Positions 1-64,000 of a DNA stretch of 64,000 nucleotides are shown here, piece after piece. The notes beneath the pieces were generated by a model. That model did not search any database. It had not been told where the DNA came from and saw only the letters and a program-made list of their open reading frames with translations. Within the stretch, counting starts at the first letter, position 1, and the number at the start of each line of letters is the position of its first letter. Made by a program: the position numbers and the translations under genes. Origin of the DNA: Dehalococcoidia bacterium (GTDB lineage Bacteria > Chloroflexota > Dehalococcoidia > Bin125); NCBI GenBank assembly GCA_963663185.1, contig OY760135.1:2223611-2287610 (forward strand), given 5' to 3'.

Positions 1-1330
1 AATAGGCTTCGAGGCTGAGTGGTTCAATCGCGAGACCGTGCTCTCGATCGTCAAGGAACAGTCTGAGCTGACGGTAGATGTCCATCGGGCCGAGGTTCTG
101 CGGCGTGGCGCTCATCAGTACGATCTTGTGATCGCCGGCGTCGAGATACTCCTGTAGGCCTTTGGAGCGCTGGTTGATGTTGCGGAAGTTGTGTGCCTCA
201 TCGATCAGGACGGGCCCGCGGTCGGCGTACTTCTCGTGCAGGACGATGCCGCGCGCGGGGCGGTCGGCATCGAGGTAGCGGTCGAATTCCTCATCGAACT
301 GAGGCGCGCCGGCTGGGACGATCATGCTGTGCGAGACGACCTCAGCGCCCAACTGGAAGCGCTCGTTGAAGGACTGCCACATCGGAATCAGGCTGTCCGG
401 TGCGAGGATCAACGGTTTGCCGTCGTTGGGATAGCTGAAATGGAGCTGTCGCAGCAGCTCGGCGCCGACGTAGGACTTGCCGAGACCGACGACATCGCCG
501 ATGTAGCAGCCGCCGTGCGCGTCGATTATGGCGAGTCCCTGGCGCACGGCGTCGATCTGGAAGTTGGCGAGCTGTTGATCGCGGACGGGCGCGGCGAGAT
601 CGCCGAGCCCGGCGCCAGAGTGATAGAGCTCGTAGAGGGCCTTGAGGTAGATGTCGTAAGGGGAGGCGCGCTGGATCGCCCAAGAGCGATCGAGGTCCTT
701 GACCAGCTCGTCGCTGACGTCTTCCGAGTCCTGCCAGAGGTCGTCAAACCATTCCTGGAGCGCCTGCATTTCGGCGTCGCCGGTGACGCGGACGTTGAGT
801 TCAGTGTTGCCCTCGAAGCCGGCCAGGGTGAGGTTGGAGGAGCCAACGACGGCGGAGCCGCGATCGGGTGAGTGAGGCGGATACCAACAGAGATAGGCCT
901 TGGCGTGCAGCGGACTCTTGAGGTAGGTGTGGACGGCGATCTTGCCGGCCGCGACGAGGTCTCGCAGGCGCTGGACGGCGGCCTGGCTGGAAGCTCGCTG
1001 CGGTAACTGCGCGACGCCGCTGGCGATCAGATCGATGGGCTGACGGGCGACCTCGGATCGGTGGCTGCGCCTGACCGTGCGGTCCTCGCCGAGTTGGAGG
1101 TGGAGCGCGCGCGATTGCTGTAGGCCGCTGGCGACCTCCTCAATAACCTGTTGGTCAGTGCGTCCGACGAGGATACGCACCTGGTCGAGGTTGGCGAGGT
1201 CGTCGGCGAGCGTCTCGAAGCCGCTGATGAAGAAGTAGCCAACGGCGATGTCGGCGCGCACGGAGCCAGCGAGGCTCTGCTGTAGTCGCGTGAGCAGCGA
1301 GGGATCGGTGCGGCTGTGGAGGATATCCAT
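1..1330 (-). CDS. PLD-like (HKD) nuclease domain fused to SNF2-family helicase; N-terminal about 440 aa only, the 3' end runs off the window
   Basis: Minus-strand translation from the ATG at about 1330 gives ...ADIAVGYFFISGFE..., ...HAKAYLCWY...GSAVVGSSNLT (HxK...GSxN, a PLD/HKD motif), then LANFQIDAV...GDVVGLGKSYVG (Walker A) and LIDEAHNFRN (DEAH box) and LMSATPQN (motif III). The ORF track does not list it because no stop lies within the window. Confidence 0.75.
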   Translation of the reverse strand, partial: MDILHSRTDPSLLTRLQQSLAGSVRADIAVGYFFISGFETLADDLANLDQVRILVGRTDQQVIEEVASGLQQSRALHLQLGEDRTVRRSHRSEVARQPIDLIASGVAQLPQRASSQAAVQRLRDLVAAGKIAVHTYLKSPLHAKAYLCWYPPHSPDRGSAVVGSSNLTLAGFEGNTELNVRVTGDAEMQALQEWFDDLWQDSEDVSDELVKDLDRSWAIQRASPYDIYLKALYELYHSGAGLGDLAAPVRDQQLANFQIDAVRQGLAIIDAHGGCYIGDVVGLGKSYVGAELLRQLHFSYPNDGKPLILAPDSLIPMWQSFNERFQLGAEVVSHSMIVPAGAPQFDEEFDRYLDADRPARGIVLHEKYADRGPVLIDEAHNFRNINQRSKGLQEYLDAGDHKIVLMSATPQNLGPMDIYRQLRLFLDDREHGLAIEPLSLEAY

Positions 1331-1687
1331 CGGTTCAGGCGGAGTCGGCGCGCAGCAGAGGGACGAATCCCGCCTGCTCAAAGTCGCGGTCGTAGGCGAG
1401 CGCGTCGTTGATGCCGCGCGCTTCCATGACCAGGAAGCTGGCGCAGTCGGTCAGGCTCCAGGACTGGTCAGGGCGGTCAGCGTAGCGTTCAAGAGCGGCG
1501 CGAAACTGCTCGGAGGTCTGGGGGATTACCTCAACCGCTGACTCCGTGATCAGTTGCTGGACATGCCTTGCCGCGGTCAGCCTCTGGGCCTGACCGCGGC
1601 CTGACAGCCCGGCCAGTACTTCGACGAGGACCATCTCAGTCGTGATGATCTCTTCCGCCAGGAAACGGCGTGACAGTTTCAGCGCCC

Positions 1688-3001
1688 TAGCAGGCTGCTG
1701 AAGAAGGGTATGTGAGATTATGGAGGAGGTGTTGAACCGATAGCTAAGGAGGTCTGCGATGCGCGGCGAGTCAGAGCGGCAGGCGACGATGATGATGGGT
1801 TTGACGCCGGACGGCTTCGTGCCCAAGAGTCACCCATTGCGGCGGATCAAGCCGCTGGTGGACTCGGCGTTGCGGCGCATGTCGCCCCTGTTCGACGAGA
1901 TTTACGCGGACAACGGGCGGCCCTCGATTCCGCCCGAGCACCTGCTCAAGTCGAGCCTGCTGATGGCCTTCTTTACGGTCCGCTCGGAGCGCCAGTTCTG
2001 CGAGCAGCTGCGCTGCAACCTGCTGTTCAAGTGGTTCCTGGACCTGAACGTGGAAGACGAGCCGTTCCATCCGACGACGTTCACGAAGAACCGTGAACGG
2101 CTCATGGATGCGGACGCGGCGCGGGTGCTGCTCAAGGAAGTCGTGCGCGAGGTGCGGCGGCGGCGGCGGCTCTCGGCCGACCACTTCACGGTTGACGGCA
2201 CGCTGCTTGACGCCTGTGCCTCGCACAAGAGCTATCGACCGCGCGATGAGCGACCGCCGGATGATGGTCGGCACGGCGGCCGCAACCACGACGTCGACTT
2301 CAAGGGCGAACGCCGCAGTCGCGACACGCACGCCTTGACGACCGACCCCGAGGCGCGGCTCTACCGCAAAGGCAAGCAGCAGGATGCCAGGCTCTGTTAC
2401 CTGGGCCATCTGCTGACCGAGAACCGTCATGGGCTGGTGGTTGATGTCGAACTGACCGAGGCCGACGGCTACGCCGAACGCGAGGCCGCCCTGGCGATGC
2501 TCACACGCAGTGTCAGGGGGCCGGCCACGCTGGGCGCGGACCGGGCCTACGACACGCGCGACTTCGTCTGGGACTTACGCGCGCTGGGGGTGACGCCCCA
2601 TGTGGCGCAGAACGAACAAGGCCGGCGCAGCGCGATCGACCGTCGCACGACCCGGCATCCGGGCTACGCGCAGAGTCAACGTCGGCGCAAACGGGTCGAA
2701 GAGGTCTTCGGCTGGATCAAGACCGTCGGCGCCGGCGGCAAGTTGCGCTACCTCGGCCGGGCCCGCAACAAGCTCTGGTTGGAACTGACCGCCGCGGCCT
2801 ACAACCTCACCCGCCTGGCCAACCTCGAGGCGGCCGCCGCATAGCTGAACCGCGCGGCCGCGGCCTCAAGCATCGGATCCAGCGCCCCGGATCCCGCCCT
2901 CTCACTTACAGGACCTGCCCGCGATCCCTGCTTAGCCAGCGCCCACTCGTCGAAGATGGCCAGGTCTGGCACGTATCATCCGTAGTTCAGCAGCCTGCTA
3001 G
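1688..3001 (+). mobile_element. IS5-family insertion sequence, about 1.3 kb, with 12-bp perfect terminal inverted repeats (caggctgctgaa / ttcagcagcctg) and a 4-bp target-site duplication CTAG (matches YTAR)
   Basis: Left end is ...gcgcc CTAG caggctgctgaa... and right end is ...ttcagcagcctg CTAG cgcgc.... A single DDE transposase ORF lies inside. The insertion interrupts a reading frame that is otherwise continuous. Confidence 0.8.
1759..2844 (+). CDS. IS5-family (IS4/IS5 superfamily, DDE) transposase
   Basis: N-terminus MMMGLTPDGFVPKSHPLRRIKPLVD...EHLLKSSLLMAFF...CNLLFKWFLDL...TFTKNRERL is typical of IS5-group transposases. DDE region at ...DGTLLDAC...LGADRAYD.... The true start may be the MMMG at about 1789. 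Confidence 0.85.
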   Translation: MRGESERQATMMMGLTPDGFVPKSHPLRRIKPLVDSALRRMSPLFDEIYADNGRPSIPPEHLLKSSLLMAFFTVRSERQFCEQLRCNLLFKWFLDLNVEDEPFHPTTFTKNRERLMDADAARVLLKEVVREVRRRRRLSADHFTVDGTLLDACASHKSYRPRDERPPDDGRHGGRNHDVDFKGERRSRDTHALTTDPEARLYRKGKQQDARLCYLGHLLTENRHGLVVDVELTEADGYAEREAALAMLTRSVRGPATLGADRAYDTRDFVWDLRALGVTPHVAQNEQGRRSAIDRRTTRHPGYAQSQRRRKRVEEVFGWIKTVGAGGKLRYLGRARNKLWLELTAAAYNLTRLANLEAAAA

Positions 3002-3064
3002 CGCGCAACGTATCTCGCGGCTCAATGAGCGCAAGCCAGTAACCCGTGTCGGCGAAGACGACGC

Positions 3065-3361
3065 TCACTCGTCCTCTTCTTTCAGGTGGCCGTAGAGGTA
3101 GTGCTTCTTGTTGCGGGCGAAATCGGTTGGTGGCCCTTCGAGTTCCTCGGACGGCCACGTCGCCTGCTCTGCCAGGATAAAACGGACATAGTCGGGATAC
3201 GGCAGTTCCGGTTCCGACTCTGGCACGGAGGTTTCAGCGGAGGAGAGCGGCATGGGCAATTCAGTCACGTCCAGGGAGACTGGGCAGCCCTCTTTGAGAT
3301 CGTGCGGGTCGAGCGGGGTGAGGACGCCGTTGGCGTAGATGGCTCGGATGGTGGTGGTCAT
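3065..3361 (-). CDS. DUF104/AF2212-like antitoxin, partner of the PIN toxin, with a C-terminal extension
   Basis: MTTTIRAIYANGVLTPLDPHDLKEGCPVSLDV is the classic start of the small antitoxins that pair with VapC. Its stop overlaps the vapC GTG start. Confidence 0.75.
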   Translation of the reverse strand: MTTTIRAIYANGVLTPLDPHDLKEGCPVSLDVTELPMPLSSAETSVPESEPELPYPDYVRFILAEQATWPSEELEGPPTDFARNKKHYLYGHLKEEDE

Positions 3362-3517
3362 GGCCGCGCTCCGATCACTTCCACGCTCAGTTTACCTGAG
3401 TTGACGCGACGCTCCGGCGGACTCGATGCTGAGGTCGTCGATACGCTGAGGTGTTTGAGATTGTTGGTCAGCAGCGCCAGCTCGTGTTGTAGCGCTGTCA
3501 CGGCGATCAGGGGGCGG

Positions 3518-3538
3518 GTCCCCGATCAAGTCGGGGAC
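3518..3538. repeat. gtccccga-tcaag-tcggggac hairpin (same family) in the region between the antitoxin gene and the surface-protein gene
   Basis: 8-bp perfect stem. Confidence 0.45.
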
Positions 3539-3850
3539 GGATAAGGCTGGGCCACGCTCTCCGTTCTGCCACCAAACTCGTCCAGCGCCGACAGCAGCCG
3601 CTCACAACATCCAGCCCAGTCGGGGCTTTGTCCAGCATCAGCTCGTCTACGAAGGCGGCGGAGCGAAAACCCGCGCGTCCGACGAGACTGAACGATCACC
3701 GTATTGCGATGCGGGCGCGAGCACCTGGACAAGCAGGTCGACTTCCAGTATCGTTTTCCGAGACGATGCAGCGTTTGCCATGCCGTTTGGCTGGTGAGAC
3801 GGGAGCAACCAGGAGCAGTGAACGGCTCGCGGAGCCGCAGATGGGAGCGG

Positions 3851-5956
3851 ATGATGTTAGGCCAGCACATGTTTACTCACCGAATGCATACCCGCCGAGC
3901 GCTCGCACTGCTGGCGCTGATAATCGTTGCCGCGCTTGCCGTCAATACTGGCGCTAACAGGGGCATCATTCTCGGCGCCGAAGGGCCGAGCCTCACGATC
4001 AGTTCCACTACCGCGGGCGCCATCACCGAGACCCTTGAGAGCGGAACTCAGACTGGCCTGGTTGGGATCAACCTGGTGACCGGGCAGGAAGTGACGTATA
4101 GGTTAGAGACCAATGCGAATTCCAACACTCCTCCATCCGACGTATCCGAAATGTACCTGGACTTATTTTGTCGGTGTAACCGAACGGCCGATGTCGTCTC
4201 GTACACGACCAAAGCCGGGACCCCTGCTGCAACCAAGGTCAGTCTCCCCGATGTGAACGTGAAAATCGAAGGGGCGCCTCTACCGGCAGACGCGTTTCCG
4301 ATCGAGTTCACACTGAAGGGCTTGCGCAGCACTCGATTAACGTCCGGCACAGGCCGAAGCATGACCCCCACGCAGGTGGGTCGTGCCTATACAGCTGCCG
4401 TCTATTGGAAACAAGCTGGCCAGGTGACCAGTAACGGAGTCGTTGGGCGGATCATCGTCCGCGAACGCAGCCATTCCGTAGCTGAAAGCATGATGCAGTA
4501 TGTGTCGATCGATAACGCCGCGGATGTCATGAAAGGCGGCGCCATCAGCTATCCCGTTCGGCTCTCCGACCGGCAGCAACATCCCGTCAACGCGACCCAG
4601 AACATCCATCTCGTCATCACCACCTCCTCCGATTACACGGACACATATGACAATCCCGTGACGCCGCTCAATCAGCACGTTGTGATGATACCGATGGGCG
4701 CATCCTCCACCACGATCTCGGTGCAATCCAGGGCCGATGTGCAAACGCGTCCTGTTGAACGTGTCTACATTAAGGCGTATCTGAGAGACCACCCTGACGG
4801 TGTGACCTTCTTTGATCCATATGAGCAGTTTGATGCGATCGGCAAGGTAGTCGAGGGCACCGCGTTTAGCTTCCTGTACCCAACCTTTGAAGGCGGAGAA
4901 GGAAGCATCATGCCTATTCCGATTCGGGTGGAAGGCAACGTCAATGTGGGCGAGTTCGTGCTGCGATTAAACTTCTCATTCTGGGCGCCGAGGGGGTACT
5001 CCAAGGCCGCGGATGCGAATGATCTGGGGAATATCAGTCAATATGACTGCCGAATCAATCCGACCACACGAGGGGAACATTTGATCAGCCTGCCTCTGCA
5101 TCAGGACAACATGTCCGAACCGTCTGAGGCATTTGTGATGCAGCTGAGTCTGGTCAGCGCGCCCGTCGGTGTGACTGCTAGTGCAACTCCAAACTACTAC
5201 TTCAAGCAAAGGAATCTCGCGTACGGATACATCCATGAACAGCCTCCCTATACGTACCACAACCTCACCTCCGACTGCGTGACGGTTGAGGCACAGGGTT
5301 CCGTTCCAAGTTCCCAGCCGCTGCGTTCTCCAATCAGCTTGGGCGCAAGCGCTATAGCACTCGGTGAGGGCAGCAGCTTCAGTTACGACGTCACGCTCGA
5401 GAGCGACCCAGGCGAGCAGAGAGTGACCGTCACCCCCATCAGCAGCGACGAGGATACCATCGAGTCGCCGACCCCAATCTCGTTTGATTCCGGCAACTGG
5501 GATCAACCACAGCAGGTGATAGTGTCCGCCGCCGCTGATGCCGATGATGAGGATGACGTCGTAATGATCGGACATCGGGTTGAAGGCGTCAACGATGCCC
5601 CGGTCGGGCCGGCTATCTTCGCCACGGTCACGGAGCAACCGACAGTGGGTCTCGACTTGCGTCAGCCCACGCAACGATCATTCGGCGATCAACCATTCTT
5701 CGCCTACTGGATCCGACTTGACCGGCAACCGTCGTCCGATCTCGAAGTCGAACTGGCGCCTGCATCAGATAGCGTTGGCGTACAGTTGCATACAAACAGT
5801 CTCAGCTTCACCACCGAGAACTGGGATCGCTATCAGATCGTGGTACTGAAACCGCTAGACAGTTCTGCCGGCAGCGAGCTCAAGATCACTCACAGCGCGA
5901 CGACTCACATCATCAACAGCGGCGAGTCAGTCTCAGCCACGATCTCAGGTAGCTGA
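3851..5956 (+). CDS. Large secreted or membrane-anchored surface protein with repeated beta-sandwich modules (Calx-beta-like or cadherin-like)
   Basis: Start at MMLGQHMFTHRMHTRRALALLALIIVAALAVNTGA (signal peptide or anchor). Recurrent modules end in ...SEPSEAFVMQLSLVSAP, ...ISFDSGNWDQPQQVIVSAAADADDEDD and ...LSFTTENWDRYQIVVLKPLD. GC is about 55% against about 67% for the flanks. Confidence 0.6.
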   Translation: MMLGQHMFTHRMHTRRALALLALIIVAALAVNTGANRGIILGAEGPSLTISSTTAGAITETLESGTQTGLVGINLVTGQEVTYRLETNANSNTPPSDVSEMYLDLFCRCNRTADVVSYTTKAGTPAATKVSLPDVNVKIEGAPLPADAFPIEFTLKGLRSTRLTSGTGRSMTPTQVGRAYTAAVYWKQAGQVTSNGVVGRIIVRERSHSVAESMMQYVSIDNAADVMKGGAISYPVRLSDRQQHPVNATQNIHLVITTSSDYTDTYDNPVTPLNQHVVMIPMGASSTTISVQSRADVQTRPVERVYIKAYLRDHPDGVTFFDPYEQFDAIGKVVEGTAFSFLYPTFEGGEGSIMPIPIRVEGNVNVGEFVLRLNFSFWAPRGYSKAADANDLGNISQYDCRINPTTRGEHLISLPLHQDNMSEPSEAFVMQLSLVSAPVGVTASATPNYYFKQRNLAYGYIHEQPPYTYHNLTSDCVTVEAQGSVPSSQPLRSPISLGASAIALGEGSSFSYDVTLESDPGEQRVTVTPISSDEDTIESPTPISFDSGNWDQPQQVIVSAAADADDEDDVVMIGHRVEGVNDAPVGPAIFATVTEQPTVGLDLRQPTQRSFGDQPFFAYWIRLDRQPSSDLEVELAPASDSVGVQLHTNSLSFTTENWDRYQIVVLKPLDSSAGSELKITHSATTHIINSGESVSATISGS

Positions 5957-5969
5957 GGGGAGAGCTATC

Positions 5970-6048
5970 GGTCCCCGCCCCCGAGCGGGGACCTGTCCCC
6001 TTCCCTCGCAGGCCGCTGCCAAGCAGGTCCCCGCTCGGGGGCGGGGAC
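5970..6048. terminator. Pair of inverted GC-rich hairpins (ggtccccgc-N6-gcggggacc at 5970-5993, and its reverse complement at 6027-6048) between two convergent genes
   Basis: 9-bp and 8-bp perfect stems. The second element is the exact reverse complement of the first, including the loop. Confidence 0.6.
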
Positions 6049-6178
6049 GGTTGGGGCGGCGCTGCATCCTGGTCGAGAGCGAGCAGCAGAAACTCGTCGC
6101 GTCTCGAACTCGCGCTGGAACTGCTGCTCCAGGTCCCGACCACGGTCGCAGCCCTCAGGGTCACGAGCTGAACAAGGG

Positions 6179-6469
6179 TTAGCCTGCGATCTCGTTGATC
6201 TGCTGCGCCAGCGAGAAGTCAAAGTCGGTGACGCCGCCGGCGTCGTGCGTGTTGAGGTCAATCGTGACGCGGTTGTAGACGTTAGACCAGTTGGGATGGT
6301 GGTCCAGCTTCTCGGCCAGCAACGCGACCGACGCCATGAAGCCGAACGCGGCCACGAAGTGGTCGAAGCCGAACTCGCGATGCAGCGAGCCATCGGTGTA
6401 AGACCAGCCGTCAATCTCCGGGAGGCGCGACGCGATCTCTGTCTCGTCCAACTTGCGGCGCTCAGGCAT
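6179..6469 (-). CDS. phhB: Pterin-4-alpha-carbinolamine dehydratase
   Basis: ...EKLDHHPNWSNVYNRVTIDLNTHDAGGVTDFDFSLAQQI is the hallmark PCD/DCoH motif. Confidence 0.85.
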   Translation of the reverse strand: MPERRKLDETEIASRLPEIDGWSYTDGSLHREFGFDHFVAAFGFMASVALLAEKLDHHPNWSNVYNRVTIDLNTHDAGGVTDFDFSLAQQINEIAG

Positions 6470-6519
6470 GTCAACCTCCTATGGTGATCTCACAACGCTG
6501 CTGCGAGTATAGGAACCCG

Positions 6520-6948
6520 ATGCCCACGCTCAACGATGTCCGCCGCACACTGGAACAGGCGAGGCACGGCTATCTCTCGACCGCGTCAGCGGCGGGCGAA
6601 CCGCACCTGCAACCAGTCGTATTCCAGGTCGTGGGCGAGTCGGTGTACATCGCCATTGATGAGAAGCCGAAAACGACGCTGCGGCTGCGTCGGTTGACGA
6701 ATATCGAGTCGAATCCGCAGTTCGCGCTGTTGGTGGACCACTACTCCGACGATTGGTCAGAGCTGTGGTGGGTCCTCCTGCGCGGTCCCGCAGAGGTGTG
6801 GTGGCCAAGCCAGTGGTCAGAGGACGAGGCGAGGCCTGTCATCGCCGCGCTGAGGCGGAAGTATCCGCAGTACGAGGCGATGCGATTGGAGGATCGCCCA
6901 CTCCTCAAGCTCACACCTGAGCGAGTCAACAGCTGGTCCGCGACATGA
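6520..6948 (+). CDS. PPOX-class (pyridoxamine 5'-phosphate oxidase-like), probably an F420-dependent enzyme
   Basis: MPTLNDVRRTLEQARHGYLSTA...PHLQPVVFQVVGESVYIAIDEKPK...NPQFALLVDHYSDDW... has the split-barrel FMN/F420-binding fold pattern. Confidence 0.7.
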   Translation: MPTLNDVRRTLEQARHGYLSTASAAGEPHLQPVVFQVVGESVYIAIDEKPKTTLRLRRLTNIESNPQFALLVDHYSDDWSELWWVLLRGPAEVWWPSQWSEDEARPVIAALRRKYPQYEAMRLEDRPLLKLTPERVNSWSAT

Positions 6949-7108
6949 GCGTTCATGGCCGCGGTCTGCGCCGAGGCGTCGGGGTGGGTACATGCGATGT
7001 CGATTGCGTGACGGCCGTTACGGCATGGAGCGCCGTCTCCTCAGTGCTGGAACCTGAGGCGGCACCTATCCGTTGCGCGTCCGGGCTGATCCTCTGATCG
7101 GTTCCAGC

Positions 7109-7915
7109 CTATGAGAAATCGCGGCCGGTGATGTCGCTGTAGCGACGATCGACCGCCGTCCAGCCGCCGTCAACCACGATCGCCTGACCGGTGACGAAGG
7201 ATGAATCGTCCGACGCGAGATACAGCGCCGTTTGCGCGATATCGATTCCCTCGCCCGAGCGTCCCAGCGGGTGCGCCTGAGCGCCGCGCTCGCGGCGGCG
7301 TTCGAGATTGTCTGGATCTTGCGGGCCTTGCGTATCGTCGCCGATGCGCGTCGCGATCGCGCCCGGACAGATGCAATTGATACGGATGCCTTTAGATGCC
7401 CACTCGCCCGCCGCGGCCCTGGTCAGCGCAATCACGCCGCCCTTGGAGGCGCAGTAGGCCCCGATCCCTGCGAGTCCCGACAAACCCGCCACTGAGGCCG
7501 TAGAAATGATCGATCCGCCGCCGGCGCGCTCGAGGTGCGGAATCCCGTACTTCATCCCTAGCCAGACGCCGCGCAGGTTGATCGCAATGATCTCGTCAAA
7601 GACATCCTCCGGGCAGTCTCGGACATTGTCCTCACGGGCGCCAATGCCCGCGTTGTTGTAGACGATGTTGACGCCGCCGAATCGTTCAACGGCTGCGGAG
7701 TACATTGCCTGCACGTCTTCGCCGCGAGAGACGTCGGCCGTGAAAGCGGCCGCCGAATCGCCAATCTGCAGCGCCGCGTCCTCGGCGCGTTCCGCCCAGC
7801 GGTCAACCACCAGTACCTGGGCGCCTTCCTGGGCGAAGAGTTCTGCGGTGGCGCGGCCCATGCCGGCGCCTGCGCCGGTGATCACGGCCACCTTACCTTC
7901 GAGTCGTCCTGGCAT
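7109..7915 (-). CDS. SDR-family NAD(P)-dependent oxidoreductase
   Basis: GKVAVITGAGAGMGRA (TGxxxGxG), NNAG, and the YxxxK equivalent at GAYCASKGG. Confidence 0.85.
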   Translation of the reverse strand: MPGRLEGKVAVITGAGAGMGRATAELFAQEGAQVLVVDRWAERAEDAALQIGDSAAAFTADVSRGEDVQAMYSAAVERFGGVNIVYNNAGIGAREDNVRDCPEDVFDEIIAINLRGVWLGMKYGIPHLERAGGGSIISTASVAGLSGLAGIGAYCASKGGVIALTRAAAGEWASKGIRINCICPGAIATRIGDDTQGPQDPDNLERRRERGAQAHPLGRSGEGIDIAQTALYLASDDSSFVTGQAIVVDGGWTAVDRRYSDITGRDFS

Positions 7916-8042
7916 GGCTCAATCCTTCCTCAATGCTCGTAGGAGGCTAGCACTCAGCACGTGACATTCAGCACGCGACACTCAGGTGCGGCTTCAGGCG
8001 GATTGCAGCTAGCGGAGCCCGCGATGCCGCACTGCGCCGGGA

Positions 8043-9299
8043 TTAAGTGAGCGCGTCGGCGATGGCGAGCTGCGCGATGCGTTCATCGTCGTAACCGAGG
8101 ATGTCGCGCAGGACGAGCTCGTTGTCGCGTCCGATTGACGGTGCCGACGATCGATAGCTCGGCGGCGTCTCCGACATCTGCCCTTTGGCCGCCTCGATCG
8201 TCGTAACGCCATGCACCGGATGCTCCATCGTGATGAAGTGCTGACGGTGTCGCAGCTGCGGATCGTCGGGCGCGACGGAGCTGTTCGAGACGGCGTGAGC
8301 AGGAATGCCGAAGGCTTGCAGCATGTACTCGATCTGGACAGCGTGATGCTGCGCGGTCCAGGCCGCCACCATCTCACTCAGTTCGGTTTCGTGGGACTTG
8401 CGAGCCGCGAGGTCGGCGAAGCGGTCGTCGCAGGTGAGCTCGGCCTGTCCCATCGCCACACAGAGGTTGGCCCAATCCTCGTCGTTGCGGATAGCGATCG
8501 CGACCCAGTCATCATCACCGCTGGCGCGGAAGCAGCCGTGCGGCGCCATGTCGGGGTCCGAGTTGCCAACGAGCTGAGGCACGCGACCGTTGATGGTGTA
8601 GTCGAGCAGCGCCGTTGACATAAAGTGCAGCGATGACTCCGCTTGCGCCTGGTCAATGTAGAGGCCTTCGCCAGTGCGGTCGCGGTGATCGAGCGCTGCC
8701 AGAATCGTCGGCAGCGAGAATCGCGGCGACAGGTAGTCCGTATAGGCGGAGTACGGTCCGACGGGCGCTTCGCCGGGATTGCCGGCGAGTGCGATGTAGC
8801 CGCCGATCGCCGCGCCCATCGTCCCGAAACCGGCCACTCGCGAGAGCGGCCCTTCCTGTCCAAACAGGCAGGTGGAGAGCATGATCAAGTCAGGGTGGGC
8901 TTGGCGCAAGGACTCGTAATCCATGCCCCAGGCGCGCATGGCGCGCGGCGAGAAGGATTCCGCCAGCACGTCGCACCAACCGATCAGGTCGAGCAGGACG
9001 TCGCGCCCCGCCTCGACGCCAAGGTTGAGCGATAGCCCCAGCTTGTTGACGTTCATGTTGCTGAACAGGCCTGAGTGGTCCGGCCCCTGCGCGTTGTGAT
9101 GGAACGGTCCGATCCCGCGCGCGGTTTCGATCCGATTGGCGGACTCGATCCGCACCACGGTGGCGCCGAAGTCGGCCATCGTGCGCGTGGCTGTGGGCCC
9201 CGCGACGACCCACATCAGGTCGAGCACTTTGAGGCCCGCTAACGCTCCGTCCGTCGGAATGCTTGGAATGCTCGGCAGTGGCGTCGTCATCTGATTCAC
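8043..9299 (-). CDS. Family-III CoA-transferase (CaiB/BaiF family)
   Basis: LAGLKVLDLMWVVAGPTATRTMADFGATVVRIE is the typical N-terminus. Full-length, about 410 aa. Confidence 0.85.
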   Translation of the reverse strand: MNQMTTPLPSIPSIPTDGALAGLKVLDLMWVVAGPTATRTMADFGATVVRIESANRIETARGIGPFHHNAQGPDHSGLFSNMNVNKLGLSLNLGVEAGRDVLLDLIGWCDVLAESFSPRAMRAWGMDYESLRQAHPDLIMLSTCLFGQEGPLSRVAGFGTMGAAIGGYIALAGNPGEAPVGPYSAYTDYLSPRFSLPTILAALDHRDRTGEGLYIDQAQAESSLHFMSTALLDYTINGRVPQLVGNSDPDMAPHGCFRASGDDDWVAIAIRNDEDWANLCVAMGQAELTCDDRFADLAARKSHETELSEMVAAWTAQHHAVQIEYMLQAFGIPAHAVSNSSVAPDDPQLRHRQHFITMEHPVHGVTTIEAAKGQMSETPPSYRSSAPSIGRDNELVLRDILGYDDERIAQLAIADALT

Positions 9300-9302
9300 C
9301 CT

Positions 9303-10544
9303 CTAAATCACGTGTCGCGCGCGCAGGTCGCTGAGATCATTCTCAGAGAGTCCCAGCTCGCCGTACACCTCGGCGTTGTGCTGACCAAGCGTCGGCGCCG
9401 GATAGCGGTATTCGATCTCGTTGTGGGAGAGCTTGACGAACGGCCCGGGGAAGCGCACCGGGTCCGGCCAATGCGGCATGTCGTGTTCGCGCCAGAACTC
9501 ACGCGCCTCAAACTGCTCGGAGTTTGCGACTTCATCAACGGTCGTGACCGGCACGATCAGCAGCGATCTCGCCTGGGCTTCGCGGAAGAGCGTTTCTCGT
9601 GAACGCTTGCTGAGGAAGGCGCCGACGACTTCCATCAGGCGATCCCATTCGGAGAGTGGGCGAGCGCCGGAGATGAATTCCGCGCCAAGCCCGATCCAGT
9701 CCAGGTCGCGGTCAGCGAGATCGCACTCGCCTTCTTCATGGATCCACTCGAAGAGTCGGCGCGAGAACGGTCCGATACCAGATCCGAAGAGAAAAGTGAG
9801 CGAGATGTACCCGTCGCTGGCGGGCCAGATCAGCTTGCCGGTGAACGGTCCGACGGCCATGCCGCCTGCGACGCGAGGCGTCTCATTGGCGCCGATCGAA
9901 TGCGCGAGGATCGCAGACATCGTGGCCGCGGCGACCGCCTGTTGGGCGGAGATGTCGACGTGTTGCCCTCGTCCGATGGCGCGACGCGCTCGCAGCGCGA
10001 TCAAGGCCGCGCTGGCCGCCTCGCCCGACGCGTGCGACCACGCCTGCGGCACGGACACGCGGACCGGCGGATCACCCTGTCCACCGGTCAGAATCAGCGG
10101 TCCGCCGGCGGCCATCAGAATCAGGTCTGTGGACTGATAACGAGCCTTCGGTCCGTGCTGACCGAAGGCTGAAATGGAGGTGTAGATCAGCTGATCATGA
10201 TCGGCGGCGAGATTGGCGTAGCCGAGTCCGCGCGCAGACATGGCGCCAGGATCATCTGACTCGATCACGAAATCGGCCGTCTGCGCGAGCTGACGCACGA
10301 GCGATTGACCGTCAGGATGGTCCAGATCGCAGGTGATGCCGCGCTTGTTGCGGGCGTACGCCCACCAGAACAGCGAGGTGTCAGGACTGACCTGATCACC
10401 GGCGAACGGCCCGATCGCGCGAGCTGAGGATCCGCTCGGCGGTTCGATGCAGATGACGTCAGCGCCGAGATCGGCCAGGATCTGACCGGCCAGCATGCCG
10501 CGCTCATTCGTCATGTCAAGGACGCGATAAGGGGAAAGCAACAT
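9303..10544 (-). CDS. Family-III CoA-transferase (CaiB/BaiF family)
   Basis: YRVLDMTNERGMLAGQILADLGADVICIEPP, about 413 aa. Confidence 0.85.
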   Translation of the reverse strand: MLLSPYRVLDMTNERGMLAGQILADLGADVICIEPPSGSSARAIGPFAGDQVSPDTSLFWWAYARNKRGITCDLDHPDGQSLVRQLAQTADFVIESDDPGAMSARGLGYANLAADHDQLIYTSISAFGQHGPKARYQSTDLILMAAGGPLILTGGQGDPPVRVSVPQAWSHASGEAASAALIALRARRAIGRGQHVDISAQQAVAAATMSAILAHSIGANETPRVAGGMAVGPFTGKLIWPASDGYISLTFLFGSGIGPFSRRLFEWIHEEGECDLADRDLDWIGLGAEFISGARPLSEWDRLMEVVGAFLSKRSRETLFREAQARSLLIVPVTTVDEVANSEQFEAREFWREHDMPHWPDPVRFPGPFVKLSHNEIEYRYPAPTLGQHNAEVYGELGLSENDLSDLRARHVI

Positions 10545-10653
10545 CGGTTTCCGCTCCGATCCACATGCGCTCAGGCTATCGCAAGCGAGTCAGTCAGCGT
10601 GGCCCTTGTTTGTATGAGCGCGCCTCGTTTGATGGGCTACTCTGGCGCTTGAA

Positions 10654-11697
10654 GTGGAGGCCAGCATGAGCAAGATTTCTGCAGACCCTCGAATCGACCC
10701 GCGCATCAAGGCGGTCTTCGGCGGATTGGACGCCTTTGCTCAACCTGACGCCGCGTCGCGCGAAGAGGTCATTGAGCGTGCCAACGCGGCTCAGAGCAGC
10801 GAGCAACTGGAAGGGCTGATCGCCTTCCTGGCCATGTGCGATACGGAAGAGATTGCGCCATCGGACGGGTTGACGTTCCGGACGTTCACGTTCAAGTCTG
10901 AGCCTGACGGCAACATCGTCCAGATTCGCCTCATTCGGCCCGAGATCGATGAGCCGTTGCCCTGTGTCTACTACATCCACGGCGGCGGCATGGCTCGGAT
11001 GTCGTGCTTCGACCCCAACTACCAGGCGTGGGGTCGGATCATCGCTCAGAACGGCGTGGCAGTTGCAATGGTTGATTTCCGCAACAGCGTGGTGGCATCG
11101 TCGGCGCCTGAGGTGGCGCCGTATCCCGGCGGTCTGAACGACTGCGCGTCGGGCCTGAGGTGGGTCGCCGACCACGCGGAGCGATTGGGGATTGATGCCT
11201 CGCGGATGATCATCGCTGGCGAGAGCGGCGGCGGCAATCTGACCCTCGCGACCGGCCTCAAGCTCCTGCGCGACGGCGACATTGAACTGGTCAAGGGGCT
11301 CTACGCGCTCTGTCCCTACATCGCCGGCAGTTGGCCGCGCGATGACCTGCCGTCGTCAACCGAGAACAACGGCATCCTGCTCGACCTGCACCACAACGGC
11401 GGCGCGATGGGCTACGGCTGGGACGCGTTTGCTTCCGAGGACCCGCTCGCCTGGCCGTCGTTCGCGTCTGAGGAGGATGTGCGCGGCTTGCCCTTGACGG
11501 TGATCTCGGTGAACGAGTGTGATCCGTTGCGCGACGAAGGGATTGCGTTCTACCGCTTGTTGCTGCGAGCGGGCGTATCGGCTCGCTGCCGTCAGGTGAT
11601 GGGTACGGTTCATGGCACCGAGGTGTTCCCGCTCGCCTGCCCCGATGTCTCACGAGACACGGCGAGGGACCTGTCAACCCTGGCGATCGGAGGCTGA
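10654..11697 (+). CDS. Alpha/beta-hydrolase fold-3 esterase/lipase (HSL family)
   Basis: YYIHGGGM (HGGG oxyanion motif), IAGESGGGNL (nucleophile elbow), and a C-terminal D/H. Confidence 0.8.
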   Translation: MEASMSKISADPRIDPRIKAVFGGLDAFAQPDAASREEVIERANAAQSSEQLEGLIAFLAMCDTEEIAPSDGLTFRTFTFKSEPDGNIVQIRLIRPEIDEPLPCVYYIHGGGMARMSCFDPNYQAWGRIIAQNGVAVAMVDFRNSVVASSAPEVAPYPGGLNDCASGLRWVADHAERLGIDASRMIIAGESGGGNLTLATGLKLLRDGDIELVKGLYALCPYIAGSWPRDDLPSSTENNGILLDLHHNGGAMGYGWDAFASEDPLAWPSFASEEDVRGLPLTVISVNECDPLRDEGIAFYRLLLRAGVSARCRQVMGTVHGTEVFPLACPDVSRDTARDLSTLAIGG

Positions 11698-11773
11698 CTC
11701 CAAAGCCGCAGCCGACCATGGAGGAGAGCCGGAGCGGAGCGGCAGGCCGCTCGATCAGCGAAGGACGATTCGC

Positions 11774-12754
11774 TTAGGCGCCGCGCAGGCGCGGGTCGAG
11801 GACATCGCGGAGCGCGTCGCCGAGCAGGTTGAAACCCAGTACCAGCACCATGATCGCGCCGCCCGCAAACACGGTCTGCCACGGATGCAGATCGAGCGAG
11901 CCGCGACCTGCCTGCACCATCTGACCCCAGCTCGGAATGCCCTGCGGTCCCGCGCCGAGGAAGGAGATTGACGCCTCAGCCAGAATGTAGGCGCCGATGC
12001 CGATGCTGAACGCGATGATCAGCACCGCGACGACGTTCGGCAGCACATGGCGGACCATGATTCGCAAGTCGGAAGCGCCGACGACGCGAGCAGCGAGCAC
12101 GAACTCGGACTCGCGCACGGCGAACACGGCTGACCGGATTAATCTGGTGGTGATCGCTAATCCGGCTACTCCGAGCCAGAGCACCACATTCAGCACCGAA
12201 CGCTCCGTAATCTGCGTGAAGACCAGCACGAGCACCAGGAAAGGGATTGCCTGCAACATGTCGACGATGCGTTGAATCAGCAGGTCCACGATCCCGGCGT
12301 AGTAGGCGGAGATCATGCCGATCACGAGGCCGCCTACCACCGCAATGATCGACGCGCCGAGACCCACGATCAGGCTGAGTCGCGAACCGTGGATGACCTG
12401 CGACCAGATGTCGCGCCCGAACTTGTCGGTGCCAAAGAGATGCTCGCCACCCGGTTCCTCAAACTGATTCACCGTGACCGGCGATCCAATGTCCGGATTC
12501 CGGGCCAGCTCGACCACGGTCGGGTTGGACTTGTAGTCAGGATTGGGCGCCTCGAAGATCACATCCGGGTCGTGACGTTCGATCACCGTTGCCAGCAGCG
12601 CCACCAGCATGAACACGACCACGATGATCAGGCCGGTGCCGCCCAGGGGCTTGCCGCGAAGGAACCGTCCCAGAGCCTTGACCCCGGATGAGGCGCGATC
12701 CAGCACAGTCGGGTCGCGCAGCGGGATGACGGTGGTGTCGACGATCTGACTCAT
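11774..12754 (-). CDS. ABC transporter permease, DppC/OppC type
   Basis: Multi-TM protein with the EAA-like loop ...ASISFLGAGPQ... Confidence 0.85.
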   Translation of the reverse strand: MSQIVDTTVIPLRDPTVLDRASSGVKALGRFLRGKPLGGTGLIIVVVFMLVALLATVIERHDPDVIFEAPNPDYKSNPTVVELARNPDIGSPVTVNQFEEPGGEHLFGTDKFGRDIWSQVIHGSRLSLIVGLGASIIAVVGGLVIGMISAYYAGIVDLLIQRIVDMLQAIPFLVLVLVFTQITERSVLNVVLWLGVAGLAITTRLIRSAVFAVRESEFVLAARVVGASDLRIMVRHVLPNVVAVLIIAFSIGIGAYILAEASISFLGAGPQGIPSWGQMVQAGRGSLDLHPWQTVFAGGAIMVLVLGFNLLGDALRDVLDPRLRGA

Positions 12755-12775
12755 CTGCGTCTCTCTCTGGGCTCT

Positions 12776-13732
12776 TTAGGACAGCCGAATGCGCGGGTCA
12801 ATGACGCCGTACATGATGTCGACCGCGAGGTTGGTAAGTACGGTGAACACGGCGATGATCAGGACCACGGACTGGAAGACGGGATTGTCACGCGCGAACA
12901 GCGCGGTCAGCACCTTGTTGCCGATGCCGGGGATGTTGAACATGTTCTCGAGGATGACTTGCGAGCCGATGATCGTGGCGATGGTGACGCCCATCACCGT
13001 CAGCACCGGCAACAGCGCGTTGCGGAGGGCGTGTCGGATGATCACGACCGTTTCACGCAGACCCTTGGCGCGAGCGGTGCGCACGTAGTCCTGCCGCATC
13101 ACCTCCAGCATCTGCGACCGCAGCAACCGCATCGTCGCGGCGGTCCCGGCGAAGCCGCCGGCAAGCATCGGGATCAGATACCAGGTAATCGCCCCCTGCG
13201 GGTCCTCCCAGATATGCGGCTGTCCGATCACATCGATCAGGAAGAGGTCCCATTCGAGCACAAGCAGTGAAGCGATCGCCGCCGTCCAGAAGACGGGCGC
13301 GGCGAGCGCCAGAATCGCGAGCGTGCGCAGAATGTAATCAGCCGGCTTGTCCTGGAAGATGGCGGACAGCAGACCGACCGGAATCGCGACGCTGAAGCCG
13401 ACGATCATGATCAGGATGCCGAGCTCAATCGAATAGGGAAGCGAGCGCCCGATTTCGTACCAGACGCTGTTCTGCGTCAGGAAGGAGGTGCCGAGGTCGA
13501 GCCGGATGGTGTCCCAGAGCCAGTTGGCGTACTGATCGGCGATGGAGCCATCAAGACCGAGGTCGGATCGGCGCTGCTCAATGTTTTCGGCCGTCGCGCT
13601 GCCGGCGTCGAGTCCCAGCGAGGCAGTCGCAAAGTCGCCCGGCAATACGCGGATCGCAAAGAAGGAGAAGGTGCCGACGAGAAAGACGACGAAGGCGGCG
13701 CCGATCACTCTGCGGATGATGTATCCCTGCAT
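12776..13732 (-). CDS. ABC transporter permease, DppB/OppB type
   Basis: MQGYIIRRVIGAAFVVFLVGTFSFF... is the typical DppB N-terminus. Confidence 0.85.
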   Translation of the reverse strand: MQGYIIRRVIGAAFVVFLVGTFSFFAIRVLPGDFATASLGLDAGSATAENIEQRRSDLGLDGSIADQYANWLWDTIRLDLGTSFLTQNSVWYEIGRSLPYSIELGILIMIVGFSVAIPVGLLSAIFQDKPADYILRTLAILALAAPVFWTAAIASLLVLEWDLFLIDVIGQPHIWEDPQGAITWYLIPMLAGGFAGTAATMRLLRSQMLEVMRQDYVRTARAKGLRETVVIIRHALRNALLPVLTVMGVTIATIIGSQVILENMFNIPGIGNKVLTALFARDNPVFQSVVLIIAVFTVLTNLAVDIMYGVIDPRIRLS

Positions 13733-13759
13733 GTCGCCGCGATTCGTTTCTCAATCAGG

Positions 13760-13917
13760 CCCTCTGAGAGGGTTGCATTTGTTCCCCGGCATCGCCCCTG
13801 TTAGAGGGCTGCCACTCATACCACCGCCCTCAAGTTCGAAGTTCGAAGTTCGAGGATCTGCTACAGGCTAGAGGGGGTGCCCTCCTGCCTCCGGCATCTC
13901 CCCCCTCAGGGGGGAGA
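13760..13917. repeat. Structured spacer within the ABC operon: hairpins ccctc-tga-gaggg and tctcccccc-tca-ggggggaga, plus a triple gttcgaa 7-mer
   Basis: 260-bp spacer between the binding-protein gene and the first permease gene. A second tandem (tgacgcatgg x2) lies at 13945-13964. Confidence 0.5.
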
Positions 13918-13992
13918 AAGCGGATTGCCAGCTGCTCTCCCGCTTGACGCATGGTGACGCATGGAGAGCGCAGGGAGTGAGCCGTGTTCAGA

Positions 13993-15996
13993 TCAGAGCG
14001 GCACAGGCGACGGCGCCTGGCGGTCTGACGCCGACGGGTCGTCCAGATCGAGGTAGTGCTCCATCGCCTGCAGACTGACGGCGAGGAAGTTCCAGCCTTC
14101 CTCGTCAGTCTTCCTCTCGATCTTGTTGTAGTTGTAGCCGATCCACGGGAAGATGTAGTTGTAACAGATGCTGCGACCGAATTGGCCGCGCTCCATCACG
14201 TAGTCCTGCACCTCTCGCACCATGTCGAAGGCCTTCTCGTAGTCAAGCTCCTGCTTGGCCGCCGTCAGCGTGTCGTCGATGAACGCGTCCGAGACCTCCC
14301 AGTAGTTGGAGCCGGCGCCGGTGGTGAAGGCGCCGATCATGTCGGCCCGCGCGTCGGGAATCTCGATGTTCGGAATCCAGCTGAAGAACGGATCGAAGTC
14401 CTTGTTGATCCAGGACGGGATGATCTCCAGGTATGGCTTGGTGATGCCGTTGAACTGGTCCGTATCGAACGCCTTGTTGAACATCTCGGCGACGATGCCC
14501 GGCGTGGCCGACCATGCCGCGCGAGAGGCCCAGAGTTCGGACGTGACCCAATCGATCTGACCCAAGTCCGGTCCGCCGGCGGCATTCCAGAGCGCGCGCG
14601 CTTCCTCGATATCCGCGTCCTTGTCGACCCGGTAGCCGGGAATCGTCTCCATCTCTTCCTGCGGAATCGCCCACGCCTCCTGCATCCAGGAGACTGGACC
14701 GGAGACTTTGCCGAGTCCGTTGTGCAGCTGTTGGATCAACTGTCGACGGTTGGTGGCGAGGTCGATCGCCCGCGTCAAGCGCAGGTCGTTCCAGGGCGGC
14801 TTGTTCGAAGGCGTGAAGATCGCCACCGTGTTGGCCACACCCTGGAAGGTGAGATACGTCTCGTCGATCAGGCTGTCGTGGATCGCCAGAATCGTATTCG
14901 GGTCCGGGTCGGTCATCGAGTCGACCTGCTTCTGCTCGAACGCGATGCGATAGGCGTTGGGGTCCTGGAAGGTTTGCACCCAGACCCAGCCGTCAAGGTA
15001 TGGCTGCTGCTCGAGACCGTAGAAGTTGGGGTTCTTGACGGCGGAGATGCCCTCGCCCGGGTCCCAGCGCGTGAGGATATTCGGCCCCGTGCCGATCACC
15101 CTGGAGGCGTCGACTTCTGTGTATTGGTCCTCGGTGCCGCCGACCAGCTCGGGCTGGTTGATCAGGTTGAACTCATTGGCCAGACCCTGGATGAAGGTGG
15201 CGTCCGGTTCGACCAGGTTCAGGGTGACGCTGCCGCCAGCCTGATCGAGGCTGTCAATCCCGCCCCAATAGGCGCTGCGTCCGAAGTTGCCCGCTTCTTC
15301 ACCATTTTCCAGCAGCTTGTTGCGCTGCCGGTCAATGTTCCAGACGATGTCTTCGGTTGTGAGCGCGCGTCCGGAAGCGGCAGACGGGTGAGCGGCGCCA
15401 GGTCCCTGGTCATGCCAGTTGACGCCGTCGCGCAAGTGCAGCAAGATCGTGGTGGCGTCGGGCGCCTCCCAGGATTCCGCGAGGTCGCCGACCAGTTCAC
15501 CGCTGTCCGGGTTGGAAAAGCGCAGCAGCTTCGACTGCACGCGTGCGAGCACCTGCAGCACCGGCGAGGCGACCGTTCGCTGGGCGTCATAGGTCTCGTA
15601 CACGTTGGCCGACTGCTCAACGAGGTAGCCGCCGTATTGCTTGGCCGAAGCGACTGCGGCCTGCTGCTGCATCGCCTGCTGCTGCTGCATCGCCTGATCG
15701 TCGCTCGACTGCGTCTGCGCGTCCTGTTGAGCAGCCTGCTGGCCAGCTTGCTGCTCGGCCTGCTGCTGCATCGCTTGCTGCTGCTGCATGGCCTGTTGCG
15801 ACTGCTGCGCAGCCTGTTCCTGCTGCTGTTGGGTTTGCCGGACCTGAGCCGCAGACTGGCTGTCGTCATCGTCATCGCCGCAACCGACGAGCGCCAACCC
15901 GGCGGCACCGACGCCCGCGCGAGCCGAGGCGCGCAAAATGCCGCGTCGACTCATCCGTTTCCGGTTCATTCGTTGCCAGTAGGAACGCTCGCTCAT
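13993..15996 (-). CDS. ABC transporter substrate-binding lipoprotein (family 5, peptide/nickel type) with a Gln/Ala-rich low-complexity linker
   Basis: Start at MSERSYWQRMNRKRMSRRGILRASARAGVGAAGLALVGCG (a Tat-like RR signal plus a lipobox), with GGAGG 7 nt upstream. After the QQAMQQQ repeats comes the SBP_bac_5 core. The ORF's long N-terminal extension back to 16335 looks spurious. Confidence 0.8.
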   Translation of the reverse strand: MSERSYWQRMNRKRMSRRGILRASARAGVGAAGLALVGCGDDDDDSQSAAQVRQTQQQQEQAAQQSQQAMQQQQAMQQQAEQQAGQQAAQQDAQTQSSDDQAMQQQQAMQQQAAVASAKQYGGYLVEQSANVYETYDAQRTVASPVLQVLARVQSKLLRFSNPDSGELVGDLAESWEAPDATTILLHLRDGVNWHDQGPGAAHPSAASGRALTTEDIVWNIDRQRNKLLENGEEAGNFGRSAYWGGIDSLDQAGGSVTLNLVEPDATFIQGLANEFNLINQPELVGGTEDQYTEVDASRVIGTGPNILTRWDPGEGISAVKNPNFYGLEQQPYLDGWVWVQTFQDPNAYRIAFEQKQVDSMTDPDPNTILAIHDSLIDETYLTFQGVANTVAIFTPSNKPPWNDLRLTRAIDLATNRRQLIQQLHNGLGKVSGPVSWMQEAWAIPQEEMETIPGYRVDKDADIEEARALWNAAGGPDLGQIDWVTSELWASRAAWSATPGIVAEMFNKAFDTDQFNGITKPYLEIIPSWINKDFDPFFSWIPNIEIPDARADMIGAFTTGAGSNYWEVSDAFIDDTLTAAKQELDYEKAFDMVREVQDYVMERGQFGRSICYNYIFPWIGYNYNKIERKTDEEGWNFLAVSLQAMEHYLDLDDPSASDRQAPSPVPL

Positions 15997-16121
15997 TGCA
16001 TCCTCCGGATGATTCGCCCGCCTACCCTGCGAGACGGTGCGCATAGTCAGTAAACGTACACGATCAGCGCGGCTTCCGCGAAACTGTTGACATAATTGGC
16101 ACCAGAGCGGAGGGTGATGGC

Positions 16122-16439
16122 TTGACGCGAGCGATTCGAGAGCTAACCCTGCGCGCCGTGCCGATCTGGCTGCTGCGCGAATATCTGGAGCAACTTGGCG
16201 CGACGGAGATCGCGCCGCCCTCACCGGGCGCGACCGATCCCGACGGCGTGACGCGTCCGCACGGCGCGATGTCGGGCGATGGCTGGACCGTGCTCTGGCG
16301 GACGGATCAGCGTCCGATACATCCTCGTTTGCCAACCAGGATGGACGAGCATCACTTCGTCTTCACGGCAGAATCTGAAGCGGCGCTCGAGTCGCTGCTG
16401 GAGCGATTCATGCTCAAGGCGCACCGCGGCGGCGGTTGA
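16122..16439 (+). CDS. Hypothetical small protein (TTG start)
   Basis: Intact 105-aa ORF in the divergent region ahead of the CoA-transferase genes. No recognisable motif. Coding status is uncertain. Confidence 0.3.
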   Translation: MTRAIRELTLRAVPIWLLREYLEQLGATEIAPPSPGATDPDGVTRPHGAMSGDGWTVLWRTDQRPIHPRLPTRMDEHHFVFTAESEAALESLLERFMLKAHRGGG

Positions 16440-16537
16440 AGCGACATCCTGCTCCCTGCGACCTATCATGATCCTGTTTGCGGCGTTGTTTGACATGTCC
16501 GTCCTGTCAGTCAGTCATGTCAGCCTGGAGATGTCAC

Positions 16538-17755
16538 ATGCCTGGACCACTTGACGGCGTGCGCGTGTTTGACCTGACGCTGTGGATGGTCGGGCCGTGG
16601 GCGTCGATGCAGCTCGGCGCGCTGGGCGCGGACATCATCCACATTGAGCAGCCGGGCGTCGATCCGCGCACCCTGGGCGCTGGCGTGCCTCCGTCGATTC
16701 ACGGGACGTCAGTCGGATACATCACCTGGAACATGAACAAACGCGGGCTGTTTCTCGACCTGAAATCGCCCGCCGACCGACAGACCGCGTACGAGTTACT
16801 ACAGACCTGCGATGTGTTTCTGATCAATATGCGACCCGGCGCGGCTGATCGCATGGGCGTCGGCTATGAGCAGGTCGCCGCGATCAATCCCAACATCATC
16901 TACACCGCCATCACTGGTTGGGGCGAACTCGGTCCTATGCGCGACAAGCCCGGCGCCGATGTGCAGTGCCAATATTTCACCGGTTTCTGGTCGGTCAACG
17001 GCAAGCGTGACGGTCGGCCTGAAGTCTACCGACATTTCACGCAGATGGATGCCAGCACCGGCAATGTCGCCGCGCAAGCGGTGCTGATGGGTCTGCTGGC
17101 GCGTAAGAGGACCGGACAGGGGCAGCGCATCCATGTCGGGATGCTGCGGGCTGGCATGGCGCTACAGAGCGGGCGCATCGCCGAGTACCTGGCAACCGGC
17201 GCGCAGCCGCAACCACTCGGCTCCGCCGGATTCGCCGCCGCTCCCGATCAGGCGTTTCAATGTCAGGGCGGCGACTGGATCGGCGTTGCCGCGACCAGCG
17301 AAGAGGAATGGCAACGCCTCTGCGAGGCCATGCGCGAGTCGGAAGCTGAGCTGCACGGTTTGAACGATCTCGCATCGGATCCGCGCTTCGCGACCAATCT
17401 CGACCGCGTCGCGCACCGCGATGCGCTGGCGCCGCTGCTGCAGGATGCCTTCCGTCAGCGACCGCGCCACTACTGGATGTTGCGTCTGAACGAGGTCGGC
17501 GTGCCTTGCGGATACCCGCTCACGTTCGAGTCTCTGCAACATCACGCGCAGGCAATCGAAAACGGCTACCTACGCGAGGTGACGACATCCGGTTGGGGCG
17601 ATGTCTGGACGGGTGGTCCGCCGTGGGAGCTGTCGAGGACGCCGGCACGGTGGTTCGGCGCGCCGCTGCCGGGCGAACACACTGGCGAGATCCTCGACGA
17701 TCTCTCACAGCGCAGAGCGTCGACAGAGGCGCCAACGCCAGTGGTCGGCGACTAG
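16538..17755 (+). CDS. Family-III CoA-transferase (CaiB/BaiF family)
   Basis: MPGPLDGVRVFDLTLWMVGPWASMQLGALGADIIHIE. Confidence 0.85.
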   Translation: MPGPLDGVRVFDLTLWMVGPWASMQLGALGADIIHIEQPGVDPRTLGAGVPPSIHGTSVGYITWNMNKRGLFLDLKSPADRQTAYELLQTCDVFLINMRPGAADRMGVGYEQVAAINPNIIYTAITGWGELGPMRDKPGADVQCQYFTGFWSVNGKRDGRPEVYRHFTQMDASTGNVAAQAVLMGLLARKRTGQGQRIHVGMLRAGMALQSGRIAEYLATGAQPQPLGSAGFAAAPDQAFQCQGGDWIGVAATSEEEWQRLCEAMRESEAELHGLNDLASDPRFATNLDRVAHRDALAPLLQDAFRQRPRHYWMLRLNEVGVPCGYPLTFESLQHHAQAIENGYLREVTTSGWGDVWTGGPPWELSRTPARWFGAPLPGEHTGEILDDLSQRRASTEAPTPVVGD

Positions 17756-17756
17756 G

Positions 17757-18911
17757 ATGCGTGGCCCGTTGGACGGCTATCGCGTGGTCGAGATTGCTGA
17801 GGGCGTTGCCGGCCCGTATACCGCCATGTCGCTCGGCGACGCCGGCGCAGACGTGATCAAGATCGAGCCGCCGTCAGGAGACCGAGCGCGTGGTTGGTCG
17901 CCGCAAACCGAGAGCGGAACCTCAGCTCTGTTTCAGGCGCTCAACCGCAGCAAGCGCGGCATCATGCTGGACTGGTCGTCAGAACGGGACCTCGAGACTG
18001 CCGAGCAACTACTCAGCAGCGCAGATGTCGCGATCGTCGACAAGGTCGGGCTGCCTGAATCATTGAACTGGGAATCACTCGATGCTCCTGGTCTCGTGTA
18101 TTGCGCGTTCTCCGGATTCGGGCCGCGCGGTCCCTGGCGCGAACGGCCGATCTCCGAGTTGGCGGCGCAGATGGCGAGTGAGGCGACGGCATCACTGGGC
18201 GTCATCGGCGAGGAACCGGTGCGGCACGGAGGCGACATCGGCTCGATGTACTCAGCCAACTACGCGATCCAGGCCATCTGCGCCGCGTTGTACGCACGTA
18301 ATGATACTCAGCCCTCCCGACCGACAGGCGGTCAACGGATCGAAGTGTCACTCTTCGGAAGCTTGCTGGCCATGCGATCGACGTTGTGGGTGGCGCTGTC
18401 GAATCCAGACGAATGGTGGGGCTTCCACCTGGACTCGTATGTGAAGCCGCCAGACCACGGCTATCAGTGTCGCGACCTGCCAATCTACTTCTCGCTGGCG
18501 CGGATCCGCGGCGACGCGTTTGAGTCATTGATCGACGAGCTCGGCATGGAGTGGGCTCGGACGCACCCAGACGTTGAGCGTCTGCGGACTGACGGCGCCG
18601 GAGGAGCCGGTCGCTACGCGGCCGAGCTGAAACCGCTCTGGGAGCGCGGCTTTGCCAACTTCAATGCGGCTCAAGTGATCGAGATCGTCGAGCGGCACGG
18701 CGGCTGGGCCTTCCCGATGCACGACTACGAGCGCCTCAGTCAGGATGCGCAGGTCGAGGCGGTAGGCGCGATCATTGAGCTCGAGCAGAGCGACGGCCTC
18801 GTGCTGTCTCAGGTGGCGCCGCCGTGGGACTTCGAGGGCACGCCAACAGCGGTTACTCGTCCGGCCCCAGGACTCGGCCAACATCAAGAGGAAGTACTGT
18901 CGGGAGCTTAA
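17757..18911 (+). CDS. Family-III CoA-transferase (CaiB/BaiF family)
   Basis: MRGPLDGYRVVEIAEGVAGPYTAMSLGDAGADVIKIEPP. Its start sits 1 nt after the previous stop. Confidence 0.85.
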   Translation: MRGPLDGYRVVEIAEGVAGPYTAMSLGDAGADVIKIEPPSGDRARGWSPQTESGTSALFQALNRSKRGIMLDWSSERDLETAEQLLSSADVAIVDKVGLPESLNWESLDAPGLVYCAFSGFGPRGPWRERPISELAAQMASEATASLGVIGEEPVRHGGDIGSMYSANYAIQAICAALYARNDTQPSRPTGGQRIEVSLFGSLLAMRSTLWVALSNPDEWWGFHLDSYVKPPDHGYQCRDLPIYFSLARIRGDAFESLIDELGMEWARTHPDVERLRTDGAGGAGRYAAELKPLWERGFANFNAAQVIEIVERHGGWAFPMHDYERLSQDAQVEAVGAIIELEQSDGLVLSQVAPPWDFEGTPTAVTRPAPGLGQHQEEVLSGA

Positions 18912-19006
18912 GTCTCGGTCACCTTGACGCGCAGATCCGATGCCACGTTCGCGCGATCCGAAACGTGACAGTAGTCGCCTTGATTATCCCGGCATGAGCT
19001 GTGGAA

Positions 19007-19441
19007 TTATGCAGGCGACGGCCGAAATACAGGCAACGTAATCTCGTCGTTGACCTGGCGAAAATCGACCTCGACCGTGAGGTCGCAGCTGACATCCGCG
19101 TCGTCGATATCGACGAGCGTGGAGTACATGTACGGACCTTCTTCAAGCTTGATCAGCGCGACCGTATAAGGGTACTCTTGCGGCGACCAACCAGGAAAAT
19201 ACTTCTGCCACATACGAATCCAGGACCAGACCGTACCTTGTCCAGAGATAGGACGCCACTCCCAGTTGTCCTGCAGGCAACGCGGACACGCCTCAGCCGG
19301 TGGAAACCAGGGTAGGTCGCAGATGTTGCAGAACTGAATCTGCAATACGCCTTCACGACACCCGTCCCAGAACGGCTTCGTGAGGCCTGTGACCGGCGGC
19401 AGCGGCTTTTCGTATGATTGCGCTTCAGTTTGAGTCGTCAT
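19007..19441 (-). CDS. Zn-ribbon/OB-fold protein (DUF35), the thiolase partner
   Basis: C..C...C..C ribbon (CNICDLPWFPPAEACPRC) followed by an OB fold. ATGA overlap with the upstream thiolase gene. Confidence 0.8.
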   Translation of the reverse strand: MTTQTEAQSYEKPLPPVTGLTKPFWDGCREGVLQIQFCNICDLPWFPPAEACPRCLQDNWEWRPISGQGTVWSWIRMWQKYFPGWSPQEYPYTVALIKLEEGPYMYSTLVDIDDADVSCDLTVEVDFRQVNDEITLPVFRPSPA

Positions 19442-20616
19442 CGGTCGTCTCGCTTCAGGATGTGTCCGGTGGCAAGCGGCGCCGCGCATGCGTACAGGCC
19501 GTACTGCGCGTCGTTCACTTGACGCTCCCCGCACTCTTGTCGCAACTGTCGCACTGCTTCGACGTGCAACGCCCAGCCTTGCATGTACGACTCGCTCGTG
19601 TGACCGCCGCCGGTGTTCAGCGGCAGCTCGCCGTGCAACCCGATCCGTTCCGGCGTGATCCAGTCGGCGCCCTCGCCGGGTTCGCAGAATCCCATACCTT
19701 CGAGCGTGAACAGGATCGTCGGCGTGAAGTTGTCGTAAAGCTGCGCAAACGCGAGGTCCTCACGCTGAGCGTCGGAGACGGCGAAGAGGTCGTCCGCGAT
19801 CTGTGACATCGGCTCCTGCCAGAAGTCGTCCGCCGCATAGACCGGCGTAATGTCCGATGCTTGTGATGTGGCGTGGATCAGGACCGGCGTGTGTTTGAGG
19901 TCGCGGGCGCGCTCCGCCGAGGTCACGATGAAGCAGACGCCGCCGTCATTGATCAGGCAATAGTCAAACAGGCAGAGCGGCTCGGCGATGTAGCGGGCGC
20001 CATGGTAGTCGTCCATCGTGATCGGACGCTGCATGACGGCGTTCGGATTCAGCGCCGCGTTGGCGCGGTTGGAGATGGCGAGATGCGCAAGCGGCTCAGT
20101 GGTCGTGCCGTAGCGATACTGATGGCGACGAAACATCATCGAGGTGACCGCGCCGGGCGATGTCATCCCGTACGGCGCCTCAAACATCGCCTGCGTGGAG
20201 GCGCCGCGATTCTCGCCGCCGTATCTGGCCCCGGCAGAGCGTCCGTTGTTGCCGTAAATGCAGGCGACGACATCGGCCATGCCATTGGCAACGGCTAACG
20301 CGGCGTATTGCAGCGCGATCCCGGATTGTCGACCCTCGCCGGGCAGGACATTGACGAATCGCGGATGTCGCAGCCCAATCATCTCGCACATGCGCCCGTA
20401 GTGCGGCAATCGGGAAACGATCACGCCATCCACATCGGTCCGCCGTAGGCCGGCATCCTTGAGCGCCTCACGGAAGGCGATCAGGCCAAGCTCGTAGGCG
20501 GAGCGTTCCGGGTCAAGATCGCGATAGATGGCGCCAAACTCGGTCGTGCCCACGCCGACGATAGCGGTCCTGTCCTGGAGATTGCGTAGCGCGCTGCGGT
20601 CAGGTTGGTTGCTCAT
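19438..20616 (-). CDS. Thiolase-like protein (SCP-x / lipid-transfer-protein type)
   Basis: TAIVGVGTTEFG...CIYGNNGRS... thiolase-fold condensing-enzyme pattern. Normally paired with DUF35. Confidence 0.85.
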   Translation of the reverse strand: MSNQPDRSALRNLQDRTAIVGVGTTEFGAIYRDLDPERSAYELGLIAFREALKDAGLRRTDVDGVIVSRLPHYGRMCEMIGLRHPRFVNVLPGEGRQSGIALQYAALAVANGMADVVACIYGNNGRSAGARYGGENRGASTQAMFEAPYGMTSPGAVTSMMFRRHQYRYGTTTEPLAHLAISNRANAALNPNAVMQRPITMDDYHGARYIAEPLCLFDYCLINDGGVCFIVTSAERARDLKHTPVLIHATSQASDITPVYAADDFWQEPMSQIADDLFAVSDAQREDLAFAQLYDNFTPTILFTLEGMGFCEPGEGADWITPERIGLHGELPLNTGGGHTSESYMQGWALHVEAVRQLRQECGERQVNDAQYGLYACAAPLATGHILKRDDR

Positions 20617-20636
20617 CGTCTGAGTCTACGGCGTGT

Positions 20637-21377
20637 TCAGCGCCGTGAGCGGCAGGCCGCACATGTGCAAGTTCGATAATCGCCAGAGAGATGAACGAGG
20701 CTGTTCACGGCTCCTCCGTTGCTGCTGAATGCCGAAAGGATCTGGTTGAGTATTGAGTGATCATCATGTTCGTAGGCTCGGTAGAGCCAGTGAGCAGCAA
20801 AGTCAGCGAGTTGCACGAGACGACTCAGCCGGCTGTCGATGAACAGTGGCGGCTCCAGGAGGTGAGTGAACGCCCCGCGAGATGCATGATCGTCTGACAT
20901 CTGACCGGGCCCGGGAGTCACCAGTCCTTGAATGACTGGTTCCAGACGTGTGTTGTCTGCGATCGCGAGGATTCCGGCAGGCTCGCGGCCTGGTTGGATG
21001 CGTTGATCGCAGATCTCGAATAGAGCGCTGTAGGCCTGCTCGTACAGCTCTAGGCCCTGACCGGGAGACCGATCTGTGACCACGGCGACCAGTGTCAGAG
21101 GATGTTCGACGATGTGTGACTGCTCAAGTAGCAGTGAGACCACATCGTCAGTGATCAGATTCCGGACGCTTCGTGGGAATCTGGACCATCGGCGTCTGCC
21201 TGTGCGCATTTGGCCAGCGTGAATCTCTATGTCGGTGGCTTCAGGCAGTCGATCCGCGACGATCCGTTCCACCGAGGTCTTCAGAGGCTCAACGTTCCGC
21301 CAATGGACTATCAGTCCAGCAACGACGAAGTGCATGGCGTCAGTGGACCCTGACTCATCGAGATACAGCAGATGCAT
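20637..21377 (-). CDS. DUF3800 domain protein
   Basis: MHLLYLDESGSTD... is the signature DUF3800 start. C-terminal CTCAAC Cys cluster. Local GC is lower than the flanks. Confidence 0.7.
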   Translation of the reverse strand: MHLLYLDESGSTDAMHFVVAGLIVHWRNVEPLKTSVERIVADRLPEATDIEIHAGQMRTGRRRWSRFPRSVRNLITDDVVSLLLEQSHIVEHPLTLVAVVTDRSPGQGLELYEQAYSALFEICDQRIQPGREPAGILAIADNTRLEPVIQGLVTPGPGQMSDDHASRGAFTHLLEPPLFIDSRLSRLVQLADFAAHWLYRAYEHDDHSILNQILSAFSSNGGAVNSLVHLSGDYRTCTCAACRSRR

Positions 21378-21512
21378 CAGGATCCATTACAAATGGCAGG
21401 ACAGGAGGCGGGCCTGACGGCCTGGCCGCTGCGATGATTGAAGTCAGCGACGCTCGCCCCCCGTCGTTGTCATTCTGCCTGGTTGGTCAATGGCTGTCAA
21501 ACCATGGCTCGA

Positions 21513-22427
21513 TCACGAGAGCCCCAGCACGGGACGCGCGTTGGCGGCCAGGATCAGGTCGAGCTCGTGATCCGTGAGGCCGCTGCGGAGCAGTTGCAAC
21601 ACCTGCGGTCGTTGGTCGGCGCCTGGCGCGTCCGAGCCGAACATGACTCGTTCCACACCGAGCGTCCGAATCAATCGTGCGGCGTCCTCGATCGCGCAGG
21701 CGCGCCGACCGTCGCGACAGCTGAAGTGCCCGTCGTTGAACCCGCCGGCGGTGTCGAAGAGGACTTGCGGGAAGCGCCTGGCGATCTCAATGCGCTGATC
21801 CCAATAAGCGCCTGGCATATGAGCCATGATGAACCGCAGTCTGGGAAAACGTTCGAAGACAGGGATAAAGTGATCGGGCATGCCGTAGATATCGTCGCCG
21901 GGACCGCCGCGTAAGGCGCCGGTGTCGCTGAGGATCGGCAAGCCGAGCTCTTCCAGACGCGCGTAGAGCGGCAGCATCCGCTCGTCGGTGGGGAAGTAAC
22001 GCCCGAGTCCTGGATGCATCTTCACGCCGCGCGCGCCCAAGCCGACGCCGCGTTCCAGCTCGGCCATCAATAGGTCAGGCTCAATCCATGTGCCGATGTC
22101 GCAGCACAGGAACGTGCGAATTCGCGAGTCCGCCTGTTGGCGATCCAGTGTCCAGCTGTTGAAGCTGCGCACGCGATCGTGCAGCAGCGCCATCAGTTCA
22201 GCCTCCGACGCATCCGGCCGACGCCGCCGCTGCTGCTCGAGCATCTCTGGCACGACCATGTAGTTCAGTCCGACGATCGCTTCCACGTCGTTGCGGGTCA
22301 TGTACTCGCCGCAGGCATCGCCGTTGGCCCAACGCCATTCGAGCGGCAGCCCGCGACGCGGGAAGACGACCGCCTCCTGCTCAGCGGTCCGACAGAGGTG
22401 GACGTGTACGTCGATCAGGGTTGGCAT
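21513..22427 (-). CDS. Amidohydrolase-2 family metal-dependent hydrolase (TIM barrel)
   Basis: MPTLIDVHVHL (HxH), a later H, and the D of ...GSDAPG... Confidence 0.75.
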   Translation of the reverse strand: MPTLIDVHVHLCRTAEQEAVVFPRRGLPLEWRWANGDACGEYMTRNDVEAIVGLNYMVVPEMLEQQRRRRPDASEAELMALLHDRVRSFNSWTLDRQQADSRIRTFLCCDIGTWIEPDLLMAELERGVGLGARGVKMHPGLGRYFPTDERMLPLYARLEELGLPILSDTGALRGGPGDDIYGMPDHFIPVFERFPRLRFIMAHMPGAYWDQRIEIARRFPQVLFDTAGGFNDGHFSCRDGRRACAIEDAARLIRTLGVERVMFGSDAPGADQRPQVLQLLRSGLTDHELDLILAANARPVLGLS

Positions 22428-22436
22428 GTGTTGGCC

Positions 22437-24617
22437 TCACGGTGTTCTGCTCTTCGGCAGGCGGGCGGCGAGGAAATCCGCGTAGTGCAACGTGTCGTGC
22501 CGCGACTCGCGCGCAGCGGCGCCCGCGCGAAGATGGATGGCGCAGCCCGGGTTATTCGTCAGCAGCGTCTCGCAGCCTGACTGGGCGACGCAGTCGAGCT
22601 TGCGATCGAGGATGCCCTCACCCACCTCGGGCGCAGCCATTGACGTCAGGCCGCCGAAGCCGCAGCAGACTTCAGGTTCTTCGATCGGCAAGGCCGACTC
22701 GCCAGTCAGTCTCTGCACCAGCAGGTCTATTCGCGCGCCGGCATCGCCACGATTGGATGCCTGGCAGAATCGGTGCGCGCTCCACGATTCGCGCTCGCCG
22801 CCGCTGAGGCTGTCGTCGGGCAGGCGACCATCGCCGTCGAGCCAGGCCGCGAGATCGTGGACGCGACCGCTGACGGCGGCGGTGCGTTCGCGCCACTTCG
22901 GCTCATCGGCGAAGAGCTGCGGCCAATGCTCGCGCATCGCGATCACGCAGCTGGGCGCAGGGGTGACGATCTGGTGGTCGCCCGATTCCAACGCTTCGAT
23001 CGTCTGCCGCGCCATGCGGCGCGCGGTCTGCCAATCGCCTGCGTCAAAGGCGGGGAGCCCGCAGCAATGCTGATCCTGCGGCAGATTGACAGCGGCGCCG
23101 CCAGCCTCAATCAGACGTGCGGACGAGTCGACGACCGAGGGCATGAGCCGGTCGGCCAGGCACTGTGCGAACAGGTCGACGGTTTGCCCCGACGCTGGCG
23201 CTGGCGCGATTACGGATTGCGGCGCGCGACTTCGGACCAGGGTCTGTCCGCTGCGGAGAGGCAGCGTCGGGATTGAGCGCCAGCGTAGTCGTTTGGGCAA
23301 CGGCAGACGCAAGTGATCGCGTCGGACGAGTCCGATCGCGCGGGCGAGCGCGGACGCCCACGCGCCGATTCCAAACAGCGAGTTGAGCAGCCTCGGCCGC
23401 GCCCACAGACGCAGCGCCGCGCGCTCCCAGATCGGCGCGTGCCCCGATTCGTGCGCTCGCTTACGAACCTCAAGGATCTGTTTGGGCAGCGGGATGGCGA
23501 CGGGACATACCGTCTCACAGGCCCCGCAGGAGACGCAGAGTCCCTGCGGGCCGGCCGCGTCTGCAAGCGAGTGGTGGAACGTCGTGTTGACGAGGCCGAT
23601 CGCGCCGGTGTAGATGTGACCAAACGTGTGTCCGCCAACGATCTGGTACGGCGGGCAGACGTTGGCGCAGGCGCCGCAGCGGATGCAGCGCAACGCGTCG
23701 CCGATGACGTCGTGGTCGCGCATCGCTCGACGGCCATTGTCGAGCAGGATGATGTGCATCTCCTTGCCTGGTTGGGCGCCGGTGATGCAGGTGGTGTACG
23801 TACTCAGGGTCTGCGCGGTAGCCGAGCGCGGCAGCAGCTGGAGCTGTCGTTCGGCATCGGCCCAGGTCGGTATCAGCTTCTCGATCCCGGCCGTGATGAA
23901 GTGTACATCGGGCAGCGAGGTCGCGAGCCGCATGTTGCCTTCATTGGTGACGACCATGATGCTCCCGCTTTCGGCGATCAACGCATTGGCGCCAGTCAGC
24001 CCCGCGCCGGCCGCGAGATAGTGCCGCCGCAATCCGCCGCGAGCGCTGGCGACCATGGCCGGGATGTCGTCTGGATCAAAGTCCTCGCCGAGCTCCTTAC
24101 CCAGGATCTCTGCGACGTATTGACGCTTCTGGTGAATCGCGGGCATCACGAGATGTGAAGGGCGTTCCTCGGCGAGCTGCAGCAACCACTCGCCGAGATC
24201 GGTTTCGATTGCGGTGATGTTGCGCTGTTCAAGCTCGTGATTGAGTTCGATTTCCTCCGACACCATCGATTTGCTCTTGACCACCAGATCAATCCCGCGC
24301 GACTTGCAGACGGCGGCGATGTACTGCACCGCGTCGGCGGCCGTCCGCAGCTCAACGACGGTCGCGCCGGCTGCCTCTGCGTTGGCGCGGAACTCGGCGA
24401 GGTAGTCGTCGAGCCGCTCCAGGGTCGCGTCTTTGACAGCGGCGAAATCGTGGCGGAGTTCGTCAAAGGAGCGCTCACGGCGCTGCTCGAGTCGGCGAAC
24501 CTGAGCGTCCCGGCTCTCGCGCCAGGATCGCTGGAATTCAAGCAGTCGCGGACGCAGATCGGGATCGCTGACGGAGCGACGGTAGCGCGTCTTGAACGGC
24601 GCGGTCGATGCGCTCAT
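22437..24617 (-). CDS. lutBA: Fused LutB-LutA lactate-utilisation-type iron-sulfur protein (LUD domain, 2x[4Fe-4S] ferredoxin, two CCG cysteine-rich domains)
   Basis: CIRCGACANVCP...CVSCGACETVCP ferredoxin motifs, then CCGLPAFDAGDW and CCGFGG CCG motifs. Confidence 0.8.
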   Translation of the reverse strand: MSASTAPFKTRYRRSVSDPDLRPRLLEFQRSWRESRDAQVRRLEQRRERSFDELRHDFAAVKDATLERLDDYLAEFRANAEAAGATVVELRTAADAVQYIAAVCKSRGIDLVVKSKSMVSEEIELNHELEQRNITAIETDLGEWLLQLAEERPSHLVMPAIHQKRQYVAEILGKELGEDFDPDDIPAMVASARGGLRRHYLAAGAGLTGANALIAESGSIMVVTNEGNMRLATSLPDVHFITAGIEKLIPTWADAERQLQLLPRSATAQTLSTYTTCITGAQPGKEMHIILLDNGRRAMRDHDVIGDALRCIRCGACANVCPPYQIVGGHTFGHIYTGAIGLVNTTFHHSLADAAGPQGLCVSCGACETVCPVAIPLPKQILEVRKRAHESGHAPIWERAALRLWARPRLLNSLFGIGAWASALARAIGLVRRDHLRLPLPKRLRWRSIPTLPLRSGQTLVRSRAPQSVIAPAPASGQTVDLFAQCLADRLMPSVVDSSARLIEAGGAAVNLPQDQHCCGLPAFDAGDWQTARRMARQTIEALESGDHQIVTPAPSCVIAMREHWPQLFADEPKWRERTAAVSGRVHDLAAWLDGDGRLPDDSLSGGERESWSAHRFCQASNRGDAGARIDLLVQRLTGESALPIEEPEVCCGFGGLTSMAAPEVGEGILDRKLDCVAQSGCETLLTNNPGCAIHLRAGAAARESRHDTLHYADFLAARLPKSRTP

Positions 24618-25120
24618 GCGATCACCGCCACGCTCAGTCGACTCGGACCCTGCACACCGATCGTGAGCGAACGCTCAATGTCCGCCGTGCGCGAGGGACC
24701 CGTTACAAATGTCGCGTAGGCGGCAGCCCGCGGCTGTCTCGCCAGCCAGCGAAACCCGTCCGCGAGGTTGTCGACCAGGTCCGCTCCCCGGACCGCGACG
24801 ATCAGATGCCGCGTGAGCAGCGATACTGCGCGATCGATTGGCGCCGGCTCCACTAACAGCACCGAGCCGGTTTCGGCGACGGCCAGCGTCGCCACCGTGA
24901 TCCCGACCGCGCGGTCGGCGATCGAACGCAGTGGATCGTTGGAATCCGGCAGGATCCCACGCTGGAGTTGCGCATAGGCGGACGGTGAAACCACGGGTTC
25001 GTAATCCGAGAGCGATGCGCCGAATTCCCAGACCTCGCCCCAGGTCGCGAGCTCGACGAACTCGCCCTGCGCGGCAGCGAGCGCGTCGGCGAATTGACTG
25101 ATCTGATCGGTGGTCGCCAT
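24614..25120 (-). CDS. lutC: LutC-like LUD-domain protein
   Basis: ...AETGSVLLVEPAPIDRAVSLLTRHLIVAV... LUD/DUF162 pattern. ATGA overlap with lutBA. Confidence 0.75.
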   Translation of the reverse strand: MATTDQISQFADALAAAQGEFVELATWGEVWEFGASLSDYEPVVSPSAYAQLQRGILPDSNDPLRSIADRAVGITVATLAVAETGSVLLVEPAPIDRAVSLLTRHLIVAVRGADLVDNLADGFRWLARQPRAAAYATFVTGPSRTADIERSLTIGVQGPSRLSVAVIA

Positions 25121-25208
25121 GCGCTCAGGCTAACGTTTGACTGTGAACGCACCCGTCGCGCGCTGAGTCGCTTCCGCTCACCGATGGGAACAGGGAACGG
25201 ACGCCGCG

Positions 25209-26363
25209 ATGATTGAACTCAGCGAAGCCCAGCGTCTGATTCAGCAATCCGTGCGAGACTTCGCGCGCGACCAGATTGATCCGATCGCGGATCAGATTGA
25301 CCGCGAGGATCGATTCCCCGATCATCTCTGGCCGCAGCTTGGCAAGCTGGGATTGCTCGGCGTGACGATTGAGGAACGCTATGGCGGCTCCGACGCGGGC
25401 CTGCTGGCCGGTGTGATCGCGACTGAAGAGATCGCGCGCGCGAGCGCGTCAGTCGCGCTTTCGTACGGAGCGCATGCCAATCTGTGCGCCAACAATATCG
25501 CCGCCAATGCCAACGAGTCGCAGAAGGAACAGTATCTGCCCGGCTTGTGCGATGGCTCCGCAATCGGCGCCCTGGCGCTGACTGAGCCAGAGGCCGGCTC
25601 CGACGCGATGGGCATTCGCACCAGCGCCGTCCGTGACGGCGATGTCTACCGCCTGAATGGTCGCAAGATGTTCATCACCAACGGCTCGGTGGCCGACACG
25701 CTGGTCTTATACGCCAAGACGGATCCAGAAGCTGGTTCGCGCGGCGTGACCGCGTTCATCGTCGAGTCACAGTTTGACGGGTTCAGCGTCGGACAGCATC
25801 TGGACAAGGTGGGACACCGCGGCTCCCCCACCGCCGAGCTGGTGTTGGACGACTGCATCGTGCCGGCGTCGAACGTGTTGCGCGGCGAGGGTCAAGGCGC
25901 TGGCGTGATGATGCAGGGACTCGCCGTTGAGCGATCCTTTCTCGCCGGCGAGCCGCTGGGGATTGCGCAGGCCGCGCTGGATGAGGCGATTGCGTACGCG
26001 CGCGCGCGTCGCCAATTCGGACAGCGCATCGGCGACTTCCAACTCATTCAGGCGATGTTGGCCGACATGTATACCGAGCTCGAGGCGGCGCGCTGGTTGG
26101 TTTACCGCACCGCGCATCAGGTGGAGCAGATGTCCAGCCGAGGCGAGCGCAGCAACAAGGAGGCAGCCGCGGCCATTCTCTACTCAGCCGAGATGTCCAG
26201 TCGCGTCGCCGACAAGGCGGTGCAGATCCACGGCGGCTACGGCTATATGAGCGAGAGTCGGGTGGCGCGCTACGTGCGCGACGCCAAGCTATTGGAAATC
26301 GGCGCCGGCACCTCCGAGATTCGGCGAATGCTAATCGGCAGAGAGCTGATCGGCCCCGAATAG
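25209..26363 (+). CDS. Acyl-CoA dehydrogenase (isovaleryl/short-branched type)
   Basis: ...TEPEAGSDAMGIRT...FITNG...GGYGYMSESRVARYVRDAKLLEIGAGTSEI are canonical ACAD motifs. Confidence 0.9.
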   Translation: MIELSEAQRLIQQSVRDFARDQIDPIADQIDREDRFPDHLWPQLGKLGLLGVTIEERYGGSDAGLLAGVIATEEIARASASVALSYGAHANLCANNIAANANESQKEQYLPGLCDGSAIGALALTEPEAGSDAMGIRTSAVRDGDVYRLNGRKMFITNGSVADTLVLYAKTDPEAGSRGVTAFIVESQFDGFSVGQHLDKVGHRGSPTAELVLDDCIVPASNVLRGEGQGAGVMMQGLAVERSFLAGEPLGIAQAALDEAIAYARARRQFGQRIGDFQLIQAMLADMYTELEAARWLVYRTAHQVEQMSSRGERSNKEAAAAILYSAEMSSRVADKAVQIHGGYGYMSESRVARYVRDAKLLEIGAGTSEIRRMLIGRELIGPE

Positions 26364-26440
26364 CCTCGCTGCATTCCTGTCCTCGAGTGATACCCGCGTG
26401 AAGAGTGGGTCGCGCCGATCAGATCTGCGTCAACTCTGCG

Positions 26441-26899
26441 TCAACGAGGCTCGAACTCGTCCAGGACGCGAAACTCGGTGTAGTTCTCAGGCAGCCCAAC
26501 ATCCAGTGCCGTCTGCCGCATCGCCGTGAGCGCTTCGTTCCAACCAGCGCTCCAGCCATCGCTGAAGCGATCGCCGTAGGCGGAATCGGCCGCCGCGTCG
26601 CCAGCTACGATCTCAGCGCCCAGATATTGCAATTCTCCATACGGAATGCCGTCGACGTAGCCGAGCGGCTCGGCGTCCGCGAAGGCGATTTCGTAGGCTG
26701 CCTGCTCAGCGCGACGGATGTCCTCTGCGGTGAGCAGGTTGAGCGGGTCGAACACCGCGCCGACCAACGCCGCCAAAATCACGCCGAATACGACGGCCAC
26801 CATCGTGTGCCGACCGATCGGGTCGCGCCCGCGCTTCCACCAGACCGTCTCGACCTCGCCGGCGCCCCATCCTGTCAGTCGCGTGCGCTGTTCCGTCAT
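26441..26899 (-). CDS. Small single-pass membrane protein, paralogue A, function unknown
   Basis: N-terminal WWKRGR followed by a TM helix, then TAEDIRRAEQ and a C-terminal GWSAGWNEALTAM. Paralogous to the next gene. Confidence 0.55.
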   Translation of the reverse strand: MTEQRTRLTGWGAGEVETVWWKRGRDPIGRHTMVAVVFGVILAALVGAVFDPLNLLTAEDIRRAEQAAYEIAFADAEPLGYVDGIPYGELQYLGAEIVAGDAAADSAYGDRFSDGWSAGWNEALTAMRQTALDVGLPENYTEFRVLDEFEPR

Positions 26900-26928
26900 G
26901 GTGCTGTCATTGTTCTGTCATGGCGCCG

Positions 26929-27312
26929 TCATCGCTTCAGCGCTTGCCACTCATCAAAGGCGGATGCGACTTCCAGCTTGTCGCGCTTGGCGCGCAGCAA
27001 CGCGATCGTGATCGCCTCATTCCAGGAGAAATCGTAGGCTCGCTGATAGCCGTCCTGCGGGTCCCCCGATTCGAGCAGTTGCTCAATCGCCAGCGCCGCG
27101 CGACCGCCGCCGTCGAGTCGGCCGCGCTCAAAGCCAGCGTCGTATCCGTCGATCCCGCCTTCGCGCGCGCCGCGCACTTCAGACTTTTGGATTTCCTCGA
27201 CGGTGACCTGATCGAGCGCCGAGATCAGCCAACCGATGCCCGCCGTCAGCCCGACCGCCACCATGAAGGCCCACAACGTCTGACGCGGCAGGTCATAGCG
27301 CCACCATCGCAC
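26929..27312 (-). CDS. Small single-pass membrane protein, paralogue B, function unknown
   Basis: MRWWRYD followed by a TM helix, then TVEEIQKSE and a C-terminal FSWNEAITIA. Same architecture as paralogue A. Confidence 0.55.
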   Translation of the reverse strand: MRWWRYDLPRQTLWAFMVAVGLTAGIGWLISALDQVTVEEIQKSEVRGAREGGIDGYDAGFERGRLDGGGRAALAIEQLLESGDPQDGYQRAYDFSWNEAITIALLRAKRDKLEVASAFDEWQALKR

Positions 27313-27481
27313 GATGACGGCTCAGCCGCGGGCGGCGGGCGGGACCCGCATCGGCGCGCCGCAGCGGGTCAGTTCAGGAACAGCTCGTGTCACGGGACTA
27401 CTTCCTCTGCCGACGCCTGCTTCTGCATTCACCCTACTACTGATTATCTGTCCGCCAGAGCAAAGTGTGAGCGGATCGATG

Positions 27482-27513
27482 CCGGTCAGGTCAGAACCCG
27501 GTCAGGTCAGAAC
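27482..27513. repeat. 16-bp perfect tandem duplication (ccggtcaggtcagaac x2) spanning the MoaD stop codon
   Basis: Exact direct repeat. Confidence 0.75.
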
Positions 27514-27801
27514 AATGCCGCCGGCAACTGAGCCGCCAGCTACGGGAGGGAAGATGTCAAGTTCACTGCCTGGACTGACGCGGCTTTGCAGCCCTTCAAT
27601 GTGTCGGATGTCGCGACCGTCAACCATGATCGCGACGAAGCGGCGCACCGCGCCGTCCTCGTCAAAGAGCTGGTCGCGCAGACCGTCGTAATCGTCGGCG
27701 AGGCGCTCTAGGATGGCGCCGATCGTGTCGGGCGGGTCTGGCAGATCGACGCTGCGACCGCCCACGAGCGGTCGCAGCGTCGCGTAGAAGCGGATCTGCA
27801 T
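27502..27801 (-). CDS. moaD: MoaD/ThiS-family sulfur-carrier protein with a 9-aa extension after the first Gly-Gly
   Basis: MQIRFYATLRPLVGG...VDGRDI...ELDIFPPVAGG is a MoaD-like end, but the ORF continues SVAGGIVLT before the stop. Confidence 0.7.
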   Translation of the reverse strand: MQIRFYATLRPLVGGRSVDLPDPPDTIGAILERLADDYDGLRDQLFDEDGAVRRFVAIMVDGRDIRHIEGLQSRVSPGSELDIFPPVAGGSVAGGIVLT

Positions 27802-27868
27802 ACCCTCCTCGGTCACACTATGCGCATCTCTTCCCGCTCAGCGAGGTCAGCGGGGGAGATGTGGTTCG

Positions 27869-29734
27869 CTAGGAAATGATCTCGAGTTCGCGCAGCTTGG
27901 CTTCGCCGACGACGCCGTCGTCCCAGCCACGCGCCTCGTAGTACTGCTCCTTCATTTGATCGAGTTCGCAGACGTGACCCTCGGCCGGGCCGGTCGCGGG
28001 CTCCGTCAGGAAGCGATCCGGCAGCGAATCTTCGTCGCCGCCAAATCCGATCTGGTTGTTGTAGTAGCGCTCAAGGTTGTAGATGCGTTCGCCGGCGGTC
28101 ATCACGTCGGCTTCCGACATTGGCACTCCGACGACCGATTCGTAGAGCGCCGCATACTCGGGCGCGCCCACGGCGAAGGCCGAGAACTTGCACAGGTCGA
28201 GCGAATCCGAGAAGGCGTGCAGGTCCTGGAAGATCTTCAGCAGCGGACCCTTGCCGTCCCAGTCCAGCGGGTCGGTCTTGATGGGAATGCCGAGCAGCTC
28301 TGAGGCGGGCGTGTAACCGCGCAGATGACAGGCGCCGCGATTGGATGTGGCGTAGCCGAGTCCCTCGCCCTTGATCCCGCGCGGGTCATAGGCGGGCACT
28401 GCCTGACCCTTGACGGTCATCGAAATCTCCGGGTGGTTCCAGGCCGCCGCAGCCTTGGCGGGGCCCTGTCCCAGCGTGCGACCGATTGACGTCGACCCCA
28501 TCGCCAGCTCTTCGGCGACTCGGACCATGCCGGCGCCGTCGCCCCAGTCGAGCGGCGTATCCACATAACCGCGCTCGGAGGCTTCCATGTACATCGAGAT
28601 CGCGTTGCCGATCTCGATCGCGTCCATCCCGAAGTCGTTGCATTGGTCAATGATCTTGGCGATCACGGCGGGGTCGTCGTTGCCGCAGTTCGCGCCCAAC
28701 GACCAGGCCGGCTCATACTCAAAGGACTCCATCTTGAGGCCGGCGTGGACACCTTCGGTGATCTCCACTTCTTTCTTGCAGGCGACCGGACAGGCGTGAC
28801 AGGTCGGCTCGGCGACGAGGAAATCGGAGCGGATCGTTTCGCCCGACACGGCGTCGGCGGCTTCCGGCGTGGTCTGAGTCTGCTGCGAGTTCTTGGTGCC
28901 GAGCCCGCCGACCGAGTTCACTGCGTTCATCAGTACATTCGTCCCGAAGGCGGAGAGCGCGCCAGAGCCGTCCTTCAGTCCGCCGTCGTCGCTGACGGAT
29001 GACGGCGCCGTGACCGGCGACTCCATGATCAGCTTCAGGTGTTGGCCTTGCGCAGCGCGGAACTTTTGACGCGCCTCGCCCTGTTCCGGTCGCCAGCGAC
29101 CGTCGCGCGTGCCGCGCACGACGACGCACTTGAGGTTCTTCATGCCCGCGACGGCGCCCGTGCCGCCACGACCGGCGGCGCGGTCATCCTCGTTGAGGAT
29201 CGACGCGAAGAGCACGCCGTTCTCGCCAGCCTGACCGATTGACATCACCGACACATCGGTCTTGTTGCCCTTGTCCGAGCCGAAGTGCGCCACCGTGTCG
29301 TGGATGCCTCTGCCCCAGATGGACGAGGCGTCCTTGATCTCCACCTGACCGTTCTCGACCTCGAGGAAGACGGGAGCGTCGGCCTTGCCGGTGATCAGCA
29401 GCGCGTCGAAGCCGGCCCAACGCAGTCGCGCCGCCGACCAGCCGCCCATGTGCGAATCAGTCACGGTGCCGGTCAGCGGCGACTTCGTCACGAACGCCAG
29501 CCGTCCCGACATCGTCACCTCGGAGCCGGTCATCGGACCGTTGACCAGTGCCAACATGTTGTCGGCTGACAGCGCGTCCGTCGCTGGGCCGTTGTCGAGC
29601 AGGTACTTGACGCCCAGTCCTCGCGCGCCGATGTATTTGCGCGCATCCTCTTCATTGATACCTTCGTACGTGACCGTTCTGGAAGTCAGATCGATCCGCG
29701 CGACGCGGTCTGCAAATCCGCCAAGTGCCATTGC
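27869..29734 (-). CDS. aor: Tungsten-type aldehyde:ferredoxin oxidoreductase (AOR family)
   Basis: MALGGFADRVARIDLTSRTV...GARGLGVKYLL... plus the AOR C-terminal domain and CHAC.. Cys ligands. About 620 aa. Confidence 0.85.
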   Translation of the reverse strand, partial: AMALGGFADRVARIDLTSRTVTYEGINEEDARKYIGARGLGVKYLLDNGPATDALSADNMLALVNGPMTGSEVTMSGRLAFVTKSPLTGTVTDSHMGGWSAARLRWAGFDALLITGKADAPVFLEVENGQVEIKDASSIWGRGIHDTVAHFGSDKGNKTDVSVMSIGQAGENGVLFASILNEDDRAAGRGGTGAVAGMKNLKCVVVRGTRDGRWRPEQGEARQKFRAAQGQHLKLIMESPVTAPSSVSDDGGLKDGSGALSAFGTNVLMNAVNSVGGLGTKNSQQTQTTPEAADAVSGETIRSDFLVAEPTCHACPVACKKEVEITEGVHAGLKMESFEYEPAWSLGANCGNDDPAVIAKIIDQCNDFGMDAIEIGNAISMYMEASERGYVDTPLDWGDGAGMVRVAEELAMGSTSIGRTLGQGPAKAAAAWNHPEISMTVKGQAVPAYDPRGIKGEGLGYATSNRGACHLRGYTPASELLGIPIKTDPLDWDGKGPLLKIFQDLHAFSDSLDLCKFSAFAVGAPEYAALYESVVGVPMSEADVMTAGERIYNLERYYNNQIGFGGDEDSLPDRFLTEPATGPAEGHVCELDQMKEQYYEARGWDDGVVGEAKLRELEIIS

Positions 29735-29886
29735 GATTTCCTTCACTGGGCTCTCGATTATTCGTATGCTAGCCGATCCGGACGCGGCCCCCGCCATCAG
29801 CAGCGCTATCCTTCGGGTACCCGCTCCGGGAACGCGATCGTCGCCTCAGCTCCCGCGAGCTATGAAACTCCAGACAGGAACCGCCG

Positions 29887-30699
29887 ATGCCAACTTCCGC
29901 CATCACACTTGAGCCGCTGACGCCCACCATCGGCGCCATCGTCCACGGCGTCGACCTGACGCAAGAGCTGGACGAGGAGACGTTTGAATACATCCACGAC
30001 GCCTGGATGCGGCACCTCGTGCTGTTCTTCCACAATCAAGCGATGACGCCTGATCAGCACCTCGCGTTTGGTCGTCGCTTCGGCGACCTGCACATTCATC
30101 CCGCCGCTCCCTATGTGCATGGCAATCCGGAGCTGATGCAGATCCACACGGACAAAGATTCGTTCCGCAACAACGGCGAGCGTTGGCACTCCGACGTGTC
30201 GGCCGATGAAGAGCCGCCGATGGCATCTATTCTGCACATCCACCAGATTCCATCGGACGGCGGCGACACCTGCTGGTCCAACATGTACGCCGCCTGGGAC
30301 GGGCTTTCGCCGCAGATGCAGGACTTGCTCGAGCCGCTGACGGCGTTGCACGCTGCCGACTACTCGGGTCAATACGGCGACCATCAGCCGCAACGCGAGT
30401 CGCCTCGCGCCGTCCACCCGATCGCGCGCCAGCATCCGGTGACCGGCAAGAAAGCACTGTTCGTCAACTCCAGCTTCACCAGACGAATCGTGGAGCTGCC
30501 GCGAGAGGAGTCGGACGCGATCCTCAGCTTCCTGTTCGAACACGTCAAGAACGTGAACTATCAGTGCCGCTTCAAGTGGGGCGCCAACTCGGTCGCGCTG
30601 TGGGACAATCGTTGCACGCAGCACATGGCGATCTGGGATTACTACCCGGAGTCGCGCAGCGGCATTCGCGTCACGATTAAGGGCGACAAGCCGTTCTGA
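29887..30699 (+). CDS. TauD/TfdA-family Fe(II)/2-oxoglutarate dioxygenase
   Basis: ...ERWHSDVS...(HxD)...DTCWSNMYAAWD...CTQHMAIWDY (distal H). Confidence 0.85.
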   Translation: MPTSAITLEPLTPTIGAIVHGVDLTQELDEETFEYIHDAWMRHLVLFFHNQAMTPDQHLAFGRRFGDLHIHPAAPYVHGNPELMQIHTDKDSFRNNGERWHSDVSADEEPPMASILHIHQIPSDGGDTCWSNMYAAWDGLSPQMQDLLEPLTALHAADYSGQYGDHQPQRESPRAVHPIARQHPVTGKKALFVNSSFTRRIVELPREESDAILSFLFEHVKNVNYQCRFKWGANSVALWDNRCTQHMAIWDYYPESRSGIRVTIKGDKPF

Positions 30700-30799
30700 T
30701 CTGCCGGCGTCCGATGATCCGGTCGAATGGCTGACAGACCAGTTTGTTTGGCCAGATGAACTGATTGATGAACTGATTGATGAAAAGGAAGCGTTTCCG

Positions 30800-31132
30800 G
30801 TGAGCAACATCGCGATTTGGGTGAAGGTCAAGGTCAAGCCAGAAGGTCGCGAGCGCTTTCTGCACGCGATCGAGGTTGACGCGCTGGGCTCCGAAGCTGA
30901 CGAGCCCGGTTGCCTGCGCTTCAATGTCCTGCAGGACGCCAACGACGATCTGACGTACTACTTCTACGAGGTCTATCGGGACGAAGCGGCGCTCGCCGCG
31001 CACCGCGAGGCGCCGCACTACGCGGTCTGGTCGGCGGCAGCCGACACGCTTGACGGCGCCGTCGAGATCACCAGGACGTCAACCGTCTTTCCGTCCGATC
31101 CGGACTACTGGTCAACGGACTCGAAGGGCTGA
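30800..31132 (+). CDS. ABM-domain (antibiotic biosynthesis monooxygenase-like) protein
   Basis: IAIWVKVKVKPEGRERFL...LRFNVLQD...YYFYEVYRDEAALAAHREAPHY. Confidence 0.7.
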   Translation: MSNIAIWVKVKVKPEGRERFLHAIEVDALGSEADEPGCLRFNVLQDANDDLTYYFYEVYRDEAALAAHREAPHYAVWSAAADTLDGAVEITRTSTVFPSDPDYWSTDSKG

Positions 31133-31188
31133 GTCGGCGCGATATCAGGTCGCCGCCTCAGAGGCAGGCAGCCTATGGGGGCTGACCG

Positions 31189-31736
31189 TCAGGCGCCCAA
31201 GAGGCTCTGGCGGCCCAAAAGGATCCTGCGGCCTTGCTCGTAAGCGTCGAGCGCTCTCGCCTGTAGGCCTTCGCTCCCAGCGCTGCCGATCGGATGATCG
31301 ACCAGGGCGTAGCGAAAGTCGGGCATGCCCAGAGTCCTGGCGATCATGCGGCTGGTGGGATCGAACGGGTGCGTGCAGAGCACCAGTCCTGGCTTGCCGT
31401 GCTGCTCAAAGCTGATCCCGTCGTGCACACTGCACGTGGAGCAGGAGCCTCAATCGCCGACCGCCGTGATCAGGAAGTCCACATCGTTGGCGATCCGTTC
31501 GAGCAGTTGCGGCTCAGCGATCCGACTGGCGTTGACCTTGCCCGAATCAACGACGATATTGCAGCCTGCCTCCCGCTCAAAGACTTCGGCCGTGTAGCGC
31601 AATAGCTTGTCGGCGTTGACCTTGCCGTTCGAGAACAGACCAACGCGCAGGCCATCCAGGCTGGACAGTCTGGGCGCTGCGATGAATCCTGTGGGCGTCG
31701 GTTCGCCGGTCGGATCGAGTAATTCGATAGGCATGA
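31189..31736 (-). CDS. Candidate selenoprotein, UGSC-type, with an in-frame TGA (genome 31450-31452) read as Sec
   Basis: One continuous frame: MPIELLDPTGEP...DFLITAVGD-[TGA]-GSCSTCSVHDGISFEQHGKPGLVLCTHPFD..., about 182 aa. The two halves share the frame with only the TGA between them. The motif is D-U-G-S-C-x-x-C. A 6-bp stem-loop (cgugca-GUG-ugcacg) begins 13 nt downstream of the UGA. Confidence 0.7.
31422..31436 (-). promoter_or_regulatory. Candidate bacterial SECIS hairpin downstream of the in-frame UGA
   Basis: mRNA UGA-N13-CGUGCA GUG UGCACG. The apical loop has G and U, as in the fdhF-type SECIS. Confidence 0.45.
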
Positions 31737-31759
31737 GACAGTTTCCCTTAGCAGCTCCC

Positions 31760-32824
31760 TTAGCAGTCGAGGCAGACGCCGATCGCTTTGGTCTGGTAGA
31801 TCGAGTTGCGCCCGCGACTCCAGGACGGCAGGAAGGCGGAGTGTCCGCCCGCCTCACCGCCAGCGACGACCAGCAGGATGTCTTCCGGGGAACGCCCGCG
31901 ATGGAACCGGTCGCCGCTGCGATCGCCTTCGGCGAGTCCGTCCTGCGATTGCCCTGACGGCTGCCCTGACGGCCATTTGCCGTTGCTCAACATGTCGTCA
32001 GGGTCGCGACTGGCGTGCTCGAAGAGGTATGCCTGCACATCCCGTTTGGACATGCCGCCGGAGGCGGCGATCTGCGCGTGTTCCGGCGACATCACCACCA
32101 GCGATTGGCCATCGGTGAGCGCGCCCAGCGACGCCATGGCATCAGCGAAGGTGTCGAGCAGCCGTTCCGGATCGCTCGTGTAGTGATTCTCGACGTTGTA
32201 GAAGCCTGAGGCGGCGAAGACGGTTGCGGTGGACACCTCGGCCGGGAAACCGAGCGATTCGTGCAGCGGTTCCCAGGGGCTGTTGAGGATGTTCTCGGCG
32301 ATGCAGCAGGCGTACTTGCCTGGCCAGCCAGTGGTGGAACGGTCCGAGACGCCGGGGATCATCTGGAAAATGTTCATGATGATCAGTCGAATTGCGCGTC
32401 CGATGGTCGCGTTGGCGCGATTGCCGGGCCCGAACACGTTGACGCTGGCGTTCATCCCGATCTCATCGCGGATGTCGCCAGAGACGACGATCGCCGGCGC
32501 TGATCCGCCCGTGCTGGCCGTCGATCCATGAAAGTTGTAGCGATCTTCGTTGAGGCCTTCGAGCGCCGCGAGCACGGTCGGGAAGTATTGCGGCAGGCAG
32601 CCGGCCATGACCGCGTTGACCGCTGCCGACTGGACGTTGCATTCGCGGCCAGTGGCGGGGTGTCGAGCGACGACCTCTTCGGGAGGACGTCCAGCGGCCA
32701 TCAAAAATCGCTCGACGCGCTCGCGAGCCGGAGGCACCACGGGCAGTCCGTCGGTCCAGCCCTGCTCATAGCACCAGTCAATGGCAGAGAGCTCGTCCGT
32801 CAGGGTGTGAGTCTTCGCGGTCAT
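31760..32824 (-). CDS. Conserved hypothetical protein (354 aa) immediately upstream of the UGSC gene, probably co-transcribed
   Basis: Intact ORF ending ...AIGVCLDC, 24 bp before the UGSC start. Contains ...HGSTASTGGSAPAIVVSGD...KYACCIAENIL.... I do not recognise the family. Confidence 0.6.
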   Translation of the reverse strand: MTAKTHTLTDELSAIDWCYEQGWTDGLPVVPPARERVERFLMAAGRPPEEVVARHPATGRECNVQSAAVNAVMAGCLPQYFPTVLAALEGLNEDRYNFHGSTASTGGSAPAIVVSGDIRDEIGMNASVNVFGPGNRANATIGRAIRLIIMNIFQMIPGVSDRSTTGWPGKYACCIAENILNSPWEPLHESLGFPAEVSTATVFAASGFYNVENHYTSDPERLLDTFADAMASLGALTDGQSLVVMSPEHAQIAASGGMSKRDVQAYLFEHASRDPDDMLSNGKWPSGQPSGQSQDGLAEGDRSGDRFHRGRSPEDILLVVAGGEAGGHSAFLPSWSRGRNSIYQTKAIGVCLDC

Positions 32825-32925
32825 GGGCGCAGTCTAGAGCGTTACCTCATGACACCTCCTTTGCAGGAGGTCTGCGACCAGCCGATTTACTTCGTCCGCG
32901 CGAACTGATCACGTAGACTGACACC

Positions 32926-34629
32926 GTGGCGCTCGGGACCGATTCCCGATGGTCCCCTGAAGAGGCGGCGATGGCGCAGACGAACGGGCCAGCTCCGCGC
33001 GCCGCCGATCGGCCGCAGCAGGACGATGATCGACCGCTGGTGGCAGGGCCGTCACTCGGACCCATTCCGTACTACTGGGTAGCTGCCGCCGTCGTCTGCG
33101 TGGGCACGTTCCTTGGCGTGGTCGACAACTCGATCACGAACATCGCTCTCCCCACGATGAGCGAAGAGTTCGGACGCTCCGCCGACGATGTGGTCTGGGT
33201 GGCGCTCTCATTCATCGTCGTCAGTACCGGCCTGTCGCTGACGATGGGTCGGCTTGGCGACATCTACGGCCGCAAGATGCTCTATGTGGTTGGATTCTTC
33301 ATCCTCACGATCGCGACCGGACTCTCAGCGATCGCAGGCTCCCTGGAAGAGCTGATCGGGACGCGCATCGTGCAGGCGATCGGGTCGGCGATGACGATGG
33401 CGAACGGCGCGGCGATCATCACTGCGGCGTTCCCTCCTTCGAAGCGCGGCACCGGACTCGGACTAATGGTTTCGACCGTCGGCGCGGGCGCCATGGCGGG
33501 ACCGGCGCTCGGCGGAGTGTTGATCGACCTGTTCGACTGGCGCGCGATCTTCTGGACGCGGGTGCCGTTTGGCCTGATCGGCGTCTTCATGGCCTGGCGA
33601 CTGCTGGTTGACGGATCGCCCGAACATCGTCCCAAGGGGCTGGACATCCCTGGCGCGCTGTTGCTGTTCGGGATGCTCGGCTTCGTGACCTTCGGAATCA
33701 ATCGCGGTCAAAGTATCGGCTGGACCTCACCTTTCATGCTGACGATGTTCATCGCGAGCGCTGTTTGTCTGCTGGGATTCATTGGCGTAGAGCGGCGCGC
33801 GGCGTCGCCGGTGGTTGATCTCGGTCTGTTCAAGGGTCGAGGGTTCAGCTTCGGCATCTCCGCCGCGATCTTGCAGTTCATGGGGATGAGCGCATCGCTC
33901 TATCTGACGCCGTGGTTATGGCAGTTGGGGCGCGGATTCGAGCCGATCGAGATCGCGGCGGTCATGTTGCCCATGCCGATGGCGATGATGCTGTGGTCTC
34001 CTGTCTCCGGGCGCTTCTCCGACCGATTGGGCTCGCGTCCACTCACCACGGCGGGAATGGTGATGGTCTGCGTGTCCCTGTTCCTGCTCTCGCGGACGAC
34101 CGCCGACACGTCGCCAATCGACTTCGGTTTGCGGATGCTGCTGTTGGGAATCGGCACGTCGACATTCAGTTCACCCAATACGGCCGTGATCATGTCTGCG
34201 GTGCCGCCGCAACGCCTGGGCACGGCATCCGCAGCGCAAACGACGGCTCGGACGATCGGCAACGCGATCGGCGCCGCGGTCTGGGTGGCTATCTTCGTCT
34301 CGATCGCCGGCGCGGTCGGCGACGCAGATGCCCCCGCGCAATCCCCGAGCCTGATCATTGACGGCTTCCGCACCGCGCTCCTGGTTGCGGCAATTGCGAC
34401 GGCGCCGGCCATTCTGTTCTCGCTGGTCGGCGGACAGCGAGGCGTCCGCGCGGTCGCCAAACAGGTGCAGGTCGTGCAGCAAGCGATCAAGTCCGAGATC
34501 GGCATGATGGTGCCGCTTGTGCGAGGCCAGAAATCGGTCGTCTATCGTGCGAACGGTCGGAACGGCGCGTCTGCTCCGGTCACAGCGACCGAGAAATCGG
34601 CGAAACGTCCGACGCAGTCGGCGCGGTGA
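32926..34629 (+). CDS. MFS transporter, 14-TMS drug:H+ antiporter (DHA2) type
   Basis: ...GRLGDIYGRKMLYVVGF... MFS motif A, about 14 hydrophobic segments. The true start may be at about 32971. Confidence 0.8.
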   Translation: MALGTDSRWSPEEAAMAQTNGPAPRAADRPQQDDDRPLVAGPSLGPIPYYWVAAAVVCVGTFLGVVDNSITNIALPTMSEEFGRSADDVVWVALSFIVVSTGLSLTMGRLGDIYGRKMLYVVGFFILTIATGLSAIAGSLEELIGTRIVQAIGSAMTMANGAAIITAAFPPSKRGTGLGLMVSTVGAGAMAGPALGGVLIDLFDWRAIFWTRVPFGLIGVFMAWRLLVDGSPEHRPKGLDIPGALLLFGMLGFVTFGINRGQSIGWTSPFMLTMFIASAVCLLGFIGVERRAASPVVDLGLFKGRGFSFGISAAILQFMGMSASLYLTPWLWQLGRGFEPIEIAAVMLPMPMAMMLWSPVSGRFSDRLGSRPLTTAGMVMVCVSLFLLSRTTADTSPIDFGLRMLLLGIGTSTFSSPNTAVIMSAVPPQRLGTASAAQTTARTIGNAIGAAVWVAIFVSIAGAVGDADAPAQSPSLIIDGFRTALLVAAIATAPAILFSLVGGQRGVRAVAKQVQVVQQAIKSEIGMMVPLVRGQKSVVYRANGRNGASAPVTATEKSAKRPTQSAR

Positions 34630-36125
34630 GGAACGATGCGATGACAGCCAGGCGCGTGATCGTGGTCGGAGCGGGCAACGCCGCGTTATGCGCCGCCTTG
34701 TCGGCGCGAGAACAGGGCGCGGATGTGACCGTGCTCGAGAAGGCACCCGCAGGCGAACGCGGCGGCAACACCTACTTCACCGGCGGCGGATTTCGCTTCC
34801 CTTACCAGGGCATTGAGGAGATTCGCCCCCTCATCCCGGATCTGAGCGAGGCGGAAGTGGCGCGAGTCGATGTGGGCTCATATCCAGCGTCCGCGTTTCG
34901 CTCTGACCTGGCCCGGGTGACGGATGGCCTGATCGATGATGGGATGGCATCGGCGTTGGTGCGCGAGGCGGCGCCCACGATGCGTTGGTTGCGAGAGCAG
35001 GGCGTGCGATTCGCATTGATGACCGGCCGGCAAGCGAACGAGGTTGACGGCAAACTGGTCTTCTACGGCGCGCTGACCGTAGAAGCCGTCGGCGCCGGCA
35101 AAGGACTGTCCGACCAGGAGTTTGACGCAGCCGAGCGCGCTGGCGTCCACGTACGCTACGGCTGCAAGGTGGTGGATCTGCTGCATGACGGTCCGCAAAT
35201 TCACGGCGTCGAGCTGTGGAGCGCCGACGGCGTCGAACATCTTGAGGCGGATGCCGTCGTGCTCGCGGCAGGCGGTTTTGAAGCGAACGCCGAGATGCGG
35301 ACCAGATACCTCGGTCCAGGATGGGACCTGGCGAAGGTACGTGGATCCAGATTCAATACCGGTGACGCGATCCGCGCGGCGATCGCGGCCGGAGCGCAAC
35401 CGTACGGGCACTGGTCCGGCGCGCACGCAGTCGCTTGGGACCTCAATGCCCCGCCGACCGGAAATCGTATCGTGGCTGACCTCTATCAGAAACACTCCTA
35501 TCCCTACGGCCTGATCGTCAATCTGAACGGTGAGCGGTTCGTCGACGAAGGCGCAGATCTGCGTAACTATACCTACGCTCGCTACGGACGTGAAATTCTG
35601 GCGCAGCCACAACGCGCAGCCTTCCAACTGTTCGATTCACGCACTGCCCACTTGTTGCGCGATGAGTACCGCGTGCGTCAGGTGACGATGGCGCAAGCAG
35701 ATACGATCGTGGAACTTGCGGAAGCATTGGGTGTGGACGTGAATGGGTTGGTACGAACAATCGACGCGTACAACTCAGCCTGTCCGGCTGACGGCGAAGA
35801 CCGCTTCAATCCGTCGGCGCTGGACGGTGTCGGCACGTCCGGAGTGCATCCGACCAAGTCGAACTGGGCCTTGCCGTTGGACTCGCCGCCTTACCTCGCT
35901 TACGCCGTCACCTGCGGTATCACCTTCACCTTTGGAGGTTTGAAGATCGATCCGCGCAGCGGACAAGTGTTGGATACTGAAGATCAGCCCATGCACGGGT
36001 TGTATGCCGCGGGCGAGCTGGTCGGCGGGCTCTTCTACAACAACTACGCCGGCGGCTCCGGCTTGATGGCAGGCAGCGTGTTCGGTCGGATCGCCGGACG
36101 GAGCGCGGCAGTTGAGCGTGTCTGA
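34626..36125 (+). CDS. FAD-dependent oxidoreductase of the fumarate-reductase/TcuA flavoprotein type
   Basis: RVIVVGAGNAALCAALSA (dinucleotide fold)...YAAGELVGG...GSGLM. Confidence 0.8.
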   Translation: MRNDAMTARRVIVVGAGNAALCAALSAREQGADVTVLEKAPAGERGGNTYFTGGGFRFPYQGIEEIRPLIPDLSEAEVARVDVGSYPASAFRSDLARVTDGLIDDGMASALVREAAPTMRWLREQGVRFALMTGRQANEVDGKLVFYGALTVEAVGAGKGLSDQEFDAAERAGVHVRYGCKVVDLLHDGPQIHGVELWSADGVEHLEADAVVLAAGGFEANAEMRTRYLGPGWDLAKVRGSRFNTGDAIRAAIAAGAQPYGHWSGAHAVAWDLNAPPTGNRIVADLYQKHSYPYGLIVNLNGERFVDEGADLRNYTYARYGREILAQPQRAAFQLFDSRTAHLLRDEYRVRQVTMAQADTIVELAEALGVDVNGLVRTIDAYNSACPADGEDRFNPSALDGVGTSGVHPTKSNWALPLDSPPYLAYAVTCGITFTFGGLKIDPRSGQVLDTEDQPMHGLYAAGELVGGLFYNNYAGGSGLMAGSVFGRIAGRSAAVERV

Positions 36126-36852
36126 ACGGGGCGAAGCCCTACTGCGCGAAATCCTGGACTCACCCGACGTGCTCATGACGCCGCAACTGCGGCGCATCGC
36201 TCAGAGGGAAGCCCGAGACCTAACGGCGGCGTCCGGCGAAGAAGTGCTCGAGCTCTGCAATCTTCTGATTGAGCGCGGCGGCAGCGGCCGGGTGCGTCGA
36301 GCGGAGCATGGCCCGGCGTACGAGTCGCGGATGGTCGCGTTCGACCTGGCGTCGATGCACCGTGCGGCATTCGCGCTCTTAAATTGGCGGGCACTCGAAC
36401 GACTGGGACGCACGTTGGACGGTTGGGCGTCGGTTGATCACTTCGCGCGCAAGCTGAGCGGTCCGGCCTGGCAGCGCGGTCAGATCAGCGATGCGCGGGT
36501 GCGTCGCTGGGCGACATCCTCCGATTTCTGGTGGCGACGTGTCGGGATCGTTTCAACGATTGCGCTGAATGAGCGTCACTTGGGCGACGGCGATGCGAAG
36601 CGGACGCTGGAGATTTGCGAGCTGTTCGTCGACGATCGCGCGGATCTGCATGTGAAGGCGTTGAGTTGGGCCCTGCGCGAGCTAGGCTTACGCGATCCCG
36701 ACGCCGTGATTGCGTATGTCAACGAGCGAGAAGATCGCCTGGCGCCTCGCGTCGTTCGCGAGGTGCGAAACAAAATCGAGACGGGACACAAGCTGGCCAA
36801 GCCGTCGGAGGCGATGCTGCGCCGGATGCGGGAGCGTCGGTCTAGCGGTTGA
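36112..36852 (+). CDS. DNA alkylation repair enzyme (AlkD/HEAT-repeat family)
   Basis: ...WASVDHFARKL...WWRRVGIVSTIALN...HVKALSWALREL... Confidence 0.7.
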   Translation: MSVSERGEALLREILDSPDVLMTPQLRRIAQREARDLTAASGEEVLELCNLLIERGGSGRVRRAEHGPAYESRMVAFDLASMHRAAFALLNWRALERLGRTLDGWASVDHFARKLSGPAWQRGQISDARVRRWATSSDFWWRRVGIVSTIALNERHLGDGDAKRTLEICELFVDDRADLHVKALSWALRELGLRDPDAVIAYVNEREDRLAPRVVREVRNKIETGHKLAKPSEAMLRRMRERRSSG

Positions 36853-37368
36853 TGGCCAGGGCGACGCTGGGAGGGTCGTAGGAGAGGTTGAATTCGAAGC
36901 GCTGGAGCACGTCGCGGCCGAGGAGTGATGGCACTCTGGATCGCTCCGTTCCTTGCTTGGTGTATTGGCCGTCCTCGGCTGCCTGCGGTACCAGAATCGA
37001 GGTGGCAAGAACCAACTCGCCGTCGTCTATGTCGAAAAACTTCAACCCGGCACGCTGAACCCGGCACGCTGAACCCGGCATGTGATGGGAACCGGCCCGA
37101 CTCCGTTGAGCAGTATCTCATCAGCGCTTGAAGTTTCGTCAAGGTCTACGCCCGCAGCTTCAATCAAAGACAGGACGACTTCGCGCTGTACGATCGTGTA
37201 GTCCGCGCCTGTGTCGATCATGAACTGGTGCGAAACTCTCGCTCGGCCAATCAGTATGTCTACACGGATCAACGGTCGGCGTGTCGGCGTGAGCAGCGGA
37301 TGAGGCCGACGGCCAGGATCAGAACCGAAAGCGCCTCGAAAATCCGACTCACAACGCCCAGGCCGCAT
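36842..37368 (-). pseudogene. Retropepsin-like (clan AA, DTGA) aspartic protease gene frameshifted by a 14-bp tandem duplication
   Basis: The upstream ORF has ...ILIGRARVSHQFMIDTGADYTIV...ITCRVQRAGFSVPG*. The downstream ORF restarts MPGSACRVQRAGLKFFDIDDGELVL.... The duplicated 14-mer cccggcacgctgaa sits at 37046-37073. Deleting one copy restores a single protein of about 170 aa. Confidence 0.65.
37046..37073. repeat. 14-bp tandem duplication (cccggcacgctgaa x2) that frameshifts the retropepsin-like gene
   Basis: Perfect 2x tandem followed by a third partial copy. Confidence 0.8.
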
Positions 37369-37654
37369 CGGCGGGCAGATACGTAGATATATGAGCTGCC
37401 GATCGCTGCGCGTGGGTCAAAGACTTGAGGAAGTCGGCGGCCTCGTGAGGGTCGGAGCAGTACTGGAGCTGTCCGCCGTCGTAGATGATGGCAATGTCAT
37501 CACCATGATTTCCGAACATCTCAGCCTCGTGTTCGAGCCAGTACAAGAAATGCTCCTGGCTGGCACGGTTGATCGTCAGCCGCTCCTGGTAGCCGGGATC
37601 TCCAGGCCTGAGTTCGGGAAAGTCGTAGGGCAGTGGGTCTTGAGTGTTAGCCAT
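37349..37654 (-). CDS. Hypothetical 101-aa protein overlapping the protease gene start
   Basis: Intact ORF with coding-like composition. No recognised motif. Confidence 0.45.
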   Translation of the reverse strand: MANTQDPLPYDFPELRPGDPGYQERLTINRASQEHFLYWLEHEAEMFGNHGDDIAIIYDGGQLQYCSDPHEAADFLKSLTHAQRSAAHISTYLPADAAWAL

Positions 37655-37685
37655 TGCAGGATTCCTTGTGGTCAGCCTACCGAGA

Positions 37686-39237
37686 TCAGACGCAGGTCGG
37701 CCAGCTCGCGAGCTCTTTGGTTTGGCCGTGAGCCGGAGGTTGGACCGGGAAGCGCTGGACCGATTCCAGTAGCCAGCGACGTGTATCTGCTGGATCGATG
37801 ATCTCGTCCAGGTTCATCAGACCCGCAGCGCCCCATGGCTCGTGCCCGAGCGTCCACTCCGCGATCCGACGCTGTCGCTCTGCCTCCGGGTCGGCGGCGT
37901 TGGCGATGTCTCGCGCGTGCACGACATTGACGCCCACGCCTGGGTCCATGAACGAGATTTCCGCGCCGGGCCAAGCCGTGACGAGCGTGTTGTCGAGGCT
38001 GGCTCCGGAGAGCGAGAAGTACGCCAGGCCGAAGGCCTTGCGCATCACGACCGTGATGCGAGGCACCGTCATCAACGCCAACGCCTCAAGGAACATGATC
38101 GCCTTGTGCAGCAGTCGGGCGTGCTCTGGTTGCGACCCGACGATGAAGCCCGGCACGTCTTGCAGCCAGATCGTAGGGATGTTGAACGCCTCGCACATGC
38201 AGATGAATTGAGTGGCCTTGTCGCAGGTGTTCGGATCGAGCGCGCCGGCGTTGAACATTGGATTGGACGCAAAGATGCCGACCGTCTGGCCGCCAATGCG
38301 CGCAAGCGTGGTGATCAATGAGCGCCCGAAGCGCGGTTTGAGCTCGAAGAGTTCACCGTCATCCACAATACGTTCGATCACGCGGTGCATGTCATAGGCG
38401 CGCTGCCGACGCGTCGGAACGAGGTCTGCGAGGGTGAGATCTGGCTCGGCGTGGGCGTAGCCATCGAGCGTCGGCGGCGTCTGCCAACAGTTGGATGGCA
38501 GGTATGAGAGAAATGTCTTGATCTGGTCAATCGCGTCGTCCTCCGATTCGGCGGCGCGATCGATCTGGCCGGTGACGTCCAGGTGGACATCCACACCGCC
38601 GAGCGCCTCGAGCGAGATGATCTCGCCCGTCGCGATCTCGATGACCCGCGGCGACGACACGTTCAGCGCCGAGCCGCGTACCTGGACGGTGAAGTCTGAG
38701 AATGCGGAGTGGAAGCTGGAGCCGCCAAAGGACTCGCCCGTAATCGCGGTCGCCAGTGGAATCCGCCGCCGTCGGCGAGCGTTCTCGAGTCCGGGCGGAA
38801 TCTTGCTGAAGCCTTCGGAGCCGAGCGCGTCTGGCAATCGAGCGCCGCCGGTCTCGCCGAAGTAGACATAGGGCACGCCCTGCTTGAGCGCCTGCTCGTA
38901 GATCCGCTTCATCCGCTTGCCGCCGACAACCGATGAGGAGCCATGCAGGACCGTGACATCGTCGCCGGCGGCGGTGGCGCTGCGACCGTCAATCGTGCCC
39001 CAACCGCCGATCTTGCCATCGCCCGGCGTGCGATCGCGGACATCTGGCGCCTCGGAGACGGCGAAGGTGCCGATCTCACGGAAACTGCCAGGGTCGAAGA
39101 GCCGGTCGAGCCGCTCGCGGATCGTCAGGCGGCCTTTGGTGTGCTGTCGCGAGATGCGTTCGCTGGAGCCCATCTCGTCGACGATCTTCTGCCGCCGAAG
39201 CGCGAGGTCCTGGCGAATTTGTTGCGCGGTCAGTGTC
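37686..39237 (-). CDS. Acyl-CoA carboxylase carboxyltransferase subunit (PccB/AccD family)
   Basis: Two carboxyltransferase half-domains (...GGARLPDALG... and ...IWLQDVPGFIVGS...). Start at MTLTAQQIRQ. Confidence 0.85.
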
Positions 39238-39402
39238 ATGAATGAATCCAATTGGTGTGGTTGGGGAAGTGCATGTCTCTTGGGGTGCTGAGTTGGCGTG
39301 ACATGCGCCACGCGCTACCACCCTTCACTAAAATTAGCGCCTCAGCCAGTTTCGTTTGAGCAACGCAGCGACCCTCCATGCGGGCACTCCTTGCGACCAT
39401 CC

Positions 39403-42400
39403 TCAGTGATCAGTGATCGCATCCTCCGGCGGCGAGACGGCGATGGCCTCGCCAGTGGATGTCAGCAGCAGGTACGACTCGGCCACTTCGATGCCGGCTT
39501 TCGCGAGCATCGCCGCGTAGCGCTCAACCTGCTGAAAGTAGGCGTCGCGCCGCTTAGGCGGCAATTCGGGATCAGATTTGTAGTCGACGAGCACCCAACC
39601 GTTCGCGTCAAGGAAGAGGAGGTCGGCAATGCCCTCGGTGATCAGCGTGGCGCCGTTCGCGGACTCTTCGATCGTCGTCAGCGGCAACTCGCGGTGGAGC
39701 TGCTGGGCGCGAGCGGCTCGCTGCATCAGGTCGGAGTCGAGCGCGCGCTCAAGCTGTTCGAGCAACGGCTGCGGCGGCAGACGATATCGCTGACAGATGC
39801 GTATCGCTCGCCGTCGCGTGAGCTCGCGATCGCCGAAGTCGCAGGCTTCCAGCGCCTCGTGGACGGCAGACCCGAACTCAAGCGGATTCCAGGCCTGCGG
39901 TTCGTCTTCGGCGGAGTCGCTGAATTCGACTCGGTGCAGCGAAGATGGCGTCGCAGTCGCAATCTGCTCGGCGCCGCCTTCGAGCGCGGCTTGATGGCGC
40001 GCCCGCCACTGCTCGCGAAGCGATGACAGCGGTGGAATCAACACGTTCGCCGGACGCGGTGGGACCGCGTCGAAGCGATCCGCGCCCAGCGCGACGACAT
40101 CCGGATCCGTGTCCGGCTGCAACCAATGCGGTGCGGCGTCTTCGAGATAGCTATAGAACGACTCTCGGTCAGCGACGCTGTCGGCGGGGAACGACGACAG
40201 AATCAGCCAGTCGCGGGCGCGAGTTGCTGCGACGTACAGCATGCGCCGCGACTCTGCATCGACATAGGCGCGTTCACGATGTTGGACTGCGGCAAACCCG
40301 CTGCTCTGAAACACCGCTTGACCTCTGTCGCCGCCGAGCCGCAGCTCAAGCTGCTCGCGGGCGCGGTCGACGATGAACTGCGGTCGCTGGGCCGCGCCCG
40401 GCCGATCCTGCAGCTTGGGCATGATCACGATGGGAAACTCCAGTCCCTTGGCCTGATGAATCGTCAGAATGCGGACGGCGTCGTCATCAGCCTCGGTTGT
40501 GGCGGACTCTGACTCCGGTAAATTACGCAGCCCGCGCTGCGAAAGCCAACGGACGAACGGTCTGAGGCTGTCTTCCCGCTCGTCGGCGAAATTGGCGGCG
40601 CGCAGGACGAGCGAGCGCAGGTTGGCCTGTCGTTGACTCGTCTGCGCCGGGCGTCCGTCGAGCGCCTGCGCCAGCAGCAGACCTGAGCGTCGGATGACGT
40701 GCTCGATCAGATCCGGCAGCCCGAGCGCAGGCAACTCGCCGCGTAGTACTGAGAGCGCCTCGACTGGTTCACGGAGGCGGCCCGCGTAACCTTCGGGCAG
40801 GACTTCAGCGTCCAACAGGATGGGCTGATCGCCCAGCTCTGCCTGGAGCTGGAACAGTTCCTCGTCAGAGGCGGCAGCGAGCGGCGACTTCAGTGTCGCA
40901 ATCGCGGACACGGAATCGGTGGGATCGTCGAGCGCCTGCAAGAGATACGCCAGCGCTCGAATCTCCGCTCGCTGGTAGAAGCCCTGTCCGCTGTCGAAGT
41001 GGTACGGGATGCCTGCGTGATCGAGCGCGTTGGTGTAGACATCGGCCGCCGTGCGCGTGCGGATCAACAATGCCATGTCGCGAAACTGCGGCAGACGCGT
41101 CGCGCCTGCCAACGACAGTTGACCGAGCGAGGAAGCGCCGTCCCGCATGTGCATGATCAAGTTGGCCATCAGGCGCGCTTCGGACTCGCGCGCCTCGCCG
41201 ACCCGACGGAACTGCTCCTGCGAGTCGATCACGGCCACGGCCACGGCAGCGCCGCGTTCGGTGCGATACGGATCGGTGGTCGCCCAGCGAGCCTGGGCGA
41301 GCGGATAGCGCTCGTCCGACTCGATCACGCGAGCGAGGACGCGATTGTGCCAGTGACAGAGCTGTGGTCGAGCGCGAAAGTTGACACTCAGTTGCACCAC
41401 TTCGGCCTCAGCATCCGCCTCGCGAAAGCGCTCGCGTACCTGTTCGTAGATATCGATATCCGCGCGACGGAAGCGATAGATGGCCTGCTTCGGGTCACCG
41501 GAGATGACTAGACGGCCAGGACCAGGCCGAGCGAGCGTCCAGTCATCCGTGTCAGGATCTGCGCTGAGTAGCAGCGCAATCTGTGCTTGCAACGGATCCG
41601 TGTCCTGGAATTCGTCAATCAGAATGGCCCGATAGCGCTCCCGCAGCTCCATACGGACGCCGCTGGAGCGAGCCAGGAGGTCGCGGGTCTCGAGCAGAAG
41701 GTCGTCATAACTGAACACGCCCTCTCGTCGGCGCTGAGCGGCGTCCGAGTCGACGAACTGACGTATGGCGCCGACTAACGCTGCGAGCAGAGCGTCGCGC
41801 TCGACCTGTTCATCCGGCGGATCGGACGGCAAGTCGGCTGGCAAGTCGTCCGGCGGAGTGTCTGACTCGCTACTGACGCGCTCCGCTACGGCTCCTCGGA
41901 GATCGCGGTGCGCAGCGAGCTGCTCGGCCACCGCCTGTAAGTCCCCCAACTCAAGCCCAAGCTCAAGCGCGCGCTGCAATGTTGCTTGGGGCGCGTCGTC
42001 GCTGCTGAGCCATGCGCGCCACGATCGCGCGAAGCGAAGGTCGGCTTGCAGTTGGTCAAGCACGCGGAAGTTGGGATGCAGCGAAGCGTCCAGCGCATGC
42101 TCGCGCAGGATGTTGGCGCAGAATGCGTGGATCGTCTGAATCGGCGCGGCATCGACCTCGCGCAACGCGTGCGGCAGTTGCGCGCGCGCCAACTCCTCTC
42201 GGATGCGTTCGCGCAGCTCGGCGGCGGCCTTTTCCGTGAACGTGATCGCCACAATCTGCGGCAGCGGGACTCCGCTGCGGACGCAATGGACCACTCGCGC
42301 CACGATCACAGACGTCTTACCGGAGCCCGCGCCCGCCTCGATGAAGAACGACGTATCGAGTTCGTTGATGACGCGGTCGCGGACAGCTTGGTCGGCGGGC

Positions 42401-42420
42401 ACAGGCGCCGAGGTCACCAT
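39403..42420 (-). CDS. addA: AddA-type ATP-dependent helicase-nuclease (UvrD-family helicase with a C-terminal RecB-family nuclease)
   Basis: GAGSGKTSV (Walker A), UvrD motifs, and C-terminal ...LVDYKSDPE (nuclease motif III). Confidence 0.85.
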   Translation of the reverse strand: MVTSAPVPADQAVRDRVINELDTSFFIEAGAGSGKTSVIVARVVHCVRSGVPLPQIVAITFTEKAAAELRERIREELARAQLPHALREVDAAPIQTIHAFCANILREHALDASLHPNFRVLDQLQADLRFARSWRAWLSSDDAPQATLQRALELGLELGDLQAVAEQLAAHRDLRGAVAERVSSESDTPPDDLPADLPSDPPDEQVERDALLAALVGAIRQFVDSDAAQRRREGVFSYDDLLLETRDLLARSSGVRMELRERYRAILIDEFQDTDPLQAQIALLLSADPDTDDWTLARPGPGRLVISGDPKQAIYRFRRADIDIYEQVRERFREADAEAEVVQLSVNFRARPQLCHWHNRVLARVIESDERYPLAQARWATTDPYRTERGAAVAVAVIDSQEQFRRVGEARESEARLMANLIMHMRDGASSLGQLSLAGATRLPQFRDMALLIRTRTAADVYTNALDHAGIPYHFDSGQGFYQRAEIRALAYLLQALDDPTDSVSAIATLKSPLAAASDEELFQLQAELGDQPILLDAEVLPEGYAGRLREPVEALSVLRGELPALGLPDLIEHVIRRSGLLLAQALDGRPAQTSQRQANLRSLVLRAANFADEREDSLRPFVRWLSQRGLRNLPESESATTEADDDAVRILTIHQAKGLEFPIVIMPKLQDRPGAAQRPQFIVDRAREQLELRLGGDRGQAVFQSSGFAAVQHRERAYVDAESRRMLYVAATRARDWLILSSFPADSVADRESFYSYLEDAAPHWLQPDTDPDVVALGADRFDAVPPRPANVLIPPLSSLREQWRARHQAALEGGAEQIATATPSSLHRVEFSDSAEDEPQAWNPLEFGSAVHEALEACDFGDRELTRRRAIRICQRYRLPPQPLLEQLERALDSDLMQRAARAQQLHRELPLTTIEESANGATLITEGIADLLFLDANGWVLVDYKSDPELPPKRRDAYFQQVERYAAMLAKAGIEVAESYLLLTSTGEAIAVSPPEDAITDH

Positions 42421-45400
42421 GCCGGCGCCCGCCGACGGCGGATGATCTCGAGGGCGCGCACCGGTTCCGGATGGCGGTTGAGCTTGTGTTGGAATCGATG
42501 GCCGATATCGCTGGCGCAGACGGCGTCGTAGGCGCAGTTGGCGCAGTTGGGACGATCGCGAGGCGGTTGGCCGGGCGTCGCGATGAAGTTGGCGGCCTCG
42601 AGTCCGTCGGCGATCGCAGTGAGCGTATCTCGCAGTCGCTCCGCCGCGCTCGGAGCGTCGACTCCGCCTTGCGTGGTGAGCAGCTCACCACGCAGACGCT
42701 GCGCCGCAAGATGCCCTTCCGCGCCGATGGATTGAAACACCACCTCAGCGTCACGGATCGCGACACCGCGCTCCTGCAGAGCGGCCAATGCGGCGATCGC
42801 CTCCAGCGAGGAGCCATTGACGAATCCCGATGGGTCTGGCAGGCTCGAGCCGCTGACCCAAATCATCGCGCGCTGTCGACCGCTGCGGTGCTGGTCGATG
42901 CGGTCAATGCGACCACGCAACCTGAGTCGACGATTCCTGCTCACTCGGACAGTTGCGTCGGAATAGTCAACGCTCACCGCAATCGGGCGCCAACCATCGC
43001 GCGACTCGCTCAGCTCGCGCCGACGCACATGCTCAAGGTCCGCGCAGACCCGATCGCTGATGCGCTGCTCGACCGCGGGCGGTTCGGCCTCGCTCAGCCC
43101 AAGCTCATCCGCGACGACTCGCGCCGCGATTTCGCGCAGCAGCGGCGCCTGAGCGGCATAGTCGCGCCACGTCTGATCTTCAGGCGACTCGAGATGGCGG
43201 CGACTCCATTCGCGCAACGCGCGTCTCGCGAGCTCCCCGATCTGCGCATGCTGACGCTGGTTCGGGCGATCCGCAGCCTCTGCAGCCTCGGCAACGGTCG
43301 AATGAAGGACGTGTTGGAGGAAGAACTGATACGGACATGTGACATACGTCTCCAGCGCGGATGCGCTCCACGCCTGCTCGAGCGGTCGCCATGGCCTCTT
43401 GCTCGCTGATCGGTCGAGCAAGCCGTCGAACTCGGTGAATTGCGATGCGTTGCGCCGTCTGCGGGCATGATCGGCCTGCTCGGCCGCCGGCCAGATCAAT
43501 GGCGACAGCGCCCGTCCGTCCACCCCAGGCGCCGATAGCAGTGCCAGGTCGAGCGACTGCAGATCGCCCGCCGACAGCGGCAACCGCCAGTCGTCAGCAA
43601 CGACCTGATCAGGCCCTGGCGTCACCGTCGTCGCGGCGGATGGCAGTCGGCGAATGCGACCGCGCTGGCTCAAATCTGACTCCGAATAGGGAGCATCAGC
43701 CGGATCAAGCGTGGCTGACGCAGCCTCCAGCAACAGGTTTGACGCGTGGCTGGGACCTCCAATCGCGCTACTGCGTCGACTCCAACCCGCCACGAAGCGT
43801 TGACGCGCCGCTCGTCGCATCAGCGACCAGACATGCCGGTCCGTGTCGGCGCGGTCGCGTTGCAGCGGCAGCGCATTCGGGACACGCCGATTGATCGCCG
43901 AGCGCGCGGCATCGGAGAACAGCGAGTCCTGTCGCGCGACAGCGGGGAAGATGCGCTCTGCGACATCGGCTGCGAACACGGCGTCGTAGCGGATGCCTCG
44001 CGCCGGGCCAGCCGCCGCGCCGACGTTGACGCCGCCAACCAGTCGCCGCGGATCCCGCACGACGCGTCCGCCGAATGCGCGCCGCAGTGCCATGAGACCT
44101 TCGCTGGCGACCCATGGTCGGCCCAGCTGATCGTGATCGCGCAGATCACTCAGAGTTTCGCGCGAAGCCTCAAAGCTGGCGGTGTCGTTGCTTGACTCGT
44201 CCAGGTAGGTGTCGAACGCGTCCACGAGCCGTGCCGATGCGGTCTGCCACGATTGACATGATTGACTTGTCGCCAGCGCGCGCGCCCGATCGGAGAGATC
44301 GGCGATGATCGTTTCAAGGCCGTCGGTTGCGTCGGACGTGTCGTCGGCGAGCGTCCTGAGACGTTCGCGCAGAGCGTGAAGTCCGCCGGAACGTCCCAGC
44401 TCGAGGCCGTACGGTTCCCAGCGCACGGGTCGTCGGACGACGTTGAGCGGACGGGCGCGCAATGCGCGATGCGAGAGCCAGTCGAGGCATTCACTCGGTT
44501 GCGCGCGGTCAGGGTCGAGCAACAGCTCCACCAGTCCCAGCGTGGCGCGTCCGATCGACGTGAGGCTGAGCTGTCGGCCGGCAATGCGCCAGCTCGGAAC
44601 ATCGGCGCGTTCAAGCGCCGCGCAAATGCGGTCGTCCGCAGGTGCTCCGAGCTGATGGAAGACGGCCGCGCGACGCCACACGAGCCCATCGTTCGCCATT
44701 TCCAGGATGAGTCGCGCAATCTCGTCCGCCTCAGCCGTCGGGTCACCCACGCTGAAGTAGTGGTCGGGAGCAAGCGGCATCGCCGACAGCTTCGAGCGGA
44801 CGATCCGCGCGCCAGTCTCGCGTTGGAGCGTTGCAGCCGTCTGCATCGGCAGCGTCTGCGGATCGTCGAACGGCGCGACGAGCAGCATTCGGACATCGGT
44901 CGCGTCGGCGATGCGTCCAAGCAGGAGTCGCTGAATCCGCGTGAGGTCGTACATGCCAGAGACGACGAGCGGCGCGTCACCCAACGCCGCCCGATACGCG
45001 TCTGCGCCGGTGATGGGACTGACCGCATCTTCGTAGCGAGCGGTGCGGTCATTGCAGTCGCCGACGGTTTCGCGCCAGGCGCGAAAGACCGTCTGAAGGT
45101 CGCCGCGCGGCAGATCGTCCGGGCTGAGCGCGGCCTCGCGCAGATCCGTGAGCGCTCGCAGCATCGCGCCGGCCAGTCCCGGCCCTGCGGGATCAAATTG
45201 TTGCAGAGACAGCGTAGGCAGCAGCTCGCTGAGCACAGCAAGGTCGGCGCCCGGCGGCCAACGATGACGCGGCGGCGCGTCGCCGTGCAGAGCGGCGGCC
45301 TGGGCGATATCAACCGGTGTGAATCCGTAGACCGCAGCCAGCCCACCGCCGCTGGCCTCTGCAAGCATGCGTTGGCTCGACAGACGCTGCAGCGCGGAGC

Positions 45401-45509
45401 CATGCAAGAGGTTCAGCCGCTCCAGCGGCGACGCTCGCTCCTGGACGAGCTGCTGCAACCGCAAGTCGTTAGCGGCAAGGTCGGGCAACAGCTCGATCGT
45501 GAGGCTCAT
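42414..45509 (-). CDS. addB: AddB-type partner subunit with a C-terminal Cys4 (Fe-S staple) RecB-like nuclease domain
   Basis: ...TCPYQFF... and CANCAYDAVC (C-x2-C-x5-C) flank GRIDRID. Overlaps addA by 7 nt. Confidence 0.75.
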   Translation of the reverse strand: MSLTIELLPDLAANDLRLQQLVQERASPLERLNLLHGSALQRLSSQRMLAEASGGGLAAVYGFTPVDIAQAAALHGDAPPRHRWPPGADLAVLSELLPTLSLQQFDPAGPGLAGAMLRALTDLREAALSPDDLPRGDLQTVFRAWRETVGDCNDRTARYEDAVSPITGADAYRAALGDAPLVVSGMYDLTRIQRLLLGRIADATDVRMLLVAPFDDPQTLPMQTAATLQRETGARIVRSKLSAMPLAPDHYFSVGDPTAEADEIARLILEMANDGLVWRRAAVFHQLGAPADDRICAALERADVPSWRIAGRQLSLTSIGRATLGLVELLLDPDRAQPSECLDWLSHRALRARPLNVVRRPVRWEPYGLELGRSGGLHALRERLRTLADDTSDATDGLETIIADLSDRARALATSQSCQSWQTASARLVDAFDTYLDESSNDTASFEASRETLSDLRDHDQLGRPWVASEGLMALRRAFGGRVVRDPRRLVGGVNVGAAAGPARGIRYDAVFAADVAERIFPAVARQDSLFSDAARSAINRRVPNALPLQRDRADTDRHVWSLMRRAARQRFVAGWSRRSSAIGGPSHASNLLLEAASATLDPADAPYSESDLSQRGRIRRLPSAATTVTPGPDQVVADDWRLPLSAGDLQSLDLALLSAPGVDGRALSPLIWPAAEQADHARRRRNASQFTEFDGLLDRSASKRPWRPLEQAWSASALETYVTCPYQFFLQHVLHSTVAEAAEAADRPNQRQHAQIGELARRALREWSRRHLESPEDQTWRDYAAQAPLLREIAARVVADELGLSEAEPPAVEQRISDRVCADLEHVRRRELSESRDGWRPIAVSVDYSDATVRVSRNRRLRLRGRIDRIDQHRSGRQRAMIWVSGSSLPDPSGFVNGSSLEAIAALAALQERGVAIRDAEVVFQSIGAEGHLAAQRLRGELLTTQGGVDAPSAAERLRDTLTAIADGLEAANFIATPGQPPRDRPNCANCAYDAVCASDIGHRFQHKLNRHPEPVRALEIIRRRRAPAW

Positions 45510-45581
45510 GCGAAATTCAGCATAATCCTCGCAGACGCGAGAGGCGAGAACCGCTCAGCTGAGCGATCCCCGCCCCAACCG

Positions 45582-45599
45582 GTCCCCGCGGAGGGGGAC
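45582..45599. terminator. GTCCCC-N6-GGGGAC hairpin just downstream of glnK
   Basis: 6-bp stem, same family, placed 14-31 nt after the glnK stop. Confidence 0.45.
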
Positions 45600-45612
45600 A
45601 GGCCGTCGGTCG

Positions 45613-45951
45613 CTAGACGGCGGCCGGGCCCCGTTCACGGGTGCGCACGCGGACGGCGTCTTCGACATCCAGCACGAAGATCTTGCCGTCGCCGATATTG
45701 CCCGATCCAGCGTTGTCGAGAATCGCGTCAATCACGTCGTCAAGCGGCGTCGTGTTGATCACGATTTCGACCTTGATCTTGGGCAGGTAGTCGACCTGCA
45801 CCTTCTGTCCTCGGAACTCCTGGACGACGCCCTTCTGCGCGCCGCGTCCGCGGACTTCCGAGATGGTCATCGAGACGATCCCGATGGCCTCGAGCGCCGT
45901 GCGAACGACGGAGAGTCGTTCGGGGCGGATAATGGCGATCACCATTTTCAT
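45613..45951 (-). CDS. glnK: P-II nitrogen regulatory protein
   Basis: MKMVIAIIRPERL...GRGAQKG...GDGKIFV are the P-II signatures. Adjacent to amtB. Confidence 0.9.
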   Translation of the reverse strand: MKMVIAIIRPERLSVVRTALEAIGIVSMTISEVRGRGAQKGVVQEFRGQKVQVDYLPKIKVEIVINTTPLDDVIDAILDNAGSGNIGDGKIFVLDVEDAVRVRTRERGPAAV

Positions 45952-46124
45952 GATCGTGTTGCCTTTCCTGTTGCTGTTCTGTCTCAGGCCTTCCCCCCTC
46001 TGGGGGATGCGCCCAGTTGGGGCGGAGGGGGCTCCCACTCGCGGAGGCGAGGGCAGCCCCCTCAGTCGCTCCGCGACAGCTCCCCCGGAGGGGGAGCGCT
46101 TTGGGAACCCTCCATCGCCTTCTT

Positions 46125-47613
46125 TCAGTCTCCTCCACCGGAGGCTGAGCCTGCGGCGGGCAGCTCCTCGCCGGCCGAGACCTCGACCGCCACGCCTGGC
46201 GAGACTGTCGGGAACTCGGGGTAAGCGCCGATGCCGTGCTCTTGCACGTCGAGTCCGGCGAGCTCTTCGTTCTCCGGCACGCGCAAGCCGATCGTGTGCT
46301 TGATCGCGAAGAACAGGATGCCTGAGGCGACGGTCACCCAGGCGAAGATGGCGAGTACGCCAATCAGCTGCTCAAACAGGGCGCGGAAGCCGCCGCCCAT
46401 GAACAGTCCGTAGCCGGGAGCGCCCCAGGCGTCGGCTGCGCCCGCAGTCGCGAACAGCCCAACCGCCATCGTGCCCCAGACGCCGCAGATGCCGTGTACG
46501 GAGATCGCGCCCACCGGGTCGTCGATCCGCACTTTGTCGAACATCTCGACCGCGAGGACGACGAGTCCGCCGCCGATCGCGCCGATCAGCAGCGCCGCCC
46601 ATGGCTCGACAAAGCCGCAGCCGGCCGTGATCGAGACAAGCCCTGCCAGGGCGCCGTTGAGCGTCAGGCCCAGGTCAGCCTTGCCGTAGCGCAGCTTGGC
46701 GACAGCGACCGCGACGATCGCGCCCGCGCCAGCGGAGAGGGTTGTATTGATCGCTACCCAGGCAGCTTCGGTCGCCAGTCCGTTCGAGAGTCCGAGCGTT
46801 GAGCCGGGGTTGAACCCGTACCAGCCGAACCAGAGGATGAACATGCCCAGGGTGGCCAGCGTCATGTTGTGACCTGGAATCGCGCGCACCTCAGCGCCGA
46901 CGTACTTGCCGATGCGCGGTCCGACCAGGATGGCGCCCATCAGTCCCGCCCAGGCGCCGACGGAGTGAACGAGCGTCGATCCGGCGTAGTCCATGAAGCC
47001 GCGATCGCCGAGCCAGCCGCCGCCCCAGCCCCAGTGAATCACAATCGGGTAGATGATGCCGGTGACGAACACGGTGTAGAACAGGTAAGCGGAGAACTTG
47101 GTGCGCTCCGCCAACGCGCCCGAAATGATCGTCGCGGCGGTTGCGGCAAATGCCCATTGGAAGAAGAAGACAGCCGCCTCGGAGACGCCGTCGGTCTCTG
47201 TCAGTCCGCCGATGCCAGGGAAGAACGAATCGCCGCCGATCAGTCCGCCCTGCGAGCCGCCGAAGGCGAAGCCGAATCCGACCGCCCACCAGACGACCGC
47301 GCCGAGCGATGCGTCGAGCACATTCTTCATCAGAATGTTGGCGGTGTTCTTGACGCGCACAAAGCCTGCTTCGAGCAATCCGAAGCCAGCCTGCATGAAG
47401 AACACCAGGATGCCGGCAATCACGAACCAGATCGTGTCGACGGCGAGGACGATGTCTTGCAGTTGGCTGGCCAGCTCCTCCGCTTCTTGCGCGCCAACGA
47501 ATCCAAGCGTGGCCAAGAGGCCGGTGAACAGACCAAGGAAGAGTCCCAGTCCAGGTTTGCGGACCACGCCGAGTGAAGTGGGCGTGGTCCTGACCAATCG
47601 GGCAAGTGTCATG
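46125..47613 (-). CDS. amtB: Ammonium transporter
   Basis: ...FFMQAGFGLLEAGFVR..., 11 TM helices. GGAGG precedes the ATG at 47613. Confidence 0.85.
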
Positions 47614-48082
47614 GTTGCCTCCGTTCCCGAGTGCCGGTCTGAAATCAACCTATGGAGCGGAGAGGCTGCGCTGGTTTCCGTTGAGTTGCGCTCGCATTGC
47701 ACTTGGGTTGCATGTACATTTCGGCGGTGTTTCGGTGCGGATGTCGAAGACAGGGGAGCTGTGTGATTTCCTCCGTCAATTCATGTCACGACACCCCCCT
47801 GAGGAAGCTGCCTCCCTAAAGGGAGAGGGGACGCGGACGGCTGGTTGGCGGCCGTGGCCGAAAAGCGGGGCAGAGTTGGGACTCTCCGAGGAAGCTGCCC
47901 CCTCTCCCTCCGGGAGAGGGTTGGGGTGAGGGTTCCTGACTCGTCTCTCTGCCACGGGCGATCGTTGCTCGCAGCCCGACCGACCCTCCCCCACCCTCTC
48001 CGGGGGGAGCGGGAGCGGATAGCTGCTGATTGACGCACAGGTCTCGCCAAAAGGGGACGCCATGAGCCGTTAGCATCTGGGC

Positions 48083-48493
48083 ATGGGACCGCGAACGATC
48101 AAGGCGTTGACACGCTTCCAACAACCGATCTTCACCCTGATGCGTGGTCGCCTGCAGGGGCCGCCAACGTTGCGGCTGTGGACGCTTGGGCGTCGATCGG
48201 GGCGTCAGCGGTCCGTGTTGCTGCTGTATCTGGAGGATGGCGAACGCATAATCGTCGTCGCATCCTACGGAGGACACTCGGAGCACCCCGAATGGTGGAA
48301 GAACCTGCTAATCGAGCCGAACTGTCGGATCTGGACGGCGGCGCGCGGTGAGGAGACGGTGATCGCCTCAGAGCTTGAAGGCGAGGAACGGGAGGCGATC
48401 TGGGCGCGGCTGATTTCGATGTACTCGCCGTATGTGTCGTATCAGGAGAAGACATCGCGACGGATTCCGCTCGTGGCGCTCACTCCGCGCTAA
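48083..48493 (+). CDS. Deazaflavin (F420)-dependent nitroreductase-family protein (DDN family)
   Basis: ...MRGRLQGP...LLLYLEDGERIIVVASYGG...PEWWKNL...RIW...GEEREAIWARL...YQEKTSRRIPLVAL. Confidence 0.8.
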   Translation: MGPRTIKALTRFQQPIFTLMRGRLQGPPTLRLWTLGRRSGRQRSVLLLYLEDGERIIVVASYGGHSEHPEWWKNLLIEPNCRIWTAARGEETVIASELEGEEREAIWARLISMYSPYVSYQEKTSRRIPLVALTPR

Positions 48494-48503
48494 CGTCAAT
48501 CTC

Positions 48504-48533
48504 GACGCCCATCAACGCCCATTGACGCCCATC
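48504..48533. promoter_or_regulatory. Three tandem 10-bp repeats (R-acgcccat-Y) upstream of the DEAD-box helicase gene
   Basis: gacgcccatc aacgcccatt gacgcccatc, with a 10-bp (one helical turn) period. Confidence 0.35.
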
Positions 48534-48578
48534 GCCGTCAGTCGACATAAACTTTGCTGATATGCTGGACGCAGATGG

Positions 48579-50135
48579 TTGAGTACTGCGCATGCTGCGC
48601 ATAGCTGTGGTGAATTCTTGAGTCTCATTCAACGTTTGTTAGGTCGCGACGCCGAACAGGCCGCTGCGCCCTCCCCCGCTCCCTCCCCGACGCCCGTGAC
48701 AAGAACTGCGAAGACCGAGGCTGCCAACACGGCGCCTGCCGGTGCCCGCAAGCCTCGCAAACGACGCCCCCGCTCTGAGCGGGCGCAAGCCTCCGCCCCG
48801 GCGGTACGCGAGTCCGGCGAGCGCCCAAAGCCGAAGCGGCGTCGCAGCGGCGCTCGTCGCTCGGGCCGCAATGCTGGCGGAAACGGCAACAGTGACCAGA
48901 GCGGCGGCGCTCCGCCAGGTGCGCGCCAAAGCGCCACGCAGCGCGCCTTGCTGTCCGGCGGATACCAACTCCCAGCCCTGGACCAGCTTGATGTCGTCAG
49001 CTCCGACGACTGGTCGCAGAGCTTTGTCAAACTCGGTCTCTCCGAGCGGATGCTGTCCGCGTTGACCGCGCTGACCTTCACTGAACCGACGCCGATTCAG
49101 GCACAGTCGATTCCGCTGCTGCTGGCCGGCCGTGATGTTGTTGGACAGGCGCAGACCGGCACCGGCAAGACCGTGGCGTTCGGGTTGCCCGCGGTGGAGT
49201 GTTGCGATCCGAATCTCGGCGAGTGTCAGGCGATCATTCTCACCCCGACGCGCGAGTTGGCGCAGCAGGTCGGCTCCGTGCTCGACTTCTTCGCGCGCGC
49301 CGCCGGCCTTGAGGCGACCGTGCTCATGGGCGGTCGGAAGCTGGCGGATGACTTTGCCAATCTGGAACGTCGGCCGCAGATCGTCGTCGGCACGCCCGGA
49401 CGGATCATCGATCACATCGAGCGACGCACGCTGCGCTTGAGCAACGTTCGACTCGCCGTGTTAGACGAGGCCGACCGCATGCTTGACATCGGCTTCTATC
49501 CCGATATGCGCAAGATTCTGCGCCGCTGTCCGGATGATCGACAGACTGCGCTGTTCTCCGCCACCATTCCGACGCCGATCAAGTCACTGATCCACCAGTT
49601 CATGCGTGAACCTGAGCATGTACAGATCGCGCCCGAGACGGCGACGGCCGAAGGCATCCATCAGCGCTATCTCGAAGTGGCGCAACGCGACAAGACGCGC
49701 GCAGTCGAGGAGCTTTTGCCAGAGCTGACCGGTCGGACGCTGATCTTCTGCAACATGAAGGTGACGGTCGACCGTTTGGTCGGACGCTTGCGCCATCTCG
49801 GTCTCGATGCCGACGCCATTCACGGCGATCGGGTTCAGAACAAGCGCGACCGCGTGATGGGCGAGTTCCGCGCCGGCAACCTGCAGTTCCTCGTCGCGAC
49901 CGACGTCGCCGCGCGCGGTCTGGATATCCCGGATGTACAGCACGTCGTGAACTATGACTTGCCGCAGTCCGCCGAGGACTATGTGCATCGTGTCGGCCGA
50001 ACCGGCCGCGCAGGCGCCGAAGGCTCGGCGATCTCCTTCGTCAGCGAATGGGACTTCGATCAGCTGGAGCGAATCCTGAAGCTGGTCGGCGATGAGCTGG
50101 CGCGCGGCGAGTTGGAGCTATACGCGAAGCGGTGA
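48579..50135 (+). CDS. DEAD-box ATP-dependent RNA helicase with an N-terminal basic low-complexity tail
   Basis: Q-motif region, GQAQTGTGKT, DEAD (VLDEADRM), SAT, and HRVGRTGRAG. Start is uncertain. Confidence 0.85.
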   Translation: MSTAHAAHSCGEFLSLIQRLLGRDAEQAAAPSPAPSPTPVTRTAKTEAANTAPAGARKPRKRRPRSERAQASAPAVRESGERPKPKRRRSGARRSGRNAGGNGNSDQSGGAPPGARQSATQRALLSGGYQLPALDQLDVVSSDDWSQSFVKLGLSERMLSALTALTFTEPTPIQAQSIPLLLAGRDVVGQAQTGTGKTVAFGLPAVECCDPNLGECQAIILTPTRELAQQVGSVLDFFARAAGLEATVLMGGRKLADDFANLERRPQIVVGTPGRIIDHIERRTLRLSNVRLAVLDEADRMLDIGFYPDMRKILRRCPDDRQTALFSATIPTPIKSLIHQFMREPEHVQIAPETATAEGIHQRYLEVAQRDKTRAVEELLPELTGRTLIFCNMKVTVDRLVGRLRHLGLDADAIHGDRVQNKRDRVMGEFRAGNLQFLVATDVAARGLDIPDVQHVVNYDLPQSAEDYVHRVGRTGRAGAEGSAISFVSEWDFDQLERILKLVGDELARGELELYAKR

Positions 50136-50195
50136 CACGGTCCGTACGTTGAGTCGTCGCGTGTGCCGCTCGTGGCGCATGTGTAGAGTCGAAAG

Positions 50196-51044
50196 ATGCA
50201 CCGATCCCGCACGGTCGCGCTGGTTCTGATTGCCCTGACCGCCGCATTTGCCTTCATGAACCAGGCTGAGGCTGATGACGGCGGCGTCCCGTTGCCGGCG
50301 CCCGCGGGCACCGAGTGGCGCGTGATCGCCGGCTACAACACCGGCAGTCACAATCAAGCAGACGGCGGCGACCCGCATGCCATCGATCTCGTGCGCACCG
50401 ATGCTCCCACCGATTGGACGCCAGTCCTCGCGCCGGTGTCCGGCATCGTGACGTGGGTCGGTAACGCCTGCCTGGCCATTGACGACTCAGCCGGCTACGC
50501 CCACCTGCTCTGCCACCTGGAGACGGCTGGAAGCCTGCGACGAGGCGTCCGCGTCGTCGCAGGCGATGAGGTCGGTCGGGTCTATCCGGCGGGATACGAC
50601 GCCAACGGCGGCGTGGCGCACATTCACTACGCGATCCATCAGTCAGGCGGAAACGGACGGCTCGGCAGCACGATTCCCTTCACCGGCGCATATGCCTTGG
50701 AGGGCGTCGATCTGCCCTGGTACGAGAGCTACAACCTCTATGTCGACATGGATTTCACTTCCACCAATCGCGCCGACTGGTCGGGGGAGGTCGTCCGATA
50801 CCAGCTGCGAATCGGGCTGAACCTCGTGATCTGGCGAGGCCCGGACTCGACCATCGCGCATGCGTTGGGCAACATTGAACACTTCAGCCACGCATACCGC
50901 TACAACCTTGCGAGCGAGCGCTGGGACTTCTGGTCGCCCATCGCGCCGCCGTTCCTCAATACGCTGACGCGGCTCAGGTCAGATGAGAGTATCAACGTTG
51001 TCGTGCGCGAGGAGTCGATCTGGACTCAGCAGACACAGCCCTGA
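50196..51044 (+). CDS. Secreted M23-family (LytM-like) metallopeptidase
   Basis: Signal peptide, HAIDL (HxxxD) and HIHYAIH (HxH). Confidence 0.75.
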   Translation: MHRSRTVALVLIALTAAFAFMNQAEADDGGVPLPAPAGTEWRVIAGYNTGSHNQADGGDPHAIDLVRTDAPTDWTPVLAPVSGIVTWVGNACLAIDDSAGYAHLLCHLETAGSLRRGVRVVAGDEVGRVYPAGYDANGGVAHIHYAIHQSGGNGRLGSTIPFTGAYALEGVDLPWYESYNLYVDMDFTSTNRADWSGEVVRYQLRIGLNLVIWRGPDSTIAHALGNIEHFSHAYRYNLASERWDFWSPIAPPFLNTLTRLRSDESINVVVREESIWTQQTQP

Positions 51045-51137
51045 GCGCTTCGCCCAAGACTCATCGCCTGGCCCTGACGCCCACGCGGACATACCTGACC
51101 ATTGGGACGGTGAATCCCAACTAGTCCCGACAACGAC

Positions 51138-51162
51138 CAGTCCCCGCGTAAAGCGGGGACTG
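51138..51162. terminator. Bidirectional terminator hairpin cagtccccgc-gtaaa-gcggggactg between the convergent M23 and oxc genes
   Basis: 10-bp perfect stem from the same GTCCCCGC family. Confidence 0.6.
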
Positions 51163-51200
51163 GAGAGCGACTGTTTGCCGCAGGACGTGGTTGGAGCCGG

Positions 51201-52865
51201 TTAGCGCTGGAGCCATTGGAACTGTTGCTGTCGACGCTGGGCTCTCGGAGCGATCTCCACGTTGATCAACGTCGAGCCTTCCTGCTGGAAGGAGTCGTCG
51301 AGCGCGGCTTCGAACTCGGCCGGACTCTTGCAGTAATAGCCCTTGCCGCCGAACGCTTCCATGATCATCTCATAGCGCGCCATCGGCGTGAGCTGTCCCG
51401 GCGAGAGGCCGCCGGTCTCGTAGTCTTCGGGCAGCTCAGGCGATCCTCCGCCGATGCCGTTGTTGTTGAAGATGATCCACGTGATCGGCAGCTTCTGGCG
51501 GACGGCGGTTTCGACCTCAGTCGGACCGAAGCCGAAGGCGGCGTCACCCTCGAGCGCAATCACGCGCTTGCCAGGGTTGACGACCTGCGCCGCGAGCGCA
51601 AAGCCGGGACCGACGCCCATCGTGCCCCACGTACCAGCGTCGAGGCGCTTGCGCGGCTCGTACGACTGGATGACCTGACGCGCGATCGCCATCGTGTTCT
51701 CGCCTTCCGTGACGAAGACGGCGTCGCGCGGCATCCGATCCTGGATTTCCTTGAGCGGTCGATAGTAGTTCATTGGCGCTTCGTCGGAGGAGCTCCACTC
51801 GGCCTGCTCGGCCGCCTTGCGCTCCACCTCAGCGTTGATCGACGCGATCCACTCGGTCGAGTCCTCAAACTGCCACGGGTTGTCGTCAAGGTAACTGTTG
51901 ACCTGACCCATCACCGCCTTGCCGTCACCGACGAGCGCCACCTCGGTCGGCACGTTGGTGCCGATCTCTTCCGGCTCAATGTCGAGCTGGATGATGCGCA
52001 CATCCTCCTTGAAGCGGGGCGGCTTGCCGAAGTGGAGGATCCAGTTCAGGCGCGCGCCGAGCAAGACCACGAGGTCGGCGTTGCGCAGGACGTGCGTCCG
52101 AGCCGCGGCGGCGTTGTTGGGCGCGTCCGCCGGCACGACGCCAGCGCCCATCGGCGTGGCGAGCCAGGGAATGCCCGTCTTGTCAACGAATTCCTGAACT
52201 TCCTGCTCAGCCTGCGACCAGGCCATGCCCTTGCCGACGATGACGAGCGGGTTGGAGGCGGTCTTCAGCGCCTCGATCGCCGCTTCGACAGACTCAGCCG
52301 AGACCATCGGACGACTCGGCTCCTCAACGCGCGGAGCCCACTGCACCTCAGACTCGTCAACGACCTCATCGATGATGTCGCCAGGCATGTCGAGGTAGAC
52401 CGGGCCGGGCCGACCGTTGATCGCGGCTCGGGTGGCCTGCGCGATCAGGCGCGGAATCAGGCGCACGTCGCGCGCCTGGTCCGACCACTTGACGAACGGT
52501 CGCGCGGCTTCCACCTGCGGAGCGTCCTGGAAGTCGCCCATCTGTGAGAGCGTGACGTTGGCGGCGCCGCCAATCAGGATCATCGGCCAGCAGTTGGCCT
52601 GGGCGTTGCCGAGCGCAGAGATCGCGTTGGTCATGCCCGGTCCCGACACCACCAGCGCAGCGGACATGTGACCGCGCATATAGGAAGCGGCCTGAGCCGC
52701 ATAACCGGCGGCCTGCTCGTGTCGCACGCCGACGAAGGGCTTGCCTTCTTGCATCCAGGCGATCGAGATCGGTACCACTGGCACGCCGATCAGTCCGAAC
52801 ATTTCCTCGACACCTTGTGTCTTCAACGATTTGGCAACGATCTGCGCGCCGCTCAATTCTGCCAC
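51201..52865 (-). CDS. oxc: Oxalyl-CoA decarboxylase (TPP-dependent)
   Basis: Aligns with Oxc along its length: GLIGVPV..., RHEQAAGYAA, VYLDMP, IQLDIEPEEIG, RLDAGTWGTMGVG, ALEGDAAFGFGPTEVETAVRQKLPITWIIFNN. Confidence 0.8.
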   Translation of the reverse strand: MAELSGAQIVAKSLKTQGVEEMFGLIGVPVVPISIAWMQEGKPFVGVRHEQAAGYAAQAASYMRGHMSAALVVSGPGMTNAISALGNAQANCWPMILIGGAANVTLSQMGDFQDAPQVEAARPFVKWSDQARDVRLIPRLIAQATRAAINGRPGPVYLDMPGDIIDEVVDESEVQWAPRVEEPSRPMVSAESVEAAIEALKTASNPLVIVGKGMAWSQAEQEVQEFVDKTGIPWLATPMGAGVVPADAPNNAAAARTHVLRNADLVVLLGARLNWILHFGKPPRFKEDVRIIQLDIEPEEIGTNVPTEVALVGDGKAVMGQVNSYLDDNPWQFEDSTEWIASINAEVERKAAEQAEWSSSDEAPMNYYRPLKEIQDRMPRDAVFVTEGENTMAIARQVIQSYEPRKRLDAGTWGTMGVGPGFALAAQVVNPGKRVIALEGDAAFGFGPTEVETAVRQKLPITWIIFNNNGIGGGSPELPEDYETGGLSPGQLTPMARYEMIMEAFGGKGYYCKSPAEFEAALDDSFQQEGSTLINVEIAPRAQRRQQQFQWLQR

Positions 52866-52930
52866 GGGACAACTCCTCAGTGTTTTCAGTACTCTGGGCA
52901 GGTTACACCACGCGCGCTGTCGCGCACGCA

Positions 52931-52958
52931 GAAGGCGGGGTCGGTCGACCCCGCCTTC
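52931..52958. terminator. 12-bp-stem hairpin gaaggcggggtc-ggtc-gaccccgccttc between the anchored-protein gene and oxc
   Basis: Perfect inverted repeat downstream of the minus-strand gene that ends at 52980. Confidence 0.55.
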
Positions 52959-52979
52959 GCAGCGTAACGTTCTGGGCGA

Positions 52980-53636
52980 TTAGATGCGGCGTCGGACGCC
53001 GTACAGGCCAAGCGCCATCACGCCGGCGACGATCAGCGCGACGGTCAGTCCCAGCATGCCCGCGGAGGAACCAGCTCCGACCAGGCCGCCGGAGCCGGTG
53101 CTCGGCATGCTGTCGCCGCTCTCCTGCCTGGGCGCCTGGATTGGCGTCGGTTCGGCGTCGTCCCGCGCCAGATCGCCGGTGTCTCCAGTCAACGCGTCAT
53201 CGTCGGCCAGCAGATCGCTGCTGTCTCCCACCAGCTCGTCTTCGTCAGCCAGCAGGTCCGTGTTGCTGGCGAGGTTGCCAGGCATCGGCTTCAGCATCAC
53301 TTGCGCCTGGTCCTCTCCGGTCGGATTGATCTCCGCCAGAGCAGGGTCGCGGTTGACGTTGAAGCTGAGCTGTTTGATCTCGTCTGACTCGCATGGCACA
53401 TCTACGTACCAGACGCCGGCGTTGGTCACGGTTGTCGACCCAAGCTCGTTGCCCTCAACATCAAGCACTTCGATCTGATCGCCGGCGGCGCCGCTCCCAT
53501 ACAGTCGGAAGGCGGGTCTATCCTGCGCGTTGGCCATGCCGAACGCGGCCAGCGTCATGCCCGCCACGGCCAGCAGGCCAGCCATGCGCACAACCATGCG
53601 CATGCGCAGATATCTCCGAGCGAAGTGGATGTTCAT
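52980..53636 (-). CDS. Secreted acidic repeat protein with a C-terminal sorting-signal-like tail
   Basis: Signal peptide (MNIHFARRYLRMRMVVRMAGLLAVAGMTLAAFGMANA), DLLADxDxLxGD repeats, and a C-terminal SMPSTG, then a hydrophobic helix, then RRRI. Confidence 0.5.
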   Translation of the reverse strand: MNIHFARRYLRMRMVVRMAGLLAVAGMTLAAFGMANAQDRPAFRLYGSGAAGDQIEVLDVEGNELGSTTVTNAGVWYVDVPCESDEIKQLSFNVNRDPALAEINPTGEDQAQVMLKPMPGNLASNTDLLADEDELVGDSSDLLADDDALTGDTGDLARDDAEPTPIQAPRQESGDSMPSTGSGGLVGAGSSAGMLGLTVALIVAGVMALGLYGVRRRI

Positions 53637-53951
53637 GCTGTTGCTCCTTGCCCAAGCCTGTTTCAGGGTGTGCTTCACCCCCAGCACTGTGCCAGATTCG
53701 CGCCCGGCTCCCAAGTCCATAATCAGTACTGTGGCAACGTTGATTACCTCCAGTGAACAAAGCAGACCATCGAACGATCCCGAAACTGACCCCAGCGGTC
53801 GCTCCGGCAACAACTCCGCCATGGATGCGGACCTCGCACCTGACTCTCCGGAGAGCACGGTCAGCAGTTGATGAACCAGTTGATGAACCGGCCATTCACA
53901 GCCCGTCAACCAGCCGCTAGCCAGCTTGGTAGATGCAAGATGCAGCCTGCG

Positions 53952-54761
53952 TCAGTGAATCTGCCAGCCTGAGCGTTGCCAGAGCTCTCGCGCCTCCGCA
54001 TGGACGCCGGGACTGGCGGCGATCAGTCCCTTGACCGTGGGACGCGCCTGATTGAACAGCAACGCTCGACCGTCGATGTCCGTGACGCGAGCGCCGGCGG
54101 CGCCGAGCAATGCGGCGCCAGCCGCCAGATCCCATTCGCTGCGCCGACCCGCGGTGAAGATCAGGCAGCCCTGTCCGCTCGCCAGCAGCGCCATGCGGTA
54201 CGCGATGGAACCCACCGGCATCACTCTGGTGCCTTCGGGCACCGGCGGCAGATCGCCAAACCGCCACTCACCGCGTCCGACCAGCATGAAACCATCCGCC
54301 AACGACTCCGCCTGATCGAGTTGGAAACGCTCGTCAGCGGAGTCTGCGGTGGCCGCGAACATCTCGTCGTTGGCCGGGTTGTAAACCACGCCCAACACCA
54401 CCTGGCCGTTGACCGCCAGCGCGATCGAAACGGCGAATTCAGGGACGCCCTGCAGAAACTCGCGCGTGCCGTCCAGCGGATCCACGATCCAGACGCGCCG
54501 CTGCAACAGCCGCTCGCGATCGTCATGCGCCTCCTCCGAGAGCCAGGCGTCGTCAGGGAATGCGCCGAGCAGCGCCTGACGCAGCGATGCATCAACCTCC
54601 ACATCCGCTTCCGAGACCACCTCGTAGTCGGCGTGGTGGCCCGGACTGCTCTGCTTCCAACCGTATCGAGCGCCGGAGTCTCGATAGCGATTCAGGATCG
54701 CGCCGCCGCCGCGAGCGGCCTCTTGCGCGGCTTCGAGTTCGGCGCGGTACAGCATCGGCAA
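53952..54761 (-). CDS. Inositol monophosphatase / CysQ-family phosphatase
   Basis: WIVDPLDGTREF. Confidence 0.8.
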   Translation of the reverse strand: MPMLYRAELEAAQEAARGGGAILNRYRDSGARYGWKQSSPGHHADYEVVSEADVEVDASLRQALLGAFPDDAWLSEEAHDDRERLLQRRVWIVDPLDGTREFLQGVPEFAVSIALAVNGQVVLGVVYNPANDEMFAATADSADERFQLDQAESLADGFMLVGRGEWRFGDLPPVPEGTRVMPVGSIAYRMALLASGQGCLIFTAGRRSEWDLAAGAALLGAAGARVTDIDGRALLFNQARPTVKGLIAASPGVHAEARELWQRSGWQIH

Positions 54762-54853
54762 GCCGCCTTCGTCGCTCCCTAACCTCGTCCCCCAACCTTG
54801 CCCCCCAACCTTGCCTCGTGCGGCGGCAGAGAGACACAGAGAGATGGTGAGAG

Positions 54854-55822
54854 CTAGAACCCTGCCTGCTTGTCGACCAGTCCGACCAGCTCTCGGCGAT
54901 TGCGGTAGCGCCGCAGGTTGCCGCAGAACCGCTCCAGGTTGCGGCCTGCGCGCAGTTGAGAAGCGCCCGCAGTATGCGGCGTCATGACCACGTTCTCAAG
55001 CTCGAAAATCGGGTGATCCGCAGGCAGCGGTTCGCCCTCGACCACGTCGAGCGCGGCGCCGCGCAGATGTCCGGATTCGATCGCTTCGATCAGCGCGTCG
55101 AGTTCGATAATTTCGCCACGCGTCACGTTTACGATCACCGAGCCCGGCTTCATCTTGGCGAAGGTCTCGCGATTGAACAGGTGATGCGTCTCCTCCGTCA
55201 GCGGCGTGCAGGCGGCAACCACGTCGGACTTCGCCAGCAAGGTGTCGAGCTGACTGATGTGTCCGATGACGGGCAGAATCGGCGTGCCGCGCACGGCGAG
55301 AGCGTCCACGGCGCGCAGATTCATCCCGAAACCGTTGGCTCGCTCGGCGATCGCGCGACCGGTGCCGCCAAAGCCGACGATCCCCATTGTCAGCCCCGAG
55401 AGCTCGAATGCGGCGCGTCGCATCGGCACGCGCGCCCCCCATGCGGCGCCCTTGAGCTGCACTGCCGGTTTGAGCGAACGCGCCAATCCGAGCAGCAGCG
55501 CGAAGGCATGATCGGCGAGGTGCGGCCCGACCAGGCCCTTTTCGCCGGTCAGCGGAATCTCGCTGTCTTTAAACGCGTCGAACAGGTACCCATCAACGCC
55601 AGAGGCAGTCGCGTGAATCCATTTGAGCTGCTTCGCTTCCGCAAACAGCTCAGGCGTCAGATAGCCGAGCATGACTTCCGCGTCAACGATCATCTCCATC
55701 GCGTCCTCGCGGTTGTGCGCGACGACGACGTCAGCTTCCGCTCCGGCCGCCGCGCGGATCGCGTCGAGTTGCGCGTCGGAGACTTCGGGCAAGGTGAGTC
55801 CAGGCATCACTAGCACGCGCAT
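54854..55822 (-). CDS. D-isomer-specific 2-hydroxyacid dehydrogenase
   Basis: GIVGFGGTGRAIA (NAD fold) and the R...E...H catalytic set. Confidence 0.85.
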   Translation of the reverse strand: MRVLVMPGLTLPEVSDAQLDAIRAAAGAEADVVVAHNREDAMEMIVDAEVMLGYLTPELFAEAKQLKWIHATASGVDGYLFDAFKDSEIPLTGEKGLVGPHLADHAFALLLGLARSLKPAVQLKGAAWGARVPMRRAAFELSGLTMGIVGFGGTGRAIAERANGFGMNLRAVDALAVRGTPILPVIGHISQLDTLLAKSDVVAACTPLTEETHHLFNRETFAKMKPGSVIVNVTRGEIIELDALIEAIESGHLRGAALDVVEGEPLPADHPIFELENVVMTPHTAGASQLRAGRNLERFCGNLRRYRNRRELVGLVDKQAGF

Positions 55823-56059
55823 GGGTGGTCGTCTCCTCGTTGGTGGTCGTTCGTTCTCTGGTCGGTCATTCTTGGACGGTGGCTCTTGGGCGGGTAGCGG
55901 AATCGGCGCCCAACGAGCAGATCGTTGGCAGATCGTCGGCAGGCCGCTGAATTGAGGCTATCACCGAGCATCCAGCCGTCCACGTAGACTGCGGCTACAT
56001 GATGCGATGTCGCGAACGAGCGTGTCTGGCACGTTGACCAGACAGGACCGGAGGTTCCG

Positions 56060-56992
56060 ATGACGGCTGTGAAATTTGGCGCGCAGGTGTCGGCCTATCT
56101 GACGTCCTGGGATGAGATCCGCGCAGTCGCGCAGGCGATGGACGCCGGTCGCTACGACTCGATCTGGTTCGCCGATCACTTCGTGCCGCCCAATCGCGGC
56201 AAAGCGGTTGAAGGACGCGAGGCCTTCGAGGCCTTTGCGCTGGCCGCGGCGGTAGCCGCCTGCACCGAAACGCTGCGGATCGGACATCTCGTGCTCGGTA
56301 ACACCTACCGCAACCCGGGACTCGTCGCCAAAATCGCCGGTTCGGTGGATCATATTTCGCACGGTCGATTCACGCTCGGCATCGGCGCCTCGTGGTTTCG
56401 TCGCGAGCACGCCGCCTACGGTTGGGACTTCCCCAGCATGAAAGAGCGTCAGGATCGATTCGAGGAAGCGTGCCAGCTACTGCGTAACATCATTCATGCC
56501 GACGGCGCCAACATCACCTTCAACGGTCAGTACTACTCGTTGGACGACGCGCCGCTCTCGCCCGCAAGTTACAGCCATCCAATCCCGATCCTCGTCGGCG
56601 GAACGGGCCCCCGGCGCACGTTAAGAACGCTGGCCAAGTACGGCGATATTATGAACCTCGATGGCTGGGCGGGCCGAGGTATGTCGGTTGCGCTCCTGAA
56701 CGAGAAGGTCGATATCCTGCACGCGCACTGCGAGGACCTCGGACGAGATCCATCTGAGATCAAGATCACCGCATTGATGCCATGCCTGCTCACAAATGAC
56801 GAGTCCGAGGCGAGGGCATGGGAAGAACGAATCGGACCCGGCACCTTGAACGGAACGGCAGATCAGATCGCGCAGCGAATCGGAGAGTTTGTCGAGTACG
56901 GCATTGACGAGATCATGTTCGGTCGGCGAGGCGATAACGATCCGGAGTACTTCCAGCGTCTGGACGACGAGGTCATCGCGCAGTTCCGCTAG
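56060..56992 (+). CDS. LLM-class (luciferase-like) F420-dependent oxidoreductase
   Basis: ...DSIWFADHF...GHLVLGNTYRNPGLVAK...LGIGASW... Confidence 0.85.
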   Translation: MTAVKFGAQVSAYLTSWDEIRAVAQAMDAGRYDSIWFADHFVPPNRGKAVEGREAFEAFALAAAVAACTETLRIGHLVLGNTYRNPGLVAKIAGSVDHISHGRFTLGIGASWFRREHAAYGWDFPSMKERQDRFEEACQLLRNIIHADGANITFNGQYYSLDDAPLSPASYSHPIPILVGGTGPRRTLRTLAKYGDIMNLDGWAGRGMSVALLNEKVDILHAHCEDLGRDPSEIKITALMPCLLTNDESEARAWEERIGPGTLNGTADQIAQRIGEFVEYGIDEIMFGRRGDNDPEYFQRLDDEVIAQFR

Positions 56993-57183
56993 ACCGCGGC
57001 GGCTGCTTTGCGATATCGGCGCGGCATGTTTCCTGGCTTGAAGGCTCCGGGAGTCGTCGTTGGCAAACCCGCGCTCAGAGGCGTAGGTTGAGTGGGACAA
57101 GTCAAGAGAAAGGAGGGCGAAACCAGTCGAACGAGCGCCCCGCTCATCGAGGCACGGCCGCAATCACCGAGAGGAAGGACGTC

Positions 57184-58005
57184 ATGACGTTGCTGCCGAT
57201 GGCCACCAGAATCCGCCTCAAGCTCCGCCCGCAACGAGCGAGCATCATTCTGCCCAATGTCGCCGCGGCGGCGTTGCTCGCTGCTCTCAGCATGGACTCC
57301 GGTCAGGCCGACGCCCAGGAGTCCCCTTCCAATCCGTACGACGGTCTTCCACCAATCTCGATGAGCGTCTTCCTTGACGTCCTTGAACGGCAGGGCTCCC
57401 TAACAAAGACCACTGCAGCTCCGAGCGGCGAATGCTCGCTCTTTCTTACCCTGACACATGATTCTCGGGGTGCAGCCACCCTGCCTGCTAACACAACCAC
57501 TGTTCCTGTCACATGCACAGTATCGGCAAGTCCCACGCCGCAAGAACCACGAGGGACCATGGTTGGAGTCGCGACCACCGGAAACTGTGAGGCCGTAACT
57601 ATAGTGTTCAAGGATGATATTAGCCCGAGATCTTCGACCGACACTTCTGGCGGGAACGGTGCAGGTGGTATGAACGGCGAGGAATATCTACAACGGCGCA
57701 CTATCAAAGCGAAGATTAAGGTAATTGATTTGATTAGCCTGAACATCATCAGGGATGCTACGACTCTGAGCTGGAGCTACTCAAGTATCCGTGTATCCGA
57801 GGGTCACGCTGCGTGGGAACGGTCGCACAGCCGGTACTGGGATGAACCCACGGTTACGGAACAGCTGATAACCACGTCCCCAGTTCAGTACACTGCCTAT
57901 TCAAGTGCGATTTGGCACTCAGATGGATTGTTCTTCGACGATTCTCCCGACGTAGACATCGTCACGAGGGCCACGGCATTCGGATTCGCTGATGGTAGAG
58001 GATAG
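57184..58005 (+). CDS. Secreted hypothetical protein in a low-GC islet
   Basis: Start at MTLLPMATRIRLKLRPQRASIILPNVAAAALLAALSMDSGQADA (signal peptide). Four Cys. No recognised motif. Confidence 0.5.
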   Translation: MTLLPMATRIRLKLRPQRASIILPNVAAAALLAALSMDSGQADAQESPSNPYDGLPPISMSVFLDVLERQGSLTKTTAAPSGECSLFLTLTHDSRGAATLPANTTTVPVTCTVSASPTPQEPRGTMVGVATTGNCEAVTIVFKDDISPRSSTDTSGGNGAGGMNGEEYLQRRTIKAKIKVIDLISLNIIRDATTLSWSYSSIRVSEGHAAWERSHSRYWDEPTVTEQLITTSPVQYTAYSSAIWHSDGLFFDDSPDVDIVTRATAFGFADGRG

Positions 58006-58207
58006 TGCAGCTTCCGTATGACGGGAATCGTTGTGCCAAGAGTGTATCACTCATTTGGAACGGACATTGCCAAGGATAGGTGTGACTCGGAGTCGACGCT
58101 CATCGCAACCGCTATCCCTGCGCTGTTAGATAGCAGGTCAATGATAGTGAGTCAATGTGGTTATGGCGACGTGCATCGCAGGTCGCCTCTCGGCTTGGTG
58201 AGTAGCG

Positions 58208-58471
58208 ATGTCTGAAGTGATTCCACTTCGCCGAAAGAGCAGTGGACTTGGCTATCTTCTAGTCCTTCTCGGCGCTGCCATGTTTGCCTTTGGCTGGCTT
58301 GGGTTCTCCATTGTCGCATTTGCCATACTGATTGGGGGCGCAGTCGCGTTCGTCGTTGGACTGTTCCTGCTCAGACCTACAGGATGGACGCTCTTTTGGC
58401 TCGTTCTCGCCGTTGGGTTCGTGACGTTCCCGGTCTGGTTCTTCCTCCTGGTGGCTGCGCTCATCGATTGA
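58208..58471 (+). CDS. Small 3-TM membrane protein, hypothetical
   Basis: 87 aa, three hydrophobic helices. In the same low-GC islet. Confidence 0.4.
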   Translation: MSEVIPLRRKSSGLGYLLVLLGAAMFAFGWLGFSIVAFAILIGGAVAFVVGLFLLRPTGWTLFWLVLAVGFVTFPVWFFLLVAALID

Positions 58472-59762
58472 ATGTCTGGCGCATCACAAACGGCTGCGGC
58501 AACCGACTCGCGATCAGGAAGACCACGCTGCTCCCCAGCGCGCAGCAGGCGTAGATGATCAATACCAGGTCGTAGTTACCGTTCTGGTCGTAGATCGTTC
58601 CCGCGATGATGGGCGAGAAGAAGATGGCGATCGTCTGGAACATGAACGCTGTGCCCATGATCGTCGCGAAGTTGGACAGTCCGAAGGCGCGCGAGATGAT
58701 TAGCGCCTCCAGCGGCGGCGTCGCCGCGAAGCCGATCACGTACAGCACGACGGCGATTGCCACGCCCGGAATCGATCCCTGCGCCACGTACAGCACCACG
58801 AGCGCCGCCGCCACGAACAGCACGCAGATGCTCGCCACCCGCTCCGGCCGACGGAATCGTTCCAACTGCGTGCCCGCCGACAGCAGCCAGATGACCGCTC
58901 CGCCGGCGGTCAGCGACACGATCTGCGCAGCCCACGTCTCCGAAAAGCCGACTGATCGGTAATAGGGCACACCCTGTGACAACCAGCCAAAGATGACGAA
59001 GAAGAACAGCATCAGCCCTCCCACGATCGCCCAGAACAGCGGCGTGCGGATCGCCTCTCGCAGAGTCAGGCCGGGCAGAATCACGGGTTGGGAATCCGAA
59101 GTGGAGCGTTGGCTGGCGAGCTCAGCCTCGCTGGGCCGATCGCGCACGAGCGCAAAAGCGACTACGTAGGCAATCAGCACGAAGATGGCAGAGTAGAGGA
59201 ACGCGTCCCGCCAGCCCAGGCTGGTAATGATGATCTGCACCACGGGCAGCATGATCAGCTGCCCCATCCAGACTGAGGCGCCAATGATGCTGGCCGCGAC
59301 CGCTCGCTTCTCGTCGAACCAACGCACGGCCAACGACTGCGCCGGGATGTAGGCGACCAGCCCCAGGGCGAACGAGGACAGGCCCAGGTAGACGTACCAC
59401 TGCCAGAGCTGCGTCATGAACGCCAGCAGCACGAACGCGACCGCGCAGAGCGGTGCGCCGAGCAGCATCAATCGCCGCGGTCCGACCGAATCCACCAATC
59501 GGCCAATGATCGGCGCGAACAGTCCGACCGCGCCGACCGTGACCGAAAATCCCAACGAAACCTGGGCCCGACTCCAACCGAATCGTTGCTCGAGCGGCTC
59601 AATGTAAGCGCTGAGCGAGCCGAACGTGACGCCCTCGGCGATGATCAAGGCGATCACCATCCCGGTCAGCACCCACCAGCCGTAGTAGACGCGGCTCAGC
59701 CCGAAACGTCCTCTCCGCTTCGTCGCATCAGTCGTCGCTTCAGGCGCGAGCTCAATGGCCAT
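58461..59762 (-). CDS. MFS transporter (12 TMS). Oxalate:formate antiporter family is possible.
   Basis: ...GRLVDSVGPRRLMLLG... MFS motif. An OFA-type assignment is inference only. Confidence 0.8.
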   Translation of the reverse strand: MAIELAPEATTDATKRRGRFGLSRVYYGWWVLTGMVIALIIAEGVTFGSLSAYIEPLEQRFGWSRAQVSLGFSVTVGAVGLFAPIIGRLVDSVGPRRLMLLGAPLCAVAFVLLAFMTQLWQWYVYLGLSSFALGLVAYIPAQSLAVRWFDEKRAVAASIIGASVWMGQLIMLPVVQIIITSLGWRDAFLYSAIFVLIAYVVAFALVRDRPSEAELASQRSTSDSQPVILPGLTLREAIRTPLFWAIVGGLMLFFFVIFGWLSQGVPYYRSVGFSETWAAQIVSLTAGGAVIWLLSAGTQLERFRRPERVASICVLFVAAALVVLYVAQGSIPGVAIAVVLYVIGFAATPPLEALIISRAFGLSNFATIMGTAFMFQTIAIFFSPIIAGTIYDQNGNYDLVLIIYACCALGSSVVFLIASRLPQPFVMRQTFNR

Positions 59763-59865
59763 GCCAGGATGCTACGCCCGATCGACGCCTCGTGACGCCT
59801 CTTGCCGATTTCAGGCGGTATCTTGCAGATGCGCGCCGTGACATGCGCGACACACCGCGCCCAGA

Positions 59866-61044
59866 GTGATCCTGGCGCTCCAGCGAACGGACCGATTGAT
59901 GCCCAGCTCTCCGACCAGCTCTCTAACCAGCGTGTCCACCAGCCCGCTGCCCTGGCCGAATCAGCGCGAACTGCCTGAGGTGTCGCGGCCGCTGCCGACA
60001 GACACCACCGTGATCTCCGCCGACAGCCACTGGCTGGAAACAGGCGAGTTTGTCGACCGGATGCCGGCCAAGTACCGCGACCGTGCGCCGCGCGGCCTGT
60101 TCAACGAGCGCGGCTTCCACATGGAGATCGACGGGCAGTCGACCGATAATCCCGGTATGCCCAGCGAACTGATCGAGGGTCGCGCCGGCATGTGGGACGC
60201 CGGCGTCCGCGTGGACGAAATCACCCGCGAAGGGGTTGACCAGGAGATCCTCTTTCCCCAGCGTATGTTGGGCGTGATCCGCAACGAGGACTTCGACTAC
60301 ATCCAGGCCTGCATGGACGCCTACAACGAGATGCTGGCCGAGTTCTGCGCCGAGCAACCGGGCAGGCTGCACGGGCTGGCGCTGCTCAACTACTGGAATC
60401 CTGACGCGACCGAGGACGAGCTGCAGAAGATCAAGGCGCTCGGCTTCAAGGGCGTGCTGATGCCCTCGCTGCCGCCGCCGCACGCCAAGGTCTACTACAA
60501 CGCCCGCGCCCTCGAACCGATGTGGCAGGCGATCGGCGAGTCCGGTCTGCCGCTCAGCTTCCACGTCGGCGAGACGTTCGACGCCCGCGGTCAGGGCGGC
60601 CTGGCCACGACCATCGTGGTCGCGTTCCAGCCCTTCCGCCGCCTCTTCGCGCTGCTGACGTTCGCCGGCATCTTCGAGCGCAATCCTGGACTCAAGGTCA
60701 TCTTCACCGAGGGCGGCATCTCCTGGGTACCCAGCGCGCTGTTCGACTGCGACAAGGTCTACGCCTCGTTCGAGAGCGAGATGACGCCCAAGCTGGCCGA
60801 GCGGCCCAGCCACTACTGGTTCGAGAACTGCTACGCGACCTTCATCGAGGACCCCAGCGGCCTGCGCCAGCTCGACCTGATCGGCGTCGACAACGTGATG
60901 TGGGGCTCAGATTATCCGCACCCGGAAAGCGCCGTCGGCTACACGCAGCAGAGCCTCTGGGACGTTTTCGACGCCACCGACGCGATCGAAGACGCCCAAA
61001 AGATCGTCGGAGGCAACGCCCAACAGCTCTGGGGGCTGGACTGA
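59866..61044 (+). CDS. Amidohydrolase-2 family (ACMSD-like) metal-dependent hydrolase
   Basis: VISADSHW (HxH-equivalent), ...SFHVGE..., ...MWGSDYPH. Confidence 0.8.
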   Translation: MILALQRTDRLMPSSPTSSLTSVSTSPLPWPNQRELPEVSRPLPTDTTVISADSHWLETGEFVDRMPAKYRDRAPRGLFNERGFHMEIDGQSTDNPGMPSELIEGRAGMWDAGVRVDEITREGVDQEILFPQRMLGVIRNEDFDYIQACMDAYNEMLAEFCAEQPGRLHGLALLNYWNPDATEDELQKIKALGFKGVLMPSLPPPHAKVYYNARALEPMWQAIGESGLPLSFHVGETFDARGQGGLATTIVVAFQPFRRLFALLTFAGIFERNPGLKVIFTEGGISWVPSALFDCDKVYASFESEMTPKLAERPSHYWFENCYATFIEDPSGLRQLDLIGVDNVMWGSDYPHPESAVGYTQQSLWDVFDATDAIEDAQKIVGGNAQQLWGLD

Positions 61045-61100
61045 GGAGAACTGCATTGCAAGTGAGATGGACGACAGCGATTTAGTGAAGTGAGCATGGA

Positions 61101-62042
61101 GTGAGCGAATCGCCCCCCGATCCGTGGTTGGAGTTCTCTTTCGATGGACCCGATGGTTCAGCGATAGACGCTCGAGCCGCGGGGCAACTGCTTCTTGACT
61201 TGACAGCGGCGGCAAGGCAGATTGCAGCCGATATTCTGGATTTGCCCGAACCGAAAGGGCCGATGAGTGCAGAAGAACGTGCACTTGCTGCGTTGACGCT
61301 GAAAACCATTGGGCCAGGCAGCATTGCCCGAGTGGAGCTTGCTCCACCTGCGACGGAACCTGCCAGCCAATTGGTCCTTGGTGACGAAGTCGTACTACTA
61401 CCTACGGCAAATCAAGTGATTCATCAACTTGAGCTTGATCTCCTCGAATCGGCGAATGGAGCAATGCCACATAGACCAAAGAGGCGAGAGTCGATTGTGG
61501 CGCTGCAAAAGTCCCTGACGCGTATTGCACCCACAGTTTCCATCGGTGGCACGTATACAGGAGAGTTTAGAAGGCTCGCGGTCTATCGCAGGGAGCCCAA
61601 GGAGAAGACTCCTATCGAGGTGACAGAGCGTCGAGTATATTTCGGCCGCGCAACAATGGCAGACTCCGATCCCGGCCGCCGCAGACTACGAGCGACACTG
61701 TACGACGGCAGGAGGTTCCTGCTGGATGTAGCAGATGACTTCGCTATTCCCCTTTCAGACATCTTCGATCGAGACGTTGAGTTTAGAGTAGTTGACACGA
61801 TTGATGCGGGAGTAGTCGTCAAGAGTACTGTTGACGCAGTCAGACCGCTGGAGCCAGCGGAAGTCGGGATCGACTTCCCTGCGAGAGACTGGCGAAGACT
61901 GGCGAAAGAACAAGGTATCGACTTGGTCGAGCCGCCGGACTATGTCCAATTACTACAGGAGCTGTTTGATTCCGAAAGCGAGATTGACGCGTTCAAGCAT
62001 CACATAGTTGCCTCCAGGGGCGGTTATGAGCCCGATGACTGA
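61101..62042 (+). CDS. Hypothetical 313-aa protein (GTG start), first gene of a low-GC two-gene cassette
   Basis: Intact ORF. No motif recognised. Its stop is overlapped by the start of the PIN gene. Confidence 0.55.
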   Translation: MSESPPDPWLEFSFDGPDGSAIDARAAGQLLLDLTAAARQIAADILDLPEPKGPMSAEERALAALTLKTIGPGSIARVELAPPATEPASQLVLGDEVVLLPTANQVIHQLELDLLESANGAMPHRPKRRESIVALQKSLTRIAPTVSIGGTYTGEFRRLAVYRREPKEKTPIEVTERRVYFGRATMADSDPGRRRLRATLYDGRRFLLDVADDFAIPLSDIFDRDVEFRVVDTIDAGVVVKSTVDAVRPLEPAEVGIDFPARDWRRLAKEQGIDLVEPPDYVQLLQELFDSESEIDAFKHHIVASRGGYEPDD

Positions 62043-62523
62043 TCAACTTCCTTTGTCCATAGATACTAATGTTGTGAGCAGGGTTATAAGTAACCGTGAT
62101 CCGCTGCAGGCGCAGTATGCACAGCGATTGAGTGGCCGTACTCTCGCAGTAACTTACTTCACGCGGGCTGAGTTGGAGTCCGCAGAGTGGACGCCCGAAA
62201 AACAAAATGCTGTCGCCTCATTCTTGGCTCAATGTATCAAACTCGATAACCCGGGCGATGCCACGAGGGTCTGGTTTGCGAGGGCAAAACGAGTCCGTGC
62301 CAGATTGAACTTGGATAAAGGCGCCGAACGGGAGGATCTGTGGATGCTTGCGCAAACCGTGGAGCACCGACTGCCGATCATTAGTCACGATTACAATGCT
62401 GTCCGAGTAGCCAGGGGTCTCGGCGTGGATTGGAGCGCGACCCTGCTCGATCGGGTCAAATTAAGCGACTATTTCGCAGAGGACGATCGCGCTCTGAGTA
62501 AGCGACCATTGCCGTCTGATTAG
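62035..62523 (+). CDS. PIN-domain nuclease (VapC-like toxin fold)
   Basis: MTDQLPLSIDTNVV (D), ...FTRAELES (E), ...EREDLWMLAQT (D), ...PIISHDYN (D). The ATG lies inside the last codons of the upstream gene. Confidence 0.65.
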   Translation: MTDQLPLSIDTNVVSRVISNRDPLQAQYAQRLSGRTLAVTYFTRAELESAEWTPEKQNAVASFLAQCIKLDNPGDATRVWFARAKRVRARLNLDKGAEREDLWMLAQTVEHRLPIISHDYNAVRVARGLGVDWSATLLDRVKLSDYFAEDDRALSKRPLPSD

Positions 62524-62575
62524 ACTAATGCCAGGCATCCTCTTTGGATGCGGAGTGAGACTGGAGTTTGCAACC

Positions 62576-64000
62576 ATGTCCGTCGAACGAATCGAAATCA
62601 TGCACCAGGGTGCCTACGCCGACGGCCAGGCGTTCGGCGATGCCGGCGCCTTTGAGCTGATCCGCGCCCGACTGCGCTACGCCGTCAACCCGACCCTCGA
62701 AGACCACCAGCGCATCACCGACCTCGAACTTGCGCCGCGCGGCTCCGACGGCTGTGTCCGATTCAGCGGCGACCTCGTGCTCATCCGTCCGCAGGATGTC
62801 TCGGCCGGTAACGGAGCGCTGGTGATCGATGTGCCTAACCGCGGGCGCAGCCTGCTGCCCGGCGCCCTCAATCGCACGCCGCCTGAGTACTCGCTAACCG
62901 ACCCGCTGCACCCCGGCGACGGGTTCCTCTTCCGCCACGGATTCAGCGTCGCCTCCGTCGCCTGGCAGTGGAACACGCCGGATATGCCGACCCTGCTGAG
63001 CTTCGGCGCGCCGGAAGCGCTTGGATTCGATGGTCAGCCGATCTCCGGCGAGGCGATCACGGACCTGCGTCCCAGCAAGCGATACGCTTCAATGCCGATC
63101 GAGCATCTCGGCCAACCGGGCTATCCGGTGTCGAGCGACGCAGCCGACAGCGCCCGACTCTACGTGCGTGAGTTCGAAGACGACGAGCCACGCGAGATAC
63201 CGCATGATCGCTGGCGCTTCGCACGCCAGACCGACGACGGGGTCGTCTCCAGCACCCGCGACCTCTGGATCGAGGGCGGGTTCACTCCAGGACGAATCTA
63301 CGAGATCGTCTACCCGACGGAACGTTCGCCGGTCGTCGGAACCGGCTTGCTCGCCTTCCGCGATGCCGCTCTGTTCCTGCGCAACTGGCAGCGGTCGTAC
63401 GAGCGCGTGCATGGATTCGGCATCTCACAGAGCGGACGATTCCTGCGCCACCTGCTCTATCTCGGCCTCAACCGCGACCCCGACGCGCTCACGCAGCGCG
63501 TGTTCGATGGAGTCCATATCCACGTCGCGGGCGGGATCCGCGGCGAGTTCAACCGTCGCTACGGGCAGCCGTCGCAACTCTTCCTGGCCGGACCGATCCA
63601 TGAATTCCCGTTCGCCGACGTTGAACGTGACGATCCGCTCACCGGAGATCGCGACGGGCTGCTCAAGCGCTCAGACGAGCAGGGCGTGACGCCAAAGGTC
63701 GTCAAGACGAACACGAGCTGGGAGTTCTGGCGCGGCGACGCTTCGTTGGTTGATATCGATCCGGCCACGGGCGAGGACATCCCACCACACCCGCAGTCGC
63801 GGCATTACCTGCTAGCCTGCACGCAGCACGGCCCCGGTCAGGCCGAGCCAGTGGACCGCTTCTACCTCACCGACGAGCGCAGTATGTATCGGCACAATGC
63901 TGTCGATCAGACTCCGCTGATGCGAGCCGCGCTGGTCAACCTGGATCGCTGGGCCGCAGGAGAGTCGGAGCCGCCATCCTCAAGCGTCCCGAGCTGCGCG
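62576..64000 (+). CDS. Alpha/beta-hydrolase-like protein with GxSxG (GISQSG). 3' end runs off the window.
   Basis: Open frame from the ATG at 62576 to the window end. Not listed in the ORF track because no stop falls within the window. Confidence 0.5.
   Translation, partial: MSVERIEIMHQGAYADGQAFGDAGAFELIRARLRYAVNPTLEDHQRITDLELAPRGSDGCVRFSGDLVLIRPQDVSAGNGALVIDVPNRGRSLLPGALNRTPPEYSLTDPLHPGDGFLFRHGFSVASVAWQWNTPDMPTLLSFGAPEALGFDGQPISGEAITDLRPSKRYASMPIEHLGQPGYPVSSDAADSARLYVREFEDDEPREIPHDRWRFARQTDDGVVSSTRDLWIEGGFTPGRIYEIVYPTERSPVVGTGLLAFRDAALFLRNWQRSYERVHGFGISQSGRFLRHLLYLGLNRDPDALTQRVFDGVHIHVAGGIRGEFNRRYGQPSQLFLAGPIHEFPFADVERDDPLTGDRDGLLKRSDEQGVTPKVVKTNTSWEFWRGDASLVDIDPATGEDIPPHPQSRHYLLACTQHGPGQAEPVDRFYLTDERSMYRHNAVDQTPLMRAALVNLDRWAAGESEPPSSSVPSCA

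What the first reader, a model, noticed from the sequence alone, without database searches (positions are those of the whole stretch)
1..3361. Three-gene module: an intact antitoxin, then a PIN toxin split by an IS5-family element, then a coupled PLD-SNF2 helicase
The IS (1688-3001, with 12-bp inverted repeats and a CTAG target-site duplication) sits inside a vapC gene. Removing the IS and one CTAG copy restores a 136-aa PIN protein with all four catalytic acidic residues, so the insertion is recent and the gene was functional before it. The antitoxin stop and the vapC start overlap (GTGA). Only 4 nt separate the vapC stop from the ATG of a large PLD(HKD)-SNF2 helicase, so all three genes appear translationally coupled. 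PLD-nuclease plus SNF2-helicase architectures are typical of anti-phage and restriction-like systems. Here the toxin is knocked out while its antitoxin remains. The IS is also likely to be polar on the helicase gene.
Basis: seen in the sequence. Interest (0 to 1): 0.6.

Follow-up and report, generated by a model that had tools for sequence, protein, structure and literature searches.

The report
IS-split vapC beside defence helicase
A jumping gene has recently landed inside the toxin gene of a toxin-antitoxin pair that sits directly in front of a nuclease-helicase gene of a restriction-like phage-defence family. The event is real and cleanly documented but ordinary; the more interesting point is that this toxin-antitoxin-helicase arrangement recurs in many related bacteria.

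Summary
All three genes lie on the minus strand.

- **vapB:** window 3065-3361, AF2212-like, 98 aa.
- **vapC:** starts at GTG 3068 (GTGA overlap with the vapB stop) and is split by the IS.
- **IS:** a 1307-bp IS5-family element at 1691-2997, with 12-bp perfect inverted repeats and CTAG copies at 1687-1690 and 2998-3001.
- **Helicase:** a PLD(HKD)-SNF2 gene starts 4 nt after the vapC stop and runs off the window after 443 codons.

Removing the IS and one CTAG gives a 140-aa (not 136-aa) PIN protein. Three IS-free sister contigs (~99% nt identity) carry exactly that protein and a single CTAG, so the insertion is real and recent.

Among 80 related loci (one genome per species, mostly Dehalococcoidia):

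- 34 have this PIN family directly 5' of the helicase (4 as remnants);
- 8 have a second PIN family there;
- 5 have an aspartyl-protease-like gene there;
- 66 have an Eco57I-type adenine methyltransferase further upstream.

The cassette therefore usually sits between the M and R genes of a two-gene restriction-like system. This species has no methyltransferase within 10 kb of the locus. Two of three sister helicase alleles carry disabling mutations.

Verdict: a new member of known kinds, of moderate interest.

The parts
1..1330 (-). 5' part (443 codons) of the PLD(HKD)-SNF2 nuclease-helicase gene. ATG at 1330-1328; the gene runs off the window edge. Full length is 1188 aa in sister strain L086.
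   Evidence: Translation. Pfam PLDc_2 4e-11, RE_NgoFVII, SNF2-rel_dom. PADLOC PDLC01075 'HKD+Snf2' 1.9e-24. Best fold match is SauUSI 7CLG, 6e-10. Full-length sister alleles.
1331..1334 (-). 4-nt spacer (ACCG on the minus strand) between the vapC stop and the helicase ATG. No Shine-Dalgarno-like sequence is evident upstream.
   Evidence: Gaps of 3-7 nt recur in the closest clade and in loci with other upstream gene families.
1335..1690 (-). 3' part of vapC (rest of codon 24 to codon 140, plus stop). Carries E46, D104 and D123/D125.
   Evidence: Identical to the intact VapC of L083, L086 and L087.
1687..1690 (.). Left copy of the CTAG target-site duplication.
   Evidence: The empty site in L083 has a single CTAG.
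1691..2997 (+). IS5-family insertion sequence, 1307 bp. 12-bp perfect terminal inverted repeats at 1691-1702 and 2986-2997.
   Evidence: Absent from L083, L086 and L087. A related copy (81% nt) lies in L004.
1759..2844 (+). Transposase gene (361 aa), antisense to the operon.
   Evidence: Pfam DUF772 + DDE_Tnp_1. NCBIfam NF033581 'IS5 family transposase', 245 bits against a cut-off of 140.
2998..3001 (.). Right copy of the CTAG target-site duplication.
2998..3068 (-). 5' part of vapC (GTG start at 3068-3066, codons 1-23 and two bases of codon 24). Carries catalytic D7.
2976..3068 (-). Truncated reading frame left by the insertion: 23 VapC residues plus 7 IS-encoded residues (SRLLNYG), then a stop.
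   Evidence: ORF list; sequence.
1335..1826 (-). Open frame that starts at a TTG inside the IS and runs without a stop into the vapC 3' part. If translated, it gives a D7-less fusion that ends at the normal vapC stop.
   Evidence: ORF list. This is mechanical only; no evidence of expression.
3065..3361 (-). vapB antitoxin gene (98 aa), intact. AF2212-like N-terminal domain. A GGAG lies 7 nt before the ATG.
   Evidence: Pfam PF01954 2.2e-8. PDB AF_2212 2NWT 0.006. The same 98-aa product is encoded in L083.
3410..3530 (-). Decayed 3' remnant of a second PIN gene (family 'PIN_B'), upstream of vapB.
   Evidence: tblastn 62% over 21 aa, E 4e-4. Nucleotide match to the 3' end of the intact PIN_B gene of L006, and translation '...LIAVTALQHELALLTNNLKHL'.

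Best explanation
**What is shown**

- The region is a chromosomal vapB-vapC-helicase operon of a Dehalococcoidia-like bacterium.
- A 1307-bp IS5-family element has recently transposed into a CTAG spanning codons 23-24 of vapC and duplicated the CTAG.
- The insertion separates catalytic D7 from E46, D104 and D123, so the PIN toxin is inactivated while vapB stays intact.
- Sister strains at about 99% identity carry the uninterrupted gene.
- The helicase is an HKD nuclease fused to a Swi2/Snf2 motor, about 1164-1188 aa long.
- In 66 of 80 related loci the helicase is partnered with an Eco57I/MmeI-type N6-adenine methyltransferase encoded upstream on the same strand.
- In those relatives a variable slot between the two genes usually holds a small cassette placed 3-50 nt before the helicase start. 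The cassette is most often this AF2212-PIN pair.

**What is inferred**

- The pair M + HKD-SNF2 works as a restriction-modification-like defence. The methylase marks self DNA. The helicase translocates on unmarked DNA and cuts it, probably as a dimer, because each chain has one HKD motif.
- vapBC is an embedded, dispensable accessory. It is co-transcribed and probably translationally coupled with the helicase.
- It most likely acts as a stabilising (addiction) cassette or a back-up abortive-infection RNase, released when the labile antitoxin is no longer replenished.
- In this strain the IS removes that function and probably lowers helicase expression. It interrupts transcription with 1.3 kb of antisense, untranslated DNA, and it breaks coupling to a helicase start that has no obvious ribosome-binding site.
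- In this species the methyltransferase is missing from the locus, and sister helicase alleles carry a frameshift or a premature stop. The module may therefore be losing function.
For: - **Anatomy:**
- **Empty sites and synteny:**
- **IS family:** (245 bits > 140 cut-off).
- **PIN identity and catalytic residues:**
- **Helicase identity:**
- **Conserved adjacency:**. PIN_A is found in 34 loci, PIN_B in 8 and an Asp-protease-like gene in 5.
- **Spacing:**
- **Co-divergence of PIN and helicase:** Mantel r 0.62, 0 of 2000 permutations.
- **Methyltransferase partner:**
- **Dispensability of the toxin:** PIN remnants lie next to helicases that are intact, or open to the contig end, in L010, L030, L057 and L070. 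35 loci have none of these three gene families directly upstream.
- **No methyltransferase here:**
- **Sister-allele lesions:**
- **Same PIN family in front of a different helicase-nuclease, after an Eco57I methylase:**
- **Published precedent:** PIN and other RNases embedded in BREX-related loci as proposed back-up effectors, and insertion hotspots inside helicase-methylase operons (PMC12839542; PMC11232893).
Against: - No expression data exist. A sigma-70 consensus scan found no promoter on the minus strand, so co-transcription and polarity are inferred from spacing only.
- In many relatives the gap is 31-52 nt rather than 4 nt.
- The PIN-helicase distance correlation could partly reflect shared vertical descent of both genes with the species tree.
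- The same PIN family also occurs away from any helicase, so it is not an obligate partner.
- Helicase dN/dS between sister strains is 0.27, close to neighbouring genes at 0.14-0.21. This argues that the gene was functional until very recently even without a linked methylase, so the 'decay' reading is weak.
- The L087 stop removes only 38 C-terminal residues.
- The helicase beyond codon 443 of this strain was not seen.
Confidence: 0.8

Rival explanations
1. vapBC is only a selfish hitch-hiker. Toxin-antitoxin cassettes accumulate in variable defence loci and happen to land in the gap before the helicase, with no functional link to it. The IS hit would then be a neutral event in dispensable DNA.
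For: - The same PIN family occurs without any helicase, or in integrase/HTH mobile contexts.
- 35 of 80 helicase loci lack such a cassette, and four have only PIN remnants.
- The slot also holds unrelated genes, including AAA_15 ATPase, Abi_alpha, integrases and DUF6338.
Against: - Three unrelated upstream gene families end 0-7 nt before the helicase start.
- PIN divergence tracks helicase divergence.
- Catalytic residues are conserved in 28-29 of 29 homologues.
- No other PIN_A or PIN_B homologue lies elsewhere in the 64-kb window, so the adjacency is strongly enriched.
Confidence: 0.3
2. vapBC is an integral regulator or trigger of the restriction-like system, not an accessory. For example, it could set the timing or level of helicase synthesis through coupling. 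Or it could be a latent RNase held in check by the restriction complex, as PrrC is by EcoprrI. The IS insertion would then disable the whole system.
For: - Tight spacing, weak start codons (TTG or GTG at the aligned start in 48 of 81 fetched helicase loci) and no visible ribosome-binding site before the helicase.
- A position between the M and R genes in most relatives.
- The same cassette before a different helicase-nuclease in another methylase locus.
Against: - Many intact helicases have no cassette or only a PIN remnant.
- The cassette has its own antitoxin, unlike PrrC.
- No experiment supports it.
Confidence: 0.15
3. The IS insertion was selected, not neutral. Knocking out VapC and/or silencing a methylase-less nuclease-helicase relieves a cost to the cell.
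For: - There is no methyltransferase within 10 kb in this species.
- Independent lesions occur in sister helicase alleles.
- Toxin loss with antitoxin retention is the only viable order of decay. This rests on established toxin-antitoxin biology, not on a test here.
Against: - VapC is 100% conserved and intact in all three IS-free strains.
- Helicase dN/dS is 0.27, similar to neighbouring genes.
- This is a single event, so selection cannot be distinguished from drift.
Confidence: 0.15
4. The IS boundaries are an assembly artefact.
For: None found.
Against: - The IRs are perfect, and the 4-bp direct repeat matches the single CTAG of three independent IS-free assemblies exactly.
- A 99-aa remnant gene call (M42-A140) exists on an independent public 3.28-Mb contig.
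Confidence: 0.01

Closest known systems
VapBC type II toxin-antitoxin systems (PIN toxin; closest solved relative M. tuberculosis VapC20, PDB 5WZF)
   Same: - PIN domain with the four conserved acidic residues.
- A small antitoxin gene upstream that overlaps the toxin start.
- Sequence match to VapC20 at 6.7e-10 over residues 3-133.
   Different: - The antitoxin is AF2212-like (PF01954) with a long C-terminal tail, not one of the usual DNA-binding antitoxin folds.
- The RNA target is unknown.
- The pair is built into an operon with a nuclease-helicase.
IS5 family insertion sequences (IS5 group)
   Same: - DDE transposase above the NCBIfam IS5 cut-off.
- About 1.3 kb long, with short terminal inverted repeats.
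- A 4-bp duplication of a CTAG target. From my own knowledge of ISfinder descriptions, IS5 itself duplicates YTAR.
   Different: No exact copy is on record. The nearest relative seen is 81% identical at nucleotide level, in another Dehalococcoidia genome.
HKD-Swi2/Snf2 helicases of 'Type-2 BREX-related (BR)' systems (PMC12839542) and the PADLOC candidate 'HKD+Snf2' (PDLC01075)
   Same: - N-terminal HKD endonuclease fused to a Swi2/Snf2 motor.
- Partnered with an N6-adenine methyltransferase in most relatives.
- PADLOC match of 2e-54 to 6e-58 for full-length relatives.
   Different: - No DUF499 ATPase and no DUF3780 gene is conserved in 80 loci.
- The system is two genes plus a variable slot.
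- The window's species has no methylase at the locus.
SauUSI, ATP-dependent type IV restriction enzyme (PDB 7CLG)
   Same: Best structural match to the 443-aa fragment, covering both the PLD nuclease and the first helicase lobe.
   Different: - SauUSI is modification-dependent and has no methylase partner, whereas most relatives of this helicase have one.
- No named Pfam domain is detected in the C-terminal ~330 aa of full-length relatives, so a SauUSI-type C-terminal reader domain is not evident.
- The motor here is Snf2-type; the best PDB sequence hits are RapA, Rad26 and CHD1L.
- The model is of modest quality (pLDDT 66.8).
DISARM (DrmD SNF2 helicase, DrmC PLD nuclease, DrmMI methylase) and Hma (HmaA Snf2-nuclease, HmaB, HmaC; PMC11232893)
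   Same: - The parts list is the same: Snf2 motor, PLD or other nuclease, adenine methylase.
- Hma loci also host inserted defence genes between their core genes.
   Different: - Scores are far below the NCBIfam DrmD cut-offs (137 against 610).
- No DrmA/DrmB and no DUF499 ATPase are present.
- The nuclease here is N-terminal HKD, not a C-terminal PD-(D/E)xK.
PrrC anticodon nuclease embedded in the EcoprrI type Ic restriction locus (from my own knowledge; not tested here)
   Same: An RNase toxin gene placed between the modification and restriction genes of a restriction system. This is a model for a back-up suicide effector.
   Different: - PrrC has no separate antitoxin and is unrelated to PIN.
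- No evidence here of any physical or regulatory link.

Membership tests
VapBC (PIN) type II toxin-antitoxin | Toxin has a PIN domain with the conserved acidic quartet. | tested here: met
   PF01850 6.2e-11 on the reconstructed 140-aa protein. D7, E46, D104 and D123 align with VapC20 and are conserved in 28-29 of 29 homologues. In the window itself the gene is split, so D7 is separated from the rest.
VapBC (PIN) type II toxin-antitoxin | A small antitoxin gene lies immediately upstream in the same operon. | tested here: met
   98-aa AF2212-like gene, PF01954 2.2e-8. Its stop overlaps the vapC start as GTGA. The same pairing is seen in relatives.
VapBC (PIN) type II toxin-antitoxin | The toxin arrests growth and the antitoxin neutralises it. 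| not testable with these tools
   Needs expression experiments.
IS5 family insertion sequence | DDE transposase of the IS5 family. | tested here: met
   NF033581, 245 bits against a cut-off of 140, covering 2-284 of 285 model positions. Pfam DUF772 + DDE_Tnp_1.
IS5 family insertion sequence | Terminal inverted repeats and a short target-site duplication, with a matching empty site. | tested here: met
   12/12 inverted repeats, CTAG direct repeats, and a single CTAG in three IS-free alleles.
HKD-Snf2 nuclease-helicase (PADLOC PDLC01075) | HKD motif plus Snf2-type helicase motifs in one chain. | tested here: met
   HAKAY...GSSN, GLGKS and DEAH are all present in the 443-aa fragment and invariant in the alignment. 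PLDc_2 and SNF2-rel_dom. Helicase_C in full-length relatives. PADLOC 1.9e-24 for the fragment and ~1e-54 to 1e-58 for full-length relatives. The second helicase lobe of this strain lies outside the window.
DISARM | DrmD-level similarity, with drmA and drmB (DUF1998) in the locus. | tested here: not met
   NCBIfam DrmD scores 137 bits against a cut-off of 610. There is no such gene within 10 kb in the sister strains, and none is conserved in 80 loci.
Type-2 BREX-related (BR) system (PMC12839542) | HKD endonuclease N-terminal to a Swi2/Snf2 helicase. | tested here: met
Type-2 BREX-related (BR) system (PMC12839542) | DUF499 AAA+ ATPase and DUF3780 genes in the locus (the paper reports DUF3780 in 98% of taxa). 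| tested here: not met
   Clustering of all ORFs of 80 loci found only the helicase (80 loci) and the methylase (70 loci, counting inverted and partial fragments) widely conserved. The next largest clusters are the antitoxin and PIN genes. DUF3780 and DUF499 HMMs were not run on every ORF.
Type-2 BREX-related (BR) system (PMC12839542) | N6-adenine methyltransferase partner. | tested here: inconclusive
   Present upstream in 66 of 80 relatives (Eco57I + TaqI_C). Absent from the 64-kb window and from +/-10 kb in the sister strains. The rest of the genome was not seen.
SauUSI-like type IV restriction enzyme | PLD nuclease + SF2 helicase + C-terminal modified-base reader domain, acting without a methylase. 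| tested here: inconclusive
   Fold match to 7CLG at 6e-10 for the nuclease and first lobe. No named Pfam domain in the last ~330 aa of relatives. Most relatives are linked to a methylase, which argues against a modification-dependent enzyme.

The most novel reading that the evidence does not exclude
The position directly 5' of the helicase start may be a dedicated, translationally coupled effector slot. It would belong to a widespread but undescribed two-gene restriction-like system of Chloroflexota (Eco57I-type methylase + HKD-Snf2 nuclease-helicase). PIN toxins, or an aspartyl-protease-like protein, are swapped in and out of that slot. They would act as a back-up suicide arm, released when the restriction arm or host gene expression is blocked by a phage, in the manner of PrrC with EcoprrI. 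The IS-bearing and IS-free sister strains would then be a natural knock-out pair for testing this.
Probability: 0.2. Interest if true: 0.65.

Novelty: new member of a known kind. Interest (0 to 1): 0.4.

Why it matters
On its own, the IS hit is a routine example of mobile-element mutagenesis of a toxin gene. Its value is as a clean, dated natural knock-out. Four near-identical strains carry this locus. One has the IS in vapC. One looks fully intact. Two have helicase lesions.

The comparative result is of wider use. A large family of HKD-Snf2 nuclease-helicases in Dehalococcoidia and other Chloroflexota is usually paired with an Eco57I-type methylase. Between the two genes it carries a hot-swappable toxin-antitoxin slot abutting the helicase start.

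This bears on an open question in phage-defence biology: whether toxin-antitoxin pairs inside restriction-like loci are back-up effectors, regulators or just addiction cassettes. It also points to specific loci where that could be tested, such as the contiguous M-vapB-vapC-R arrangement of L011.

Tried and rejected
1. **Suspected systematic truncation of the helicase family.** The first protein search returned almost only 250-765-aa homologues with frameshifted tails. I rejected this as a family trait because 73 of 80 genome loci have open reading frames of about 1164 aa. Why the listing was biased is not explained.
2. **Methyltransferase in the window.** tblastn with four representatives found nothing in 64 kb or in +/-10 kb of the sister strains.
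3. **Exact look-ups.** Neither the transposase nor the 99-aa vapC remnant P0123 retrieved a contig, so the source genome could not be extended directly. Syntenic sister contigs were used instead.
4. **Metagenome scan.** A scan with a 19-mer flanking the insertion site gave two hits with no further similarity. These are chance matches.
5. **Promoter and RNA scans.** The sigma-70 promoter and terminator scan showed nothing useful on the minus strand. Rfam and tRNA scans of the window were empty.
6. **Family membership.** DISARM and Type-2 BR membership were rejected on missing core genes and sub-threshold scores.
7. **Structure prediction.** The AlphaFold2 model of the 443-aa fragment is only moderate (pLDDT 66.8). 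I used it only for the domain-level match to SauUSI and PLD nucleases.
8. **A decaying module.** I considered this reading but weakened it, because helicase dN/dS (0.27) is close to that of neighbouring genes.

Full report
**Observation**

All genes of the finding lie on the minus strand.

- **vapB:** 3361-3065, 98 aa. Its first 34 residues match the AF2212-like antitoxin family (PF01954, 2.2e-8; PDB AF_2212).
- **vapC start:** the vapB stop overlaps a GTG at 3068-3066 (GTGA). This GTG opens a frame reading VSVVFADTGYWLALIEPRDTLRA.
- **Interruption:** the frame is broken at 2998/2997.
- **vapC 3' part:** from 1690 to 1335 the same frame continues to ...LLRADSA and a stop.
- **Helicase:** after four bases (ACCG), an ATG at 1330 opens a frame that stays open for 443 codons to the window edge.

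Between the two vapC parts lies a 1307-bp element at 1691-2997. It has perfect 12-bp terminal inverted repeats (CAGGCTGCTGAA). It is flanked by CTAG at 1687-1690 and 2998-3001. It carries a 361-aa transposase gene on the plus strand.

The transposase has DUF772 and DDE_Tnp_1 domains. It scores 245 bits against NCBIfam's IS5-family model, whose cut-off is 140.

Removing 1691-3001 restores a 140-aa protein, not 136. This protein matches PIN (PF01850, 6.2e-11). Its closest solved relative is M. tuberculosis VapC20 (6.7e-10). D7, E46, D104 and D123 align with VapC20's acidic residues.

**Empty sites**

An exact look-up of the antitoxin found a 5.7-kb contig, L083, from an independent sequencing run. 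An exact look-up of the reconstructed toxin found two Mb-scale contigs, L086 and L087.

- All three carry vapB, an uninterrupted vapC whose product is identical to the reconstruction, and the helicase.
- At the insertion point they read CAGCGCCCTAGCGCGCAACG, with a single CTAG.
- L086 and L087 are syntenic with the window over more than 10 kb at about 99% identity. Shared neighbours include ABC permeases, an esterase, two CoA-transferases, a short-chain dehydrogenase, a PNPOx-like gene and a 700-aa protein.
- L083 is identical to the window from 699 to 3849 apart from the IS.

The insertion is therefore real and recent. It is the only structural difference at the locus.

A 99-aa gene call corresponding to M42-A140 of VapC exists on a public 3.28-Mb contig. 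This is most likely the source genome, but it could not be retrieved.

**The helicase**

The 443-aa fragment has:

- a PLD/HKD nuclease domain (PLDc_2 4e-11, with a weaker NgoFVII-type match);
- the first lobe of an Snf2-type ATPase, with GLGKS and DEAH motifs.

PADLOC's best model is 'HKD+Snf2' (PDLC01075). It scores 1.9e-24 for the fragment and 2e-54 to 6e-58 for full-length relatives.

Full-length relatives are about 1164 aa. They contain PLD, the Snf2 N-lobe, a roughly 260-aa insertion, Helicase_C, and about 330 C-terminal residues with no named domain. The best sequence matches in the PDB are RapA, Rad26 and CHD1L.

A moderate-quality AlphaFold2 model (pLDDT 66.8) matches SauUSI best. That match spans both the nuclease and the first helicase lobe. 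Next come the NgoAVII R protein, Zucchini, Nuc and Snf2 remodellers.

The protein falls far below NCBIfam cut-offs for DrmD and for the 'phospholipase D-like anti-phage protein'.

**Comparative context**

A scan of one genome per species found 379 relatives, and the best 80 were kept. Nearly all are Dehalococcoidia or other Chloroflexota MAGs. The helicase reading frame is intact in 73 of these loci.

Clustering all ORFs of these loci showed only one other widely conserved gene. It is a roughly 1040-aa protein encoded upstream on the same strand. Sixty-six of the 80 loci carry this gene or recognisable pieces of it. It has Eco57I, MmeI_Mtase and TaqI_C domains. It matches PADLOC type IIG models at up to 2.5e-132.

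No DUF499 ATPase, DUF3780, DrmA or DrmB gene is conserved. The family is therefore a two-gene methylase + HKD-Snf2 system. It resembles the 'Type-2 BREX-related' systems described in PMC12839542, DISARM and Hma, but it fails their membership tests.

**The slot between the methylase and the helicase**

The methylase never directly abuts the helicase: the smallest gaps seen are 293 and 386 nt, and both hold PIN remnants. Directly 5' of the helicase lie:

| Gene 5' of the helicase | Loci |
|---|---|
| The window's PIN family with an AF2212-like antitoxin (four are only remnants) | 34 |
| A second PIN family, also with an AF2212-like antitoxin | 8 |
| A retropepsin-like aspartyl-protease gene | 5 |
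| None of the three gene families | 35 |

In the last group, the genes examined include integrases, an AAA_15 ATPase, Abi_alpha and DUF6338.

The distance from the upstream stop to the helicase start is 3-7 nt in three groups. These are the window's clade, most loci of the second PIN family, and the protease loci. It is 31-52 nt in most other loci. The aligned helicase start is TTG or GTG in 48 of the 81 fetched loci examined.

Among 28 loci with the window's PIN family, PIN distances correlate with helicase distances (Mantel r 0.62, 0 of 2000 permutations). The catalytic residues are conserved in 28-29 of 29 sequences.

Sampling other members of the PIN family gave three kinds of context:

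- the cassette after an Eco57I methylase and before a different helicase-nuclease (RNase_H_2 plus an SF1 helicase);
- the cassette after a helicase-methylase pair;
- contexts with no helicase at all.

The cassette is thus strongly, but not exclusively, associated with methylase-helicase loci. It is dispensable for keeping the helicase open.

**This species**

There is no methyltransferase anywhere in the 64-kb window. There is none within 10 kb on either side of the locus in the sister strains.

Upstream of vapB lies only a decayed 3' remnant of the second PIN family, at about 3410-3530. It is collinear with the intact gene of L006. Beyond it is a divergently oriented 750-aa ORF with no Pfam match.

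Downstream of the helicase, the sister strains have a large fn3/Glug protein on the other strand, followed by housekeeping genes.

The sister helicase alleles differ:

| Allele | Helicase state |
|---|---|
| L086 | Intact, 1188 aa |
| L087 | Premature stop 38 codons early |
| L083 | One-base deletion at about codon 666, not in a homopolymer |

Yet dN/dS between L086 and L087 is 0.27, against 0.14-0.21 for neighbouring genes. The gene was therefore under constraint until recently. Whether a methylase elsewhere in the genome protects the cell is unknown.

**Mechanism**

*Shown:* an IS5-family element inserted at a CTAG in vapC, split the catalytic residues and left vapB intact.

*Inferred:*

- The three genes form an operon. 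This rests on overlapping or 4-nt junctions, no room for signals between the genes, and conserved order.
- Helicase translation depends at least partly on ribosomes finishing vapC, because no Shine-Dalgarno-like sequence precedes its ATG. By contrast, vapB and vapC have GGAG and GAGGA upstream.
- The IS, antisense and 1.3 kb long, should therefore reduce helicase expression.

One caveat applies. A frame opening at a TTG inside the IS (1826) runs without a stop into the vapC 3' part. If it were translated, some coupling could persist.

The most likely role of vapBC is an embedded accessory, either an addiction cassette or a back-up RNase. This fits the published proposal for RNases inside BREX-related loci. 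It also fits the insertion hotspots seen in Hma operons. No tool here can test it.

**Verdict**

The finding is correct and now well documented. Each component belongs to a known kind:

- VapBC;
- IS5;
- an HKD-Snf2 defence-type helicase.

The event itself is ordinary. The conserved methylase-[toxin-antitoxin]-helicase architecture, and the set of near-identical strains with different lesions, give it moderate interest.

Noticed in passing
window 3410-3530 (-): Decayed 3' remnant of a second PIN gene just upstream of vapB. It is collinear with the intact tandem PIN gene of relative L006, which suggests an ancestral tandem of two toxin-antitoxin cassettes and a later deletion.
   Followed up: partly
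window 3518-3538: Perfect 8-bp stem hairpin GTCCCCGA-TCAAG-TCGGGGAC inside that remnant. It is unique in the window (0 expected by chance). Function unknown.
   Followed up: partly
window 62-698 (helicase codons 211-423): All 16 differences from L083 fall in this 640-bp stretch. The adjacent 3.1 kb of shared sequence (window 699-3849, IS excluded) is identical. This looks like a recombination tract or a chimeric short-read contig.
   Followed up: partly
L083 3190-3215; L087 13878-13880: Sister-strain helicase alleles carry a one-base deletion (about codon 666) and a premature stop (codon 1151). L086 is intact at 1188 aa.
   Followed up: yes
L009 2634-2802 / 4019-4187, 3437-4258 (-), 4242-5198 (+); the same gene set in L008, and the integrase family in 11 loci: After the methylase there is an inverted TaqI_C specificity-domain fragment, 169-nt inverted repeats (84%) and a tyrosine recombinase gene. 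This looks like an invertible, phase-variable methylase specificity.
   Followed up: partly
L048, L050, L052, L060, L062 (just 5' of the helicase); L018, L022, L025, L026 4788-5159: A 120-130-aa retropepsin-like aspartyl-protease gene occupies the same slot as the PIN cassettes, or directly follows the methylase with a 4-nt overlap. Its role is unknown.
   Followed up: partly
L088-L093 (e.g. L088 1-8445): The same AF2212-PIN family sits between an Eco57I methylase and a different effector, a 1137-aa RNase_H_2 + SF1 (AAA_11/AAA_12) helicase. This suggests the cassette travels among several methylase-helicase systems.
   Followed up: no
L001 8001-10768 (= L031): A helicase homologue is cut off at 528 aa and followed on the other strand by a large serine recombinase. 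This may be an integrated element in the helicase gene. The locus lies next to a type I-E CRISPR-Cas array and a HepT/MNT pair.
   Followed up: no
L004 9640-10923: A degenerate relative of the window's IS (81% nt) lies just downstream of the helicase in the closest PIN-bearing relative.
   Followed up: partly
L087 4283-5106 and 17393-18201: Two copies of another IS5-type element (DUF4096 + DDE_Tnp_1) are present in L087 but absent from the window and L086. Insertion sequences are active in this lineage.
   Followed up: no
protein hits P0001-P0120: The protein-database hits for the helicase N-terminus were almost all 250-765-aa truncated or frameshifted ORFs, although most genome loci encode intact ~1164-aa proteins. 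The reason for this listing bias is unexplained.
   Followed up: partly
window 3704-5956 (+): A 750-aa ORF (700 aa as called in the sister strains) with no Pfam match, divergent from the vapB promoter region.
   Followed up: no

What the first reader, a model, noticed from the sequence alone, without database searches (positions are those of the whole stretch)
31189..32824. Candidate UGSC-type selenoprotein (in-frame TGA, D-U-G-S-C-S-T-C motif, downstream hairpin) with a conserved unknown partner gene
Two ORFs that the ORF track keeps separate (31450-31857 and 31189-31428) lie in one frame. Only a TGA at 31450-31452 stands between them. Reading through it gives a single protein of about 182 aa whose junction is ...ITAVGD-U-GSCSTCSVHD.... 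The Sec sits right next to a Cys in a CxxC-like redox motif, which is the pattern of the poorly characterised 'UGSC' selenoprotein group first seen in marine metagenomes. A 6-bp stem and 3-nt loop (CGUGCA-GUG-UGCACG) starts 13 nt after the UGA, at the position a bacterial SECIS would occupy. The 354-aa gene 24 bp upstream (which ends ...CLDC and contains KYACC) is probably co-transcribed and could be a functional partner. Neither gene has a known function.
Basis: partly seen in the sequence, partly recalled or inferred. Interest (0 to 1): 0.8.

Follow-up and report, generated by a model that had tools for sequence, protein, structure and literature searches.

The report
UGSC selenoprotein with its obligate partner
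This two-gene operon encodes a member of the already catalogued but functionally unknown UGSC selenoprotein family and an unannotated 354-residue protein that almost always accompanies it, probably forming a two-part redox enzyme whose substrate is unknown.

Summary
On the minus strand, ATG 31734 reads through one in-frame TGA (31452-31450) to a stop at 31191-31189. This gives a 181-aa protein with ...AVGD-U-GSCSTCSVHD.

It matches Pfam PF24696 (UGSC, 158 bits) and NCBIfam NF041046. Full-length homologues put Cys at the TGA. All 75 UGSC genes found next to the partner in other genomes also have TGA there.

The hairpin CGUGCA-GUG-UGCACG meets every constraint of the published bacterial SECIS model. 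It is fully paired in 75 distinct sequences, with compensatory changes, and is absent from Cys-type genes.

The upstream 354-aa gene has no Pfam, NCBIfam or PDB relative, but its family has at least 6,300 representative clusters. UGSC lies beside it in 75 of 79 informative genomic loci. In the reverse test, 90 of 120 UGA+hairpin metagenome hits carry it directly upstream. The pairing also holds for Cys forms and in Methanobacterium.

About a quarter of the best-scoring partner representatives are fused to UGSC. Rarer fusions are to thioredoxin-reductase-like, ferredoxin:thioredoxin-reductase and AhpC/Redoxin modules.

The UGSC model is flavodoxin-like, not thioredoxin-like as the literature guessed.

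Verdict: a genuine new member of a known selenoprotein family. The partner link is useful but was partly foreshadowed in 2008. Function is still unknown.

The parts
31760..32824 (-). Partner gene, 354 aa. It belongs to a large uncharacterised family with no Pfam or NCBIfam model. Invariant motifs in its clade: GWTDGLPVVPP, AVMAGC, STASTGG, RANATIGRA, DxST, PGK, AEN, PEH, SWSR, C-terminal CxDC.
   Evidence: ORF. No Pfam/NCBIfam hit. At least 7,922 homologues, all named 'hypothetical'. Alignment A1. 6,326 representative clusters.
32597..32599 (-). Codon for partner Cys76 (AVMAGC). It is the only Cys conserved across the wider family, and so the candidate redox or catalytic thiol.
   Evidence: Invariant in A1. 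At least 90% conserved in the 62 diverse long representatives of A7. Present in the Cys-type and archaeal partners.
31763..31774 (-). Codons for the partner's C-terminal C351-L-D-C354 motif, which is specific to this clade. The tail has low model confidence.
   Evidence: Invariant in A1. pLDDT is below 50 for residues 350-354. The motif is absent from distant members P0312, P0318 and P0251.
31735..31759 (-). 25-nt intergenic spacer with a purine-rich AAGGGA ahead of the UGSC ATG. The two genes are presumably co-transcribed.
   Evidence: Sequence. No promoter-like site on this strand and no terminator-like site in 30700-33200. The same gene order and tight spacing occur in most related loci.
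31189..31734 (-). UGSC-family selenoprotein gene, 181 aa with Sec95, including the stop codon.
   Evidence: Translation. Pfam PF24696 E = 3e-46. NCBIfam NF041046, 122 bits.
31441..31452 (-). Codons for U95-G-S-C98. TGA at 31452-31450 is the Sec codon.
   Evidence: Cys aligns here in the full-length homologues. TGA in 75 of 75 related loci. G96, S97 and C98 are invariant.
31416..31440 (-). bSECIS-type stem-loop. The core is a 6-bp stem (31436-31431 with 31427-31422) and a GUG loop (31430-31428). A 3-bp lower stem (UCC/GGA) sits across an internal loop.
   Evidence: Folds (-9.2 kcal/mol for 25 nt). The core is 100% paired in 75 distinct sequences, three of its pairs change on both sides, and 0 of 500 shuffles reach the observed values. 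The hairpin is absent from Cys-type genes. It meets the published bSECIS constraints.

Best explanation
The region is a two-gene operon. The downstream gene encodes a UGSC-family selenoprotein.

- **Recoding.** Its UGA at 31452-31450 is read as selenocysteine with the help of a small SECIS hairpin that starts 13 nt downstream.
- **The selenoprotein.** The protein is modelled as a flavodoxin-like alpha/beta domain. The U-G-S-C motif sits at the N-terminus of the helix that follows strand 3. In that position Sec95 and Cys98 can cycle between a selenol/thiol pair and a selenenylsulfide.
- **The partner.** The upstream 354-aa protein is its dedicated partner. The two most likely form one enzyme, and in many organisms they are a single polypeptide.
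- **Division of labour (inferred).** The large subunit would carry the substrate site and the family-wide Cys76. In this clade it also has a flexible C-terminal CxDC tail. UGSC would be the redox-active selenium subunit.
- **Electron supply (inferred).** Reducing equivalents would enter from thioredoxin-type systems.

Shown here: the selenoprotein identity, the SECIS hairpin, the near-obligate pairing and the fusions. Inferred: physical complex formation, selenenylsulfide chemistry, the electron route, and the idea that the pair reduces a small-molecule or protein substrate. The substrate is unknown.
For: **Family and Sec site**
- Pfam PF24696 at 158 bits and NCBIfam NF041046 at 122 bits.
- Cys homologues align Cys with the UGA.
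- TGA at this codon in 75 of 75 loci from Chloroflexota, Proteobacteria, Acidobacteriota, Binatia, Rokubacteria and others.
- Gene callers split the Sec forms into 94-aa N-terminal halves and separate C-terminal halves.

**SECIS hairpin**
- The published model constraints are a 3-9 nt loop, a 4-16 bp stem, G in the first two loop positions, 16-37 nt spacing and MFE <= -7.5 kcal/mol (PMC13188914).
- All are met: loop GUG, 6 bp, 19 nt, -9.2 kcal/mol.
- The six core pairs are paired in every one of 75 distinct sequences. Changes on both sides include UA to GU/CG/GC and CG to GC. One involves a synonymous Leu CUG to CUC change. 0 of 500 shuffles reach the observed values.
- Seven Cys-type genes have only 2-5 of the 6 pairs and no GUN loop.

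**Pairing with the partner**
- UGSC is adjacent in 75 of 80 partner loci. That is 75 of 79 informative loci, because one contig is too short.
- 90 of 120 metagenome stretches picked only by the UGA+hairpin pattern carry the partner directly upstream on the same strand. Nearly all the others are cut off by a contig end.
- Every Cys-type UGSC checked, including one from Methanobacterium, has a partner homologue next to it.
- No other gene family is shared by more than 16 of 81 neighbourhoods.

**Fusions**
- 38 of the 62 partner representatives of at least 400 aa carry a UGSC domain.
- The others carry FeThRed_B (2), AhpC/Redoxin (2), Pyr_redox_2 (1) or Thioredoxin_8 (1).
- L087 has the gene trio UGSC, partner, Pyr_redox_2.

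**Fold**
- The model of homologue P0122 has pLDDT 92.5 and a beta-alpha-beta architecture. The Cys equivalent to Sec lies at a helix N-terminus.
Against: - No selA, selB, selD or tRNA-Sec lies in the 64-kb window. Sec decoding by this organism is therefore inferred, not shown.
- The NCBIfam score of 122 is just under the curated cutoff of 125. It was obtained with Sec written as Cys.
- The hairpin's energy does not differ from shuffled sequence.
- The covarying stem positions also change amino acids (Cys/His to Gly/Leu and so on). Protein-level co-variation could therefore contribute.
- The UGSC structure was modelled on a 42%-identical Cys homologue, not on the window protein.
- Complex formation and the electron path rest only on gene adjacency and fusions.
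- A few partner loci lack UGSC (L013, L050, L077, L078), and a few UGSC hits lack the partner (L096, L179, L183).
Confidence: 0.8

Rival explanations
1. The TGA is a real stop. The locus would then encode a 94-aa protein plus a separate small ORF, or it is a pseudogene.
For: Automated gene callers annotate it this way. Hundreds of 94-aa entries exist, along with separate C-terminal ORFs. No Sec machinery lies in the window.
Against: The same TGA occurs in 75 of 75 loci across phyla, with the downstream 86 residues conserved. Cys-containing full-length homologues exist. Single-polypeptide UGSC-partner fusions exist. GC3 is 0.81 downstream of the TGA. The SECIS hairpin is conserved.
Confidence: 0.02
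2. The hairpin is a by-product of the conserved peptide T-C-S-V-H-D, whose codons happen to be palindromic. It would then not be a functional SECIS.
For: The stem lies entirely in conserved codons. Most double changes go with amino-acid changes. The folding energy is not unusual.
Against: All 75 distinct TGA-type sequences keep 6 of 6 pairs whatever the peptide (TCSVH, SGSVL, AASVA, SWGLH, ARSLR). The loop Ser/Gly codon is always xGU. A synonymous Leu CUG to CUC change restores a pair. Cys-type genes that encode related peptides keep only 2-5 pairs and have other loops.
Confidence: 0.05
3. UGSC is a free-standing general thiol oxidoreductase or antioxidant of the thioredoxin type, as the literature assumed. 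The neighbouring gene would be only one of its clients, or unrelated.
For: PMC2398784 proposed a Trx-like fold and a redox function. The UxxC motif fits.
Confidence: 0.08
4. The pair is not a substrate reductase. It would instead be a sulfur/selenium-transfer or metal/Fe-S handling module, with UGSC acting as a persulfide, perselenide or metal carrier.
For: Cys-type loci carry a third small gene of about 80 aa with a CxxC(L)VP motif. The same module is fused to the C-terminus of some UGSC proteins (P0123, P0161, P0163). One fusion partner, FeThRed_B, is an Fe-S protein.
Against: The other fusion partners (TrxR-like flavoprotein, AhpC/Redoxin, thioredoxin-like) are classic disulfide-reduction modules. 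No cysteine desulfurase, SelD or metallochaperone genes recur in the neighbourhoods.
Confidence: 0.15

Closest known systems
UGSC-containing selenoprotein family (Zhang & Gladyshev, Sargasso Sea and GOS selenoproteomes; NCBIfam NF041046; Pfam PF24696)
   Same: Profile match, U-G-S-C motif, rare Cys homologues, a SECIS directly downstream, and an environmental (marine, soil, sponge) distribution. This gene is a member of the family.
   Different: Nothing essential differs. This copy belongs to a Chloroflexota-type clade; its closest relative is the sponge MAG SB0664_bin_15, at 88% identity. The published guess of a thioredoxin-like fold is not supported by the structure model.
'UGSC/Unknown_1' fusion noted in the GOS selenoproteome paper (PMC2398784, Fig. 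S1A)
   Same: A conserved domain of unknown function fused to UGSC and also found as a separate protein. The partner family here is fused to UGSC in many representatives.
   Different: Identity with 'Unknown_1' could not be verified, because the figure is held only as an image. [quoted passage not shown] Here the family has at least 6,300 representative clusters, is almost always adjacent to UGSC, and extends to Archaea.
Glycine/betaine/sarcosine and D-proline reductases (selenoprotein GrdB/PrdB with UxxC, plus substrate-binding subunits, fed by the thioredoxin system)
   Same: The logic is the same. A UxxC selenoprotein subunit is tied to a specific non-seleno subunit, and thioredoxin-reductase-type modules appear as likely electron donors.
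   Different: There is no sequence relationship: no Pfam hit to GRDB (PF07355) or Gly_reductase (PF09338) for either protein. The sizes and predicted folds differ. The hosts are mostly aerobic heterotrophs rather than Stickland fermenters. This is an analogy only.
Bacterial SECIS consensus (bSECISearch model)
   Same: Loop size, a G followed by U at the start of the loop, stem length, UGA-to-loop spacing and energy all fit.
   Different: It is very compact, with a 3-nt loop, and lies wholly inside highly conserved codons. No Rfam family matches it.

Membership tests
UGSC family (seleno)protein (Pfam PF24696 / NCBIfam NF041046) | Match to the Pfam family profile above the curated threshold | tested here: met
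   PF24696, E = 3.2e-46, 158 bits against a cutoff of 25, covering residues 4-172 of 181 (Sec written as Cys).
UGSC family (seleno)protein (Pfam PF24696 / NCBIfam NF041046) | Match to the NCBIfam equivalog model above its curated cutoff | tested here: inconclusive
   NF041046, E = 1.9e-35, 122 bits against a cutoff of 125. This is just below the cutoff, and Sec had to be replaced by Cys for the scan.
UGSC family (seleno)protein (Pfam PF24696 / NCBIfam NF041046) | U-G-S-C motif with Sec encoded by an in-frame TGA, and Cys in the non-seleno homologues | tested here: met
   AVGD-U-GSC at 31452-31441. Cys aligns with the TGA in full-length homologues. TGA in 75 of 75 related loci.
Bacterial selenoprotein gene (general) | [quoted passage not shown] | tested here: met
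   Loop GUG, 6-bp stem, 19 nt spacing, -9.2 kcal/mol. Conserved with compensatory changes. Absent from Cys forms.
Bacterial selenoprotein gene (general) | Genome encodes selA, selB, selD and tRNA-Sec | not testable with these tools
   None is in the 64-kb window: no tRNA, no Rfam hit, and Pfam annotation of 45 of its larger ORFs finds none. The rest of the genome is not available, and the source contig is not on record.
Bacterial selenoprotein gene (general) | Selenium actually incorporated into the protein | not testable with these tools
   This needs 75Se labelling or mass spectrometry.
Thioredoxin-fold oxidoreductases (the fold suggested for UGSC in PMC2398784) | Thioredoxin fold with the redox motif at the N-terminus of helix 1 | tested here: not met
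Glycine/proline reductase selenoprotein B (GRDB, PF07355) with a Gly_reductase partner (PF09338) | Sequence-profile membership of either subunit | tested here: not met
   Below E = 0.01, the only Pfam hit for the UGSC protein is PF24696, and the partner has none.
'Unknown_1' domain fused to UGSC (PMC2398784) | Found fused to UGSC and also as a stand-alone protein | tested here: met
   38 of 62 long representatives of the partner family carry a UGSC domain. Examples are P0291, P0298, P0312 and P0310.
'Unknown_1' domain fused to UGSC (PMC2398784) | Sequence identity with the published Unknown_1 alignment | not testable with these tools
   Supplementary Figure S1A is held only as an image.

The most novel reading that the evidence does not exclude
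UGSC plus the 354-aa family would be a previously unrecognised, very widespread two-subunit selenoenzyme with two folds that have no solved relative. It would use a selenenylsulfide relay, fed by thioredoxin-type reductases, to reduce an unknown substrate in aerobic marine, soil and sponge-associated heterotrophs and in some methanogens. That would make it a new enzyme class comparable in logic to glycine or proline reductase.
Probability: 0.4. Interest if true: 0.7.

Novelty: new member of a known kind. Interest (0 to 1): 0.38.

Why it matters
UGSC was the fifth most abundant of the 51 selenoprotein families in the Global Ocean Sampling data: 255 Sec forms against 21 Cys forms (PMC2398784). 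A 2026 review still lists it without a function (PMC13188914).

This work shows that it almost never occurs without one specific, unannotated 350-residue protein. The two are often a single polypeptide. The only other fused modules found are thioredoxin-reductase-like, ferredoxin:thioredoxin-reductase and peroxiredoxin/thioredoxin-like domains. Together these give a concrete experimental handle: co-express the pair, supply a thioredoxin system and look for a substrate.

The work also flags a large protein family that lacks a Pfam or NCBIfam model. It shows as well that routine gene calling splits UGSC genes in two.

The window itself adds only one more instance of the family.

Tried and rejected
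- **Rfam and tRNA scans of the window.** Nothing was found, so no SECIS family or tRNA-Sec could be cited.
- **PDB sequence searches.** Single sequences and profiles for both proteins gave no significant relatives.
- **AFDB Foldseek.** The library was unavailable.
- **Modelling the window's own UGSC protein.** A Cys homologue was modelled instead.
- **A conserved third gene.** Clustering 81 neighbourhoods found nothing shared beyond the pair. The surroundings are variable catabolic genes, so guilt by association gives no substrate.
- **A second copy in the window.** The 354-aa ORF at 10633-11697 is an alpha/beta hydrolase, not a paralogue.
- **Other same-frame ORF pairs separated by TGA in the window.** Two contiguous pairs stood out in the ORF list: LutB-like/amidohydrolase at 22436/22437 and inositol monophosphatase/unknown at 53951/53952. 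For the first, the downstream ORF carries a complete Amidohydro_2 domain from residue 8, so they look like separate genes. The second pair was not examined further.
- **Glycine/proline reductase membership.** Considered and rejected, because there is no profile match.
- **Exact-sequence look-up of the source contig.** It failed.
Full report
**1. The observation**

On the minus strand a 354-codon ORF runs from ATG 32824 to TAA 31762-31760. Twenty-five nucleotides later, ATG 31734 opens a frame that meets TGA at 31452-31450. The same frame then continues to TGA 31191-31189.

Read through, the product has 181 residues with the junction ...LITAVGD-U-GSCSTCSVHD.... The hairpin is exactly as described: CGUGCA (31436-31431), GUG (31430-31428), UGCACG (31427-31422), starting 13 nt after the UGA. 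Third-position GC content is 0.73 before and 0.81 after the TGA, so both halves look coding. The only correction is that the spacer is 25 nt, not 24.

**2. Identity of the downstream gene**

With Sec written as Cys, the protein matches two family models:
- Pfam PF24696 'UGSC family': E = 3e-46, 158 bits against a cutoff of 25.
- NCBIfam NF041046 'UGSC family (seleno)protein': 122 bits, just under the cutoff of 125.

The family is already in the literature. The GOS selenoproteome paper counts 255 Sec forms and 21 Cys forms, ranks it among the major marine selenoproteins and suggests a Trx-like fold (PMC2398784). A 2026 review still lists it as uncharacterised (PMC13188914).

In the 5.8-billion-protein collection, full-length homologues carry Cys at the UGA position. 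These include Methanobacterium proteins that NCBI names 'UGSC family (seleno)protein'. Hundreds of other entries are 94-residue N-terminal halves ending ...AVGD, or C-terminal halves starting at MHD. This is the signature of Sec genes split by gene callers.

**3. TGA conservation and the SECIS**

A scan of one genome per GTDB species with the partner profile returned 80 loci. They come from Chloroflexota/Dehalococcoidia, Pseudomonadales, Alphaproteobacteria, Burkholderiales, Vicinamibacterales, Binatia, Rokubacteria, Poribacteria, Entotheonella and others. The closest is the sponge-associated Chloroflexi MAG SB0664_bin_15, at 88% identity.

tblastn found a UGSC gene in 75 of these loci, and all 75 have TGA at the aligned codon.

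I aligned 76 sequences around the TGA (A3). The six core stem pairs are standard pairs in every one of 75 distinct sequences. Three of them show changes on both sides: U-A to G-U, C-G or G-C; G-C to C-G; and C-G to G-C. None of 500 column shuffles reaches the observed values, and slid registers collapse.

Two further details point to an RNA-level constraint:
- The loop is always G-U-N, and the Ser (or Gly) codon that supplies it is always xGU.
- In the SWGLH variants a synonymous Leu CUG to CUC change restores pairing with the Trp codon.

As a control, seven Cys-type UGSC genes keep only 2-5 of the 6 pairs at the same position and have unrelated loops.

The published bSECIS model asks for a 3-9 nt loop with G in its first two positions, a 4-16 bp stem, 16-37 nt between the UGA and the loop, and MFE <= -7.5 kcal/mol (PMC13188914). 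The window element has a GUG loop, 6 bp, 19 nt and -9.2 kcal/mol once its 3-bp lower stem is included.

The energy alone does not differ from shuffles (z = 0.68), so the argument rests on conservation and covariation. Some covarying positions also change amino acids. I therefore keep a small probability that protein-level constraints contribute.

**4. The partner**

The family is nevertheless very large:
- at least 7,922 hits in the word-indexed search, every named one 'hypothetical';
- 6,326 representative clusters at E <= 1e-3 in the exhaustive search, of which 1,654 are at E <= 1e-30.

Within its clade it is extremely conserved. Motifs include GWTDGLPVVPP, AVMAGC, STASTGG, RANATIGRA, D-x-ST, PGK, AEN, PEH, SWSR and a C-terminal C-x-D-C.

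Across the wider family the only Cys retained is Cys76 of AVMAGC. The C-terminal CxDC is specific to this clade. The least confident segments of the model are residues 100-107 (STASTGG), 164-169 and the C-terminal tail. These coincide with invariant motifs, as would be expected for loops that become ordered only with a ligand or a partner.

**5. The pairing**

Starting from the partner, 75 of 80 loci have UGSC adjacent, usually directly downstream on the same strand. A more sensitive HMM check of the remainder gave this picture:
- One contig (L039) is too short to be informative.
- L036 carries a decayed UGSC that lacks the motif region.
- Four loci (L013, L050, L077, L078) have no UGSC within 6 kb.

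Starting from UGSC, I scanned metagenome contigs with a DNA pattern made only of the UGA and hairpin region, which is independent of the partner. This gave 120 stretches. A partner HMM hit 90 of them, almost always ending about 290-350 nt upstream of the UGA on the same strand. Nearly all the others have too little upstream sequence. Only about five with at least 600 nt of room lack the partner.

Every Cys-type UGSC gene examined also has a partner homologue next to it, at 32-42% identity and in either gene order. These include a Methanobacterium locus, one with two divergent pairs (L088) and one with an extra tandem-partner fusion (L085).

Clustering all ORFs from 81 neighbourhoods showed that nothing else is shared by more than 16 loci. 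The surroundings are variable catabolic genes: luciferase-like monooxygenases, SDRs, CaiB-type CoA-transferases, acyl-CoA dehydrogenases, TauD, TctC and MFS transporters. The window itself has this character.

**6. Fusions**

Among the 150 best representative clusters of the partner family, 62 are at least 400 aa long. A Pfam scan of those 62 found:
- a UGSC domain in 38, either full-length Cys-type or only the post-UGA half, as expected for a Sec-type fusion cut by the gene caller;
- the ferredoxin:thioredoxin reductase catalytic chain in 2;
- AhpC/Redoxin in 2;
- a thioredoxin-reductase-like Pyr_redox_2 flavoprotein in 1;
- Thioredoxin_8 in 1.

L087 also encodes UGSC, partner and a Pyr_redox_2 protein in a row. 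So every additional module seen is a thiol-disulfide redox component.

The 2008 paper mentioned a 'UGSC/Unknown_1' fusion. This is probably the same domain, but the figure is held only as an image and I could not verify it.

**7. UGSC fold**

The window protein could not be submitted because of its stop codon. I modelled the 42%-identical Cys homologue P0122 with 36 aligned sequences and obtained pLDDT 92.5.

The literature's fold guess is therefore not supported. The chemically relevant feature, a redox motif at a helix N-terminus, is present.

**8. Mechanism**

Shown by the results above:
- UGSC family membership and conservation of the in-frame TGA; selenium incorporation itself was not tested;
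- a conserved SECIS-type hairpin specific to the TGA forms;
- a near-obligate two-gene unit that is often a single polypeptide;
- fusion only to disulfide-reductase-type modules.

Inferred from these:
- The two proteins form one enzyme.
- Sec95/Cys98 cycle through a selenenylsulfide.
- They exchange with partner Cys76, and in this clade with the C-terminal CxDC tail.
- Electrons come from thioredoxin-type systems.
- The large subunit binds an unknown substrate.

The logic resembles glycine and proline reductases, but there is no homology to them. A minority alternative is a sulfur/selenium or metal-handling role. The hint for it is an 80-residue CxxC(L)VP protein encoded after Cys-type pairs and fused to some UGSC proteins.

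**9. What could not be settled**

No Sec machinery lies in the window, the rest of the genome is not available, and the source contig is not on record. No substrate can be inferred.

**10. Verdict**

The selenoprotein is a new member of a known family. The strength and breadth of the partner link, its redox-module fusions and the corrected fold go somewhat beyond the literature I could search. They are leads rather than a new kind of system, so I rate the interest as moderate.

Noticed in passing
L081:7619-7846, L085:3528-3779, L088:751-993; proteins P0123, P0161, P0163: Cys-type UGSC/partner pairs are followed by a small gene of about 75-85 aa with a conserved DGY..(R)..C-x-x-C-L-V-P motif and no Pfam hit. 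A similar segment forms the C-terminal extension of some 270-aa UGSC proteins. The window's Sec-type locus has no such gene, but its partner ends in CxDC.
   Followed up: partly
L087:3001-5606; L088:990-4651; L085:1967-5962: Three variant architectures were seen. L087 has a UGSC, partner, Pyr_redox_2 gene trio. L088 has two divergently transcribed UGSC-partner pairs. L085 has a pair followed by a 707-aa tandem partner-partner fusion. Tandem partner duplications of about 710 aa (P0251, P0255, P0259) also occur.
   Followed up: partly
L036:6001-7106; L013, L050, L077, L078; L096, L179, L183: These are exceptions to the pairing. L036 has a decayed UGSC that lacks the motif region. Four partner loci have no UGSC within 6 kb. 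A few UGA+hairpin hits have room upstream but no detectable partner.
   Followed up: partly
window partner residues 100-107, 164-169, 350-354 (31763-32527): The lowest-confidence stretches of the partner model coincide with invariant motifs: STASTGG, TGWPGK and the C-terminal CxDC. This suggests functional loops that are ordered only in a complex or with a ligand.
   Followed up: no
window:1744-2844 and 3704-5956: An IS-type transposase (DUF772 + DDE_Tnp_1) lies next to a lower-GC segment (0.55-0.59 against 0.63 overall). That segment holds a 750-aa ORF with no Pfam hit and may be an insertion.
   Followed up: partly
window:8046-10589 and 16472-18908: Four paralogous CoA-transferase family III genes occur as two adjacent pairs. 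Acyl-CoA dehydrogenase, a thiolase-like gene, two Amidohydro_2 genes and an ABC peptide-type transporter lie in the same window. This is the paralogue-rich catabolic make-up typical of marine and sponge Chloroflexota.
   Followed up: no
window:27869-29797 and 22440-25129: A tungsten-type aldehyde:ferredoxin oxidoreductase gene lies just beyond the TauD and ABM genes that flank the UGSC end of the pair. A fused LutB-like protein (LUD + 4Fe-4S + CCG domains) with a LutC-like gene lies a few kb further on.
   Followed up: no
window:39406-45554: Two long minus-strand ORFs carry UvrD-helicase and PD-(D/E)XK nuclease domains, like AddA/AddB. Their codon-position GC pattern is atypical, with GC1 about equal to GC3.
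   Followed up: no

What the first reader, a model, noticed from the sequence alone, without database searches (positions are those of the whole stretch)
61045..62575. Low-GC two-gene cassette: an unknown 313-aa protein overlapping a PIN-domain nuclease gene
GC is about 52% against a background of about 67%. The PIN ORF's ATG lies within the last codons of the 313-aa ORF (...gATGACTGA), which suggests tight coupling. The order (a large unknown protein first, then the PIN toxin) and the size of the first gene are unlike classic VapBC pairs, where the antitoxin is 70-90 aa. The cassette is flanked by an 8-bp direct repeat (ggagtgag at about 61098 and about 62552) that could mark an insertion, though that could also be chance. 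It may be an atypical toxin-antitoxin pair or a defence pair.
Basis: seen in the sequence. Interest (0 to 1): 0.55.

Follow-up and report, generated by a model that had tools for sequence, protein, structure and literature searches.

The report
PIN toxin with novel large partner
This is a real, conserved two-gene cassette in a Chloroflexota genome: a PIN-type RNA-cutting enzyme always encoded just after an uncharacterised 313-residue protein, most likely an unusual toxin-antitoxin pair with a new kind of antitoxin.

Summary
Gene A (61101-62042, 313 aa) overlaps a PIN gene (62035-62523) by 8 nt. The cassette is the lowest-GC 1.5 kb stretch of the window: 54.3% against a mean of 63.4%.

Both genes are under purifying selection (dN/dS 0.26 and 0.12). 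The PIN keeps all four catalytic acidic residues. A matches nothing in Pfam, NCBIfam, PHROGs, PADLOC or PDB sequences. It defines a family of about 64 clusters; every named member is from Chloroflexota/Dehalococcoidia.

In every testable locus, 17 from genomes and assemblies plus 27 from metagenomes, an A homologue is followed at once by a PIN gene, even at about 25% identity.

An AlphaFold model (pLDDT 85.6) gives three parts: a novel N-terminal alpha/beta domain, an OB-like barrel and an acidic helical tail. Natural short forms keep OB plus tail, or N1 plus tail. The tail is therefore the constant element and the likely PIN-neutralising segment.

In related genomes the cassette sits in the same slot but diverges far faster than its flanks. 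Elsewhere it lies in unrelated contexts.

The 8-bp flanking repeat is at chance level.

Best reading: a VapBC-like toxin-antitoxin or defence module with a new multidomain antitoxin. This is a new variant of a known kind and has not been tested experimentally.

The parts
61045..61100 (+). 56-bp intergenic region between the Amidohydro_2 stop and the start of gene A. A cassette promoter or ribosome-binding site would lie here, but none was identified.
   Evidence: no sigma-70-like promoter inside this stretch and no palindromic operator. The only feature is a short tandem TGAAGTGAGC/TGGAGTGAGC at 61086-61106. The region is not conserved in relatives.
61101..62042 (+). Gene A: 313-aa acidic protein (pI 4.8), the putative multidomain antitoxin or regulator of the PIN nuclease.
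   Evidence: ORF. The GTG start corresponds to the ATG of homologues that all begin MSES/MADS..PW. No family match. Homologues. dN/dS 0.26. AlphaFold model with pLDDT 85.6.
61101..61595 (+). A residues 1-165: N-terminal alpha/beta domain with conserved motifs (PW.EF, GVD, IGPGS, APP). It is an optional accessory domain.
   Evidence: Secondary structure beta-alpha-alpha-beta-beta-alpha-alpha-beta-beta, pLDDT mostly 80-97. Absent from natural 129-161 aa short forms, including the one in the same syntenic slot in L009. No PDB sequence match.
61620..61847 (+). A residues 174-249: OB-like five-stranded barrel (beta1-3, short helix, beta4-5) carrying the family motif R.R..FG.A.M.D..PGR.RLR..L.DG.
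   Evidence: Model. Foldseek PDB top hits are all OB folds: LysRS/AspRS anticodon-binding domains, ExoVII, CST, eIF1A, SSB, CusF. E values are 2e-3 to 2e-2 and probabilities mostly 0.9-1.0; none is below 1e-3. BFVD hits include SSB, LEF-3 and ligase OB domains.
61848..62039 (+). A residues 250-313: acidic helical C-terminal tail (pI 4.3; motif PPK/ARDW..LA.EQG......PDY..L...F.SE.E..AF......R). Proposed PIN-binding and neutralising segment.
   Evidence: This is the only segment kept in every variant that is still paired with a PIN gene: full length, OB+tail, and N1+tail (P0051, still followed by a PIN). pLDDT is lower, 42-84. Charge values.
62035..62042 (+). 8-nt overlap ATGACTGA: the PIN start codon lies inside the last codons of gene A.
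   Evidence: The same 8-nt overlap is seen in L002-L005, L007 and L009.
62035..62523 (+). PIN-domain (VapC-like) nuclease, 162 aa, pI 7.9. Catalytic D10 (62062-62064), E46 (62170-62172), D101 (62335-62337), D119 (62389-62391).
   Evidence: Pfam PIN 22.5 bits, E 1.9e-4. 9 of 16 relatives match PIN. Weak matches to VapC structures 6nkl and 3dbo. Acidic residues invariant. dN/dS 0.12.
62524..62575 (+). 52-bp spacer before the Abhydrolase_10 gene (ATG at 62576). It contains the second GGAGTGAG copy and a GGAG 9 nt upstream of that ATG.
   Evidence: No terminator-like site between the PIN stop and the next gene. In relatives this spot holds 5' remnants of the Abhydrolase_10 gene and inserted genes.

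Best explanation
The cassette is a VapBC-like type II toxin-antitoxin module, possibly used for defence, with an unusual antitoxin.

The downstream gene encodes a catalytically competent PIN endoribonuclease, the toxin. The upstream, translationally coupled gene encodes a 313-aa acidic protein that keeps the toxin inactive.

The most likely mechanism is that the acidic helical C-terminal tail of A (about residues 256-307) binds the PIN and occludes its acidic active-site groove, as the C-terminal segment of VapB does. The OB-like barrel and the optional N-terminal domain would add a second function: oligomerisation, nucleic-acid or operator binding, or sensing of a trigger that releases the nuclease.

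Shown here: gene order and overlap; intact catalytic residues; strict co-occurrence and co-divergence of the two genes; purifying selection; the modular architecture of A with the tail as the constant element; atypical composition; fast divergence in a fixed slot; scattered genomic contexts.

Inferred: toxicity, neutralisation by the tail, an RNA target, and any role for the OB and N-terminal domains.
For: 1. Architecture. The partner gene is upstream on the same strand with an 8-nt overlap. This matches the antitoxin-first, overlapping layout described for vapBC operons (PMC5499597).

2. The PIN looks active. D10, E46, D101 and D119 are invariant in 16 relatives. Pfam PIN matches 9 of 16 relatives and the partners of distant A homologues.

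3. Obligate pairing. All 17 genome and assembly loci and all 27 testable metagenome loci have a PIN ORF directly downstream. In the seven genome loci examined the gap is +8 to +26 nt. Pairing holds even where A is only 23-30% identical to the window protein.

4. Co-divergence. Pairwise identities of each A domain correlate with those of the PIN, r = 0.88-0.95.

5. Charge. A is acidic (pI 4.76; tail 4.32) and the PIN is mildly basic (7.88).

6. Modularity. The same syntenic slot in L009 holds a 155-aa partner made of OB plus tail. P0051, made of N1 plus tail, is still followed by a PIN with a 4-nt overlap. The tail is the shared element.

7. Accessory-gene behaviour. Cassette GC3 is 0.50-0.72 against 0.75-0.93 for nearly all flanking genes, in every genome examined. 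Flanking proteins are 87-93% identical where A is 54-65% and the PIN 64-72% identical. In L016 the flanks are 75-89% identical where the cassette is 31-36%. Distant members sit in unrelated contexts, one beside an integrase and a relaxase, one beside an MmeI-like methyltransferase.

8. Both genes are under purifying selection (dN/dS 0.26 and 0.12).
Against: A lacks what defines a classic VapB. It is 313 aa rather than 70-100 aa. No AbrB, RHH, HTH, Phd or UPF0175 domain was detected. No palindromic operator or recognisable promoter lies in the 56-bp upstream spacer.

No model of the complex could be made, so tail-PIN binding is inference.

The cassette is retained in all seven syntenic genomes examined. 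That also fits a useful cellular function.

The window PIN itself scores just below the Pfam gathering threshold.

The OB assignment rests on Foldseek E values of 2e-3 or weaker.
Confidence: 0.6

Rival explanations
1. Two-subunit nuclease rather than toxin-antitoxin. A is a positive specificity or activation subunit. Its OB-like barrel binds the RNA or ssDNA substrate and presents it to the PIN active site, as RNA-binding barrels do in fused PIN-TRAM or Rrp44-type proteins. The complex would have a cellular RNA-processing or nucleic-acid surveillance role.
For: The OB-like fold's closest structural matches are nucleic-acid-binding OB domains (tRNA synthetase anticodon-binding domains, SSB, ExoVII, eIF1A). 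The pair has been retained long-term in one chromosomal slot across diverged relatives. Both genes are under purifying selection. PIN-TRAM fusions exist (PMC5499597).
Against: The OB segment is not basic (pI 5.25) and A as a whole is acidic. The OB can be deleted while the pairing with the PIN persists (P0051). The family is small and taxonomically narrow: 64 clusters among 1.84 billion representatives. It has atypical GC3, diverges much faster than its neighbours and has scattered contexts. These are traits of accessory conflict genes, not housekeeping genes.
Confidence: 0.17
2. Dedicated anti-phage abortive-infection system. A is a sensor-inhibitor whose N-terminal domain and/or OB barrel recognises a phage protein or nucleic acid and then releases the PIN to degrade RNA. 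This is a special case of the toxin-antitoxin reading, with defence as the selected function.
For: The cassette diverges much faster than its flanks within a fixed slot, and alternative 'alleles' occupy that slot: the 313-aa form, a 155-aa form and a 31%-identical form. In relatives the adjacent slot has picked up GmrSD, HSDR_N, Fic and HNH-methylase genes. One distant member lies beside an MmeI-like methyltransferase. The best BFVD structural match for the whole protein is an uncharacterised phage protein (E 1.7e-7).
Against: No match to any PADLOC model beyond a spurious NsnC hit in 2 of 46 members. Most distant members lie between ordinary metabolic genes. No relative was found on viral contigs. 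There are no phage-challenge data.
Confidence: 0.2
3. A recently inserted foreign island, bounded by the 8-bp direct repeat GGAGTGAG as a target-site duplication.
For: The cassette is the lowest-GC stretch of the window, and the repeat is present at both ends.
Against: The 8-mer count is at chance level: 4 observed against 2.5 expected. The repeat is absent from relatives. The cassette occupies the same slot in relatives that diverged long ago, so it predates their divergence. The first copy overlaps the start codon. No mobility gene is present.
Confidence: 0.03

Closest known systems
VapBC type II toxin-antitoxin systems (PIN/VapC toxin, PF01850, with a VapB antitoxin)
   Same: A PIN toxin of about 160 aa with the four acidic catalytic residues. 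The partner gene lies upstream, overlapping and on the same strand. The partner is acidic and the nuclease is mildly basic. It is a stand-alone two-gene cassette in scattered contexts with atypical composition.
   Different: The partner is 313 aa, with no AbrB, RHH, HTH, Phd or UPF0175 DNA-binding domain. Instead it has a novel N-terminal alpha/beta domain, an OB-like barrel and a three-helix tail of about 55 aa. The overlap is 8 nt rather than 1 or 4. No operator palindrome was found.
Toxin-antitoxin systems with large multidomain antitoxins, such as AbiEi/AbiEii and DarTG. This comparison comes from my own knowledge and was not tested here.
   Same: A large antitoxin of about 300 aa with a separable neutralising part and extra domains. 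These systems are often linked to phage defence.
   Different: The toxin class differs (nucleotidyltransferase or ADP-ribosyltransferase rather than PIN), as do the antitoxin folds (winged helix or macrodomain). No sequence or profile similarity was detected.
PIN-TRAM proteins (COG4956/YacL-type) and other PIN nucleases linked to RNA-binding beta-barrels
   Same: A PIN nuclease functionally linked to a small beta-barrel of the OB/TRAM kind (PMC5499597).
   Different: Here the barrel is on a separate upstream protein, is not basic, and can be lost. There are no transmembrane helices. This family is narrow and fast-evolving, not broadly conserved.
Menshen NsnC (PADLOC PDLC03913)
   Same: Only a weak PADLOC match (E 0.008, 14 bits) to the middle of A.
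   Different: Only 2 of 46 family members match. No NsnA (ParB-DUF262) or NsnB (ABC ATPase) gene is nearby. NsnC carries an inactive PIN fused to a nuclease (PMC12065111), which is not the case here.

Membership tests
PIN domain, VapC-like group (PF01850) | Match to the Pfam PIN model at or above the gathering score | tested here: inconclusive
   The window protein scores 22.5 bits against a cut-off of 23.6 (E 1.9e-4). 9 of 16 close relatives match at E<=0.01, best 4.7e-7. The L010 partner PIN scores 24.8 bits, above the cut-off.
PIN domain, VapC-like group (PF01850) | Four conserved acidic active-site residues (D-E-D-D) | tested here: met
   D10, E46, D101 and D119 are invariant in alignment A2. 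They align with the catalytic positions of VapC structures 6nkl and 3dbo. The requirement is as stated in PMC5499597.
PIN domain, VapC-like group (PF01850) | Compact alpha/beta/alpha PIN fold | not tested
VapBC type II toxin-antitoxin operon | [quoted passage not shown] | tested here: met
   8-nt overlap in the window. Same order in all 44 testable loci. Co-transcription itself cannot be tested here.
VapBC type II toxin-antitoxin operon | [quoted passage not shown] | tested here: not met
   A is 313 aa. No Pfam or NCBIfam domain is found in A or in any of 46 family members. The predicted fold is a novel alpha/beta domain plus an OB-like barrel.
VapBC type II toxin-antitoxin operon | C-terminal segment of the antitoxin binds the toxin and blocks its active site | tested here: inconclusive
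   The acidic helical tail is conserved and is the only segment common to all natural variants that are still paired with a PIN. No complex model or binding data exist.
VapBC type II toxin-antitoxin operon | Toxin arrests growth; antitoxin neutralises it; the complex autoregulates the operon | not testable with these tools
   This needs expression and binding experiments. The scan found no operator-like palindrome upstream.
OB-fold nucleic-acid-binding domains | Five-stranded closed barrel with a helix between strands 3 and 4 | tested here: met
   Met on the model only. Strands at 174-188, 195-200, 205-210, 225-235 and 238-249, with a helical turn at 218-220. All top Foldseek PDB hits are OB folds, with probabilities mostly 0.9-1.0 but E values of 2e-3 or weaker.
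OB-fold nucleic-acid-binding domains | Binds ssDNA or RNA | not testable with these tools
   The segment is slightly acidic (pI 5.25), which does not favour binding, although several arginines are conserved.
Menshen (NsnABC) defence system | NsnA (ParB-DUF262), NsnB (ABC ATPase) and NsnC (inactive PIN plus effector nuclease) encoded together | tested here: not met
   There is only a 14-bit NsnC match, found in 2 of 46 members. The neighbouring genes are Amidohydro_2, MFS and Abhydrolase_10. System definition from PMC12065111.

The most novel reading that the evidence does not exclude
Protein A founds a new class of 'sensor antitoxin'. A toxin-specific acidic tail is combined with an OB-like barrel and a previously unseen N-terminal domain. 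These two domains detect an infection cue (a phage protein or nucleic acid) and then release the PIN nuclease. The fixed chromosomal slot holding fast-diverging alternative versions would then be an immune locus under diversifying selection in Chloroflexota.
Probability: 0.2. Interest if true: 0.65.

Novelty: new variant of a known kind. Interest (0 to 1): 0.42.

Why it matters
PIN/VapC toxins are the largest toxin family in prokaryotes, but their known antitoxins fall into a handful of small DNA-binding folds.

This cassette adds a partner family with no database annotation. It has an OB-like barrel, a modular neutralising tail and an optional novel domain, and it comes from Chloroflexota, a phylum with almost no experimental toxin-antitoxin or defence biology.

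If the tail alone neutralises the PIN, the natural long, short and deleted forms offer a ready-made series for studying how antitoxins gain sensor or regulatory domains.

The locus also shows a chromosomal slot whose accessory pair diverges several times faster than its neighbours. That is a useful marker for conflict loci in uncultured lineages.

Tried and rejected
- Family libraries for A. Pfam, NCBIfam, PHROGs, PADLOC and PDB sequences gave nothing credible. The PADLOC NsnC hit was rejected: it appears in 2 of 46 members and there are no NsnA or NsnB genes.
- The search for related loci with the broad alignments A3 and A4 failed for lack of a conserved 7-10 residue stretch. It worked with subgroup alignment A5.
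- Viral contigs held no relative.
- Operator, promoter and terminator scans and repeat search in and around the cassette found nothing above chance. The upstream spacers of relatives are not conserved.
- The mirror-tree test, meant to show which A domain co-evolves most with the PIN, did not discriminate: every domain gave r of about 0.9.
- hhalign of A against the PIN family, to test for a hidden inactive PIN in A, was negative.
- hhalign of A against the 127-aa partner of a more distant PIN (L008) gave only a weak collinear match over the OB segment (E 0.0076, probability 5%). It is suggestive only.
- The BFVD hit Q6NE06 was followed into the Leptospira phage LE1 genome. A 381-aa hypothetical gene (LE1-0037) lies next to a DUF4365 gene and an MmeI restriction-modification gene. 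I could not verify that it is Q6NE06, and there is no sequence similarity to A.
- P0076 (Zn-ribbon-like N-terminus plus tail) turned out to be an orphan remnant between transposases, with no PIN downstream.
- Literature searches found no description of an OB-fold antitoxin for VapC or of this family.
Full report
**Observation**

Gene A runs 61101..62042 (GTG start, 313 aa). A PIN ORF ends at 62523. Homologues of A all begin at the equivalent codon, mostly with ATG, so 61101 is the true start. The conserved PIN start is the ATG at 62035, and A's TGA is at 62040-62042. The genes therefore overlap by 8 nt (ATGACTGA).

The stretch 61045-62575 is 54.3% GC. The window mean is 63.4% (sd 2.4%) and the flanks are 65.4% and 65.9%. 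It is the lowest-GC stretch of its size in the 64 kb. GC3 is 0.54-0.56, against 0.80-0.89 in the flanking genes.

The 8-mer GGAGTGAG is present at 61098 and 62552. It occurs 4 times in the window against 2.5 expected, and 28 of 100 shuffles reach that count. It does not appear in the aligned intergenic regions of relatives. I treat it as chance.

**Both genes are real**

Against a relative whose A protein is 90% identical (L047), dN/dS is 0.26 for A and 0.12 for the PIN.

The PIN scores 22.5 bits on Pfam PIN, just under the 23.6 cut-off. However, 9 of 16 relatives match the model, best E 4.7e-7. The best PDB sequence matches include the VapC structures 6nkl and 3dbo. The four catalytic acidic residues (D10, E46, D101, D119) are invariant. 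It looks like an active VapC-like nuclease in the sense of PMC5499597.

**Protein A is an unannotated family**

A has no credible match in Pfam, NCBIfam, PHROGs, PADLOC or PDB sequences, either alone or across 46 family members. The single weak PADLOC hit (NsnC, Menshen system) appears in only 2 of 46 members, and no NsnA or NsnB gene is nearby, so I rejected it.

The word-indexed search found 7 homologues at 47-90% identity. An exhaustive profile search of 1.84 billion cluster representatives found 64 (44 at E<=1e-10). Most are about 310 aa, with a set of 129-161 aa proteins that match only the C-terminal half. All members with organism names are Chloroflexota or Dehalococcoidia MAGs.

I built HMMs of both families and scanned all fetched loci. 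In the window and in L001-L007 and L009-L016, the A homologue is followed directly by a PIN ORF on the same strand.

A metagenome scan added 29 loci. In 27, a PIN follows immediately. The other two end at the contig edge and cannot be tested. One of the 27 PINs is frameshifted.

So every testable locus has the pair, including pairs where A is only 23-30% identical to the window protein. In the seven more distant genome loci (L010-L016) the PIN start lies 8 to 26 nt after the A stop codon; the closer loci keep the 8-nt overlap. The distant PINs also match Pfam PIN. Pairwise identities of A, for every domain, correlate with those of the PIN at r = 0.88-0.95. The two genes have evolved as a unit.

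**Genomic behaviour**

In six fetched relatives' loci (L004, L005, L007, L006, L009, L016) the pair occupies the same slot: MFS, Amidohydro_2, A, PIN, then Abhydrolase_10. It is not a recent insertion in this genome.

The cassette nevertheless diverges far faster than its neighbours:

| Relative | Flanking proteins | A | PIN |
|---|---|---|---|
| L004, L005, L007 | 87-93% identical | 54-65% | 64-72% |
| L016 | 75-89% identical | 31% | 36% |

In L009 the same slot holds a 155-aa partner that aligns only to A residues about 165-313.

Low GC3 of the pair relative to its neighbours holds in every genome examined, near or distant. More distant members lie in unrelated contexts. Most are between metabolic genes. 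One lies beside a phage-type integrase and a relaxase-like gene, and one beside an MmeI-like methyltransferase. No relative was found on viral contigs.

This combination is typical of toxin-antitoxin or defence genes, not housekeeping ones: a self-contained two-gene unit, compositionally atypical, fast-diverging, scattered, yet persistent.

**Architecture of A**

With the 46-sequence alignment, AlphaFold2 gives mean pLDDT 85.6. The model has three parts:

- an N-terminal alpha/beta domain (residues 1-165);
- a low-confidence linker, then a five-stranded barrel with a helical turn between strands 3 and 4 (174-249);
- three C-terminal helices (264-305) with lower confidence.

Foldseek against the PDB returns OB folds almost exclusively: LysRS/AspRS anticodon-binding domains, ExoVII, CST, eIF1A, SSB and CusF. 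Probabilities are mostly 0.9-1.0, but E values are only 2e-3 to 2e-2. I call the barrel OB-like, not a proven OB member.

Against viral models, two uncharacterised phage proteins align over about 300 columns (E 1.7e-7 and 4.2e-5). The other hits are SSB, LEF-3 and ligase OB domains. I followed one into Leptospira phage LE1 and found only an unverified lead.

A is acidic overall (pI 4.76), its tail more so (4.32), and the PIN is mildly basic (7.88).

**Natural variants point to the tail as the essential element**

- Short forms keep the OB barrel plus the tail.
- P0051 keeps only the first 95 residues plus the tail. It is still followed by a PIN with a 4-nt overlap.
- P0059 keeps the N-terminal domain plus the tail.
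- Several variants that lack the tail have R/S-rich C-termini that look like frameshift products (P0044, P0063); others (P0048, P0069) end before the tail and may be truncated at contig edges.

One tail-containing fragment, P0076, sits between transposases with no PIN. It looks like a remnant.

**Mechanism**

I commit to a VapBC-like toxin-antitoxin module. The PIN is the RNase toxin. A is a large modular antitoxin whose acidic helical tail binds and blocks the PIN. The OB-like barrel and the N-terminal domain supply oligomerisation, nucleic-acid binding or trigger sensing.

- Shown: layout, catalytic residues, obligate pairing, co-divergence, modularity, charge, selection and genomic behaviour.
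- Inferred: toxicity, neutralisation by the tail, the RNA target, and any function for the extra domains.
- Against a strict VapB identity: A's size, the absence of any known antitoxin DNA-binding domain, and the lack of an operator or promoter signal in the 56-bp spacer.

Rivals are:

- a two-subunit nuclease in which the OB presents the substrate;
- a dedicated abortive-infection system in which A senses phage, which is a subtype of the main reading;
- a recent island bounded by the 8-bp repeat, which the evidence contradicts.

**Novelty and verdict**

Searches of the held literature found no OB-fold antitoxin for VapC and no description of this family.

It is best filed as a new variant of a known kind: a PIN toxin with a new multidomain antitoxin family confined to Chloroflexota. 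It is moderately interesting. It would be more so if the extra domains prove to be a sensor.

Noticed in passing
L002-L004 9468-9650; L006 9498-9818; L009 about 8540-8600; L047 about 1595-1640 (compare window 62576 onward): In relatives, short remnants of the 5' end of the Abhydrolase_10 gene lie directly after the PIN gene. Extra genes follow (CoA_trans in L002-L005 and L007; GmrSD in L006) before the intact Abhydrolase_10 gene. The spot just downstream of the cassette seems to be an insertion hotspot that duplicates the gene's start. The window has the uninterrupted arrangement.
   Followed up: partly
window 61101-61262; L001 393-1346: In the identical public contig L001, gene A was called as 259 aa, starting at the internal Met55. 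This may explain why one search found no 100%-identical match for the 313-aa protein. The 54 missing N-terminal residues are well conserved across the family (W9, E11, G16, D23, R25), so the public call is probably too short.
   Followed up: partly
window about 3500-6100 and about 56500-58500: Two more low-GC patches (0.56-0.57). The first holds a 750-aa ORF (3704..5956). The second holds a 305-aa ORF (57088..58005) and an 87-aa hydrophobic, membrane-like ORF (58208..58471). None has a Pfam match. In relatives the region upstream of the MFS gene holds a different gene (MR_MLE), so the second patch is also variable.
   Followed up: partly
window 61101-62523 compared with L047 120-1578: Synonymous divergence from the closest relative is about three times higher in the PIN gene (dS 0.53) than in gene A (dS 0.17). 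This could reflect a recombination breakpoint inside the cassette.
   Followed up: no
L008 7611-8483: A more distant PIN of the same family (P0021, 40% identical) is preceded by a 127-aa protein. That protein aligns only weakly (hhalign E 0.0076) but collinearly with the OB segment of A. A short OB-plus-tail partner may therefore be the ancestral form. A HigB-like toxin gene lies 4 kb upstream.
   Followed up: partly
L046 (Leptospira phage LE1, BX571876) 38280-43418: A 381-aa hypothetical gene (LE1-0037) lies directly after a DUF4365 gene and an MmeI-type restriction-modification gene. It is probably, but not verifiably, the BFVD structural match Q6NE06. If so, a protein with an A-like fold sits in a phage defence cluster.
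   Followed up: partly
L035 1971-2437; proteins P0044, P0063; L048 2501-2848: Decayed copies of the family exist: a frameshifted PIN, frameshifted A genes with R/S-rich out-of-frame tails, and an orphan tail fragment between two transposase genes. The module is sometimes lost.
   Followed up: partly
window 61886-61905: A perfect tandem duplication of 10 nt (AGACTGGCGA twice) inside gene A, within the codons for the conserved DWRRLAKE tail motif.
   Followed up: no
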